Of a stretch of 32,000 nt of DNA, positions 1 to 32,000 are shown one piece after another. This DNA comes from an uncultured Planctomycetia bacterium (lineage in GTDB: Bacteria > Omnitrophota > Gorgyraeia > Duberdicusellales > 4484-171). The stretch lies in assembly GCA_964536865.1 (NCBI GenBank), contig CAZHYN010000015.1, positions 1-32,000 on the forward strand. Reading direction: 5' to 3'. The first letter of the stretch is position 1, and each line of letters begins with the position of its first letter. Under the pieces are notes generated by a model. The model did no database searches. It was not told the DNA's origin and saw nothing but the letters and a program-made list of their open reading frames with translations. Both the position numbers and the translations under genes were made by a program.

Positions 1-160
1 GGTATAGGCTCTTTTTTTATCCTGTTAAGAATTTGTACAGAATGTTTTATAGTGCCTAATTTTTTATGGATTAGAGAGTAGGTGAAAAATGGGGTTGTTT
101 TAATTTGAATAAAAGTATGGTAAAATAAATCTCCAATAAATTCTATAAAGAAAGGGGGAA

Positions 161-472
161 ATGAGACTGAGAGAACTTAAGAAAAAAATCAAGAAAATAT
201 GGAAACCAGTAAAGAAGGATTTAGACAGGATTTTGAAAGAGACTACTAGTTTAGCTAAGAAGGGAGAGAGTTACTTTAAAGATATCTCCGAGAAGAGTAA
301 GAAGAAGCTGGAATTACTTTCTCTTTCTTTAAAAAAAGAGAAGTTGTATTATCAACTGGGTAAGGTAGTTTTTAGTTTACCTCGAGATAGATGGAGAGAG
401 GCTAAAAAAGTAGATGAACTCATCTCTCAAATTAGAAAGATTAACCACCTCTTGAAGAAAAAGAAAAAGTGA
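161..472 (+). CDS. hypothetical Lys-rich coiled-coil protein
   Basis: 103-aa ORF with a purine run (AGGGGGAA) directly upstream of the ATG. The sequence is highly charged and K/E-rich. No family recognised. Confidence 0.45.
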   Translation: MRLRELKKKIKKIWKPVKKDLDRILKETTSLAKKGESYFKDISEKSKKKLELLSLSLKKEKLYYQLGKVVFSLPRDRWREAKKVDELISQIRKINHLLKKKKK

Positions 473-552
473 GCAAAGTTTATTCAATCCTTTTTAAGAG
501 AAAAAGCTTGATACAGTTTATATAAGTTGTTATAATTTTTACTATTCTTTAA

Positions 553-625
553 GGGCCCGTAGCTCAGCTGGTAGAGCAGCTGACTCATAATCAGTTGGTC
601 CCAGGTTCGAGTCCTGGCGGGCCCA
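553..625 (+). tRNA. tRNA-Met, elongator type (anticodon CAT; a lysidine-modified tRNA-Ile2 cannot be excluded)
   Basis: Hand-folded 73-nt cloverleaf. Acceptor GGGCCCG/CGGGCCC. D stem GCTC/GAGC. Anticodon stem GCTGA/TCAGT with loop CTCATAA. T arm CCAGG-TTCGAGT-CCTGG. Discriminator A. CCA is not encoded. G1-C72 is paired and there is no GGG/CCC anticodon stem, so it is not an initiator. Confidence 0.9.
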
Positions 626-716
626 GGTTCTTGGAATGAAGCATTAGCTAAAAACTTGAGTTGTTTCTTAGAATAATTGATGAAGGCAACCTCGGATGCA
701 CTTAATTTAATGATGA

Positions 717-770
717 CTCCGCTTATCAGCGGAGAGTGCATACGAGTCCTGGCGGGCCCAGGTTCTTGGA
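717..770 (+). repeat. decayed tRNA 3' half; its last 28 bp (743-770) exactly repeat 608-635 (T-loop to 3' end of tRNA-Met plus 10 nt of downstream flank)
   Basis: CGAGTCCTGGCGGGCCCAGGTTCTTGGA occurs at 608-635 and again at 743-770. Upstream of copy 2 is a hairpin CTCCGC-TTATCA-GCGGAG (717-734) with patchy similarity to the anticodon arm. No 5' acceptor strand or D arm is present. Confidence 0.75.
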
Positions 771-796
771 TTATTCTAAATAAGAGGGAAAAAATA

Positions 797-870
797 GGGC
801 ACATAGCTCAGTTGGTTAGAGCGCTACGCTCACATCGTAGAGGTCGCCCGTTCGAATCGGGCTGTGCCCA
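797..870 (+). tRNA. tRNA-Val (anticodon CAC)
   Basis: Hand-folded 74-nt cloverleaf. Acceptor GGGCACA/TGTGCCC. D stem GCTC/GAGC. Anticodon stem CTACG/CGTAG with loop CTCACAT. T arm GCCCG-TTCGAAT-CGGGC. Discriminator A. Confidence 0.9.
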
Positions 871-884
871 TAGTTAATTGAATT

Positions 885-1607
885 ATGGATTTAAAGGAAG
901 AGATTAGAAAACTAGTGGAATTACAGGAATTAGATTATAAGATTTCTTCCTTGAAGATAAAAAAGGAGAAAGAGAAACCTCAAGAATTAGAGGTATTGAA
1001 AGGAAAGTTTGAGGAGGAAAAACAAAAGGTTTATTCTTTCGAGGAAAAGATTAAACAACTTCAGGTTAAGCGAAAAGAGAAAGAGTTAGATCTATCCTCT
1101 AAAGAAGAAAGTGTAAGAAAAGCTCAGGCTCAACTTTACCAACTTAAGACCAATAAGGAATACCAAGCCAAGCTTACAGAGATCCAAGCACTAAAAGCAG
1201 ATGTTTCTGTGTTAGAGGATGAAATTATAAAGATTTTAGATGAAATTGAGGAGGTAGAGAAAGATTTAAATAGGGAAAGAGAAATAGTTGCTCAAGAGGA
1301 GAATAAATTTAAAGAGAAAGAAGCTCAGATAAATCAAGAGGTAAAGTCTTTGGAAATAGAGATTAAAGGATTAGGGGACAAAAGGAGAATCTTAGCTGAG
1401 AAAATTGATAAGAAGATTCTTCCCATTTACGAAAGACTCCTAAGTACTCGGGGAGGAATAGCTATTGCTCCTATAGTAGCTGAGAATTGTGGAGCCTGCC
1501 ATATCAAAGTTACTGCTCAAAAGATAAATGAGATTAAGATGTATAAAGACTTAGTGTTTTGTGAGAATTGTGTAAGGATTCTATATATTAAAGAAGATTT
1601 AGAATAA
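885..1607 (+). CDS. C4-type zinc-ribbon, coiled-coil protein (COG1579-like)
   Basis: Long heptad-rich coiled coil followed by a C-terminal CGAC...(x)...CENC zinc ribbon. The stop overlaps the start of the downstream RNase H-like gene (TAATG), a pairing seen for this family. Confidence 0.75.
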   Translation: MDLKEEIRKLVELQELDYKISSLKIKKEKEKPQELEVLKGKFEEEKQKVYSFEEKIKQLQVKRKEKELDLSSKEESVRKAQAQLYQLKTNKEYQAKLTEIQALKADVSVLEDEIIKILDEIEEVEKDLNREREIVAQEENKFKEKEAQINQEVKSLEIEIKGLGDKRRILAEKIDKKILPIYERLLSTRGGIAIAPIVAENCGACHIKVTAQKINEIKMYKDLVFCENCVRILYIKEDLE

Positions 1608-2008
1608 TGATAGAGGTATATATAGATGGAGCTTCCTTAGGTAACCCTGGTAGGGTTGGGATAGGGTATCTTATTTGCCGAGGAAAAAAGGTATTGGAGA
1701 AAAAAGGTGTTTTTTTGGGGATTCAGACTAATAATTTTGCTGAGTATATGGCTTTGATATTTTCTTTAATAGAAGTGCTAGCTAAGGGTTATAAAAAATG
1801 TTGTGTTTACTCTGATAGTCAACTTCTGTGCAATCAACTAAAAGGGAGCTACAAAGTCAAAAATAAAAATATCTTTCCCCTTCATTTGTTAGCAAAAAAT
1901 TTAATCAGTAAGTTTGAGGATTTTCAGATAGTTAATATTTCTCGCCAGGAGAACAAAGAGGTAGATAAATTAGCAAAAAGGGCAGCTTCTCAACTCATTA
2001 TTAGTTGA
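1607..2008 (+). CDS. ribonuclease HI family protein (RNase H-like)
   Basis: N-terminal IEVYIDGASLGNPG (catalytic Asp), NNFAEYMAL (Glu), YSDSQL (Asp), and NKEVDKLAK near the C-terminus. Length 133 aa. Confidence 0.8.
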   Translation: MIEVYIDGASLGNPGRVGIGYLICRGKKVLEKKGVFLGIQTNNFAEYMALIFSLIEVLAKGYKKCCVYSDSQLLCNQLKGSYKVKNKNIFPLHLLAKNLISKFEDFQIVNISRQENKEVDKLAKRAASQLIIS

Positions 2009-2029
2009 GAATTTAAAGGGAGGGGAAAA

Positions 2030-2785
2030 ATGAGTGGTCACTCTAAATGGGCAGGAATAAAACATAAGAAAGCAGCGCAGGATGCAAAGAGGGGGAGGCT
2101 TTTTACTAAATTGATAAGGGAAATAACGATAGCAGCTCGGGAGGGAGGAGGTAACCCTGAAACTAATCCTCGTCTGCGCACTGCTATTGAGCGAGCCAGA
2201 GACGCTAACATGCCTCAGGATAACATTGAAAAAGCTATAAAAAGAGGAACGGGAGAGCTCCCTGGGGTAAACTATGAGATTTGTATCTTTGAAGGTTATG
2301 GTCCGGGAGGTGTAGCTATAATGGTTGAAGCTTTAACTGACAATAAAAACCGTACCTCTGCAGAAGTTAGGAATATTTTTTCTAAGAAAGGAGGTAATTT
2401 AGCAGGTTCGGGGAGTGTAGCTTGGTTATTCAATAAAAAAGGTTACCTTCTTATCGATAAGAGTCAAGTAAGTGAGGATGAGTTATTTGCTATAAGTGTC
2501 GATGCAGGGGCTCAAGATTTGAAGACAGAAGGAAAGAATTACGAGATTTTTTGTGAACCTCAGGATTTTGAAAATGTAAAGAAGGTAATAAAAGATAAAG
2601 GGATAAAGTGGGAGTTAGCTGAACTTACTATGGTTCCTACTTCTACAGTAAAAGTTCCTTCCCAAGAAGCAAAACAACTCCTTTCTCTTATAGAAGCTTT
2701 AGAGGAACACGACGATGTCCAAAAAGTCTACGCAAATTTCGATATCCCTGATGAGATATTAGAGAAACTGGCCTCTGAGTTCTAA
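2030..2785 (+). CDS. yebC: YebC/PmpR family DNA-binding transcriptional regulator
   Basis: MSGHSKWAGIKHKKAAQDAKRG...FTKL.REI..AAR.GG.NPE.NPRLR signature N-terminus. GGGAGG SD upstream. Classical position in front of ruvC. Confidence 0.95.
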   Translation: MSGHSKWAGIKHKKAAQDAKRGRLFTKLIREITIAAREGGGNPETNPRLRTAIERARDANMPQDNIEKAIKRGTGELPGVNYEICIFEGYGPGGVAIMVEALTDNKNRTSAEVRNIFSKKGGNLAGSGSVAWLFNKKGYLLIDKSQVSEDELFAISVDAGAQDLKTEGKNYEIFCEPQDFENVKKVIKDKGIKWELAELTMVPTSTVKVPSQEAKQLLSLIEALEEHDDVQKVYANFDIPDEILEKLASEF

Positions 2786-2786
2786 G

Positions 2787-3272
2787 ATGATAGTTTTGGG
2801 CATAGATGTTGGATTAAGAACTACCGCTTATGCGGTATGTAGAGTTAACGGTTCTAAATTGAAACCTTTAGATGATGGGCAGATAAATACGACTACATCC
2901 TTTTCTTTACCCCAGAGGTTAACTCTTATTTTCAATGTTCTCTCTAGAGTAATAGAAGAGTTTCGTCCTCAGGTACTTATTTTAGAAAAACTTTACTCTC
3001 ATTATCGGCATCCTACTACCTTAGGTTTGTTGGCTCAAGTAAGAGGAGTGGTAGTACTTCTTTCGGATAAATATAATCTAAAATTTTATGAGTATTCTCC
3101 TACTCAAGCCAAGAAAGCTATTTTAGGGAGGGGAGATGCAAAAGCTCCTCAAGTTAAGAGAATGGTAGAGAATATGCTATCTAAAAGAGTTAAGTCTCAA
3201 CATATAGCCGATGCTTACTCCTTAGTTATTACTTTTTCTCATCAGGTAAGAATGGAAAGATTCTATGATTAA
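2787..3272 (+). CDS. ruvC: crossover junction endodeoxyribonuclease RuvC
   Basis: ILGID N-terminus (Asp), LILEKLY (Glu), C-terminal QHIADAYSL (His/Asp as in Thermus-type RuvC). Length 161 aa. Lies between yebC and ruvA. Confidence 0.85.
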   Translation: MIVLGIDVGLRTTAYAVCRVNGSKLKPLDDGQINTTTSFSLPQRLTLIFNVLSRVIEEFRPQVLILEKLYSHYRHPTTLGLLAQVRGVVVLLSDKYNLKFYEYSPTQAKKAILGRGDAKAPQVKRMVENMLSKRVKSQHIADAYSLVITFSHQVRMERFYD

Positions 3273-3885
3273 AAAGATTAGAGGGATTTTAGTAGAAAAA
3301 GATGAAAATAAGGTTTGTGTTGATGTAGGGGGTATTTGTTATGAGATAAATATCCCCAAGGCGGTATACTACAGACTTACGCATGATTTAGGTAAAGAAG
3401 TAGAGTTGGTAATCTATAATTACTTGCATATAGAGAAGAATAAGAGCATTCCTGTAATGATTGGGTTTAATGAGGAGTTAGAGAGGGAGTTTTTTGAGAA
3501 ATTTATCAGTGTTTCAGGAATTGGCCCCCGGGCAGCATTAAAGGCTTTTGATAGACCTATTTCTTTAATTGCTCGAGCTATTGAAGAGGGAGATGTAAGA
3601 TTTTTAAATACTCTTGAAGGAATTGGAAAACAAAAGGCTAAGCAGATTGTTGCTCATCTCCAAGGAAAGGTAGGAAGATTCGCCCTTATTAAAGAGAAGG
3701 AGCACATTACGGTAGAGAAGGGAAATAAAATTAAAGAAATGATAGGAGAAGCAAAGCAGATTCTAAGACGTCTTCAGTATAGCGCTAAGGAGATTGATTC
3801 TATGGTCAAGAAGGCATTACAGAGAAAGCCTCAGCCTGAGAGTGTAGAAGAGCTCCTTAATCAGATATACTATCAGGAAAGATGA
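3265..3885 (+). CDS. ruvA: Holliday junction branch migration protein RuvA
   Basis: MIKKIRGILVEK...V.V.VGGI.YEI N-terminal OB domain and two HhH motifs (VSGIGPRAALK, LEGIGKQKAKQIV). Overlaps the ruvC stop by 8 nt. Confidence 0.9.
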   Translation: MIKKIRGILVEKDENKVCVDVGGICYEINIPKAVYYRLTHDLGKEVELVIYNYLHIEKNKSIPVMIGFNEELEREFFEKFISVSGIGPRAALKAFDRPISLIARAIEEGDVRFLNTLEGIGKQKAKQIVAHLQGKVGRFALIKEKEHITVEKGNKIKEMIGEAKQILRRLQYSAKEIDSMVKKALQRKPQPESVEELLNQIYYQER

Positions 3886-4415
3886 ATATCAAACCAATTT
3901 TAGAATCTCTACTTTTTGTTAATGAAAAACCTTTGGATATTAAAGAGTTGGCACAGATTTTAGGATTAGATAAAAAAGAGATAGAAAAGAATCTTGAGGA
4001 AATAGCAAGGGAGTACCAACAGAGGAGGGCAGGAATTTGTATTGTAAAAGTAGCTGGAGGGTATCAGATGTGTGCTCATCCTGATAATGAGGAGTGGATA
4101 AGGAAGATGTATCATGAAAGGAACAGGTATCGTCTCTCTCATGCTTCCCTAGAGACGTTGGCTATTGTTGCCTACAAACAACCCATTACTCGTCCGGAGA
4201 TAGAGTCTATAAGAGGGGTTAACATAGATGGGGTAATTAGACACCTTTTGGAATTAGGTCTTATAAAAGAAGGGGGAAGAAAGGAAGTTCCTGGTAGGCC
4301 TTTTCTTTATGTGACCACCAGGAAGTTTCTGGAGTACTTTGGGTTAAATTCCTTAGAAGATTTACCTAAGTTAGAGGATTTTTCTGAGTTTAAGCTTTCA
4401 GAGAATAAAGAATAG
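3882..4415 (+). CDS. scpB: SMC-Scp complex subunit ScpB
   Basis: ILESLLFVNEKPL..KELA, ETLAIVAYKQPITRPEIESIRGVN and GRPFLYVTT.KFLEYFGL motifs. ATGA overlap with ruvA. Confidence 0.9.
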   Translation: MNIKPILESLLFVNEKPLDIKELAQILGLDKKEIEKNLEEIAREYQQRRAGICIVKVAGGYQMCAHPDNEEWIRKMYHERNRYRLSHASLETLAIVAYKQPITRPEIESIRGVNIDGVIRHLLELGLIKEGGRKEVPGRPFLYVTTRKFLEYFGLNSLEDLPKLEDFSEFKLSENKE

Positions 4416-4462
4416 TTTTAGGAAGAAGTTATGAAAGGTGTTAAAGAACGGAGGTGCGGAAG

Positions 4463-5605
4463 ATGAGATATTTCTTTACTTCTGAGTCAGTAACCGAAGG
4501 TCATCCTGATAAGCTCTGTGATCAAGTTTCTGATGCGATTTTGGATGCTATTTATGAAAAGGACCCTTACGCCAGAGTTGCTTGCGAGGCTTTAGTAACT
4601 AGAGGAGTGATCTATGTAGCAGGAGAGATATCTACTGCCTGTTATGTGGAGATTCCTCGGATTGTGAGAAATCTAGTGAAAGAGGTAGGCTACACTGATC
4701 CTAACATGGGATTTGATTATGGGAGTTGTGGAGTAATTACCGCAATCCAAGAGCAGTCGCCTGATATAGCTAGAGGCGTGGATATAGGAGGAGCTGGTGA
4801 TCAAGGATTAATGTTTGGTTATGCATGTACTCAAACCGAAGAGCTTATGCCTCTACCTATTATGCTTGCTCATAAACTAGTAAAAAGATTAGCTTATATA
4901 AGAGAGAAAAAACTTGTGGATTATCTACGTCCGGATGGTAAATCTCAAGTTACAGTTGAGTATGAGGATAACATTCCTAAAAGAGTTGAGACAGTAATTA
5001 TTGGAGCACATCATAATCATCAGGTTAAAACTGATAAATTAAGGGAAGATATAAAAGAATTAGTAATTAAATATGTAATTGCTCCTCAGCTGTTGGATAA
5101 AAATACAAAGATTTTTATTAATGCTACAGGAAGGTTTGAGATCGGAGGCCCAGTTGCTGATACAGGGGTGACAGGAAGAAAGATTATGGTGGATACCTAC
5201 GGTGGATGGGCGCGCCATGGGGGAGGCTGTCTGAGTGGAAAAGACCCTACCAAAGTAGACAGAAGCGCATCTTATATGACACGTTACATTGCCAAAAATA
5301 TAGTTGCCTCAGGAATAGCCGAAGAATGTGAGATTCAGCTTGCTTATTGTATTGGGGTAGCAGATCCTGTAGCAGTAATGGTAAATAGCTTTGGTACAGC
5401 AAAGGTAGATGAGGAAAAATTAGAGAAAGCAATAAGAGAAATTTTCCCTTTAACTCCACAAGGAATAATTAATCACTTAAAACTTTTAAGGCCTATTTAT
5501 AGAAAAACCGCCTGTTATGGACATTTTGGAAGAGAAGAGGAAGGATTTAGGTGGGAGGAGACTGATAAGGTAGAAGAATTGAAAAGATTTTTTAAATTGG
5601 AGTAA
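4463..5605 (+). CDS. metK: S-adenosylmethionine synthetase (methionine adenosyltransferase)
   Basis: [50 protein letters not shown]-like block ([19 protein letters not shown]). The track starts at GTG 4454, but ATG 4463 sits 8 nt after GGAGG and is preferred. Confidence 0.95.
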
Positions 5606-5608
5606 AAG

Positions 5609-6910
5609 ATGAAATTCGAAATTAAAAGTAAAAATTTAAGTAAAGTTGGCAGAAAGAGAATTGAATGGGCAAAGAGTAGAATGTCTGTTTTGGAGTTGAT
5701 AAGAGAGCAATTTAGGAAAGAAAAGCCTTTAAAAGGCATAAAGATTGCTGCCTGCTTGCATGTTACTACTGAGACAGCAAATTTAGTTATTACTTTAAAA
5801 AGTGGAGGGGCAGACTTAAGGCTTTGTGCATCCAATCCTTTATCTACTCAAGACGATGTAGCGGCAAGTTTAGTTTGTGATTATGGAATAGAAGTTTATG
5901 CTATAAGGGGTGAGGATAAAAATACCTACTACAAGCATATTAAAAAGACCTTAGAGATTAATCCCCAGATTACTTTAGACGACGGAGCAGACCTTGTTAG
6001 TATGATACATACAAATTACAAATTACAAATTACAGATTACAAATTACAAATTACAGATTACAGATTACCCTGGGCGGGAACTGAAGAGACTACTACCGGG
6101 GTAATTAGATTGAAAGCTTTAGAAAAAGAGAAAAAATTATTATATCCGGTAATTGCTGTAAATGATGCTTATACAAAGTACTTGTTTGATAATCGTTATG
6201 GAACAGGGCAGTCCACTTTAGATGGGATAATTAGAGCAACCAATAAGTTGATTGCAGGAACTAAATTTATTGTTTGCGGTTATGGATGGTGTGGAAAAGG
6301 GATTGCTAAACGAGCTTCTGGTCTGGGGGCAGAGGTAATTGTTTGCGAAACAAACCCTGTTTGTGCTCTGGAAGCAATCATGGATGGTTTTAGAGTTCTG
6401 CCTTTAAGAGAGGCAGCAAAATTTGGTGATATCTTTGTTACCGCCACCGGAGATATAAATGTGATTACCAAAGAGCATTTTCTTCTAATGAAAGATGGAG
6501 CAATTTTAGCTAACGCCGGCCATTTTAATGTAGAGATTAATTTAAAAGATTTGGAGAAACTGGCAGTTAAGAAAAAGGAGGTAAAACCCTTAGTTACAGA
6601 ATACGCAATACGCAATACACAAAACAAAAAACTTAAAAGGATATATGTGTTAGGAGAGGGTAGGCTTGTAAATTTAGCCTGTGCGGAAGGACATCCAGCA
6701 GAGGTTATGGATTTAAGCTTCGCCAATCAGGCTCTCTGTTGTGAGTACATTGTAAAAAACTATAAGAATTTAGAAAGAAGGGTTTATAGTGTTCCAGAAA
6801 AGATCGATAGAAGGGTTGCTAAGTTGAAGTTAAAGTCAATGGGAATAAAGATTGATACTTTAACTTCCAAGCAGAGGGAGTATCTTTCTTGTTGGGAGAT
6901 GGGGACTTAA
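5609..6910 (+). CDS. ahcY: adenosylhomocysteinase
   Basis: IEWA...MSVL, LHVTTETANL, SNPLSTQDDVAA, EETTTGV, DN.YGTGQS, GYGWCGKG (NAD fold) and GRLVNLACAEGHP motifs. Starts 4 nt after metK. Carries an unusual repeat-encoded insert (see findings). Confidence 0.95.
   Translation: MKFEIKSKNLSKVGRKRIEWAKSRMSVLELIREQFRKEKPLKGIKIAACLHVTTETANLVITLKSGGADLRLCASNPLSTQDDVAASLVCDYGIEVYAIRGEDKNTYYKHIKKTLEINPQITLDDGADLVSMIHTNYKLQITDYKLQITDYRLPWAGTEETTTGVIRLKALEKEKKLLYPVIAVNDAYTKYLFDNRYGTGQSTLDGIIRATNKLIAGTKFIVCGYGWCGKGIAKRASGLGAEVIVCETNPVCALEAIMDGFRVLPLREAAKFGDIFVTATGDINVITKEHFLLMKDGAILANAGHFNVEINLKDLEKLAVKKKEVKPLVTEYAIRNTQNKKLKRIYVLGEGRLVNLACAEGHPAEVMDLSFANQALCCEYIVKNYKNLERRVYSVPEKIDRRVAKLKLKSMGIKIDTLTSKQREYLSCWEMGT
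6011..6068 (+). repeat. heptanucleotide tandem repeat (ACAAATT/ACAGATT x8) inside ahcY
   Basis: Read directly: acaaatt acaaatt acaaatt acagatt acaaatt acaaatt acagatt acagatt ac. Translated in frame as NYKLQITDYKLQITDYRL. Confidence 0.95.
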
Positions 6911-6993
6911 TTTGGATTAGGAGGTAAGAATGGGTATTGCTCATATTATAAGGAGTTGGAAGCGAAACTTCAAACATAAAGGGGAGGGAAAAG

Positions 6994-8625
6994 ATGAAAA
7001 ATATAATTAGTTTGGTTTTATTTGCTATATTAGGGGTTGGTCTTTGTTTCTCTCAGGAGGTAGTTCCCTCTAAGATTAAAGAGGTTACACTATTTACTAA
7101 TCAAGCCTTAATTAAAAGAGAAGCAAGTTTAAGGGTCAAAAAAGGGCTGAATGAACTCTTCTTAGAAATCGAAGCCTTTGGTTTAGATAGGGATTCTGTT
7201 TCCGCCAAGGTCTACGGAGAAGGAAGTTTATATAGTGTCCAGTTCAAAGAGATATATCTAAAGGAGACACCTCAAAAAAAGATAAGGGAGCTGCAAGAGA
7301 AGATAGAGGAATTGAAAGAAAAGAAGAAATCTTTAGTTAATCAACTAAGTATTTTAGGTAAGCAAGAGAGATTTTTGGATTCAGTAGTAGATTTCTCTCA
7401 AACCCAGATACCCGAGGATTTAAAAACCACTTTTCCTAAGGTTGACGATTTAGAAAAGATTCTTGGGTTTTTAGGGAGAAATTTGCAGAGTATCAATCAA
7501 GATAGAGAAGGGTTTAATAAAGAGATAAAAGAGTTAGATGAGGAGATAGGGGTTTTAGAGAAGGAGTTAGCCACATTAAAGAGACCACATCAAAAGACAA
7601 AGAAGGTGATTGAAATCGTATTTGATTCAAAGAAAGACCAGCCAGTTAAGATAGAAGCGGATTATTTAGTCTACAATAGCAGGTGGCAACCACTCTACAA
7701 AATAGATGTGCCTTTGAATTTAGGGAAGATAAATCTGGTAATGTTCTCTAAAATCAGACAGAAGACTGGAGAGGATTGGAAAGATATAAAATTATCCATA
7801 TCTAATGTCATTCCTTTAAGAGGGGTAGGCCTGCCCACTTTATCCAGTTGGTTTTTAGATGTAAGAAAAAGGGTAAAAAGGCACAGGCCAGGGGTAGATA
7901 TGTTTGCTGCTCTAAAAGGTAGACAGAAGGCTATCACTTTTGAAGAGAAAGAAGGAGCAGGTTTGGCTAATTTTGTCTATGCTATAAAAAAGGAGCTTCC
8001 TTTGTCCTTTGAATACCAGCTTCCCCAAACCCTAACCCTTGAATCCAAGGATAAGGATACCCTCCTTCCCTTATTTTCCAAAACCTTAAAAGGAGAGTTT
8101 TTTTACTATGTGGTACCTAAGGTGAGTCCCTTAACCTTTTTGGTATGCAAGACATTTTCCGATAAAGAGCTTTTAAGTGGACCTTTAAATGTTTACTTTG
8201 GAGGTAGATTCGTCGGGAAAACCTATCTGACAGAGAAAAAACCGAATGAAGAGTTCTACCTGAATTTAGGGGCAGATAGGGAGATAAAGGTTAAAAGAGA
8301 GAAGGTAAAGGATAAGATAAAAGAGACATTTTTTGGAAAGATTGAAAGAAAGACTGTGATTAGGGAATTGGCATTTAAGATTACAGTAGAGAACTTAAAA
8401 GAAAAACCAGTAAAGCTTAAGCTCTTGGATAGTATACCTATATCCAGGACAGATAGGATAGAGGTGAAGAATATAAAGCTAACCCCTGAGCCTAAAGAAA
8501 AGAATTACCAGGATAAAGAAGGGGTCAATCTGTGGGAATTTGATATACAGTCAAAAGAGAAGGTTGAAATCAATATAGAGTTTATTGTCACATATCCTAA
8601 GGATATACCTATTTATGGATTGTAA
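6994..8625 (+). CDS. DUF4139 domain-containing exported protein (mucoidy inhibitor MuiA-like family)
   Basis: N-terminal signal peptide (MKNIISLVLFAILGVGLCFSQ). DUF4140-like start (V.LFTNQALIKREASL.VKKGLNEL.LE...GLDRDSV). Central coiled coil. C-terminal ...LLDSIPISRTDRIEV......EGVNLWEF.I....V.I...F.V.YPKD typical of the family. Confidence 0.75.
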   Translation: MKNIISLVLFAILGVGLCFSQEVVPSKIKEVTLFTNQALIKREASLRVKKGLNELFLEIEAFGLDRDSVSAKVYGEGSLYSVQFKEIYLKETPQKKIRELQEKIEELKEKKKSLVNQLSILGKQERFLDSVVDFSQTQIPEDLKTTFPKVDDLEKILGFLGRNLQSINQDREGFNKEIKELDEEIGVLEKELATLKRPHQKTKKVIEIVFDSKKDQPVKIEADYLVYNSRWQPLYKIDVPLNLGKINLVMFSKIRQKTGEDWKDIKLSISNVIPLRGVGLPTLSSWFLDVRKRVKRHRPGVDMFAALKGRQKAITFEEKEGAGLANFVYAIKKELPLSFEYQLPQTLTLESKDKDTLLPLFSKTLKGEFFYYVVPKVSPLTFLVCKTFSDKELLSGPLNVYFGGRFVGKTYLTEKKPNEEFYLNLGADREIKVKREKVKDKIKETFFGKIERKTVIRELAFKITVENLKEKPVKLKLLDSIPISRTDRIEVKNIKLTPEPKEKNYQDKEGVNLWEFDIQSKEKVEINIEFIVTYPKDIPIYGL

Positions 8626-8682
8626 TGGGGGAGGCCCGACTCCAGAAATTTATTGGAGGATAAAGGGTTAAACTAATTTCAT

Positions 8683-9636
8683 GTGAAGAGGATTGGTATC
8701 CTAACCAGAGATTGTGCAGGGATAAATGCCTGTATTCGGGCAGTGGTAAGAACCGCTTCTTTTTACAATATTGAAGTGGTGGGAATTTTTCGTGGTTATG
8801 AAGGATTAATAAGAGGGGAGACGAAGGTTTTAACGAGAAGGTCTGTTTCGGGAATTATAAGTTTAGGAGGATCAATTCTAAAAACAGCGAGATGCAAAGC
8901 ATTTTTTACTTCTCAAGGACAATTGCGGGCAGTGAAGACTTTAAAGGAGAATAATATTGAAGGTTTAATTGTTATAGGAGGTAATGGCTCTTTAAGAGGG
9001 GCTTACCTCCTTTTTGAAGAATACGGTATCCCTGTAGTAGGGGTCCCTGCTACAATAGACAACGATGTGAATGGTGTAGATTTGGCTATCGGTGCAGATA
9101 CCGCGGTGAATGTTGCTTTAGATGCTTTGGATAAAATAAGAGATACAGCAACTAGTTTAGAAAGAATTTTCGTTGTTGAAGTTATGGGTAGAGATTGTGG
9201 TTGGCTTGCTTTAGAGGTAGGGTTAGCTGGAGGGTGTGAAGAGGTTCTGGTGCCTGAAAGGGATTTTGATATAAGTAAGATGTGTGAGGAAATAACCGAA
9301 GGAAATGTAAAAGGGAAAAGAAGCTGGATAATAATCGTTGCCGAAGGTAAAGCTAGAGCAGCAGATATTGCTAATAAAATCACTGAGATTACTGGGTTAG
9401 AAACCAGGGTAGTAGTTTTAGGTCATATTCAAAGAGGAGGGAGTCCTACACGTACGGATAGAATTTTGGCTGCTCAGTTAGGAAGCTATGCTGTTGAAAT
9501 CTTAAAGAGAGGAGAGAAGGGTGTTTGTGTGGTTCAAAAAGAAGGTATTCTTTCTACTATACCTCTTCGAGAAGCAGTAAAGCCTAAGGAAATTAAAGTT
9601 GACAATTATTATAGATTGATTAAAATTTTAATGTAA
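8683..9636 (+). CDS. pfkA: 6-phosphofructokinase family protein (PfkA-like, atypical nucleotide-binding motifs)
   Basis: GTG start. Contains PATIDNDV.G.D..IG.DTA, VVEVMGRDCGWLAL..GLAGG and LGHIQRGGSPT..DRILA motifs. The N-terminal GGDAPGMN loop reads RDCAGIN, and GGDGS reads GGNGS. Confidence 0.8.
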   Translation: MKRIGILTRDCAGINACIRAVVRTASFYNIEVVGIFRGYEGLIRGETKVLTRRSVSGIISLGGSILKTARCKAFFTSQGQLRAVKTLKENNIEGLIVIGGNGSLRGAYLLFEEYGIPVVGVPATIDNDVNGVDLAIGADTAVNVALDALDKIRDTATSLERIFVVEVMGRDCGWLALEVGLAGGCEEVLVPERDFDISKMCEEITEGNVKGKRSWIIIVAEGKARAADIANKITEITGLETRVVVLGHIQRGGSPTRTDRILAAQLGSYAVEILKRGEKGVCVVQKEGILSTIPLREAVKPKEIKVDNYYRLIKILM

Positions 9637-9676
9637 TTTTTGATATTTTTAGCCGAGTGATAATAAAGGAGGCATA

Positions 9677-11047
9677 ATGGTTTATAAGGATAAAGAGGAA
9701 ATTTTAAATAATGAGATTGTGAAAGAAGTAGGGGGAGAAATCCAGATTTATGATTTGAATCTTTTTAGGACTAAGATGATAGATAATCTTATAGATACAA
9801 TAGTATTAAGTGAGTCTCCTTATATTAAGAAGATATGTTACTGGGTAAGTTATGAAGCTGCTTTAAAATGGGGCATCATCCCTTCTTCAATTCAATCTCT
9901 TTATGAGGCAAGAGCAATTCATAGTTTAACTCATTTTACTGTCCCTGCTATCAATCTGAGAACGTTGACTTTCGATTTAGCCAGAGCAGTTTTTAGAGCA
10001 GCAAAGAAGTTAGATGCGGGAACATTTATATTTGAAATTGCTAAAAGTGAAATTGGCTATACTGATCAGAGACCCTGGGAGTATACTTCTCTTATCCTTT
10101 TAGCAGGTATTAAAGAGGAATTTAAAGGACCGATCTTCTTGCAGGGAGACCATTTTCAAGTTAAGGCAAAGAATTTTCATCAGGACAGAGATAAAGAGAT
10201 CTCTCAACTGAAAGATTTAATAAGGGAGGCTATCTCTGCGGGATTTTATAATATCGATATTGATTCTTCTACTTTGGTAGATTTATCTCAACCTACAATT
10301 GATGCTCAGCAGAGTCTGAATTATCAAGTTTGTGCTTTATTAACAGAGTTTATTCGGAGTTTACAGCCTAAAGGAATAGAAATCTCTGTAGGAGGAGAAA
10401 TAGGAGAAGTAGGGGGGAAAAATTCTACTCCTGAAGAGCTTCATAGTTTTATGAAGGGGTATCTTGCTCAGATAAAAGGTATAAAAGGAATTTCTAAGAT
10501 TAGCATCCAGACAGGTACAACCCATGGAGGAGTAGTATTGCCGGATGGTTCTATTGCTAAAGTAAAGATAGATTTTGATACTTTAAAACTTCTTTCGGAA
10601 ATTGCCCGTAGAGATTACAAGATGGCAGGAGCAGTACAACACGGAGCTTCTACACTTCCTAATGAAGCTTTTCATCGTTTCCCCGAGGTAGGATGTGCAG
10701 AAATACATTTAGCTACCCAATTTCAGAATATAGTATACGACTATCTACCTCTTTCTCTAAAAGAGGAGATCTATACATGGTTAAATGGAAACTGTGCTGA
10801 GGAGCGCAAACCCGATTGGACTGATGACCAATTTATATATAAGACCCGAAAGAAAGCTTTAGGCCCTTTTAAGAAAGAAATCTATTCTATCCCTAGAGAA
10901 TTACGTGAGAAGATTTCAAATGTTTTAGAGAAAGAGTTCCTTTTTCTTTTTGAGCAGCTTAGAATTCACAACACAAGAGATATAATAGAAGCTTATATTC
11001 ACCCAGTAGTTATAAAGAAAGAAAAAAGTATTTTTAATAAAAATTAA
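9677..11047 (+). CDS. class II aldolase family protein (fructose/tagatose-bisphosphate aldolase-like, long form)
   Basis: AAAGGAGG SD. LQGDH (metal His), GGEIGEVGG, QTGTTHGG and VQHGAST blocks align with the metal and phosphate motifs of class II FBP aldolases as I remember them. Lies directly downstream of the PFK gene. Confidence 0.65.
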   Translation: MVYKDKEEILNNEIVKEVGGEIQIYDLNLFRTKMIDNLIDTIVLSESPYIKKICYWVSYEAALKWGIIPSSIQSLYEARAIHSLTHFTVPAINLRTLTFDLARAVFRAAKKLDAGTFIFEIAKSEIGYTDQRPWEYTSLILLAGIKEEFKGPIFLQGDHFQVKAKNFHQDRDKEISQLKDLIREAISAGFYNIDIDSSTLVDLSQPTIDAQQSLNYQVCALLTEFIRSLQPKGIEISVGGEIGEVGGKNSTPEELHSFMKGYLAQIKGIKGISKISIQTGTTHGGVVLPDGSIAKVKIDFDTLKLLSEIARRDYKMAGAVQHGASTLPNEAFHRFPEVGCAEIHLATQFQNIVYDYLPLSLKEEIYTWLNGNCAEERKPDWTDDQFIYKTRKKALGPFKKEIYSIPRELREKISNVLEKEFLFLFEQLRIHNTRDIIEAYIHPVVIKKEKSIFNKN

Positions 11048-11180
11048 TAGTTTTTTAACGATTGTTTTTTCTTTAACTTATTCAAGATTAATTACATATA
11101 ATAATCATTTTATGTTTTTAAAAGAAGAATATTGTTTTTTGATTTTATAAATACATTTCCCAATATCAAGGAGGACGAAG

Positions 11181-11498
11181 ATGAAAAATATTTCGTTTCT
11201 AGAAAAACAGTTTATTCCTAATGAGGAAGTTCTCTCTTTTCGAGAATTTGATGGAGAGATAGTTTTTCTTCATAAAGACGAGAGAAATCTTTATGAGTTA
11301 AATAGAACTGCAAGTTTTATTTGAAAGAAATTGGTTGAGGGAAAATTGGTAAAAGATATTATAGATGAGATGTATGAAAAGTATAGAAATGTTAGAATAA
11401 AGAATAGAAAAAGACGTGATATATTTTATAAAGAATTTAGTGAAAAAGAAGATGCTTATCTCCAGAAAGTAAAACTCACCTATATTTTCAATACTTAA
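11181..11498 (+). pseudogene. PqqD-like (RiPP recognition element type) small protein, interrupted by in-frame TGA at codon 48
   Basis: AGGAGGA sits 5 nt before ATG 11181. The reading frame is MKNISFLEKQFIPNEEVLSFREFDGEIVFLHKDERNLYELNRTASFI*KKLVEGKLVKDIIDEMYEKY...DIFYKEFSEKEDAYLQK. The TGA (11322-11324) falls where PqqD-family proteins carry a conserved Trp (LN.t...iW..L). Confidence 0.5.
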
Positions 11499-11648
11499 AA
11501 AAGATAAAGATAGGAAATTCCCTTTACATTCCTTGTTACTTCAATGTTAATCCCAAAATTTGCACTCCAGTTTGAAAAGCTCTCTAACCATTCAAAATGT
11601 TATAGTTTACAGAATAGCTTTATATCAAAAAGATACAAAGGTAAATCT

Positions 11649-11780
11649 CCCAGCCCTTTATTTCTACGAATGAATTTTTTCTTATGAGAGATAAAGGACT
11701 GGGTCCTTCGGACAAATTTTCCCCGCCTGCTAAAAGCATATGTAAGTATCGGCGGGCAGGCCTGCCTACCGTCAGGCAGG
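11649..11780. other. cluster of hairpins / GC-rich island in an AT-rich spacer
   Basis: 13-bp imperfect stem CCCAGCCCTTTAT (11649-11661) / ATAAAGGACTGGG (11691-11703). GTCC-TTC-GGAC (11703-11713). CCCGCC (11722-11727) / GGCGGG (11751-11756). CCTGCCT-ACCGTC-AGGCAGG (11761-11780). Confidence 0.5.
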
Positions 11781-11934
11781 TAATGAAAAATTTGGGTTAA
11801 ATAAAATTATTTACAATTTTATTAGATATATTATCTTATGGAATGAGAGTTTATTTTTACTTGGTAGGTATGTAAAAATACGTCTCTTTGCGATAGTTTT
11901 TAAGATATAGGATCATATCTGGCGTGTTGCCTCA

Positions 11935-12394
11935 TTAATAAATGTTAGTGAAAGGATATTTAAACACAAAGAGCATTTTTATTGTTGAGAGCAAATATCT
12001 TTCTAAGTTTTTCTCTATAGCGCGCCTTAATTGAAAAAGGTTAAACCCTTTCATTTGCTTTTTAAGTATCCGTTTAACAGAGGTTGATACATAGGTAGAT
12101 TCTAATACCCTCTGGTAAGGTGTCTTTGATTTATCATAACGCTTAATAACCTTAGAGGCAACTCTTTTTTAGCAACTTAACCGAAGGAGAGAAGAAGTCG
12201 TGATACAGCCTCCACTCAGAAGTGTATAAATCGTTCATTGGAGCAACTACCTCTGGATTATCTAATCTTTCATAACCAAGCCATTGCTTTAGGTGTGTCC
12301 AGTTCTTCTGCTCTATATGACAGTTGTCTTGCTTTTGGTAAGATCTGCTTCTGGTAAACTGGATAAGATTCTTTCTCTGGGTAATCGGTAACAT
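11935..12394 (-). pseudogene. DDE (rve/integrase-core type) transposase remnant, 5'-truncated and frameshifted
   Basis: The 80-aa ORF reads ...HIEQKNWTHLKQWLGYERLDNPEVVAPMNDLYTSEWRLYHDFFSPSVKLLKK. The family C-terminus continues in another frame (VIKRYDKSKTPYQRVLES...NLFQLRRAIEKNLERYL) down to a stop at 11935-11937. No catalytic N-terminal part lies upstream. Confidence 0.7.
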
Positions 12395-12639
12395 TATTTA
12401 TGAGTCAACGAAACAAATTTGATTTAATTTGGATAACATTTAATAATATGAATTAATTCGCTATACCATTTTCTCTTGCATTTTGTAGCTTTTTTGATAG
12501 ATTATTTATTAGAATAATTAATAAAAATGATAATTTTCAAAATGTTTTTTCAGTAGGAATTATTTAGAAAATTAGAAAAGGAGTTATTTGATGGTGTTTT
12601 CAAAGTAAGGGGCAGGTTTTGAAATTCTTAAAGATTTTT

Positions 12640-13381
12640 GTTTATTTTTTAATTATTTTTTTCATCTTTGGAGATAACTTTTATAGTTGTGGTCCTGGAA
12701 CAACGAGGGAACCGATAGAAGAAATAATTATTTTTGTCCGGAGAATAAGATAAGAGATGAAGCAACTAAGGCACCAGGTGGAGACTGGATTTTGACCTTA
12801 GACTGTGATGTTATTTTGGAAAAATGTTTTTCTCTAACTTCTTAAAAATAATAGGCATAGGTAATTTACTCTCTAACGTAGGAATGTTACAGCCAAAGAT
12901 ATTGAGACCGGATAAAGAGATAATCTATTCTTATGGAATATATCTTTCTAGTTAGTGAAAGTTTTATGATATTGACAGAGGTAGGAAGGATTGTGAGAAC
13001 TTTAATATATCAGAACATATTTTCGAAGCCTGTTCTTCTCGTACTTTTTATAATCGCAAAATGCTTGAGAACACAAAAGAGATAATTGGATATTTTGATG
13101 AGAGGTTTTTCTTTTTAGTAGAGGATGTAGATTTAGCTTGGCGGGTACAGAGAAAAGGATGGAAGGCAATCTACTATCCTCAGATAATTTGTTTTTACTG
13201 TGACAACAGCTCTGGTTTTGATAAGGAATGTAGGCAGTACCTTTGTTTTTGCAATCAATACTACTCTATAGCCAAGAACCAAGGACTTAAGGATTATTTT
13301 AAAAAATTCTTACCTTTTCTGTTATACGATATTCCCCGAATATTTTATTTAATTTTTACCAACTACTATATATATAATTAA
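12640..13381 (+). pseudogene. family 2 glycosyltransferase, broken by several stops and frameshifts
   Basis: GT2 pieces occur in different frames. These are PENKIRDEATKAPGGDWILTLDCDVILEK (DxD region), NVGMLQPKILRPDKEIIYSYGIYLS, KFYDIDRGRKD, and then the track ORF 13061-13381 (GYFDERFFFLVEDVDLAWRVQRKGWKAIYYP). Confidence 0.7.
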
Positions 13382-13390
13382 ATAATAGTT

Positions 13391-14599
13391 ATGAATGTTG
13401 AACTAATGAGAAAATTAGATTACTGGTTTGGTATACCCTTATGTTTTTTACTCACAGAGATAAATTATATTTTAAAATTGTTTTCCTCTAAAAAAAAGAA
13501 GACTATACATAAGAAATTTTTGTTTATTAAATTATCTGAGATGGGTAGTATTATTTTAGCTTATCCCCTTATGAAGAAGATACAGAGAGAATATGAAGAA
13601 GCGCCGTTATTTTTCCTTACTTTCAAAAAAAATGCTCCTATTTTCCAGGTTTTGAATATAGTGCCACCTTCAAATGTTTTAACTATACGAGATGATACAT
13701 TTTCTAAATTTCTCTTTGATACTCTAAAAGTAATTGTGAGAATAAGAAAAGAGAGTATAGATACAGTTTTTGATTTAGAATTTTTTTCTCGCTTTACAGC
13801 AATAGTAGCTTACTTAACTGGTGCTAAGATGAGAGTAGGGTTCTACAAATATAGATTTGAAGGATTATATCGAGGAAAAATTTTGACCAATAATGTTCAA
13901 TATAATCCTCTATTACATATAAGTAAAATGTATTTATCTTTTGCAGAAGCACTAAAATTAGAAGAGAAATTTACTCCCTGTCTTGAAAGAAAGGTCAACG
14001 ATAGTGAATTAGTTCTACCTAATATTGATTTACCTATAGAAGTAGAGGAGATGGTGTATAATAGATTAAAGAACTTAGGGATAGATGGTGATAAGAGGTT
14101 ATTTCTTATTAATCCTGGGGAAGGGAAGCTCCCTTTAAGAGAATGGCCTATAGAAAATTTTATTAAATTATCTAAAATGCTTTTAGAAGATAAAAAAAAT
14201 TATATTTTTATTGTAGGAAGTAAAGAGGCTGTTAAAAATGCAGAGAGATTATTTTGCGCTGTTAATAGTGAAAGATGTATAAGTCTGGCTGGTAAAACTA
14301 GTTTATTGGAACTATTAGCCCTTTTTAAAAAAGCTGATGTATTAATAGTCAATGATTGTGGGTTAGCACATCTGGGTTCTTTAACTTCAATAAAAAAAAT
14401 TATTCTCTTTGGCCCGGAGAGTCCACATATCTTTGGACCTTTAGATAGAAACAGCTATGTGATATATGTGAATTTACCATGTTCTCCTTGTTTTTCTGTA
14501 TTTAACCATCGAAGTTCAGCTTGTAGAGATAATAAATGTCTTAAATTGATTAAGGCAGAAGAGATATATGATTTGGTAAAGAACCTTATAGGATTTTAA
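13391..14599 (+). CDS. family 9 glycosyltransferase (heptosyltransferase-like)
   Basis: FLFIKLSEMGSIILAYPL, LINPGEGKLPLREWPIENF, LAGKTSLLELLALFKKADVLIVNDCGLAHLG and LFGPESP motifs typical of the GT9 fold. Confidence 0.8.
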   Translation: MNVELMRKLDYWFGIPLCFLLTEINYILKLFSSKKKKTIHKKFLFIKLSEMGSIILAYPLMKKIQREYEEAPLFFLTFKKNAPIFQVLNIVPPSNVLTIRDDTFSKFLFDTLKVIVRIRKESIDTVFDLEFFSRFTAIVAYLTGAKMRVGFYKYRFEGLYRGKILTNNVQYNPLLHISKMYLSFAEALKLEEKFTPCLERKVNDSELVLPNIDLPIEVEEMVYNRLKNLGIDGDKRLFLINPGEGKLPLREWPIENFIKLSKMLLEDKKNYIFIVGSKEAVKNAERLFCAVNSERCISLAGKTSLLELLALFKKADVLIVNDCGLAHLGSLTSIKKIILFGPESPHIFGPLDRNSYVIYVNLPCSPCFSVFNHRSSACRDNKCLKLIKAEEIYDLVKNLIGF

Positions 14600-14629
14600 A
14601 ATTTATCGAGTTGAAAAATTAAATCTCAG

Positions 14630-15734
14630 ATGAGATCAAAAGTTGGTATTGTCAGATATGAAGCGTATAGAGATGTAAAGCGCACAATAGAAAGAGTTTT
14701 AGAAAGTATAGATTGCCTTTCTTTTTTAAAAGAAAAAACTCTTCTTGAGTAAATATTTCAACAAGAAAAGATTGCAATGCAGCAACAATACTCATCCAGA
14801 GGTTGTCAGGGTAATAATTCAGATAGTTCGAGAATACGGTAGTGAACCATAAGTGGGAGATTCCTTTGCAGTGTTAGGTTTAACAAAAAAGGTTTTTGAG
14901 AATTGTGGAGTTAAGGAAGTTTGTCAAGAAGAAAATGTGAGATTAATCAATTTTGATACTTCCTTAATAGTTAAAAAGAAAATGGATGGCGAAATATTAA
15001 AAGAGATATTTTTACCACAGGAGGTTTTAGAGATTGATCTTCTATTATCATTACCAAAACACAAAACTCATAATTTTATGTTTTTTACAGGAGCACTGAA
15101 AAATCAGTTGGGAATTATTCCGGGTGCCCTAAAACCTAAAATTCATCAGATGGCGCCAAATATAATTGATTTTTCAAAAGCATTGGTAGATATTAACCTT
15201 GCAGTTAAGTTTAATCTTGCAGTTATGGAAGGCATAATAGGTCTTGAGGGAGCAATTCTTCTAATAGCCGTTCTTGAAAAAAGCAAATTTTGTAGTTGCA
15301 AGTTCTGATTTAGTAACCTTAGATACTTTTGTATAAATATGATTGATTTAGATTCCGATAAAACCGTAATAAATAAGATTGCAGAAAGGAGAAGTTTAGG
15401 AAGTACTGATTTAAATAATGACGTTGTAGGTGATTTTGATAGAATTAAGATGGTTAAATTTAGACCCGCACCTTTTAATATAGAGCAGATACCTATTTTT
15501 TCTAAAATTAAATTTAGAGTTTGAAGTGACGTTGCTATGTCATTCATTTATAGAGAGAAATATACTAAGTGTGGAACCTGTCAGATAAGGTGTCCACCAG
15601 ATGCAGTCGTTATTGCAAAGCATTTTAAGATCGATCAGAGAAAATATATAAAATATTTCTCTTGTGTTGAGAATTGTCCAGAAGAAGTTATAAAAATCAG
15701 AGTACTTTTATATTTAAAACTCTTTATAAAATAA
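14630..15734 (+). pseudogene. DUF362 domain protein with C-terminal 4Fe-4S ferredoxin domain, multiply disrupted
   Basis: Family blocks are scattered over three frames. MRSKVGIVRYEAY...KEKTLLE* is followed by NNTHPEVVRVIIQIVREYGSEP* (TAA at 14850-14852). Next comes VGDSFAVLG...LPKHKTHNFMFFTGALKNQLG...MEGIIGLEG, then FVVASSDLVTLDTFV*, then MIDLDSDKTVINKIAERRSLG...VVGDF. The ferredoxin tail reads KCGTCQIRCPPDA plus YIKYFSCVENCPEEV, where two expected Cys are Tyr. Confidence 0.75.
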
Positions 15735-15765
15735 ACACAAGGCACTTACAAAGAATTAATAATAT

Positions 15766-17337
15766 GTGTTGTTATCTATGAGGCTGGTCAAAAATCAAAA
15801 AATTTCAATGGTTCTTTTTTTGATTTTAATTTTTAGTTTTTTCTTGAGAATTTATAGAATAGATTATCATAGAGTTTGGTATGATGAAGTCAGATCCATT
15901 GCTACCGCAGAGAAAATATCAAGTAAGGAAGGATTTTTTGCCTATTATAAGCCTCTATATTTTTTAATTTTAAAATTATGGATTAATCTTTTTGGGATAG
16001 ATGTGACACTTTTAAGGTTGCTCTCGGTAATATTTGCTATTATTTCAATTATATTTATCTACCGAATTGGTTGTCTCATTATTAATTCAAGATTAGGAAT
16101 AATTAGTGCTTTTCTTCTGAGCATATCCTGTTTTCATATCTATCATAGTCAGCAAGTGCGTCATTTTACTTTTTTGGTAATGCTTTGTGTTTTATCTTAT
16201 TTTTATCTCTTGAAAATTTGGCAAGGTAGGAATAAATTTTTTTTATACAATACATTTTTGAATATTTTGATAATTTTCACCCATCCTTATGGTTTATCTG
16301 TGGTTTTGGCACAAAATCTGTGTATATTTTTAGTCTTCAATAGAAAAAAAATAAAGAGGTGGTTTTCCTATCAAAGTATTATATTTTTGAGTTGTATCAT
16401 CTGGTTTATCTTTTCAGATAGAGATACTATGGTAAAGAATACATGGTGGATAAAAGTTCCTCATTTTAACAATATTATAGAGACGTTACATACATTTAGT
16501 TACGGAGGTCCAAGGTATGGATTAGATGATTTTCAAATTGTCTTTAATTTCCCCATAATTATTAATTTAATCTTTCTAATTTTTGCTGTATTTTTAATCT
16601 TCGGATCTATTAAGCTTTTTGGAAAACATAGAAGGGCATTTTATTTTCTCTTAGGCTGGTTGATTATTCCTATCCTTAGTGCTTATATCTTTTCTTTATT
16701 ATTTTTTCCTGTCTATTTAATAAAACATCTTATTATATGCTTACCAGCATTTTATCTTTTAGTTGGAGTAGGTATTTGTGAACTGAGAAGAAAATTATTG
16801 GTTTGTTTAGTAGTTGTTTCTATATTTTTATTGAACATTTATCCGTTAAAGGTTATTTATGTTGAGGACTATAGTATCGATTGGGAAAAAGCTACGGAGT
16901 TTCTTAAAAATAATATAAAACCTTTTGATGCTATTTTAATTTCTCCAGTTTGTCAGTTGAATAGTTTTCTTTATTATTTTCGCCCACATAAGCGAGGTTT
17001 TCTTAAGGACTTAGATACATATGGCAAAGTTTTAAATGGCAATATTGTAGAGGTATTTAAGGAGAGAGATAATTTGATCTTGGGGCTAAAACAGAACCAG
17101 AATAGAAATATAGCAGATTTTAAAAAAGAGATATTAGAGAAGATCAATATACTAAAGAAGTATTTTGAGGGAGAGAATGTTTGGTTACTAGTTGACAGAT
17201 GGACGGATCAGGGATCGGACGAAGAGAATTTCCTTGTCCATACTTTTTCTAATGTTTACCATAAAGAAGACATGCAGAGATTTTACGGTATAAATGTATA
17301 TAAGTTTAAAAACTATGAGATTTGCACTGATTTTTAA
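15766..17337 (+). CDS. GT-C membrane glycosyltransferase, family 39/83-like (ArnT/PMT_2-like)
   Basis: Polytopic membrane protein. The first-loop motif RIDYHRVWYDEVRSI carries the DE signature of ArnT/PMT-type enzymes, and there is a soluble C-terminal domain. The track start is GTG 15766; ATG 15778 is an alternative. Confidence 0.7.
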   Translation: MLLSMRLVKNQKISMVLFLILIFSFFLRIYRIDYHRVWYDEVRSIATAEKISSKEGFFAYYKPLYFLILKLWINLFGIDVTLLRLLSVIFAIISIIFIYRIGCLIINSRLGIISAFLLSISCFHIYHSQQVRHFTFLVMLCVLSYFYLLKIWQGRNKFFLYNTFLNILIIFTHPYGLSVVLAQNLCIFLVFNRKKIKRWFSYQSIIFLSCIIWFIFSDRDTMVKNTWWIKVPHFNNIIETLHTFSYGGPRYGLDDFQIVFNFPIIINLIFLIFAVFLIFGSIKLFGKHRRAFYFLLGWLIIPILSAYIFSLLFFPVYLIKHLIICLPAFYLLVGVGICELRRKLLVCLVVVSIFLLNIYPLKVIYVEDYSIDWEKATEFLKNNIKPFDAILISPVCQLNSFLYYFRPHKRGFLKDLDTYGKVLNGNIVEVFKERDNLILGLKQNQNRNIADFKKEILEKINILKKYFEGENVWLLVDRWTDQGSDEENFLVHTFSNVYHKEDMQRFYGINVYKFKNYEICTDF

Positions 17338-18820
17338 TCCATTTAAATACAAAATTCATGAAGAGAATATAAGAATTGTCCAAAAATATTTTGGTCTTTT
17401 TCCACCTTTAAGTATTAGTTGGGTAGCTTCTATCGCCGAAAAAGCAGGACATAAAGTAATAATTGTAGATGCAAGAACTTTAAAACTTACTATGGCAGAA
17501 ACGTTAGATATATTAAAAAAATTTAAACCCGATATCATGGGTTTTATGATGACAACATATATGTTTCCTGATACTTTAACTTGGATCAGATTTTTGAAGA
17601 AGCATTTGAAAATTCCTGTAGTAATAGGAGGATATAATTTAAGAATTTATCCTAAAGAATCCGTTTCCCATCCAGAGATAGAGTTTGGAGTGGTTGAACA
17701 TGCTTATTATACAATTCCTGCTCTTTTTAGAGAGTTAGAAAAGGAAAGACCAAACTTTGATAATGTTCCAGGACTTGTTTACAAAAAAGATGGAAATATT
17801 TTTGTTACTCCTCATCCCCAAAAAATAGATTTTGATAAATTTCCTAATCCTGCAAGACATCTATTACCCAATGAATTATATGCTGAATTTCCTACAGAGA
17901 GAAGGAATTTCACTGTGATGGTTACCTCTTTAGGATGTCCCTTCGGGTGTACATTCTGTGAGGCGGGAAGAACTCCTTATTCGCCTCGTTCCCCAGAAAC
18001 CGTTGTTAGGGAAATGGAGGAATGTTACTATAAGTATAATATTAGAGAAATAGATATTTTTGATTATGAATTTACAGGAATAAGAGAACGAGTGCTAAAA
18101 ATATGTAAGTTATTACAGGAGAGAAAGTTGGATATTATTTGGGCCTGCCGTTCTCGAGTAGATACAGTAGATGGTGAACTACTACAGGAAATGAAAAAAG
18201 CAGGCTGTAGTAGGATATATTTTGGATTGGAGTCGGGTAATCAAGAGATACTTAATAAAGTAAATAAAGGAATAACCCTTAAACAGATACGAGACACGAT
18301 AGGAATATGTCGAGATTTAGGAATAAAATCTTTGGGGTTTTTTCTGATAGGCGCACCTGGAGACACTAGAGAAACAGTAAAAGAGACTTTAAATTTTGCT
18401 AAGAGTTTGGATTTAGATTATGTTCAATTTTCAAAATGTTTAGCTAAGCCTTTGACTCCTTTGTGGAAACAAATGGTTGAAAACACTGGAAAGGATTATT
18501 GGAAAGATTGGATATTGGGCAAAGAGATAGATAGATCCTTACCAAGACCATGGACAAGTCTTACAAATAGAGAGATCGATAAATTAGCTAAGTGGGCCTA
18601 TGTTTCCTATTATTCAAATCCACGCCGTCTTCTGAAATCTGTTTTAGGAGTTCGCTCCTTCTCAGAATTTAAAAGGAAATTTTTTGCCTTTGTAGATATG
18701 GTTTTTTCGCAGGAAAAAGTAGCTAATGAAGATGTAAATTTCGAGGCTTTTAATGAAAATTTAAAGAGCACTATTCACATATGTAAAAAGAGACTAAAGG
18801 AGGCTTTTTTAAAGGAATAA
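17315..18820 (+). CDS. B12-binding domain-containing radical SAM protein (class B)
   Basis: N-terminal Rossmann-like cobalamin domain (AGHKVIIVDA...PDIMGF....IPVVIGG). CPFGCTFC CxxxCxxC motif, plus SRIYFGLESG. The track start at 17294 overlaps the upstream gene; in-frame ATG 17315 (MRFALIFNP) is preferred. Confidence 0.85.
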   Translation: MRFALIFNPFKYKIHEENIRIVQKYFGLFPPLSISWVASIAEKAGHKVIIVDARTLKLTMAETLDILKKFKPDIMGFMMTTYMFPDTLTWIRFLKKHLKIPVVIGGYNLRIYPKESVSHPEIEFGVVEHAYYTIPALFRELEKERPNFDNVPGLVYKKDGNIFVTPHPQKIDFDKFPNPARHLLPNELYAEFPTERRNFTVMVTSLGCPFGCTFCEAGRTPYSPRSPETVVREMEECYYKYNIREIDIFDYEFTGIRERVLKICKLLQERKLDIIWACRSRVDTVDGELLQEMKKAGCSRIYFGLESGNQEILNKVNKGITLKQIRDTIGICRDLGIKSLGFFLIGAPGDTRETVKETLNFAKSLDLDYVQFSKCLAKPLTPLWKQMVENTGKDYWKDWILGKEIDRSLPRPWTSLTNREIDKLAKWAYVSYYSNPRRLLKSVLGVRSFSEFKRKFFAFVDMVFSQEKVANEDVNFEAFNENLKSTIHICKKRLKEAFLKE

Positions 18821-18894
18821 TTAACTGGGTTAAGACCAAAAAATATAAATTTAACACAATTTACCCTGGGAAAAGAACATGATATTATGAAAAC

Positions 18895-19049
18895 CTACCT
18901 CCTTAAAAAAAGATATAATAATGAAGGTTGTCTAAGGAAAGGAGGTAGATATGCAAGGTTTAGAAAGAGTAAAAAGGTTTAGGTATTTTTCCACCATAGG
19001 TGGATCCTTCGCCTGAGGCGAATCCACCTCTGGTGGAACCTCTGGTGGA
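18895..19049 (+). ncRNA. candidate IS110 bridge/seek-type RNA or translational control leader
   Basis: Perfect 10-bp stem CTACCTCCTT (18895-18904) / AAGGAGGTAG (18939-18948). This is followed by GC-rich, mutually exclusive hairpins CCACC-ATA-GGTGG (18991-19003), GGTGGA...TTCGCC-TGA-GGCGAA TCCACC (18999-19028) and CCACC-TCT-GGTGG (19024-19036). A tandem 12-mer ACCTCTGGTGGA x2 (19026-19049) abuts the ATG. Confidence 0.3.
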
Positions 19050-20021
19050 ATGGGAATTGACCAGCACAAAAGATATTCTCACATCACGATAATTGATGAG
19101 ATAGGAGACTTAGTAGAAGAAAGAAAACTATACCATTATGATAAAGAAGGTATGCTTAATTATTTTAAATCCTTTAATCCCCACCAAACAAAAGTAGTAT
19201 TAGAAGCAACTGGAAATTGGTATTGGTTAGCCGACCTTTTAGAATCAGCCAACTTAACCCATATATTAGCCCATCCTTACAAAACAAGAATAATTGCTGA
19301 AAGTAAGATAAAAACAGACTCCATATCAAGCTTTACCTTAGCTCAACTGTTGAGAGCAGGACTTATTCCTCAGAGCTATTTAGCTGGCAGGAAGACAAGG
19401 TCTCTAAGAGAGCTATTAAGATACAGAATCTCCTTAGTTAAGGTAAGGAGTTCTTTAAAATGCCGGATTCACTCTATATTAGATAGAGAAGGAATAGATA
19501 CCCCTCAAATTTCTGATTTATTTGGCAGGAAAGGTTTAATGTGGCTGGAAAGCTTATCTTTAGCTTACCCTCTATCTTGCTCCTTAAAAGATTATCTTAA
19601 TCTTATTGAGAGACTAAATTCTTTAATAGATGAGACGGAAAAATCAATAAAATTAACTATAAAAGAAAACCCTTTAGCCCAACTTCTTCTTACTGTTCCC
19701 GGAATTGGTTTCTTTACAGCCTATCTTATTCTTTGTGAAGTAGTAGATATAACCAGATTCCTAACTCCTAAAAAACTTTCCTCCTATATAGGAATAGTTC
19801 CCTCAATTCATCAATCAGGAAACTTCTCTCACACAGGAAAGATAACCAAACAGGGAAATAAATACCTAAGATGGGCACTAATTGAAGCATCCCAGAAAGC
19901 AATAATAAAAGATCCCTATTTAAAAGCAATATATGATAAAATAACCTATAAAAAAGGAAAACAATCTGCCAGAGGCAGATCCGCTCTTGGCGGAAAAAGT
20001 AAAGGTAGCAGTTGTCAATAA
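19050..20021 (+). CDS. IS110 family transposase (3' end frameshifted; family C-terminus continues in +1 frame to 20121)
   Basis: MGIDQHKRYS..I.IID, VLEATGNWYW (DEDD N-domain), VPGIGFFTAYLILCEV.DI.RF...KKLSSYIGIVPSIHQSGN....GKITKQGNKYLRWALIEA (Transposase_20 domain). The +1 frame from 19996 reads KVKVAVVNKLAYNMSNIKIQEPY..., the usual family tail. Confidence 0.85.
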   Translation: MGIDQHKRYSHITIIDEIGDLVEERKLYHYDKEGMLNYFKSFNPHQTKVVLEATGNWYWLADLLESANLTHILAHPYKTRIIAESKIKTDSISSFTLAQLLRAGLIPQSYLAGRKTRSLRELLRYRISLVKVRSSLKCRIHSILDREGIDTPQISDLFGRKGLMWLESLSLAYPLSCSLKDYLNLIERLNSLIDETEKSIKLTIKENPLAQLLLTVPGIGFFTAYLILCEVVDITRFLTPKKLSSYIGIVPSIHQSGNFSHTGKITKQGNKYLRWALIEASQKAIIKDPYLKAIYDKITYKKGKQSARGRSALGGKSKGSSCQ

Positions 20022-20272
20022 ATTAGCATATAATATGAGCAACATTAAAATACAAGAACCCTATAGATCTAAAAAAACTAATAATATCCTTATGCCTCAG
20101 GCAACCGATGATTTTTTCTGAGCAAAAAGAGCCCGACAAAATGAATGGGAAGCCCTAAGGCCTATCAAATAGACCGTATCCCGAAAAGTCGGGGCGAAGA
20201 GATGAATAGCTAAATGTCATTAAAAAAGAAAAGAAATTAAAGTTTTTATTGACAAGAGGGAGGTTTTCAGAG

Positions 20273-21235
20273 ATGAAAATTTTGGTAACAGGAGGATTAG
20301 GGTTTATAGGAAAGCAGCTGGTACAGCGGCTTATGAAGGAGAATCAAGTGATAGTGATAGATAAAAATACTGAAAAGGATAAATTTAAGGATAAATTTAT
20401 GGAAAGTAATTTGTTAATGTATAATTTAGATCTATCCCAATCTCCTCCCTTAGAATTTCTTAGAGATATAGATTATGTATTCCATTTAGCTACAGCCAAG
20501 GATTCAGCAGGTGAGAAGGTGTGTTATTTAACCAATGTGGAAGGAACAATAAATCTTCTTCACTGGCTTGCTGAGTTAAGTCCTAATTTAAAAAAATTTA
20601 TCTATATAGGTTCTCTTTTAAGTTATGGATTTGGTGAAAAGAAAAAAGCCAGTTCTTTATACGGAAAGACAAAACTATTAGCAGAAAGAGAGATAAGGAG
20701 ATTTGGCGATAGAATCCCTTATATTATTTTGCGCTCTTGCAGAGTCTATGGTCCCGGAGATAAAAGAGGAATTTATTTAATATTCAAATTCATAAAAAAA
20801 GGTTTTATCCCTGTAGTTTCTAAAGTAGAAGAAAGGTTTGCTAGCCTTATATATATAGATGATATAATAGAGGCGATGATATTAGCTGCACAAAGTAATA
20901 TAACAAATAAGGTTTATTCCATATCCGATGGAAACGTATATTCTTGGAAAGAGGTTTATGAAGCTATGGCTTTAGCTTTAGATAAAGAATATAAGAAATT
21001 ATATAAGATAACAATTCCTCAAAAATTAATAATAAAAGTCCTCCCACTTTTAAGAAATATAAGCAAACTATTGGGTGCCTCTTTAGAAGGGCAAAGCTTA
21101 GAAGAGTTAAGTTCTAAATATTGGACCTGTGATCCTTCAGATTTCTTTGAAGACACAGGCTTTAAGCCAAAGATATTTTTAAGAGAGGGGATGCAGAGAA
21201 CTGGAGAGTGGTTGAAGAATCAAGACCTATTGTGA
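20273..21235 (+). CDS. NAD-dependent epimerase/dehydratase family protein (extended SDR)
   Basis: MKILVTGGLGFIGKQLV (GxxGxxG), catalytic YGKTK (YxxxK), RVYGPGD. GAGGGAGG SD upstream of ATG 20273. The track start at TTG 20249 is unlikely. Confidence 0.85.
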   Translation: MKILVTGGLGFIGKQLVQRLMKENQVIVIDKNTEKDKFKDKFMESNLLMYNLDLSQSPPLEFLRDIDYVFHLATAKDSAGEKVCYLTNVEGTINLLHWLAELSPNLKKFIYIGSLLSYGFGEKKKASSLYGKTKLLAEREIRRFGDRIPYIILRSCRVYGPGDKRGIYLIFKFIKKGFIPVVSKVEERFASLIYIDDIIEAMILAAQSNITNKVYSISDGNVYSWKEVYEAMALALDKEYKKLYKITIPQKLIIKVLPLLRNISKLLGASLEGQSLEELSSKYWTCDPSDFFEDTGFKPKIFLREGMQRTGEWLKNQDLL

Positions 21236-21239
21236 AAAG

Positions 21240-22736
21240 ATGAAGATTTTATTTATCCATCTAGGAAAAGAACAATTAGGAATTGAATACATATCCAGCC
21301 TTTTAAAACAGGCAGGTCACAGTGTCTATCTGATAAATGATCCAGGACTTTTTAGTAGAGAAGACAATGTGTTTTACATACCTATACTAGAGAAAGTATT
21401 TGCGTATAGAAAGGAAGAAATTTTACAAAGAGCTAGAAAGATTAATCCCGATGTTATTGCTTTTTCAGTATATTCTACAACTTATCAATGGAGTAAAGCG
21501 ATAGCAGCTTATCTAAAAAAAGAGTTAAATCTTCCTATTGTATTTGGTGGTCCGCATGTAACATTAGTTCCTGAAGAGGTGTTAAAGAATACTTTTGTCG
21601 ATTTTATAATTATTGGTGAAGGAGAATATCCAATGCTTAATTTGGTAGAGGCGTTAGAAAAAGGAGATACTTTCTCTAGATTTAAAAAAATAAATAGCTT
21701 GGGATTCAAAGAAAATAGTAAGTTGATTATTAATCCTATGGATGAACCTGTAGACTTAGATGTTTTACCTTTCCCTGATAAGGAACTCTTTCGGGAGTAT
21801 ATAAATTATAAGTATGATTATCTTATTATGACTGGAAGAGGCTGTCCGGGGCGATGTACATATTGCTGTGAAGGTTTTTATAGCGCCCTTTACAAAGGAA
21901 AAAATGTTCGCAAGAGAAGTATCTCTAATGTGATAGAGGAGTTAAAAATGGCAAAAGAAAAATATAATTGTGAAGAAGTAATATTTTATGATACCGACTT
22001 TCTTCGAGATAAATCTTGGGTTTATGATTTCTTACCTCTCTATAAGGATCAGATAAATATTCCCTTCAAATGTTTAGCCCATATTAGAAATATAGATAGG
22101 GATACAGTAAATTTATTAAAAAAGTGTGGATGTTATTGTTTAAATTTTGGCATCCAAATTATAAATAACCAGATAAAGTCGCAAGTTCTCTATAGACCAG
22201 AAACAGAATTTGATGTATTAAATATATTAAGAATTTGTGACGAAGTTAGATTGAGATATGATTTAGATACCATCGTTGGCTTACCTAATGAAAAGGAAGA
22301 AGACCACCTTTTTACAATAGAATGTATTAAAAATGGCAAATTGCTTAATAGAGTAAAATGTTTTTATTTAGCCTATTTTCCAAATTTACCCATAGTTGAA
22401 GAAGCTTACAAAAAAGGTTATTTGGATGATAAAGACCTACAGGATATAAAAGAAGGAAAGAGGGCAAATTTTATTTACCCTTCTCATAAAGTAGATAAAA
22501 AAGATGAGAATTTACGTAGATTCTATAGAGTTTTTCCATTTTTACCTAAATTTATAATAAATTTAATATCGAAATATAAGTTATACCGTTTCTTCTATCG
22601 ACTTCCCCTATTTTTGATTATAATGGTTGAACTTTTAAATGGCATAAAGAAAAGAGACTACAGGTTTACATTATATATCAAAAATTATATCTACCAAATA
22701 CGTAGAAGATTATCTGGTAAATTTGAAGAGATATGA
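21240..22736 (+). CDS. B12-binding domain-containing radical SAM protein (class B), paralog of 17315-18820
   Basis: N-terminal cobalamin-type domain (AGHSVYLIND...PDVIAFSVY....LPIVFGGPH). CPGRCTYC CxxxCxxC motif. Starts 4 nt after the SDR gene. Confidence 0.85.
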   Translation: MKILFIHLGKEQLGIEYISSLLKQAGHSVYLINDPGLFSREDNVFYIPILEKVFAYRKEEILQRARKINPDVIAFSVYSTTYQWSKAIAAYLKKELNLPIVFGGPHVTLVPEEVLKNTFVDFIIIGEGEYPMLNLVEALEKGDTFSRFKKINSLGFKENSKLIINPMDEPVDLDVLPFPDKELFREYINYKYDYLIMTGRGCPGRCTYCCEGFYSALYKGKNVRKRSISNVIEELKMAKEKYNCEEVIFYDTDFLRDKSWVYDFLPLYKDQINIPFKCLAHIRNIDRDTVNLLKKCGCYCLNFGIQIINNQIKSQVLYRPETEFDVLNILRICDEVRLRYDLDTIVGLPNEKEEDHLFTIECIKNGKLLNRVKCFYLAYFPNLPIVEEAYKKGYLDDKDLQDIKEGKRANFIYPSHKVDKKDENLRRFYRVFPFLPKFIINLISKYKLYRFFYRLPLFLIIMVELLNGIKKRDYRFTLYIKNYIYQIRRRLSGKFEEI

Positions 22737-23956
22737 GAAGAGTGATTTTAATAAAAAGACCGTTCTTTTATGAAGGAGAGATACGAGATATTTTTTCTTT
22801 TTTCCTCTCTCAAGATAAAAATTGTCAATTGGAGAAATTTGAACAGAGGTTTTTAAAATATATAGGAGGAAAGTCTGCTTTTTGTACTATTTCAGGAAGA
22901 ATGGCTCTTTATTTGATATTGAAAGCCCTTAATTTAAAAGAGAAAGACGAAGTAATTCTCCCTGTTTATACTTTTTTTGCTATTCCTACCATCATTTCGT
23001 CTTTAGGGCTTAAGCCAGTATTTGTGGATATAGATGAAACTTGCAACATAAACCCTGAACTTATTCCAGAGAAGATAACCTCCCGTAGTAAAGTTATAAT
23101 TCCTACCCACCTTTTTGGTCAACCTTGTAATATGGAGAAGATTTCAAAAATAGCGAAAAAGTTTAATTTGTTTGTTATAGAAGATTGTGCCCATGCTTTG
23201 GGTGCTGAATATAAAGGGAGAAAAGTTGGAAGCTTAGGAGATGCCTCTTTTTTCAGTTTTAGTGTAAGTAAATTTATTAATACATTTAAAGGTGGAGCTG
23301 TTATAGTGAATAACTCTGCCTTACTTCCTAAGATAAAAACTGAATTTAGCAATTTTAAATATCCTCCCAAAAGTATTGTGTTAAAAATCATATTCAAGCT
23401 TCTTTTAACGAGACTATTTTTCAACCCTCCTATATATAGTAATTTTATTTTCCCTATTAACTTATACTTAAGAAATATGAAATATAGAAATGTGATGGAG
23501 CTATACCGGAAGATAATCTCTCGAAAAGAAGCAAAGAAAACCCATAACCTCCCAAAATATAGATACACTAATCTACAGGCTTCTATTGCCAATAAGCAGC
23601 TTTTACTTTTAGATAGGATCAATGATTTACGAAGGCAGAAATTAGAATTTTTATGCAGTAAGTTGAAACCCGAAATAAAGACTACGTATTTATCAAATAT
23701 AGAAGGTATAAAAAGCGCACCTTTAGTTTTAGGTATTTATTCAAACTCTAAAAAAGAGACTACAAAGAAACTATTAGAGAGAGGAATAGAGGTGGATGAT
23801 AATTTTATGCAAAATTGTTCCAAAATTTTTGATAGAGTAGGTCACTATCCCGTTGTCGAAAAAGTAGAAAAGGAGCTCCTTATTTTAAATATCGACCCAT
23901 ATTATAAAATGTGTGATTTGATACGTATTGCCCAAGCTCTTAATGAAATTATCTAA
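22733..23956 (+). CDS. DegT/DnrJ/EryC1/StrS family aminotransferase
   Basis: SGRMALYLILKAL......DEVILP.YTF.A, IPTHLFGQPC.M..I..IAKK.NLFVIEDCAHALGA.YKGRKVGSLGDASFFSF...K (PLP Lys)...GGA. ATGA overlap with the upstream gene. Confidence 0.85.
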   Translation: MRRVILIKRPFFYEGEIRDIFSFFLSQDKNCQLEKFEQRFLKYIGGKSAFCTISGRMALYLILKALNLKEKDEVILPVYTFFAIPTIISSLGLKPVFVDIDETCNINPELIPEKITSRSKVIIPTHLFGQPCNMEKISKIAKKFNLFVIEDCAHALGAEYKGRKVGSLGDASFFSFSVSKFINTFKGGAVIVNNSALLPKIKTEFSNFKYPPKSIVLKIIFKLLLTRLFFNPPIYSNFIFPINLYLRNMKYRNVMELYRKIISRKEAKKTHNLPKYRYTNLQASIANKQLLLLDRINDLRRQKLEFLCSKLKPEIKTTYLSNIEGIKSAPLVLGIYSNSKKETTKKLLERGIEVDDNFMQNCSKIFDRVGHYPVVEKVEKELLILNIDPYYKMCDLIRIAQALNEII

Positions 23957-23959
23957 ATT

Positions 23960-24829
23960 ATGAAAAAAAATATTTTCATTAATTTTTTGTCATTATCCAT
24001 AACTTTTATCATTTTATTTTTTTTATTAAAAAAGGTTCAATGGTCTTTGATTAAACTTGTTCTTCACAGGCTAAAGATAGAATATTTGATATTAGCTCTT
24101 CTTTTTTCTTTTCTCGGTAATCCCATATTTAACTCCTTACAATGGAAAATGATTTTAGAAGCAATGGAATATAAGGTGGCTTTAAAAGATATATTATTTC
24201 TCAGAATTTCTACTGCTCCCTTTAAATCCGTTTTGCCTCTAAAAGTAGGAGATATATTGCGAGTTATCTTTCTTAAGAGATTTTATCGAGTGCCTCTTCT
24301 TATTAGTACTCTTTCTGTTTTTTCTCATTTAGCAATAAATGTTTTGACCTGCATAGTAGTCTTTGCTGTTGGAGCTGCTTTTAACGCCGTCATTCCCCTA
24401 AAGTGTAATATTTTTACTATTCACTTTCTGGGATTAAGTGTTCCAATAAGAAATACATTGAATATTTTCAAGAAGATGATATTGAAGAACTTCTTTATTA
24501 TTCTTTGCATTTCTTTGATCCGTTTCTTTTTTGAGATATTTTCTTTTAGTATTATAGGAAAAGCTTTAGGTATTTATATACCGTTGAATAAAATTCTATT
24601 GTTTTACCCTCTAGTTTCTCTCATTGCAAATTTACCTTTAGCTTTTGAAGGATTAGGAGTTAGAGAAGGTAGTATTATTCTACTTTTTTCCTCTTTCGCC
24701 TTACAAGAAGAGTTGTTTATATTAGGTTTCCTTACCTCTCTTATTTGCCATTTTTTAGTTCCTTTTATGGGAATTTTCTTCGTGTTTAAGTTGCTAAAAG
24801 ATTTAAATTTGAAAGATGAGAAAATATAA
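23960..24829 (+). CDS. UPF0104 / lysylphosphatidylglycerol-synthase-TM-like (flippase-like) membrane protein
   Basis: Polytopic 289-aa protein with the loop motif LPLKVGDILRVIFLKR and a late GLGVREG motif, as in the MprF flippase / HpnL-type family. Confidence 0.65.
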   Translation: MKKNIFINFLSLSITFIILFFLLKKVQWSLIKLVLHRLKIEYLILALLFSFLGNPIFNSLQWKMILEAMEYKVALKDILFLRISTAPFKSVLPLKVGDILRVIFLKRFYRVPLLISTLSVFSHLAINVLTCIVVFAVGAAFNAVIPLKCNIFTIHFLGLSVPIRNTLNIFKKMILKNFFIILCISLIRFFFEIFSFSIIGKALGIYIPLNKILLFYPLVSLIANLPLAFEGLGVREGSIILLFSSFALQEELFILGFLTSLICHFLVPFMGIFFVFKLLKDLNLKDEKI

Positions 24830-27146
24830 AGAGATAGGTGTCCTTATTATCTTTATATTTTTCTTCTTTGTTTTATTCAAAAAAATATTATTTGGAAAGG
24901 TATTTTTTCGGGGTGACATTTTTTTTATGCATCTTCCTGTATTTGAGTATTGGAGAGGGAATTTTTTTTCATTAGATAGTATTTTATGGTCGCCTTCTAT
25001 CTTTTTTGGATATCCTTTAGCTTCCAATCCCCAATTTGGATTATTTTATCCACTAAATTTAATTTTCGTATTTCTTTTTAAAGATACTCTGTATGCTTTA
25101 AATCTATTAATAATCTTCAACTACTTCTTAGGACTTTTATTTACTTATATCTATCTCAGAGAACTACAAATTTCTAAATTTGGCTCTTTGATAGGTAGTA
25201 TTTGTTTTATTTTTAATAGTTTCATGCTTGATTATCACGATAGCCTTCATGCTCTTTCAACAATGATATATTTACCATTGTTATTATTTATAATTGAGAA
25301 AATATTTAATGATGGAAAATTTTTATATATTGCCCTTTCAGCCTTATTAGTCGGTCTTCAGCTTTTAGCTGGACATAGCCAATATTTTTATATCTCTTGG
25401 ACGATAGTGGTCATCTATATTCTATATAAGGTAATTTCTCAGAAAAAATCCCTTAAAAAATCTATAATAATATTCTCTTCTATTTTTATAGTTGGATTTC
25501 TAATTGCCTCTATACAGCTTCTTCCTGCTTATGGTCTTGCGCAATTTTCTTCTCGTAATCTCGCAGTGCCTTCGGCTCTATCTTTGATATCTGAACGTGA
25601 AAGTGAGAGTTTAACTCTACAGAAGATTTTAGGGTTCTTTTTTTACCATTTTGGAATAAGGAAAGATTCTCCCTTTCAGCCCTGTTTTTTAGGAACTTTT
25701 CCTTTCATTCTTGGAACATTAGGAGTCAACTTTAAAAATAAAAAAGTAAATGGTCTATTTTTTCTGTTTATATTTGGCTTCTCTTTCTTACTGTGTTTAG
25801 GTAGATGTAGTTTTTTTTATGACCTCTTTAGCTATTTACCTTGGTATTCTTATTTTCACGATCCTCTCAAATGGGAGTTCATTTTAGTCTTTTCTATATC
25901 TGTACTTTCTGCATTAGGTGTTGAAAATCTGAAAAAAGTAAATTTTCTTTGGGTTATTTCAATGATAATTTCAATTTTTATACTATGCTTAATTGGATTT
26001 TTATTTTTACTTTATCATTTTGATTTGTTAAAAATAGCGATAAACGATGTTCTTTTTACTTTCGCTATAACAGTTTTCTTTATTATTATTTTGTTTGTTT
26101 TTGAAAAGTATAAAATTATTATAAAATCACTTATTTTTATTTTTTTTCTTGCTATCATCTTCATTTATAGTCATAGAAGTATAAGGGAAATTGAAAAGAG
26201 TTTGATTGACAAGAACCGAAAGAAATTAGAGAAATTTTCAAAAGTTTTGGATGATTTAAAGCAAAAAGATAATAGCAGAATTTACTTACATAAGGAGGCT
26301 AATTTTTTTTCAATTTTTTCTTACCATCTTTATTTATGGTTATATAATTTGAAACCTCGAGTGGACAAAAGATACATATTTTCTTATCTCGATTATCCAA
26401 TGGGTAATAACCTTCTTCCTTTTAGGATTCAACACTGTTCTGGTTATGCATCCCTTATTCCTGCAAGATACCTTGAGTTTACTAAAACCTCTATGGAAAT
26501 ATCTCCAATAAGGATGATGGGATATCCTGATTTTATTTTTTATCCTAATTATTTATTTTTAAGCAATATATCCATAGCTGTAGTTCCTAAGATCAGAGAT
26601 AATAAATACTTTCATACAGAGAGTTTATTTGAGAAAGTTTACGAAAATAATCAATTTGATATCTATCGAGTAAAAACCCTCTCCGAGAGAGCCTATTTTG
26701 CTAAAGATTTTATCGTAGAAAAGGATAGACACAATATTTTGGATATTTTAAAAAAGGATACTTTTGAGCCTAAGGAGGTTGTTGTCTTGGAGAAAGCTTT
26801 AGCTATTATTGAACCTAGGAGGGAGAAGAAACATGAAAGTTATAAAATTAACATAGAAGAATACAGCAATACAAGTATTGATATAAGTTTAGAGACAAAT
26901 TCTAGTGGTTTTCTTGTTTTATTAGATTCTTTCTACCCGGGATGGGTGGCCTATTTGGATGACAGAAATGTAGAAATTTTAAGAGCGAATTATCTATTTA
27001 GAGCAGTGTATATTCCTGAAGAGGGAAGACACAGAATAGTTTTTAGGTATAAGCCATATTTATTTAGAGTAGGCTGTTGGATAAGTATTTTGACCTTATT
27101 TTTTCTTTTGGGTAGTCTGAAGTTTGCTAAAAAAGAAGTATTTTAG
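24816..27146 (+). CDS. YfhO-like GT-C membrane glycosyltransferase
   Basis: About 12 or more TM helices with an early W.P..FFGYPL...PQ.G.FYPLN block. The C-terminal globular domain ends SGFLVLLDSFYPGWVAYLDDRNVEILRANYLFRAVYIPEEGRHRIVFRYKP plus a terminal TM, which is the YfhO family tail. 14-nt overlap with the upstream gene. Confidence 0.7.
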   Translation: MRKYKEIGVLIIFIFFFFVLFKKILFGKVFFRGDIFFMHLPVFEYWRGNFFSLDSILWSPSIFFGYPLASNPQFGLFYPLNLIFVFLFKDTLYALNLLIIFNYFLGLLFTYIYLRELQISKFGSLIGSICFIFNSFMLDYHDSLHALSTMIYLPLLLFIIEKIFNDGKFLYIALSALLVGLQLLAGHSQYFYISWTIVVIYILYKVISQKKSLKKSIIIFSSIFIVGFLIASIQLLPAYGLAQFSSRNLAVPSALSLISERESESLTLQKILGFFFYHFGIRKDSPFQPCFLGTFPFILGTLGVNFKNKKVNGLFFLFIFGFSFLLCLGRCSFFYDLFSYLPWYSYFHDPLKWEFILVFSISVLSALGVENLKKVNFLWVISMIISIFILCLIGFLFLLYHFDLLKIAINDVLFTFAITVFFIIILFVFEKYKIIIKSLIFIFFLAIIFIYSHRSIREIEKSLIDKNRKKLEKFSKVLDDLKQKDNSRIYLHKEANFFSIFSYHLYLWLYNLKPRVDKRYIFSYLDYPMGNNLLPFRIQHCSGYASLIPARYLEFTKTSMEISPIRMMGYPDFIFYPNYLFLSNISIAVVPKIRDNKYFHTESLFEKVYENNQFDIYRVKTLSERAYFAKDFIVEKDRHNILDILKKDTFEPKEVVVLEKALAIIEPRREKKHESYKINIEEYSNTSIDISLETNSSGFLVLLDSFYPGWVAYLDDRNVEILRANYLFRAVYIPEEGRHRIVFRYKPYLFRVGCWISILTLFFLLGSLKFAKKEVF

Positions 27147-27150
27147 AATT

Positions 27151-28095
27151 ATGAGTTTTATCCCTAAGATTATTAGTTGGATTTTAACTTATCGCTGCAA
27201 TCGGAATTGCATATATTGTGGTTCTCCTAGTAACCAAGGAGAATTATCTACCAAAGAACTCATTATATGTGCAAAAAAATTGAAGGATTTTGGAGTAAGA
27301 AGAATTTATTTTACTGGAGGAGAACCTTTGATTAGAGAAGATTTTGTTGAGATTGTCAATGTTTGCAGTAAGATGGGTTTTTTAGTTTATCTTAATACAA
27401 ATGGTGATTATATTGGAAGAGTAATCGGTGATATCAAGGATGTTAAGAAGGTAACTTTAAGTTTGGATGGACCTGAAGAAATTAATGATAGTATAAGAGG
27501 TGAGAATAGTTATAAGAATACTATAGAAGCTGTTGAGATTCTTAAAAGGAGAAATTTTGAAGTGAGTTTTTATACTGTTCTTTCTGAATTAAATTCTTTC
27601 CCTTTCGTAATTGATCATATACTTAATATAGTTAAATTCTTTAAAGCAACGGTTTTTTTTCAGCCAGCTAAGAGGTATCTTTTGAGAAATCCAAATGTGA
27701 AAAACCCCATTTTTCCATCCAAGGAAAAATACAAAAATATTATAAATTATATCTTTGATAGAAAGAGGCGAAATTATCTCTACATTGCCAATTCTTTTTC
27801 TGGACTAAAACATCTGGGTTACTTCCCAGAAGGAAAAGTTATTAACTGTGCAGGGACTCGATTATTTTATCGACTCGAGAATAATGCTGATCTTATAATA
27901 TGTAGCCAAAATAGAACTGTTTTTGGAAATCTTTTGAAAGATGATATTAGGAAATTTCCCTCCGGAAAAAATATTAAGTGTTCAAATTGTACTTTTGCCG
28001 CAAAGGTAGAAGCTAATTTGATATTTCAAGGTAATTTGGAGAGCAGCATTAATTATGTTTTAATTTCTTTTTTTAGGAAGTACTTTAACAGATAG
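27151..28095 (+). CDS. radical SAM protein with Cys-containing twitch/SPASM-like tail (MoaA/PqqE-like core)
   Basis: LTYRCNRNCIYC (CxxxCxxC), FTGGEPLIRED, YLNTNG, SLDGPEEINDSIRG. The C-terminus has C.G(x15)C...CSNC. ATG 27151 lies 4 nt after the upstream stop; the track TTG 27124 is unlikely. Confidence 0.85.
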   Translation: MSFIPKIISWILTYRCNRNCIYCGSPSNQGELSTKELIICAKKLKDFGVRRIYFTGGEPLIREDFVEIVNVCSKMGFLVYLNTNGDYIGRVIGDIKDVKKVTLSLDGPEEINDSIRGENSYKNTIEAVEILKRRNFEVSFYTVLSELNSFPFVIDHILNIVKFFKATVFFQPAKRYLLRNPNVKNPIFPSKEKYKNIINYIFDRKRRNYLYIANSFSGLKHLGYFPEGKVINCAGTRLFYRLENNADLIICSQNRTVFGNLLKDDIRKFPSGKNIKCSNCTFAAKVEANLIFQGNLESSINYVLISFFRKYFNR

Positions 28096-28100
28096 AAATA

Positions 28101-30527
28101 ATGAAGAATGAGAAGACTCCTTTCTTTCTAATCTTTTTAAGCTTTTTTATCTTTTTTCACAATATCTTTTTATCTTTTTATCATTTTACTCTACATGCCG
28201 AGCGTTTCGATAAACATTTTCTTTTTTCGTATTACCTCTATCACTATAAATCGTCGCTGTGGTTGCCCCATCTTTATTTAGGAATGCCTCTTTTTTCCAA
28301 TATAGAGCAAGGTTTTTTCTATCCCTTTTCTATTTTGACAAAAATTTTACCTCCTGTATGGTGTATTAATATGATTTTTATTGTTCATTTTCTGTTCGGT
28401 GGAATTTTTATTTATCTTTATGCAAAAAAGATAGGCTTGAGTAAAGAAGCTTGTTTGGGGGCTGTTTTTGTCTTTCTTTTTAATGGTTTTCTTTTGGGAA
28501 GCTATACTCATATGTTTGTTTTACAAAGTTATGTATACATTCCTCTTCTTCTTTATTTATCCGAAAAGTTTTTTGAAAATAAAAAATATATCTGGTTGAT
28601 TCTAATTGGTTTATCTTTAGGGCTCCAAGCTCTAACCGGAATGTTTCAATTTTTTTATTATACAGTATTGTTTTTGGCAGGATATTTTTTGTTTAAAAAA
28701 ATAATTTTAGGTTTATCTCTGCATAGGTGTTTTATGGTATTTATTTTTGTATTGATAATTAGCCTTGGAATTTTTGCGGTCCAATTTTTCCCTGTTTATG
28801 AACACTATTTGTTTTCAGCAAGGAAGTTTGCCTCTTTTGCTCAAGTTATGGATAGGCCTGGAGATACACTACAATTTTTAAATATTTTAGATTTTGTTTT
28901 TCCCGAATATATACAAGGTGATTTTGTAAATGCATTTAGTCCTGGCCATTTTGGTATTATCTCACTATTTTTGGCCCTGATAGCCATCTTAAATTATAAA
29001 AAAGCAAAATATAAAAATTATATTCTATTTTATAGTATATTTTTTATATTAACACTTTTACTCGCTGTAGGTAAATATACCCCTTTATACTACATACTTT
29101 ATCATTTAAGAATACCAGGGTTTTCTGTCTTTAAGAAGCCTTTACGAATAGAAGTTTTAACTATGTTTACATTAGCAATCCTTGTCGGTGAGGGTATAGA
29201 GATTCTAAGAAAAGTTGTTATTTCTCGCAAACAAATTTTCTTATATTTGTGTATCTTTTTTATATTTGCAATCCTGATTTGCTTCCACTTGCAAAATCAA
29301 AAAGTTGCACTTTCTAATCCAAATTATTCGCAGATAATCAACCCGGAAAGATTCCCTATTGGACTTTTAAAATTTCTTCATTCTCTTAGTATTAGGAACT
29401 TTTTTATTTTGATATTTTTAGCTTCAATTTTCTTCATTTCATTGGTTATAAAACTTAATTTAAGATTGAAGTATTATTTACCTATTCTAATTTTTCTTAA
29501 TTTATATTTATTTAGAAATTTTGATACACCTTTTTTTGCTTCAGGTGAACTTAAGTCTTCTTGGTTTAGAGAGCCTGAAAGCGTTAGTTTGATTAAGGAT
29601 AAATATAGTAAGTTATATAGAGTTGCTTCATTGGCTAATGATGATATATCAGGATGTTCGGAATCGAATATTAGAAGTCTAGAAGAAAAAGCTAATTGGT
29701 ATAATTTAACTTCATTATGTAGAGCTAAGCAATTTTACTGGACAAAGAAAACCTTGATTGAAAATACGCCTATTATTTATGATTTACATTCTTCTCTTGG
29801 ACACATTGTATTACCTACTCAAAGATATCTTGAGTTTGTGAAAACAGATCTAGAAATAGACCCTATGTCGAGTGAGTCGTATAATGACTTTATATTTCAT
29901 CCCAATTTTTTAAGTTTAACATCGAGTTCTTTTGTGATTGTTCCTCGCTGGCAAGATAAACCTTATTTCCATAATAGAGATCTGTTTGAGAGAATTTATG
30001 AAGATGATGAATTGTATATTTACTACTACCGATGGGCTTTAAAAAAGATCTTTTTTGTGCAAGATTATATTATAATGAAAAATAGAGAAGAGATATTGTC
30101 TTTCATTAAAAGTTCTCATTTCGATCCTAAAAGGACTGTAATCATTGAGACAATTCCTAAAAATTTTCAGCCAATCGATAAATATAGATATAATTTAAAG
30201 CCTAAATATACTTTAGAGATTAATGATTATCAAAATGATTTTGTTGAATTAAAACTTTCCACGGATACTTCAGGCTTTCTTGTTTTTCTCGACGCTTATC
30301 ATCCTGGTTGGAAGTCTTATATAGATGGGAAAGAGAATAGAGTCTTAAGAGCAAATTATATATTTAAGGCTATTTACATTCCTGATGGAGGGAAGTATAG
30401 AATCACTTTCAAATATAAGCCATTCTCTTTTAAAATAGGATGTATAATTAGTTGTTTAACGGCTGTCTTTTGTATTTTTGGGACGATTGTATGGAGAGAG
30501 AAACAAATGTGGCTAAGGATGAGCTGA
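28101..30527 (+). CDS. YfhO-like GT-C membrane glycosyltransferase, paralog of 24816-27146
   Basis: Same architecture. C-terminal SGFLVFLDAYHPGWKSYIDGKENRVLRANYIFKAIYIPDGGKYRITFKYKP plus a terminal TM. Shares the RYLEF.KT..EI.P......DFIF.PN.L.L block with the paralog. Confidence 0.7.
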   Translation: MKNEKTPFFLIFLSFFIFFHNIFLSFYHFTLHAERFDKHFLFSYYLYHYKSSLWLPHLYLGMPLFSNIEQGFFYPFSILTKILPPVWCINMIFIVHFLFGGIFIYLYAKKIGLSKEACLGAVFVFLFNGFLLGSYTHMFVLQSYVYIPLLLYLSEKFFENKKYIWLILIGLSLGLQALTGMFQFFYYTVLFLAGYFLFKKIILGLSLHRCFMVFIFVLIISLGIFAVQFFPVYEHYLFSARKFASFAQVMDRPGDTLQFLNILDFVFPEYIQGDFVNAFSPGHFGIISLFLALIAILNYKKAKYKNYILFYSIFFILTLLLAVGKYTPLYYILYHLRIPGFSVFKKPLRIEVLTMFTLAILVGEGIEILRKVVISRKQIFLYLCIFFIFAILICFHLQNQKVALSNPNYSQIINPERFPIGLLKFLHSLSIRNFFILIFLASIFFISLVIKLNLRLKYYLPILIFLNLYLFRNFDTPFFASGELKSSWFREPESVSLIKDKYSKLYRVASLANDDISGCSESNIRSLEEKANWYNLTSLCRAKQFYWTKKTLIENTPIIYDLHSSLGHIVLPTQRYLEFVKTDLEIDPMSSESYNDFIFHPNFLSLTSSSFVIVPRWQDKPYFHNRDLFERIYEDDELYIYYYRWALKKIFFVQDYIIMKNREEILSFIKSSHFDPKRTVIIETIPKNFQPIDKYRYNLKPKYTLEINDYQNDFVELKLSTDTSGFLVFLDAYHPGWKSYIDGKENRVLRANYIFKAIYIPDGGKYRITFKYKPFSFKIGCIISCLTAVFCIFGTIVWREKQMWLRMS

Positions 30528-30563
30528 TTCTTAATAGTATTTTTGTCATAATTAAAGACGGCT

Positions 30564-31541
30564 ATGAGAAATAGGACCTTATATCATCGATATAAATTAC
30601 TCTTTTCAATATTTCTTACTATGGGAATATTTTTCGTTCTATTTTCGAAGATAAAAATAGAGGAGGTTATAGGAGTTTTAGGACATGTAAAACCAGCTCT
30701 ATTTTTTTTAGCCGTTTTTATTTCAATCGCAAACAATATATTTTTATCCTCTGATAAATGGCGTCGAATTCTTCATGTTTTTGGTAGAGATATTACTCTC
30801 AAAGAAGCAATATTTATGAAGATGGGTAGTGATCCCATAATTAGCATACTGCCTATGAGAGCCGGGGAACTAACAAGGGTTGTTTATTTGAGGCAGTGGC
30901 ATAATTTTTCTTTTTTGAAGGGCTTTAGCTCAATCTTTTTTGAATTGGGGCTAAACTTCTTAGCTGTCTTATTTTTCATTTCAGTAGGTCATTTAATTTT
31001 GAACTTTAGCTTGATTAGTATAATTTCTTACATCTGTTTTTTAAGTTTAATCTTGTTTATAACAAGAAAGATACTATTTAAGCTAAGAATGAAAGAAGAG
31101 CTTATAAATTCTATAAGAGGATCTCGAATTAACATTTATAATTATCTTAGGGAGATTATCTATGTTTACAATAAGATTGGAAATAGAAGGTTATTAACTT
31201 TATTCATTTATTCTACAGTTTTTATAGCTTCTGAGTTAGCTAATTTTTACATATTGAGTGAAGGGCTAGACCTATCTATTCCATATCCATTAGTTTTTAT
31301 TTTCATTCCCTTAACTACAGTTATAACCAGTCTTCCCATTACTCTATTTGGTTTAGGGACAAGAGAAGCTGCTATTATTTTCTTTTTCTCGAAATATGGC
31401 TCTTTAAAACAACTGTTAAGTTTAGGTATTTTATATTCCTCTGTGGAATACCTTCTCCCTGTAGTTATTAGTTTAGTATATACGAAGCCTTTTATAGATA
31501 GATTGGTAACTACTAAAGAGGATTTTGGAAATTTAACATAA
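30564..31541 (+). CDS. UPF0104 / flippase-like membrane protein, paralog of 23960-24829
   Basis: Polytopic. LPMRAGELTRVVYLRQ loop motif and late GLGTREA motif. Confidence 0.65.
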   Translation: MRNRTLYHRYKLLFSIFLTMGIFFVLFSKIKIEEVIGVLGHVKPALFFLAVFISIANNIFLSSDKWRRILHVFGRDITLKEAIFMKMGSDPIISILPMRAGELTRVVYLRQWHNFSFLKGFSSIFFELGLNFLAVLFFISVGHLILNFSLISIISYICFLSLILFITRKILFKLRMKEELINSIRGSRINIYNYLREIIYVYNKIGNRRLLTLFIYSTVFIASELANFYILSEGLDLSIPYPLVFIFIPLTTVITSLPITLFGLGTREAAIIFFFSKYGSLKQLLSLGILYSSVEYLLPVVISLVYTKPFIDRLVTTKEDFGNLT

Positions 31542-31553
31542 AAAATTGAAGTG

Positions 31554-32000
31554 ATGTCGAGAATATTATTTTCCATTGGAAAGTCCTTTATAAAGTTTAA
31601 ACTGCTTAGATATAAAATTCCGTTGGTAGTAAGTTGGATGTTGACCAGTAGATGCAATCAGAGATGTTCTTATTGTAAGATCTGGGATGTGAAATTTAAC
31701 GAACTAAATACAAAACAGATTTTTTCTATAATAGATGAGTTAGTTTCAATGGGAACCAAGATTATTATATTTACAGGAGGAGAACCACTTTTAAGAGAGG
31801 ATATCGGCGAAATTATAACTTATACTACTTCAAGGGGTATTTATGTAAGTCTTAATTCAAATGGAGTATTGATAAAGAAGAGGATAAAGGAGATTAAAGG
31901 AGTAAATAGGATAAAATTGAGCATCGACGGTCCCAGACAAATACATGATTCCCTAAGAGGAGAGGGTTCTTTTGATAAAGTTATGGAGGCGATTACCATA
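31554..32000 (+). CDS. radical SAM protein (5' part; runs off the window), paralog of 27151-28095
   Basis: Not in the ORF track because it is open-ended. ATG 31554 opens MSRILFSIGKSF...VSWMLTSRCNQRCSYC (CxxxCxxC), FTGGEPLLRED, SLNSNG, SIDGPRQIHDSLRGEGSF, with no stop to the window end. Confidence 0.8.
   Translation, partial: MSRILFSIGKSFIKFKLLRYKIPLVVSWMLTSRCNQRCSYCKIWDVKFNELNTKQIFSIIDELVSMGTKIIIFTGGEPLLREDIGEIITYTTSRGIYVSLNSNGVLIKKRIKEIKGVNRIKLSIDGPRQIHDSLRGEGSFDKVMEAITI

Follow-up and report, generated by a model that had tools for sequence, protein, structure and literature searches.

A radical SAM-rich envelope-glycan island in an uncultured Omnitrophota bacterium and its possible role in tailoring lipid-linked sugars

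What would an anaerobic bacterium do with a run of radical SAM enzymes set among sugar aminotransferases, flippase-like proteins and glycosyltransferases? The question is raised by a 32,000-nt stretch of DNA ("the window") from the 1.29-Mb genome of an uncultured anaerobic Omnitrophota bacterium. An earlier note read the genes from 15766 to 23956 as an Arn-like pathway with two B12-dependent radical SAM enzymes, building a modified amino sugar on a lipid carrier. That interpretation is partly supported. The flagged genes are real, and they stand at the head of an envelope-glycan island that spans at least 31 kb, all on one strand (the + strand), and runs from about 12.7 kb in the window past position 23956, where the unit had been taken to end, and past the end of the window, up to the end of the contig (42.4 kb; position 42427).

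The island encodes nine radical SAM proteins (three class B and six small Cys-rich), two DegT aminotransferases, two UPF0104 flippase-like proteins, and five GT-C glycosyltransferases (one PMT_2 and four YfhO paralogs) instead of the three counted earlier. All the YfhO and PMT_2 genes of the genome are confined to it. Judged against the Pfam curated cut-offs, every gene named earlier in the window passes except the third GT-C. The reported order (PMT_2 GT-C, B12A, IS110, extended SDR, B12B, DegT) is confirmed, and so are the junctions, all overlapping or 3-4 nt apart: PMT_2 and B12A overlap by 23 nt, SDR and B12B are separated by 4 nt, and B12B and DegT overlap by 4 nt. After the IS element come 18 co-directional genes, assigned by Pfam or NCBIfam and closely spaced (junctions of -23 to +49 nt).

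B12A is a class B (B12-domain) radical SAM at 17315-18820 (B12-binding 48.6 bits, Radical_SAM 91 bits). Its start is also called by the gene caller of an independent assembly; an alternative upstream ATG at 17294 gives a 508-aa ORF, in whose numbering the motif CPFGCTFC begins at residue 215. The orthogroup is highly conserved, with 56-80% identity across Omnitrophota, Elusimicrobiota and Desulfobacterota; in the homolog search the matches to B12A had 64-80% identity. We collected 53 ortholog loci from several phyla. A GT9 gene is the steadiest partner, immediately next to B12A with the same orientation in 23 of the 53 and overlapping by 4 nt in 10 of those. A further class B paralog is found in 35 loci, a small radical SAM in 23, a GT2 in 16, a UPF0104 protein in 14, and a GT-C in at least 12 (plus a membrane protein with TPRs in 15). 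As for the expected company of SDR and DegT, the DegT does recur (10 of 53), whereas the SDR is rare (1 of 53, plus locus L069). Neighboring families in relatives also include GT4, PMT_2/YfhO and Wzy_C; a PMT_2 gene stands directly upstream of B12A in L004 and L006, and in L004 a GT2, a YdjC and a class B radical SAM are consecutive. Class B radical SAMs are even fused to GT2 domains, in P0026 (72% identical to B12A) and in L073:9346-11583, where a UPF0104::methyltransferase fusion and a Wzy_C gene adjoin. An AF2 model of B12A (pLDDT 92.8) has AprD4, TsrM and MgmA as its top fold matches. The GT9 adjacency, the GT2 fusions, the likeness to AprD4 and the neighboring families all link B12A to sugars and glycans, and they bear out the theme of lipid-linked, extracytoplasmic glycosylation proposed earlier.

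The second class B radical SAM, B12B (21240-22736; B12-binding 76.2 bits, Radical_SAM 51.7 bits; motif CPGRCTYC), belongs to a fast-diverging paralog family, with its closest homologs only 46% identical. B12B-like genes occur in 23 of 48 B12A loci, in 9 of those directly downstream of B12A, and one protein, P0134, is a fusion of a B12B-like and a small radical SAM. By hydropathy, B12B ends in a hydrophobic helix (residues 451-469), and the C-terminus of the third class B enzyme, B12C, is likewise a hydrophobic helix. Neither of the two B12 enzymes of the earlier note clusters firmly with a lipid- or porphyrin-modifying family. The cobalamin genes that had been named as a check are found in the genome, with three cobalamin riboswitches, one of them preceding a TonB-dependent receptor, and a CobU-CobT-CobS-CbiB salvage operon with a BtuF-like gene.

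The small radical SAMs travel with the aminotransferases. The first (27151-28095; Pfam Radical_SAM 81.7 bits; CNRNCIYC) has a C-terminal Cys-rich, SPASM/twitch-like region (C242, C260, C286, C289) and has two paralogs on the contig, at 35% identity. The second, a Pfam match at 31551-32000 that continues past the window end (full gene C15:31551-32546), has orthologs in B12A loci at 38-46% identity. Across 235 representative clusters of the family, we find fusions to DegT in both orders (P0371, radical SAM first; P0373, DegT first), and on the island's own contig a SPASM radical SAM abuts DegT2 with a 2-nt gap. DegT1 (22733-23956; Pfam 223 bits) is a PLP sugar aminotransferase with its catalytic Lys180, invariant in the alignment. 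Inserted in it, at residues ~213-248, is a hydrophobic helical hairpin of about 45 aa, common to all seven aligned island DegTs and both fusion DegTs; the genome's canonical DegT, on contig C9, is without it. The insertion could alternatively be an oligomer or partner interface and not a membrane anchor.

The remaining genes are those of sugar modification, flipping and transfer. The extended SDR (20273-21235; Pfam Epimerase 95 bits), of the NDP-sugar epimerase/dehydratase/reductase type, starts at an ATG preceded by a GGGAGG ribosome-binding site and has the motifs TGGLGFIG (GxxGxxG) and YGKTK (YxxxK). The first UPF0104 (LPG_synthase_TM) protein (23960-24829; Pfam 66.5 bits, TIGR00374 46.6 bits) has six hydrophobic segments; orthologs of the second (30564-31541; LPG_synthase_TM 95.6 bits), at 28-38% identity, come after B12A, B12B and a small radical SAM in several relatives. 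The PMT_2-family GT-C, of the ArnT/PMT fold class (15766-17337; 35 bits, cut-off 26.1), has about nine hydrophobic segments by hydropathy, and YfhO 1 (24816-27146; Pfam YfhO 96.7 bits) about eleven. The gene at 28101-30527, called a third GT-C earlier, has no Pfam match, but it is a YfhO paralog with about twelve hydrophobic segments (30% identity to YfhO 1 over 776 aa, E 5e-101).

From domain identities, gene order, conservation, gene fusions and genome background, we infer a flow of steps that we lean towards: the island probably tailors a sugar by radical chemistry while it is attached to a lipid at the membrane, and the product is then flipped and transferred to the envelope by GT-C enzymes. 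Most of the usual nucleotide-sugar tailoring enzymes would be replaced by oxygen-independent radical SAM enzymes. The sugar would be put on a membrane lipid (polyprenyl phosphate or an LPS-core-like acceptor) at the cytoplasmic face by the island GT9 and a carrier-type GT2 encoded elsewhere. The small SPASM/twitch-type radical SAMs may turn a hydroxyl of the lipid-bound sugar into a ketone, as BtrN does, and the insertion-bearing DegTs would transaminate the ketone to an amine. B12A, B12B and B12C, with the SDR, might introduce carbon-centred changes, for example a C-methylation, a deoxygenation or a ring rearrangement; C-methylation or ring rearrangement as the class B chemistry is a guess. 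Once complete, the lipid-linked sugar would cross the inner membrane by way of the two UPF0104 proteins, and the PMT_2 and the four YfhO-type GT-C enzymes would transfer it to periplasmic acceptors. It is the DegT hairpins and the hydrophobic C-terminal helices of B12B and B12C that suggest action at the level of the membrane.

The tailoring could instead precede the lipid, as in the Arn pathway. The SDR, DegTs and radical SAMs would act on a soluble cytoplasmic nucleotide sugar, which a GT2 would then load on undecaprenyl phosphate for flipping and GT-C transfer. We consider this order of events unlikely, while recognizing what speaks for it. The DegT fold relatives and the best solved relatives of the SDR are all NDP-sugar enzymes, in the latter case epimerases and dehydratases; on the ArnB model the DegTs reach 137-158 bits, and on that for PseC 158-178; the islands of relatives encode GT2s of about 245 aa that score best with ArnC, AglJ, PgfS and PpgS; and the radical SAMs AprD4, GenK-type and BtrN-type are established to work on soluble sugars (PMC9012708). 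On the other hand, the island has no nucleotidyltransferase or NDP-sugar 4,6-dehydratase ortholog, and in model scoring none of its proteins reaches an Arn ortholog or equivalog cut-off. Canonical NDP-sugar DegTs lack the hydrophobic hairpin, two class B enzymes have hydrophobic tails, and the UPF0104::methyltransferase and class B::GT2 fusions of relatives point to tailoring after transfer. It speaks against our own reading that the island's contig has no GT2 to load the carrier. An intact substitute, which the earlier note thought might exist, is found elsewhere in the genome, where there are two carrier-type genes (C13:27090-27953 and C3:49007-49675).

Less probable still, to our judgment, is that the pathway ends in a membrane lipid or a decoration of the LPS inner core, and not in a GT-C donor. 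A sugar would be added by the GT9 or a GT2 to lipid A-core or to a glycerolipid; the radical SAMs and DegTs would make this head-group sugar amino, deoxy or carbocyclic, and the complete glycolipid would be flipped by UPF0104, on the pattern of GpgSDF, HexSDF or HpnIJKL. The island GT9 (13391-14599; Glyco_transf_9 79.7 bits) is heptosyltransferase-like, with 95 bits on the heptosyltransferase II model (under its cut-off of 134.6), and it is closer to the GT9s adjoining B12A orthologs (37-53% identity) than to the GT9 paralogs of its own genome (~27%). Its role as B12A's steadiest partner favors the lipid or core product, and so does the conservation of B12A (59-78%), far above that of its neighbors (GT9 25-53%), in keeping with a substrate that does not vary, for instance the inner core. 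The genome encodes LpxC and HldE; compact modules of B12A, B12B, small radical SAM and UPF0104 exist with no DegT, as in L070; and the published UPF0104 systems produce lipid-bound amino sugars (PMC12713373, PMC10128005). Near the L070 module lies only a TPR protein, itself a putative GT-C. Against all this, the tailoring genes have five GT-C genes scattered among them, and GT-C or TPR-membrane proteins recur in relatives. GT-C enzymes require lipid-phosphate-sugar donors, and LPS has a dedicated flippase of its own, MsbA. GT9 enzymes are known to use Kdo-lipid A as acceptor and ADP-heptose as donor, and are not known to act on polyprenyl carriers. Thus, even if lipid-linked tailoring is the right reading of the UPF0104/GT-C part, the GT9-B12A pair may be a separate sub-pathway directed at the LPS core.

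Could the island be a decaying, horizontally acquired remnant that has no current function? The left flank is indeed decayed. The GT2 pseudogene noticed earlier (12747-13369; 53% identity by tblastn to the intact GT2 of a relative, L002) has lost its N-terminus and is interrupted by two in-frame stops and a frameshift. A 151-aa ORF at 14853-15308, probably a gene remnant, matches the 200-position DUF362 model from 48 to 170 only, while locus L068 has a full-length DUF362-ferredoxin protein of 368 aa. There is also a PqqD-like ORF with an in-frame TGA, and an IS110-family insertion at 18920-20250 (left edge inferred, right edge approximate; transposase 19050-20021, matching DEDD_Tnp_IS110 and Transposase_20), single-copy in the assembly. 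An independent Logan contig, L071, which ends at window position 18919, is 100% identical to 12385-18919 and has the same broken genes. The island's GC of 0.28-0.33 is below the genome's 0.35-0.36, and B12A is patchy, with strict orthologs in 7 of 300 Omnitrophota species genomes sampled and only 45-47% identical homologs in genomes of the same family. Yet all lesions lie left of 15.7 kb or in spacers; the IS110 sits in the spacer between B12A and SDR and breaks no reading frame, so that its effect may be limited to transcription. The 18 genes after it have no stop or frameshift over the assembled sequence (17 complete, the last cut by the contig end), and some encode 759-808 aa at a GC content of about 30%. 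Catalytic motifs are kept (CxxxCxxC in all nine radical SAMs, the DegT lysine, the SDR YxxxK), and B12A aligns with its orthologs from end to end. A remnant is therefore very improbable, and the pathway is not obviously dying. Nor was the dead GT2 the carrier loader it was taken for. In relatives its ortholog is the GT2 found ahead of GT9-B12A, and the family scores best with EpsD/PgaC-type glycan GT2s (95 and 88 bits; ArnC only 26), and the loss of a glycan-type transferase costs at most one decoration step.

That the radical SAMs modify a peptide (RiPP) or an isoprenoid lipid, the latter for instance by HpnH-like alkene adenosylation followed by amination, is scarcely credible: the PqqD-like remnant at the left edge, the small radical SAMs' best models (SPASM peptide/heme maturases, with HpnH weak at 54-71 bits) and B12B's best model ("lipid biosynthesis" TIGR04072, 112 bits) hint that way, but those scores are all far under cut-off, we find neither a precursor peptide nor a protease, exporter or intact RRE, squalene-hopene cyclase is missing from the genome and an HpnG-type gene from the annotated loci, and the fusion partners, DegT and GT2, are sugar enzymes.

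How does the tailoring of a lipid-linked sugar by radical SAM enzymes compare with known systems? A pathway of this type is not known to have been characterized, and parallels exist for its parts. The hopanoid enzyme HpnJ, raised earlier as a parallel, is a generic one: B12A reaches 169 bits where the cut-off is 577, and dozens of class B radical SAMs in five unrelated genomes score 140-240 bits on the same model. With Arn, the likeness proposed earlier holds for the logic of the pathway only, as the flippase-like proteins here are UPF0104 and not ArnE/F. UPF0104 proteins accompany the synthesis of lipid-bound amino sugars in GpgSDF (PMC12713373), HexSDF (PMC10128005) and HpnIJKL (PMC13459092). 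In the AF2 model of DegT1 (pLDDT 86.7), the fold matches are QdtB, perosamine synthase, WecE and ArnB (359-369 aa). BtrN oxidizes an aminocyclitol hydroxyl to give the substrate of a DegT-type transaminase (PMC9012708). SPASM enzymes that modify peptides or heme are not detectably more distant from the small radical SAMs than BtrN is. For B12A, the best solved relative in sequence (86.6 bits) as well as in fold (TM 0.75) is AprD4, the diol-dehydratase of an aminoglycoside sugar.

ORF listing and Pfam scans recover every gene that the earlier note had named, each in its place. In order, they are a GT-C gene of the PMT_2 family (15766-17337), the class B (B12-domain) radical SAM gene B12A (17315-18820, the start chosen by an independent gene call, with an upstream ATG at 17294 as the alternative), an IS110 transposase (19050-20021), an extended SDR (20273-21235) with a GGGAGG site ahead of its ATG, a second class B radical SAM gene, B12B (21240-22736), and the DegT gene DegT1 (22733-23956). 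The PMT_2 gene and B12A overlap by 23 nt, B12B and DegT1 overlap by 4 nt, and 4 nt separate the SDR from B12B. Downstream of the insertion sequence, the intergenic gaps range from -14 to +49 nt.

These genes are part of a larger one-strand island. With the rest of the contig fetched, we observe that the cluster runs on beyond the window to the contig end at 42427. After DegT1 come UPF0104-1, YfhO1, the small radical SAM gene rSAM1, an 808-aa protein, UPF0104-2, rSAM2, rSAM3, and a third class B gene, B12C, followed by a SPASM radical SAM gene, DegT2, YfhO2, rSAM5, and a truncated protein of more than 580 aa. Altogether, the island has nine radical SAM genes (three of them class B), two DegT, one SDR, two UPF0104, five GT-C, and one GT9. 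YfhO1 and YfhO2 match the Pfam family PF09586 with 96.7 and 51.3 bits, two Pfam-negative proteins are YfhO paralogs (30% identity, E-value 5e-101, and 28-29%, E-value 6e-37), and the YfhO-family proteins of the island have 10-12 hydrophobic segments apiece. The host genome (1.29 Mb in 22 contigs, 94% complete) shows no further YfhO, PMT_2, or other GT-C gene, and no other segment of the island, on its other contigs. The left part of the window (1-11047, GC about 0.36) is occupied by housekeeping genes (RuvC, RuvA, ScpB, MetK, AhcY, PFK, aldolase), and from about 11 kb on the GC content drops to 0.28-0.33.

On balance, we lean toward reading the locus as an envelope glycosylation island, in which the radical SAM and DegT enzymes would tailor lipid-linked sugars, the UPF0104 proteins would flip the tailored sugars, and the GT-C enzymes would transfer them once flipped. 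UPF0104 is the flippase domain of MprF, and the YfhO and PMT_2/ArnT classes of GT-C transferase depend on lipid-phosphate-sugar donors. The earlier note took a GT2 pseudogene for the lost loader of that carrier. The pseudogene is real (12747-13369), with two in-frame stops, a frameshift, a missing N-terminus, and 53% identity to the intact GT2 of a relative. We reject its role as carrier loader: the intact homolog (locus L002) scores 95 bits with EpsD and 88 bits with PgaC, and only 26 bits with ArnC (against 529). Judged by its sequence family, the dead gene is a glycan-type GT2. GT2s of the carrier type, about 245 aa long and with ArnC, AglJ, PgfS, and PpgS as their best models, are found in the islands of 12-16 relatives. 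The intact GT2 elsewhere in the genome that the earlier note proposed to look for exists twice, as carrier-type genes at C13:27090-27953 (with C-terminal hydrophobic segments) and C3:49007-49675.

The DegT and the small radical SAM proteins bear on the question of where the tailoring would take place, on lipid-bound or on nucleotide-activated sugars. Both DegTs are solid members of their family (Pfam scores of 223 and 260 bits, the catalytic lysine K180 and D151 invariant, fold matches with E-values about 1e-26). Both contain an inserted hydrophobic stretch of about 45 residues (213-248 in DegT1), which AlphaFold models as a helical hairpin, and which the canonical DegT encoded on contig C9 of this genome does not have; solved DegT relatives have 359-369 aa. 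Hydrophobic helices also end B12B and B12C. From these sequence features, we infer that the DegT hairpin and the B12B and B12C tails are membrane-interface elements, so that tailoring would occur on lipid-bound sugars. The six small radical SAM proteins have a CxxxCxxC motif near the N-terminus and 4-7 further cysteines toward the C-terminus, and one of the six has a Pfam SPASM match; rSAM1, rSAM2, and rSAM5 are mutual paralogs at 35-40% identity. An exhaustive search with rSAM1 (E-value <= 1e-30) results in 235 representative clusters, nearly all of 320-340 aa. The three exceptions are fusions: radical SAM-DegT (P0371), DegT-radical SAM (P0373), and a B12B-like domain joined to a small radical SAM (P0134). 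The DegT halves of the first two carry the hydrophobic insertion, and on this contig the SPASM radical SAM gene and DegT2 are separated by a 2-nt gap. By analogy, the radical SAM-DegT association supports a coupled oxidation-transamination like that of butirosin biosynthesis, in which BtrN works with a DegT-family transaminase (PMC9012708). BtrN is not among the PDB relatives of the small radical SAMs at E-value <= 0.01, and the DegT fusions support a BtrN-like role for them, not membership in that family.

We regard an Arn-like pathway, tailoring its sugar at the NDP-sugar level, as rather unlikely. The earlier note had drawn such a pathway from the combination of SDR, DegT aminotransferase, GT2, flippase, and GT-C genes, and orthology to Arn does not hold. 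The ArnB model gives 137-158 bits against 631, the SDR scores 17 bits with the ArnA-type model (against 294), the flippase-like proteins are UPF0104, and what ArnT shares with the island is the PMT_2 fold class only.

The class B enzyme B12A belongs to a conserved orthogroup that keeps company with glycosyltransferases. Its homologs include hundreds of proteins at 64-80% identity, the named ones labelled as Omnitrophota, Elusimicrobia, and Spirochaetes MAGs. We collected 53 ortholog loci from species-representative genomes (identity >= 55%), spanning Omnitrophota, Elusimicrobiota, Desulfobacterota (Smithella, Desulfobacterales), Auribacterota, and Aminicenantes MAGs, and sorted the genes around B12A into classes, both by comparison with labelled references and by clustering. 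A GT9 adjoins B12A on the same strand in 23 of the 53 loci; it lies upstream in 20 of these and downstream in 3, and ten of the pairs overlap by 4 nt. Further class B paralogs lie near it in 35 loci, small radical SAMs in 23, GT2 in 16, membrane proteins with a C-terminal TPR in 15, UPF0104 in 14, PMT_2/YfhO-like GT-C in at least 12, DegT in 10, and SDR in 1; a B12B-like cluster is found in 23 of the 48 clustered loci, nine times directly downstream of B12A. Across loci, B12A is 59-78% identical and the adjoining GT9 just 25-53%, so the constraint on B12A is much tighter than that on its partners. The GT9 of the window (13391-14599; PF01075, 79.7 bits) is, by sequence identity, the ortholog of these partner GT9s, with which it shares 37-53%, as against about 27% with the genome's seven other GT9 paralogs; here, a DUF362 fragment and the PMT_2 gene stand between it and B12A. 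Two relatives' loci (L004 and L006) likewise have PMT_2 immediately upstream of B12A.

Gene fusions, as far as domain composition tells, link the B12A family to glycosyl transfer. Protein P0026, 72% identical to B12A, has a GT2 at its C-terminus, and second-tier homologs (43-45% identity) in at least four Omnitrophota genomes are ORFs of 734-758 aa. One of them, in a complete Omnitrophota genome (L073:9346-11583, 745 aa), consists of B12-binding, Radical_SAM, and GT2 domains, and its neighbours are methyltransferases, another class B radical SAM, a 537-aa fusion of UPF0104 to a SAM-methyltransferase (L073:14330-15943), and a Wzy_C protein. Both of these L073 fusions belong to an O-antigen-like cluster. 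In another related island, a gene of the peptidase U32 family, to which the O2-independent hydroxylases UbiU/UbiV belong, is flanked by two class B radical SAMs (L069:2524-3699).

The GT9-B12A pair forms a conserved core, which may act on an acceptor of the LPS-core type. The best equivalog of the window GT9 is heptosyltransferase II (95 bits against a cut-off of 134.6), and the genome has LpxC and the HldE kinase domain, therefore the organism makes LPS and ADP-heptose. That the island as a whole ends in a terminal glycolipid or LPS-core product is, in our view, improbable. Operons with UPF0104 do yield lipid-bound amino sugars (GpgSDF, PMC12713373; HexSDF, PMC10128005; HpnL beside HpnIJK, PMC13459092), and the island has in addition its GT-C transferases.

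The idea that the island is a decaying remnant is one that we consider very unlikely. Decay exists, and it is restricted to the left flank and the spacers: a PqqD-like ORF, the dead GT2, the DUF362 fragment, and the IS110 element. The 18 genes after the insertion sequence have no stops or frameshifts in the assembled sequence (the last one is cut by the contig end) and retain their catalytic motifs, the alignment of B12A to its orthologs covers it from one end to the other, and the SDR has an intact N-terminus. The PqqD-like (RRE-type) ORF at the left edge of the island (11181-11495, + strand) has one in-frame TGA at a conserved Trp position, scores 34.7 bits with Pfam PqqD when the TGA is read as W (cut-off 23.4), and is probably a TGG>TGA pseudogene.

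The transposase in the spacer between B12A and the SDR is of the IS110 family (PF01548, the DEDD N-terminal domain, 70 bits; PF02371, Transposase_20, 88 bits), and from its position it may have a polar effect on the downstream genes. An independent Logan contig from the same organism is 100% identical to window positions 12385-18919, broken genes included, and terminates about 100 nt past the B12A stop codon, probably at the left edge of the insertion sequence; a second IS110 copy, which would fix the ends of the element, was not found in the assembly. Both ends of the Logan contig fall at sequence that looks mobile, one at the remnant of an 80-aa ORF on the minus strand (12152-12394) and the other at the left flank of IS110, which suggests repeat or variant boundaries. 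We also observe short GC-rich hairpin repeats within the AT-rich DNA (18985-19050, 19965-19996, and about 11540-11800), common to contigs C2, C6, C7, C8, C9, C10, and C11 at 83-96% identity. One is just upstream of the transposase start, and one is within its C-terminal coding part. A scan for promoters and terminators over 11000-21300 gave counts near the shuffled expectation.

What reactions would the class B enzymes perform? We placed them by NCBIfam profile scores, PDB sequence matches, and fold matches. B12A has both domains (PF02310, 48.6 bits; PF04055, 91 bits) and a CPFGCTFC motif, and B12B likewise (76.2 and 51.7 bits; CPGRCTYC); the B12-domain score of B12C, 28.3 bits, is under the cut-off of 32.1. 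None of the three approaches an NCBIfam equivalog cut-off. The best models for B12A are HpnJ (169 bits, cut-off 577.6), ApyD (134), PhpK (122), BchE (120), and AprD4 (96); for B12B, TIGR04072 'lipid biosynthesis' (112 bits, cut-off 360) and HpnJ (110); and for B12C, HpnJ (141) and BchE (133). The solved structure that B12A matches best is AprD4, with 86.6 bits in the sequence comparison and a TM of 0.75 in the fold comparison (for a model with pLDDT 92.8); TsrM, MgmA, OxsB, TokK, and CysS follow. AprD4 is the aminoglycoside 1,2-diol dehydratase; it has a B12-like domain and is not known to use cobalamin. B12B, of a fast-diverging family in which its best homolog is just 46% identical, has MgmA as its best solved match (9CCB; PMC11796369). 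This placement by profile, sequence, and fold makes them genuine radical SAMs of class B architecture, for which methylation, dehydration, and ring rearrangement are possible chemistries.

The likeness to HpnJ that the earlier note had brought up turns out to be generic, as in each of five other genomes the HpnJ model matches 7-11 class B radical SAMs with 140-240 bits, and none of these genomes has a true HpnJ above the cut-off. We therefore reject hopanoid membership for B12A, B12B, and B12C, all far below the TIGR03471 cut-off, and no squalene-hopene cyclase is found in the host genome. Peptide or isoprenoid substrates are, in our view, hardly credible.

Cobalamin use by the class B enzymes is possible, because the genome can salvage and import cobamides. 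The cobalamin genes that the earlier note suggested searching for are there, and they come with three cobalamin riboswitches. The first (C11:119-8689) heads a salvage operon with CobC-like, CobU, CobT, CobS, and CbiB genes plus a BtuF-like gene, and the second (C8:3912-6142) heads a TonB-dependent receptor, which together make the supply of cobamide plausible. The third (C1:145281-148336) heads the gene of a 721-aa protein, with a radical SAM gene of 210 aa next in line; judged by their N-terminal sequences, the two look like an anaerobic ribonucleotide reductase and its activase.

The distribution of the family is both wide and patchy. At an E-value <= 1e-30, B12A has class B radical SAM homologs in 224 of 301 Omnitrophota species genomes, many of them with at least five, and one genome gave up to 56 first-pass candidates, although these genomes measure only 1-3 Mb. 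The phylum therefore shows a large class B expansion. Strict B12A orthologs (>= 69% identity) occur in 7 of 300 other Omnitrophota species genomes, and genomes of the same family have just 45-47% identical or weaker homologs. This patchiness and the low GC suggest that the island or its core has spread horizontally. Two B12A orthologs at 67-69% identity sit in assemblies labelled Nanoarchaeum sp. (L019) and Eubacteriales (L030), probably binning or labelling errors and not true hosts.

We also advance, as a possibility that we hold only tentatively, that anaerobic diderm phyla (Omnitrophota, Elusimicrobiota, Desulfobacterota, and others) share an undescribed radical tailoring of sugars that are membrane-anchored and not nucleotide-activated. 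Twitch/SPASM radical SAM dehydrogenases, coupled or fused to membrane-dipping DegTs, would install amines without NAD or O2, and the strongly conserved GT9-B12A pair would make a cobalamin-dependent carbon-level change on a heptose or hexose of the LPS-core type. That change may be, for example, a C-methylation to a 6-C-methyl (7-deoxyheptose-like) residue, or a contraction to a carbasugar. If true, there would be envelope sugar types unseen so far in any LPS or glycoconjugate.

To our knowledge, radical SAM sugar chemistry has been almost solely a matter of antibiotic pathways (BtrN, AprD4, GenK, DesII) and one hopanoid step (HpnJ). Here, those enzyme classes occur in bulk in primary envelope-glycosylation loci of widespread uncultured anaerobes. 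If the model holds, amino, deoxy, or C-branched sugars can be made on lipid carriers with neither O2 nor NAD, and the way in which nanobacteria with genomes of 1.3 Mb build their envelope would depend on the supply of cobamide. The model also predicts LPS and glycoconjugate structures that are new, and with them unknown antigens, receptors for phages, and biomarkers for geochemistry, and it offers compact testable enzymes: the radical SAM-DegT fusions, the class B radical SAM-GT2 fusions, and the 60-80% conserved B12A. In the literature that we searched, no paper ties class B radical SAMs to GT9, LPS, O-antigen, or YfhO, nor did we find such islands described in Omnitrophota or Elusimicrobia. 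New here are the conserved GT9-B12A pairing, the gap in constraint that sets B12A apart from the genes around it, the DegT subfamily with the insertion, the new assignment of the dead GT2, and the genome-level checks.

Several known systems share parts of this island. The hopanoid module of HpnI (GT2), HpnK (YdjC deacetylase), HpnJ (class B radical SAM), and HpnL (UPF0104), in which HpnJ is proposed to rearrange lipid-bound glucosamine (PMC13459092), has the same company of GT2, class B radical SAM, and UPF0104. Locus L004 has a row of GT2, YdjC, and class B radical SAM, the enzyme series of HpnI/K/J, and HpnJ is the top NCBIfam match of B12A and B12C; on the other hand, their scores are 169 and 141 bits against 577, in a host without the cyclase. 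The logic of BtrN/BtrS in butirosin biosynthesis, where a twitch radical SAM dehydrogenase and a DegT-family aminotransferase turn a hydroxyl into an amine without NAD or O2 (PMC9012708), is echoed by a small radical SAM with a C-terminal Cys cluster paired to a DegT, and by fusions in both orders, but the hydrophobic DegT insertion and the envelope-glycosylation context, in place of an antibiotic cluster, are different. As with AprD4/AprD3 of apramycin (radical SAM diol dehydratase and SDR reductase), an SDR came after B12A before the insertion sequence arrived; unlike that system, B12A is only 19% identical to AprD4, with 96 bits against an NCBIfam cut-off of 500, and an SDR is rarely beside B12A orthologs. 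GpgSDF (Pseudomonas aeruginosa GlcN-phosphatidylglycerol) and HexSDF (Clostridioides difficile aminohexosyl glycolipid) combine a cytoplasmic glycosyltransferase, a tailoring enzyme, and a UPF0104/MprF-like flippase to make a lipid-bound amino sugar (PMC12713373, PMC10128005), but unlike the island they have three genes, a deacetylase exposes the amine, and they lack radical SAM, DegT, and GT-C.

Finally, the locus is an uncharacterised variant of the three-component glycosylation systems. It has, like CsbB/GtcA/YfhO (teichoic-acid glycosylation in Bacillus and Listeria), GtrA/GtrB/GtrC, and Arn, GT-C enzymes belonging to the YfhO and PMT_2/ArnT classes, and like these systems it has a dedicated membrane translocator, a DegT aminotransferase (compare ArnB), and ArnC/AglJ-like GT2s, these in the islands of relatives and elsewhere in the host genome. 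Unlike them, its translocator is UPF0104 and not GtrA/GtcA or ArnE/F, five GT-C genes stand together with no carrier-type GT2 on the contig, and nine radical SAM genes take the place usually held by the nucleotide-sugar enzymes.

What the first reader, a model, noticed from the sequence alone, without database searches (positions are those of the whole stretch)
23960..32000. Two paralogous UPF0104 / YfhO-like GT-C / small radical-SAM gene sets: a possibly undescribed envelope-modification cassette
Seen: six consecutive + strand genes, with gaps or overlaps of 14 nt or less apart from one 36-nt gap (30528-30563), fall into two paralogous sets. The flippase-like UPF0104 proteins are at 23960-24829 and 30564-31541. 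The roughly 800-aa YfhO-like proteins are at 24816-27146 and 28101-30527, with near-identical C-terminal blocks (SGFLV.LD...PGW......LRANY.F.A.YIP..G..RI.F.YKP). The roughly 315-aa radical SAM enzymes are at 27151-28095 and 31554->32000, sharing C-N-x-x-C-x-Y-C, FTGGEPL.RED and S.DGP.

Established: YfhO-type GT-C enzymes transfer sugars from polyprenyl-phosphate carriers onto teichoic acids in Firmicutes. UPF0104 is the MprF flippase-like / HpnL-type domain. MoaA/PqqE-like radical SAMs with twitch/SPASM tails normally act on peptides or cofactors.

Inference: co-duplication of all three components argues that they work as a unit. I am not aware of a described role for a small radical SAM enzyme alongside an extracytoplasmic GT-C transferase. 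It could modify the lipid-linked sugar or the carrier before flipping.
Basis: partly seen in the sequence, partly recalled or inferred. Interest (0 to 1): 0.72.

Follow-up and report, generated by a model that had tools for sequence, protein, structure and literature searches.

The report
Radical-SAM-rich envelope glycosylation gene array
The six genes are real and are the middle of a much longer array, probably from an Omnitrophota bacterium, that joins membrane sugar-transferases and flippase-like proteins to an unusually large set of radical-SAM enzymes that most likely tailor the sugars; this combination has not been described.

Summary
Six tightly packed + strand genes encode two UPF0104 proteins, two YfhO-type GT-C transferases and two small radical SAM (rSAM) enzymes, and each pair is clearly homologous.

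The window cuts the array. The same contig continues with three more rSAMs, a B12-domain rSAM, a second DegT aminotransferase, and then YfhO-3, a third small rSAM and YfhO-4.

The "co-duplicated triad" reading is only partly right:
- Gene order differs between the two sets.
- Only the two YfhO genes are each other's closest relatives. The rSAM and UPF0104 copies are old paralogs with closer relatives in other genomes.
- None of the 80 closest YfhO loci from metagenomes carries an rSAM or a UPF0104 gene.

The small rSAM belongs to an unnamed four-cysteine, twitch-like family with well over 150 representatives. In 17 independent loci it sits with:
- B12-domain rSAMs in 14;
- DegT aminotransferases in 9;
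- GT-C proteins of interchangeable type (YfhO, PMT_2, DUF2079) in 9;
- UPF0104 in 6.

It also occurs fused to DegT in both orders, and fused to a B12-rSAM.

Best reading: an Arn/Gtr-like, lipid-carrier-dependent envelope glycosylation system whose sugars are tailored by rSAM plus aminotransferase chemistry. I rate it a new variant of a known kind. The enzyme chemistry is unknown.

The parts
13391..14599 (+). GT9 (heptosyltransferase-family) glycosyltransferase, upstream part of the same array
   Evidence: Pfam PF01075, 79.7 bits. The best NCBIfam match is LPS heptosyltransferase II, at 95 bits, below its cut-off of 134.6. A GT9 gene lies next to the C-type rSAM or UPF0104 gene in L009 and L013, and a GT9 gene is also present in L173.
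15766..17337 (+). PMT_2/ArnT-like GT-C membrane glycosyltransferase
   Evidence: Pfam PF13231, 35 bits. About 10 hydrophobic segments. Close relative in C-family locus L169 (309 bits).
17294..18820 (+). B12-binding-domain radical SAM enzyme 1 (HpnJ-like; the true start is probably M8 at 17315)
   Evidence: Pfam B12-binding plus Radical_SAM. The best NCBIfam match is HpnJ, at 169 bits against a cut-off of 578. A 67% identical orthologue in an Omnitrophota MAG sits directly upstream of a C-type rSAM, a UPF0104 gene and a GT9 gene.
19050..20021 (+). IS110-family transposase inserted in the array (not part of the pathway)
   Evidence: Pfam DEDD_Tnp_IS110 plus Transposase_20. Local GC of 0.358 against about 0.30 in the surrounding array.
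20249..21235 (+). SDR-type NAD-dependent sugar epimerase/dehydratase
   Evidence: Pfam Epimerase, 95 bits. All NCBIfam matches are below their cut-offs. A 4-nt gap separates it from the next gene.
21240..22736 (+). B12-binding-domain radical SAM enzyme 2
   Evidence: Pfam B12-binding plus Radical_SAM. The best NCBIfam matches are the 'lipid biosynthesis B12/rSAM' model at 112 bits and HpnJ at 110 bits, both below their cut-offs.
22733..23956 (+). DegT/DnrJ/EryC1-family sugar aminotransferase 1
   Evidence: Pfam PF01041, 223 bits. PseC, ArnB and WecE-type models match below their cut-offs. It overlaps the preceding gene by 4 nt and ends 3 nt before A1.
23960..24829 (+). A1: UPF0104 / LPG_synthase_TM flippase-like membrane protein
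   Evidence: PF03706, 66.5 bits. TIGR00374, 46.6 bits, above its cut-off of 43.2. Polytopic.
24816..27146 (+). B1: YfhO-family GT-C glycosyltransferase
   Evidence: PF09586, 96.7 bits. AF2 model with pTM 0.85. Every significant Foldseek match is a GT-C enzyme: STT3, ArnT, AftD and, just below, PglB. N-terminal polytopic domain, beta-rich C-terminal domain and a terminal TM helix.
27151..28095 (+). C1: small twitch-like radical SAM enzyme of an unnamed family
   Evidence: PF04055, 81.7 bits. No NCBIfam model reaches its cut-off. CX3CX2C plus four conserved C-terminal Cys. AF2 model with pLDDT 94.8, closest to SkfB, BlsE and SuiB. No TM segment.
28101..30527 (+). B2: YfhO-like GT-C paralog
   Evidence: 31% identical to B1 over the full length, E = 1e-103. 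Reciprocal best hit of B1. Same hydropathy layout as B1. Only a weak Pfam YfhO match.
30564..31541 (+). A2: UPF0104 / LPG_synthase_TM flippase-like membrane protein (alternative start at 30621)
   Evidence: PF03706, 95.6 bits, aligned end to end. Nearest relatives are UPF0104 genes next to C-type rSAMs in L170 and L009.
31554..32000 (+). C2: second C-type radical SAM enzyme, cut by the window end (330 aa on the full contig)
   Evidence: PF04055, 86.7 bits. The full gene is on L001 at 11416-12408. It scores 402 bits against the family profile.

Best explanation
The six genes are the centre of one long co-directional array. It covers roughly window 13.4 kb to at least 10 kb beyond the window end. 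The source is an AT-rich genome, probably Omnitrophota. The array encodes a lipid-carrier-dependent, extracytoplasmic glycosylation system of the Arn / Gtr / CsbB-GtcA-YfhO type, with an unusually large radical-SAM sugar-tailoring branch.

Proposed flow:
1. **Sugar tailoring in the cytoplasm (inferred).** The soluble enzymes convert a common sugar precursor into several unusual amino, deoxy or rearranged sugars. These enzymes are one SDR, two DegT aminotransferases, three B12-domain rSAMs, three or more C-type twitch rSAMs and two other small rSAMs.
2. **Role of the C-type rSAMs (inferred).** They act in the step adjacent to the aminotransferase. The most likely reaction is a two-electron oxidation of a sugar C-OH to the ketone that DegT then aminates, as with BtrN and its aminotransferase. 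A deamination or epimerisation of the DesII type is also possible.
3. **Loading and flipping (inferred).** The sugars are loaded on a polyprenyl phosphate. The UPF0104 proteins A1 and A2 carry them across the inner membrane.
4. **Transfer (inferred).** The GT-C enzymes transfer them to an envelope acceptor such as LPS core, another glycan or a surface protein. The GT-C set is YfhO B1, B2, B3 and B4, plus one PMT_2.

Shown here: family and fold assignments, operon-like packing, the extent of the array, the recurrence statistics and the gene fusions.

Inferred: every substrate, the flippase role and the acceptor.

The alternation of GT-C and rSAM genes most simply reflects one tailored sugar per transferase. 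It is not evidence for a physical rSAM/GT-C complex.
For: **Array anatomy.** From the SDR gene at 20249 to C2, the gaps are 4, -4, 3, -14, 4, 5, 36 and 12 nt. The identical contig continues with:
- a 352-aa rSAM;
- a 452-aa B12-rSAM;
- a 355-aa rSAM/SPASM;
- a 400-aa DegT;
- YfhO B3, whose ORF is 759 aa;
- C3, 341 aa;
- YfhO B4, at least 609 aa.

**GT-C identity.**
- Pfam YfhO for B1.
- The B1 model matches only GT-C enzymes: STT3, ArnT, AftD, PglB and PMT.
- An acidic residue is conserved in the first loop in all seven sequences that cover it.

**UPF0104 identity.** PF03706 for both A1 and A2.

**C family.**
- No NCBIfam equivalog.
- Twitch-like motif CX12GX4C...CX2C.
- The fold and profile are nearest to SkfB, PqqE, CteB, BlsE, anSME and MoaA.

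**Link to sugar tailoring.**
- C-domain fused to DegT in both orders: P0235 is DegT-C, and P0272/P0309 is C-DegT.
- C-domain fused to a B12-rSAM: P0285.
- L009 holds a GT2-GT2-GT1-rSAM fusion of 1532 aa next to the C / UPF0104 / GT9 core.

**Neighbourhood statistics.**

| Partner | 17 C-family loci | 72 loci of other MoaA/PqqE-like rSAMs |
|---|---|---|
| B12-rSAM | 14 | 7 |
| DegT | 9 | 0 |
| any GT-C | 9 | 2 |
| UPF0104 | 6 | 0 |

**Related loci.** They also carry GT2, GT9, ABC-2 exporter and pyruvyl-transferase genes.

**Precedents.**
- Three-component YfhO systems: PMC5836110, PMC7389260, PMC8035078.
- BtrN as a twitch rSAM that oxidises an aminocyclitol alcohol: PMC9012708.
- BlsE acting on a sugar nucleoside: PMC3715490.
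Against: - No intact GT2 of the polyprenyl-phosphate sugar synthase type lies in the window. Only GT2 fragments remain, at 12687-13381. No nucleotidyltransferase or GtrA-type flippase is present either.
- The sequence similarity of the C family to the sugar-active BtrN and DesII is weak, at 32 and 29 bits. Similarity to peptide-modifying SkfB, PqqE and CteB is higher, at 96-119 bits.
- A flippase function for stand-alone UPF0104 proteins has not been demonstrated. The function of HpnL is still called unclear (PMC12324291).
- My UPF0104, PMT_2, DegT and B12 profiles were built from proteins of C-family loci. This favours detection in those loci.
- The upstream part of the array shows decay: an IS110 element and several gene fragments.
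Confidence: 0.5

Rival explanations
1. The rSAM, the UPF0104 protein and the GT-C enzyme form a dedicated three-part unit at the membrane. The rSAM modifies the lipid-linked sugar, or the carrier lipid itself, before the sugar is flipped and transferred. The reaction could be a ring contraction, cross-link or oxidation.
For: - C-UPF0104 adjacency recurs in L009, L011, L014, L170, L171 and here as A2-C2.
- L170 has three C genes, then UPF0104, then PMT_2.
- L005 has C followed by a YfhO-like gene twice.
- GT-C and small rSAM genes alternate in the window array and in L173.
- There is a precedent for rSAMs acting on lipid-linked sugars: HpnJ on BHT-glucosamine and Cds on glycosyl-GDGT (PMC13459092). 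HpnJ lies in a gene set that includes the UPF0104 protein HpnL (PMC12324291).
Against: - C proteins have no TM segment.
- Fusions are to the soluble DegT and to a B12-rSAM, never to UPF0104 or GT-C among the 150 best representatives.
- The GT-C type is interchangeable, and a GT-C gene is absent from 8 of 17 loci. UPF0104 is absent from 11 of 17.
- 0 of 80 YfhO loci have an rSAM.
- The three components have different duplication histories.
Confidence: 0.2
2. A Hpn-like lipid-elaboration module. The rSAMs, UPF0104 proteins, SDR and aminotransferases build and decorate a polar side chain or head group on a polyprenoid or other membrane lipid. This would parallel HpnH/HpnJ/HpnL/HpnA/HpnO on hopanoids, rather than decorating a glycan polymer.
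For: - The best NCBIfam hit of two B12-rSAMs is HpnJ, at 169 and 141 bits. The third B12-rSAM hits the 'lipid biosynthesis B12/rSAM' model and HpnJ.
- C1 aligns end to end with the HpnH model, residues 14-297 against model positions 27-313 of 318.
- The SDR weakly matches HpnA.
- UPF0104 is the HpnL superfamily.
Against: - All these scores are far below the curated cut-offs: HpnJ 169 against 578, HpnH 54 against 225.
- HpnH is not the best match of C1. MftC, NirJ and AhbD score higher.
- No HpnL (TIGR03476) hit for A1 or A2.
- No squalene or hopene cyclase or isoprenoid gene in the window.
- Five GT-C genes, a GT9 gene, and GT2/GT4/ABC-2 genes in related loci argue for glycan assembly.
Confidence: 0.1
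3. Peptide (RiPP) maturation. The SPASM/twitch rSAMs modify a ribosomal peptide, which might then be glycosylated and exported.
For: - The closest solved relatives by profile are peptide-modifying enzymes: SkfB, PqqE and CteB.
- A PqqD-like (peptide-recognition) ORF lies at 11181-11498.
Against: - The PqqD-like ORF carries an in-frame TGA and is about 9 kb upstream of the intact SDR-to-C2 stretch, which starts at 20249. TGA is a normal stop in this window, used in 6 of 24 genes.
- Intergenic gaps of at most 36 nt leave no room for a precursor gene between 20249 and 32000.
- The small ORFs in L170 are remnants of a B12-rSAM gene, not precursors.
- The genomic context is glycan genes throughout.
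Confidence: 0.04

Closest known systems
Three-component transmembrane glycosylation systems: CsbB-GtcA-YfhO (Bacillus, Listeria), GtrA/GtrB/Gtr(type), and ArnB/ArnC/ArnEF/ArnT
   Same: - A YfhO- or PMT_2-type GT-C enzyme with a polytopic N-terminal domain and an extracytoplasmic C-terminal domain.
- A small polytopic membrane protein encoded beside it that could be the flippase.
- In the Arn case, a DegT-family aminotransferase and an SDR domain that make the amino sugar (own knowledge; YfhO systems in PMC5836110, PMC7389260, PMC8035078).
   Different: - The putative flippase is UPF0104 rather than GtrA/GtcA or ArnE/F.
- No intact polyprenyl-phosphate GT2 lies in the window.
- There are four YfhO paralogs in a row.
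- At least eight rSAM genes are interleaved. No such genes occur in the known systems or in the 80 nearest YfhO loci.
Sugar-tailoring pairs of a radical SAM enzyme and a DegT-family aminotransferase: BtrN with the DOI aminotransferase (butirosin), and DesI/DesII/DesV (desosamine)
   Same: - A small rSAM encoded next to a DegT-family aminotransferase, or here even fused to it.
- Like BtrN, the C family has a single auxiliary-cluster (twitch-type) cysteine set (PMC9012708).
   Different: - Sequence similarity is only at superfamily level: BtrN 32 bits and DesII 29 bits against the family profile.
- The context is envelope glycosylation rather than antibiotic biosynthesis.
- The family forms tandem arrays of up to six paralogs.
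Hopanoid side-chain genes HpnH (rSAM), HpnJ (B12-domain rSAM), HpnL (UPF0104) and HpnA (SDR)
   Same: The same combination of protein superfamilies in one locus. HpnJ is proposed to rearrange a lipid-linked amino sugar (PMC13459092, PMC12324291).
   Different: - Every Hpn model scores far below its cut-off, and there is no HpnL hit.
- No cyclase or isoprenoid genes are present.
- There are many GT-C genes.
SkfB, PqqE and CteB (SPASM/twitch peptide-modifying rSAMs)
   Same: Best fold and profile matches of the C family.
   Different: - There is no precursor peptide.
- There is no N-terminal peptide-recognition (RRE) domain in the 314-aa protein. The alignment to SkfB starts at SkfB residue 107.
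- The seven-cysteine SPASM motif is absent.

Membership tests
YfhO (PF09586) GT-C glycosyltransferases | Match to the Pfam YfhO model above its gathering score | tested here: met
   B1: 96.7 bits against 28.5. B2: no hit at E <= 0.01 in my scan and only 'weak' in the precomputed record. B2 is 31% identical to B1 end to end, E = 1e-103.
YfhO (PF09586) GT-C glycosyltransferases | GT-C fold: polytopic N-terminal domain plus an extracytoplasmic C-terminal domain | tested here: met
   B1 model with pTM 0.85. All 8 Foldseek matches at E <= 0.001 are GT-C enzymes (STT3, ArnT, AftD), and PglB follows at E = 0.003-0.005. Hydropathy gives about 11-13 TM segments, then a beta-rich domain and a terminal TM helix.
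YfhO (PF09586) GT-C glycosyltransferases | Conserved acidic residue in the first extracytoplasmic loop (general GT-C feature; own knowledge) | tested here: met
   One aligned D/E column in all 7 sequences that cover the N-terminus: B1 RGD, B2 HAE. Its position relative to the membrane was not modelled explicitly.
YfhO (PF09586) GT-C glycosyltransferases | Use of a polyprenyl-phosphate-sugar donor, with partner CsbB-like GT2 and GtcA/GtrA flippase | tested here: not met
   No GtrA-family gene. Only GT2 fragments at 12687-13381. Donor use itself is not testable with these tools. GT2 genes are the commonest neighbours of ordinary YfhO genes, at 26 of 142.
UPF0104 / LPG_synthase_TM (PF03706, TIGR00374) | Match to the family models above their cut-offs | tested here: met
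   PF03706: A1 66.5 bits and A2 95.6 bits against 33.4. TIGR00374: A1 46.6 against 43.2 (met), A2 38.0 (just below).
UPF0104 / LPG_synthase_TM (PF03706, TIGR00374) | Lipid flippase activity | not testable with these tools
   Flipping is shown only for the MprF domain (own knowledge). HpnL is still of unknown function (PMC12324291).
MprF (bifunctional) / HpnL subfamilies | Equivalog-level match | tested here: not met
   MprF NF033480: 15.7 bits against 600. No synthase domain. No HpnL (TIGR03476) hit at E <= 0.01.
Radical SAM superfamily (PF04055) | CX3CX2C cluster motif and Pfam match | tested here: met
   C16/C20/C23 are invariant in 43 sequences. PF04055: 81.7 bits (C1) and 86.7 bits (C2).
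SPASM-domain rSAMs (PF13186) | Seven-cysteine SPASM motif and PF13186 match | tested here: not met
   No PF13186 hit for C1. Only four conserved C-terminal Cys, at positions 233, 251, 277 and 280, plus Cys282 in at least 90% of the closest 15 members; C1 itself has Thr there.
Twitch-domain rSAMs (one auxiliary cluster; BtrN, MoaA, SkfB) | Truncated SPASM tail with a CX9-15GX4C hairpin and further Cys ligands | tested here: met
   C233-x12-G246-x4-C251 ... C277-x2-C280 is conserved across the family. The best structural match is the twitch enzyme SkfB, TM 0.71. Cluster binding itself is not testable here.
Named rSAM equivalogs (MftC, PqqE, MoaA, NirJ/AhbD, HpnH, BlsE, viperin) | NCBIfam score above the curated cut-off | tested here: not met
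   The best for C1 is MftC at 83 bits against 265. HpnH scores 54 against 225, and MoaA 59-67 against 231-325.
BtrN/DesII-type sugar-tailoring rSAM paired with a DegT aminotransferase | Genetic coupling to a DegT-family aminotransferase | tested here: met
   DegT is present in 9 of 17 C-family loci and 0 of 72 control loci. There are DegT-C and C-DegT fusion proteins. In the window, DegT-1 lies 3.2 kb upstream of C1 in the same gap-free array.
BtrN/DesII-type sugar-tailoring rSAM paired with a DegT aminotransferase | Sequence membership and sugar substrate | tested here: not met
   BtrN 32 bits and DesII 29 bits against the family profile. The substrate is not testable.

The most novel reading that the evidence does not exclude
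The alternating GT-C / twitch-rSAM design, together with HpnJ-like B12-domain rSAMs and UPF0104 proteins, could mark a new mode of envelope glycan assembly. In it, each lipid-linked sugar would be radically rearranged at the membrane before or after flipping, for example ring-contracted to an aminocyclitol or C-C cross-linked. Omnitrophota and some DPANN and deltaproteobacterial lineages would then carry carbocyclic or otherwise non-hydrolysable surface glycans made by a modular 'one rSAM, one GT-C' logic.
Probability: 0.12. Interest if true: 0.85.

Novelty: new variant of a known kind. Interest (0 to 1): 0.6.

Why it matters
Radical SAM enzymes are rarely found in envelope polysaccharide or LPS pathways. 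Here at least eight of them lie in about 25 kb, next to five GT-C transferases. The same design recurs in uncultured lineages: Omnitrophota, Woesearchaeota, Methanosarcinales and deltaproteobacterial MAGs.

- **Unassigned enzyme family.** The small rSAM has well over 150 representatives at 50% identity, no curated model and no known reaction.
- **A direct experiment.** Its fusions to DegT aminotransferases suggest a test: an anaerobic, NAD-independent route to keto- and amino-sugars.
- **Surface chemistry.** The locus may explain part of the surface chemistry of Omnitrophota, which are thought to live attached to or preying on other cells (own knowledge). It would also give a handle on the unproven flippase role of stand-alone UPF0104 proteins.

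Tried and rejected
1. **Genome-collection scan with the rSAM alignment.** Only 8-9 of the 80 loci were true family members. I used the rest as a background set.
2. **Word-indexed protein search.** It suggested a tiny family of about 75 proteins. The exhaustive profile search showed this was an artefact of the index.
3. **Recent block duplication.** Rejected by best-hit ranks and by gene order.
4. **RiPP reading.** There is no room for precursor genes. The PqqD-like ORF has an in-frame TGA. The small ORFs in L170 are B12-rSAM remnants.
5. **TGA recoding.** Rejected, because TGA ends 6 of 24 ordinary genes.
6. **Promoter and terminator scan.** Counts are at the level of shuffled sequence and are uninformative.
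7. **Rfam.** Only two tRNAs, and nothing in the array.
8. **B3 as an N-terminally truncated pseudogene.** The 645-aa gene call lacks the N-terminus, but the ORF extends to 759 aa and aligns end to end with relatives.
10. **Literature.** No paper links YfhO, UPF0104 or LPS of Omnitrophota with radical SAM enzymes.

Full report
**1. The observation**

The six + strand ORFs are present at the reported coordinates.
- A1: 23960-24829.
- B1: 24816-27146.
- C1: 27151-28095.
- B2: 28101-30527.
- A2: 30564-31541.
- C2: 31554 to the window end.
- Gaps and overlaps are -14, 4, 5, 36 and 12 nt.

The pairs are homologous well beyond chance.
- B1/B2: 31% identity over the full length, E = 1e-103.
- A1/A2: 26% identity, E = 2e-25.
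- C1/C2: 43% identity over the part in the window, E = 2e-36.

Pfam places A1 and A2 in LPG_synthase_TM, B1 in YfhO, and C1 and C2 in Radical_SAM.

Three corrections apply.
- B2 has only a weak direct YfhO match and is assigned through B1.
- No SPASM domain is detected in C1.
- The order is A-B-C and then B-A-C.

**2. The window cuts the array**

A public contig (L001/L174) is identical to the window from position 20139 onward and runs about 10 kb further. After C2 it encodes, in order:
- a 352-aa rSAM;
- a 452-aa B12-domain rSAM;
- a 355-aa rSAM with a SPASM match;
- a second DegT aminotransferase;
- a third YfhO, B3 (a 759-aa ORF);
- a third C-type rSAM, C3 (341 aa, 35-40% identical to C1 and C2);
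- a fourth YfhO, B4 (at least 609 aa).

Upstream in the window, on the same strand, lie:
- a GT9 glycosyltransferase;
- a PMT_2/ArnT-like GT-C;
- a B12-domain rSAM;
- an IS110 transposase;
- an SDR epimerase/dehydratase;
- another B12-domain rSAM;
- a DegT aminotransferase that ends 3 nt before A1.

The finding is therefore the middle of an array of about 25-30 kb. That array holds at least five GT-C genes, two UPF0104 genes, at least eight rSAM genes, two DegT genes, an SDR and a GT9.

The array is AT-richer than the housekeeping genes in the first 11 kb: GC 0.28-0.33 against 0.34-0.40. It also contains an IS element and gene fragments. This fits the hypervariable cell-surface loci reported for Omnitrophota (bioRxiv 10.64898/2026.06.07.730766).

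The organism is probably an Omnitrophota bacterium.
- Named homologues of C1 come mostly from that phylum.
- The first B12-rSAM has a 67% identical orthologue in an Omnitrophota MAG.

**3. What the proteins are**

*B1 (YfhO).* It has a polytopic N-terminal half, a beta-rich C-terminal domain and a final TM helix. Its AF2 model (pTM 0.85) matches only GT-C enzymes: STT3, ArnT, AftD, PglB and PMTs. An acidic residue is conserved in the first loop in all seven sequences that cover it.

*A1 and A2 (UPF0104).* They are stand-alone UPF0104 proteins. They have no MprF synthase domain and no HpnL match.

*C1 (small rSAM).*
- It is soluble.
- It has CX3CX2C plus four conserved C-terminal cysteines arranged CX12GX4C...CX2C. 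This is a twitch-type tail (definition in PMC9012708).
- Its AF2 model is confident, with pLDDT 94.8.
- The model is nearest to SkfB, BlsE, SuiB, CteB, viperin, PqqE, DesII and MoaA.
- The family profile scores SkfB 119, PqqE 97, CteB 96, BlsE 84, anSME 83, MoaA 82, BtrN 32 and DesII 29 bits.
- No NCBIfam model comes near its cut-off.

An exhaustive profile search shows that the family is large. More than 150 representatives at 50% identity score at least 334 bits, and C1 itself scores 347.

**4. Is the triad a unit?**

*Reverse test.* I took the 80 closest YfhO loci in JGI metagenomes.
- None carries any MoaA/PqqE-like rSAM or a UPF0104 gene.
- The commonest Pfam families among 142 direct neighbours are GT2 (26), PMT_2 (19), GT1/GT4 (11), pilin N_methyl (11) and methyltransferases (7). 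Radical_SAM and LPG_synthase_TM are not among the top 25.
- YfhO paralog arrays are common in their own right: 35 of 80 loci have two or more.

*Forward test.* I compared 17 independent loci holding a C-family member with 72 loci of other MoaA/PqqE-like rSAMs.

| Partner within the locus | C-family loci (n = 17) | Other rSAM loci (n = 72) |
|---|---|---|
| B12-domain rSAM | 14 | 7 |
| DegT aminotransferase | 9 | 0 |
| Any GT-C | 9 | 2 |
| UPF0104 | 6 | 0 |

Among the nine C-family loci with a GT-C gene, YfhO-like genes occur in 5, PMT_2 in 7 and DUF2079 in 2.

Individual examples:
- L009 (Omnitrophota): GT2, B12-rSAM, C, UPF0104, GT9, then a 1532-aa GT2-GT2-GT1-rSAM fusion.
- L170: three C genes, UPF0104, PMT_2, an unannotated 536-aa gene, remnants of a B12-rSAM gene, then three more C genes.
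- L005: C followed by a YfhO-like gene, twice.
- L173: small rSAM and GT-C genes alternating.

The complete C + UPF0104 + YfhO combination was seen only in the window's own contig.

*Paralog history.*
- For C2, C1 ranks 234th and C3 ranks 200th of 266 family members. C2's best hits are 46-47% identical proteins from elsewhere.
- A2 is closer to the UPF0104 of L170 and L009 (about 35%) than to A1.
- Only B1 and B2 are reciprocal best hits.

The three components therefore did not duplicate together.

**5. What the rSAM works with**

Three fusion proteins contain a full C-family domain:
- DegT-C (P0235);
- C-DegT (P0272/P0309);
- B12-rSAM-C (P0285).

The loci of the two DegT fusions that I fetched, L172 (P0235) and L173 (P0309), are again packed with GT-C, GT2, GT9 and ABC-2 genes.

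Fusion to a soluble sugar aminotransferase, in both orders, is the strongest functional clue available. It mirrors two known pairs. One is BtrN with its aminotransferase, in which a twitch rSAM oxidises an alcohol to the ketone that is then aminated (PMC9012708). The other is DesI/DesII/DesV (own knowledge).

**6. Most likely mechanism**

The array most likely encodes an Arn/Gtr/CsbB-GtcA-YfhO-like extracytoplasmic glycosylation system (PMC5836110, PMC7389260, PMC8035078). Its donor sugars would be tailored in the cytoplasm by the SDR, DegT, B12-domain rSAMs and C-type rSAMs. They would then be carried on polyprenyl phosphate, flipped by UPF0104 proteins and transferred by the YfhO and PMT_2 enzymes. 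The acceptor would be an envelope molecule, and LPS core is plausible given the GT9 gene.

Only the family and fold assignments, the packing, the recurrence statistics and the fusions are shown. Substrates, flipping and the acceptor are inferred. I give this reading a confidence of 0.5.

Weak points:
- there is no intact GT2 in the window;
- the C family is closer in sequence to peptide-modifying rSAMs than to BtrN or DesII;
- the locus sample is small;
- my profiles were built from C-locus proteins.

**7. Rivals**

- *A Hpn-like lipid head-group pathway (0.1).* It rests only on sub-threshold model matches.
- *A RiPP pathway (0.04).* It lacks a precursor gene and relies on a PqqD-like ORF that carries an in-frame stop.

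**8. Novelty**

No paper in the searched library connects YfhO, UPF0104 or Omnitrophota envelope genes with rSAM enzymes. The C family has no curated model.

I classify the system as a new variant of a known kind: lipid-carrier-dependent periplasmic glycosylation with an rSAM-heavy tailoring branch and UPF0104 in the flippase position. Interest is 0.6.

If the rSAMs act on lipid-linked sugars in a modular 'one rSAM, one GT-C' fashion, it would be a new mode of glycan assembly. I put the probability of that at about 0.12.

Noticed in passing
window 11181-11498 (+): PqqD-like ORF (Pfam PqqD, E = 2.2e-8 when read through) interrupted by a single in-frame TGA at 11322-11324. The TGA sits exactly where the family has a conserved Trp. 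TGA is a normal stop elsewhere in the window, so this looks like a TGG-to-TGA nonsense mutation in a peptide-recognition-type gene upstream of the rSAM-rich array.
   Followed up: partly
window 11500-13381 and 14630-15734: A low-coding stretch holds GT2 fragments (12687-12845 and 13061-13381) and an unassigned 80-aa ORF on the - strand (12152-12394; no Pfam hit). A fragmented DUF362 plus 4Fe-4S ferredoxin gene lies at 14630-15734. The upstream part of the array therefore appears to be decaying.
   Followed up: partly
window 19050-20021 (+): An intact IS110-family transposase is inserted between the first B12-rSAM and the SDR gene. A perfect 12-nt tandem duplication (ACCTCTGGTGGA x2) lies at 19026-19050, just before its start.
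   Followed up: partly
window 6010-6068, inside the adenosylhomocysteinase gene (5609-6910): A heptanucleotide tandem repeat (TACAAAT x 8.4, 94% matches) lies in frame inside an otherwise conserved SAM-cycle gene. It encodes YKLQITD repeats. Gain or loss of one unit would shift the frame, so this is a possible slipped-strand switch. The gene sits next to metK (4454-5605).
   Followed up: no
window 553-625 and 797-870 (+); ORF 484-804 (-): tRNA-Met(CAT) and tRNA-Val(CAC). The 106-aa ORF on the opposite strand overlaps them and is spurious.
   Followed up: yes
window 1-11000 versus 11000-32000: There is a composition step: GC 0.34-0.40 in the housekeeping part against 0.28-0.33 in the glycan array. 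This is compatible with a horizontally exchanged or hypervariable surface locus.
   Followed up: no
L005 19814->, L170 1-5003 (-), L009 13269-17867: Giant multi-domain proteins occur in related loci. One is 1472 aa with three rSAM-SPASM modules. One is 2234 aa with several B12-rSAM and SPASM modules. One is 1532 aa with a GT2-GT2-GT1-rSAM layout.
   Followed up: partly
L089-L168 (YfhO loci from metagenomes): 11 of 142 direct neighbours of YfhO genes are type IV pilin-like (N_methyl) proteins. 35 of 80 loci hold two or three YfhO paralogs. This hints that some YfhO enzymes outside Firmicutes glycosylate pilins.
   Followed up: no
L170 15771-15983: Two tiny called genes (27 and 41 aa) that could be mistaken for precursor peptides are remnants of a B12-domain rSAM gene. 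Their sequences match the C-terminal part of the window protein at 17294-18820.
   Followed up: yes
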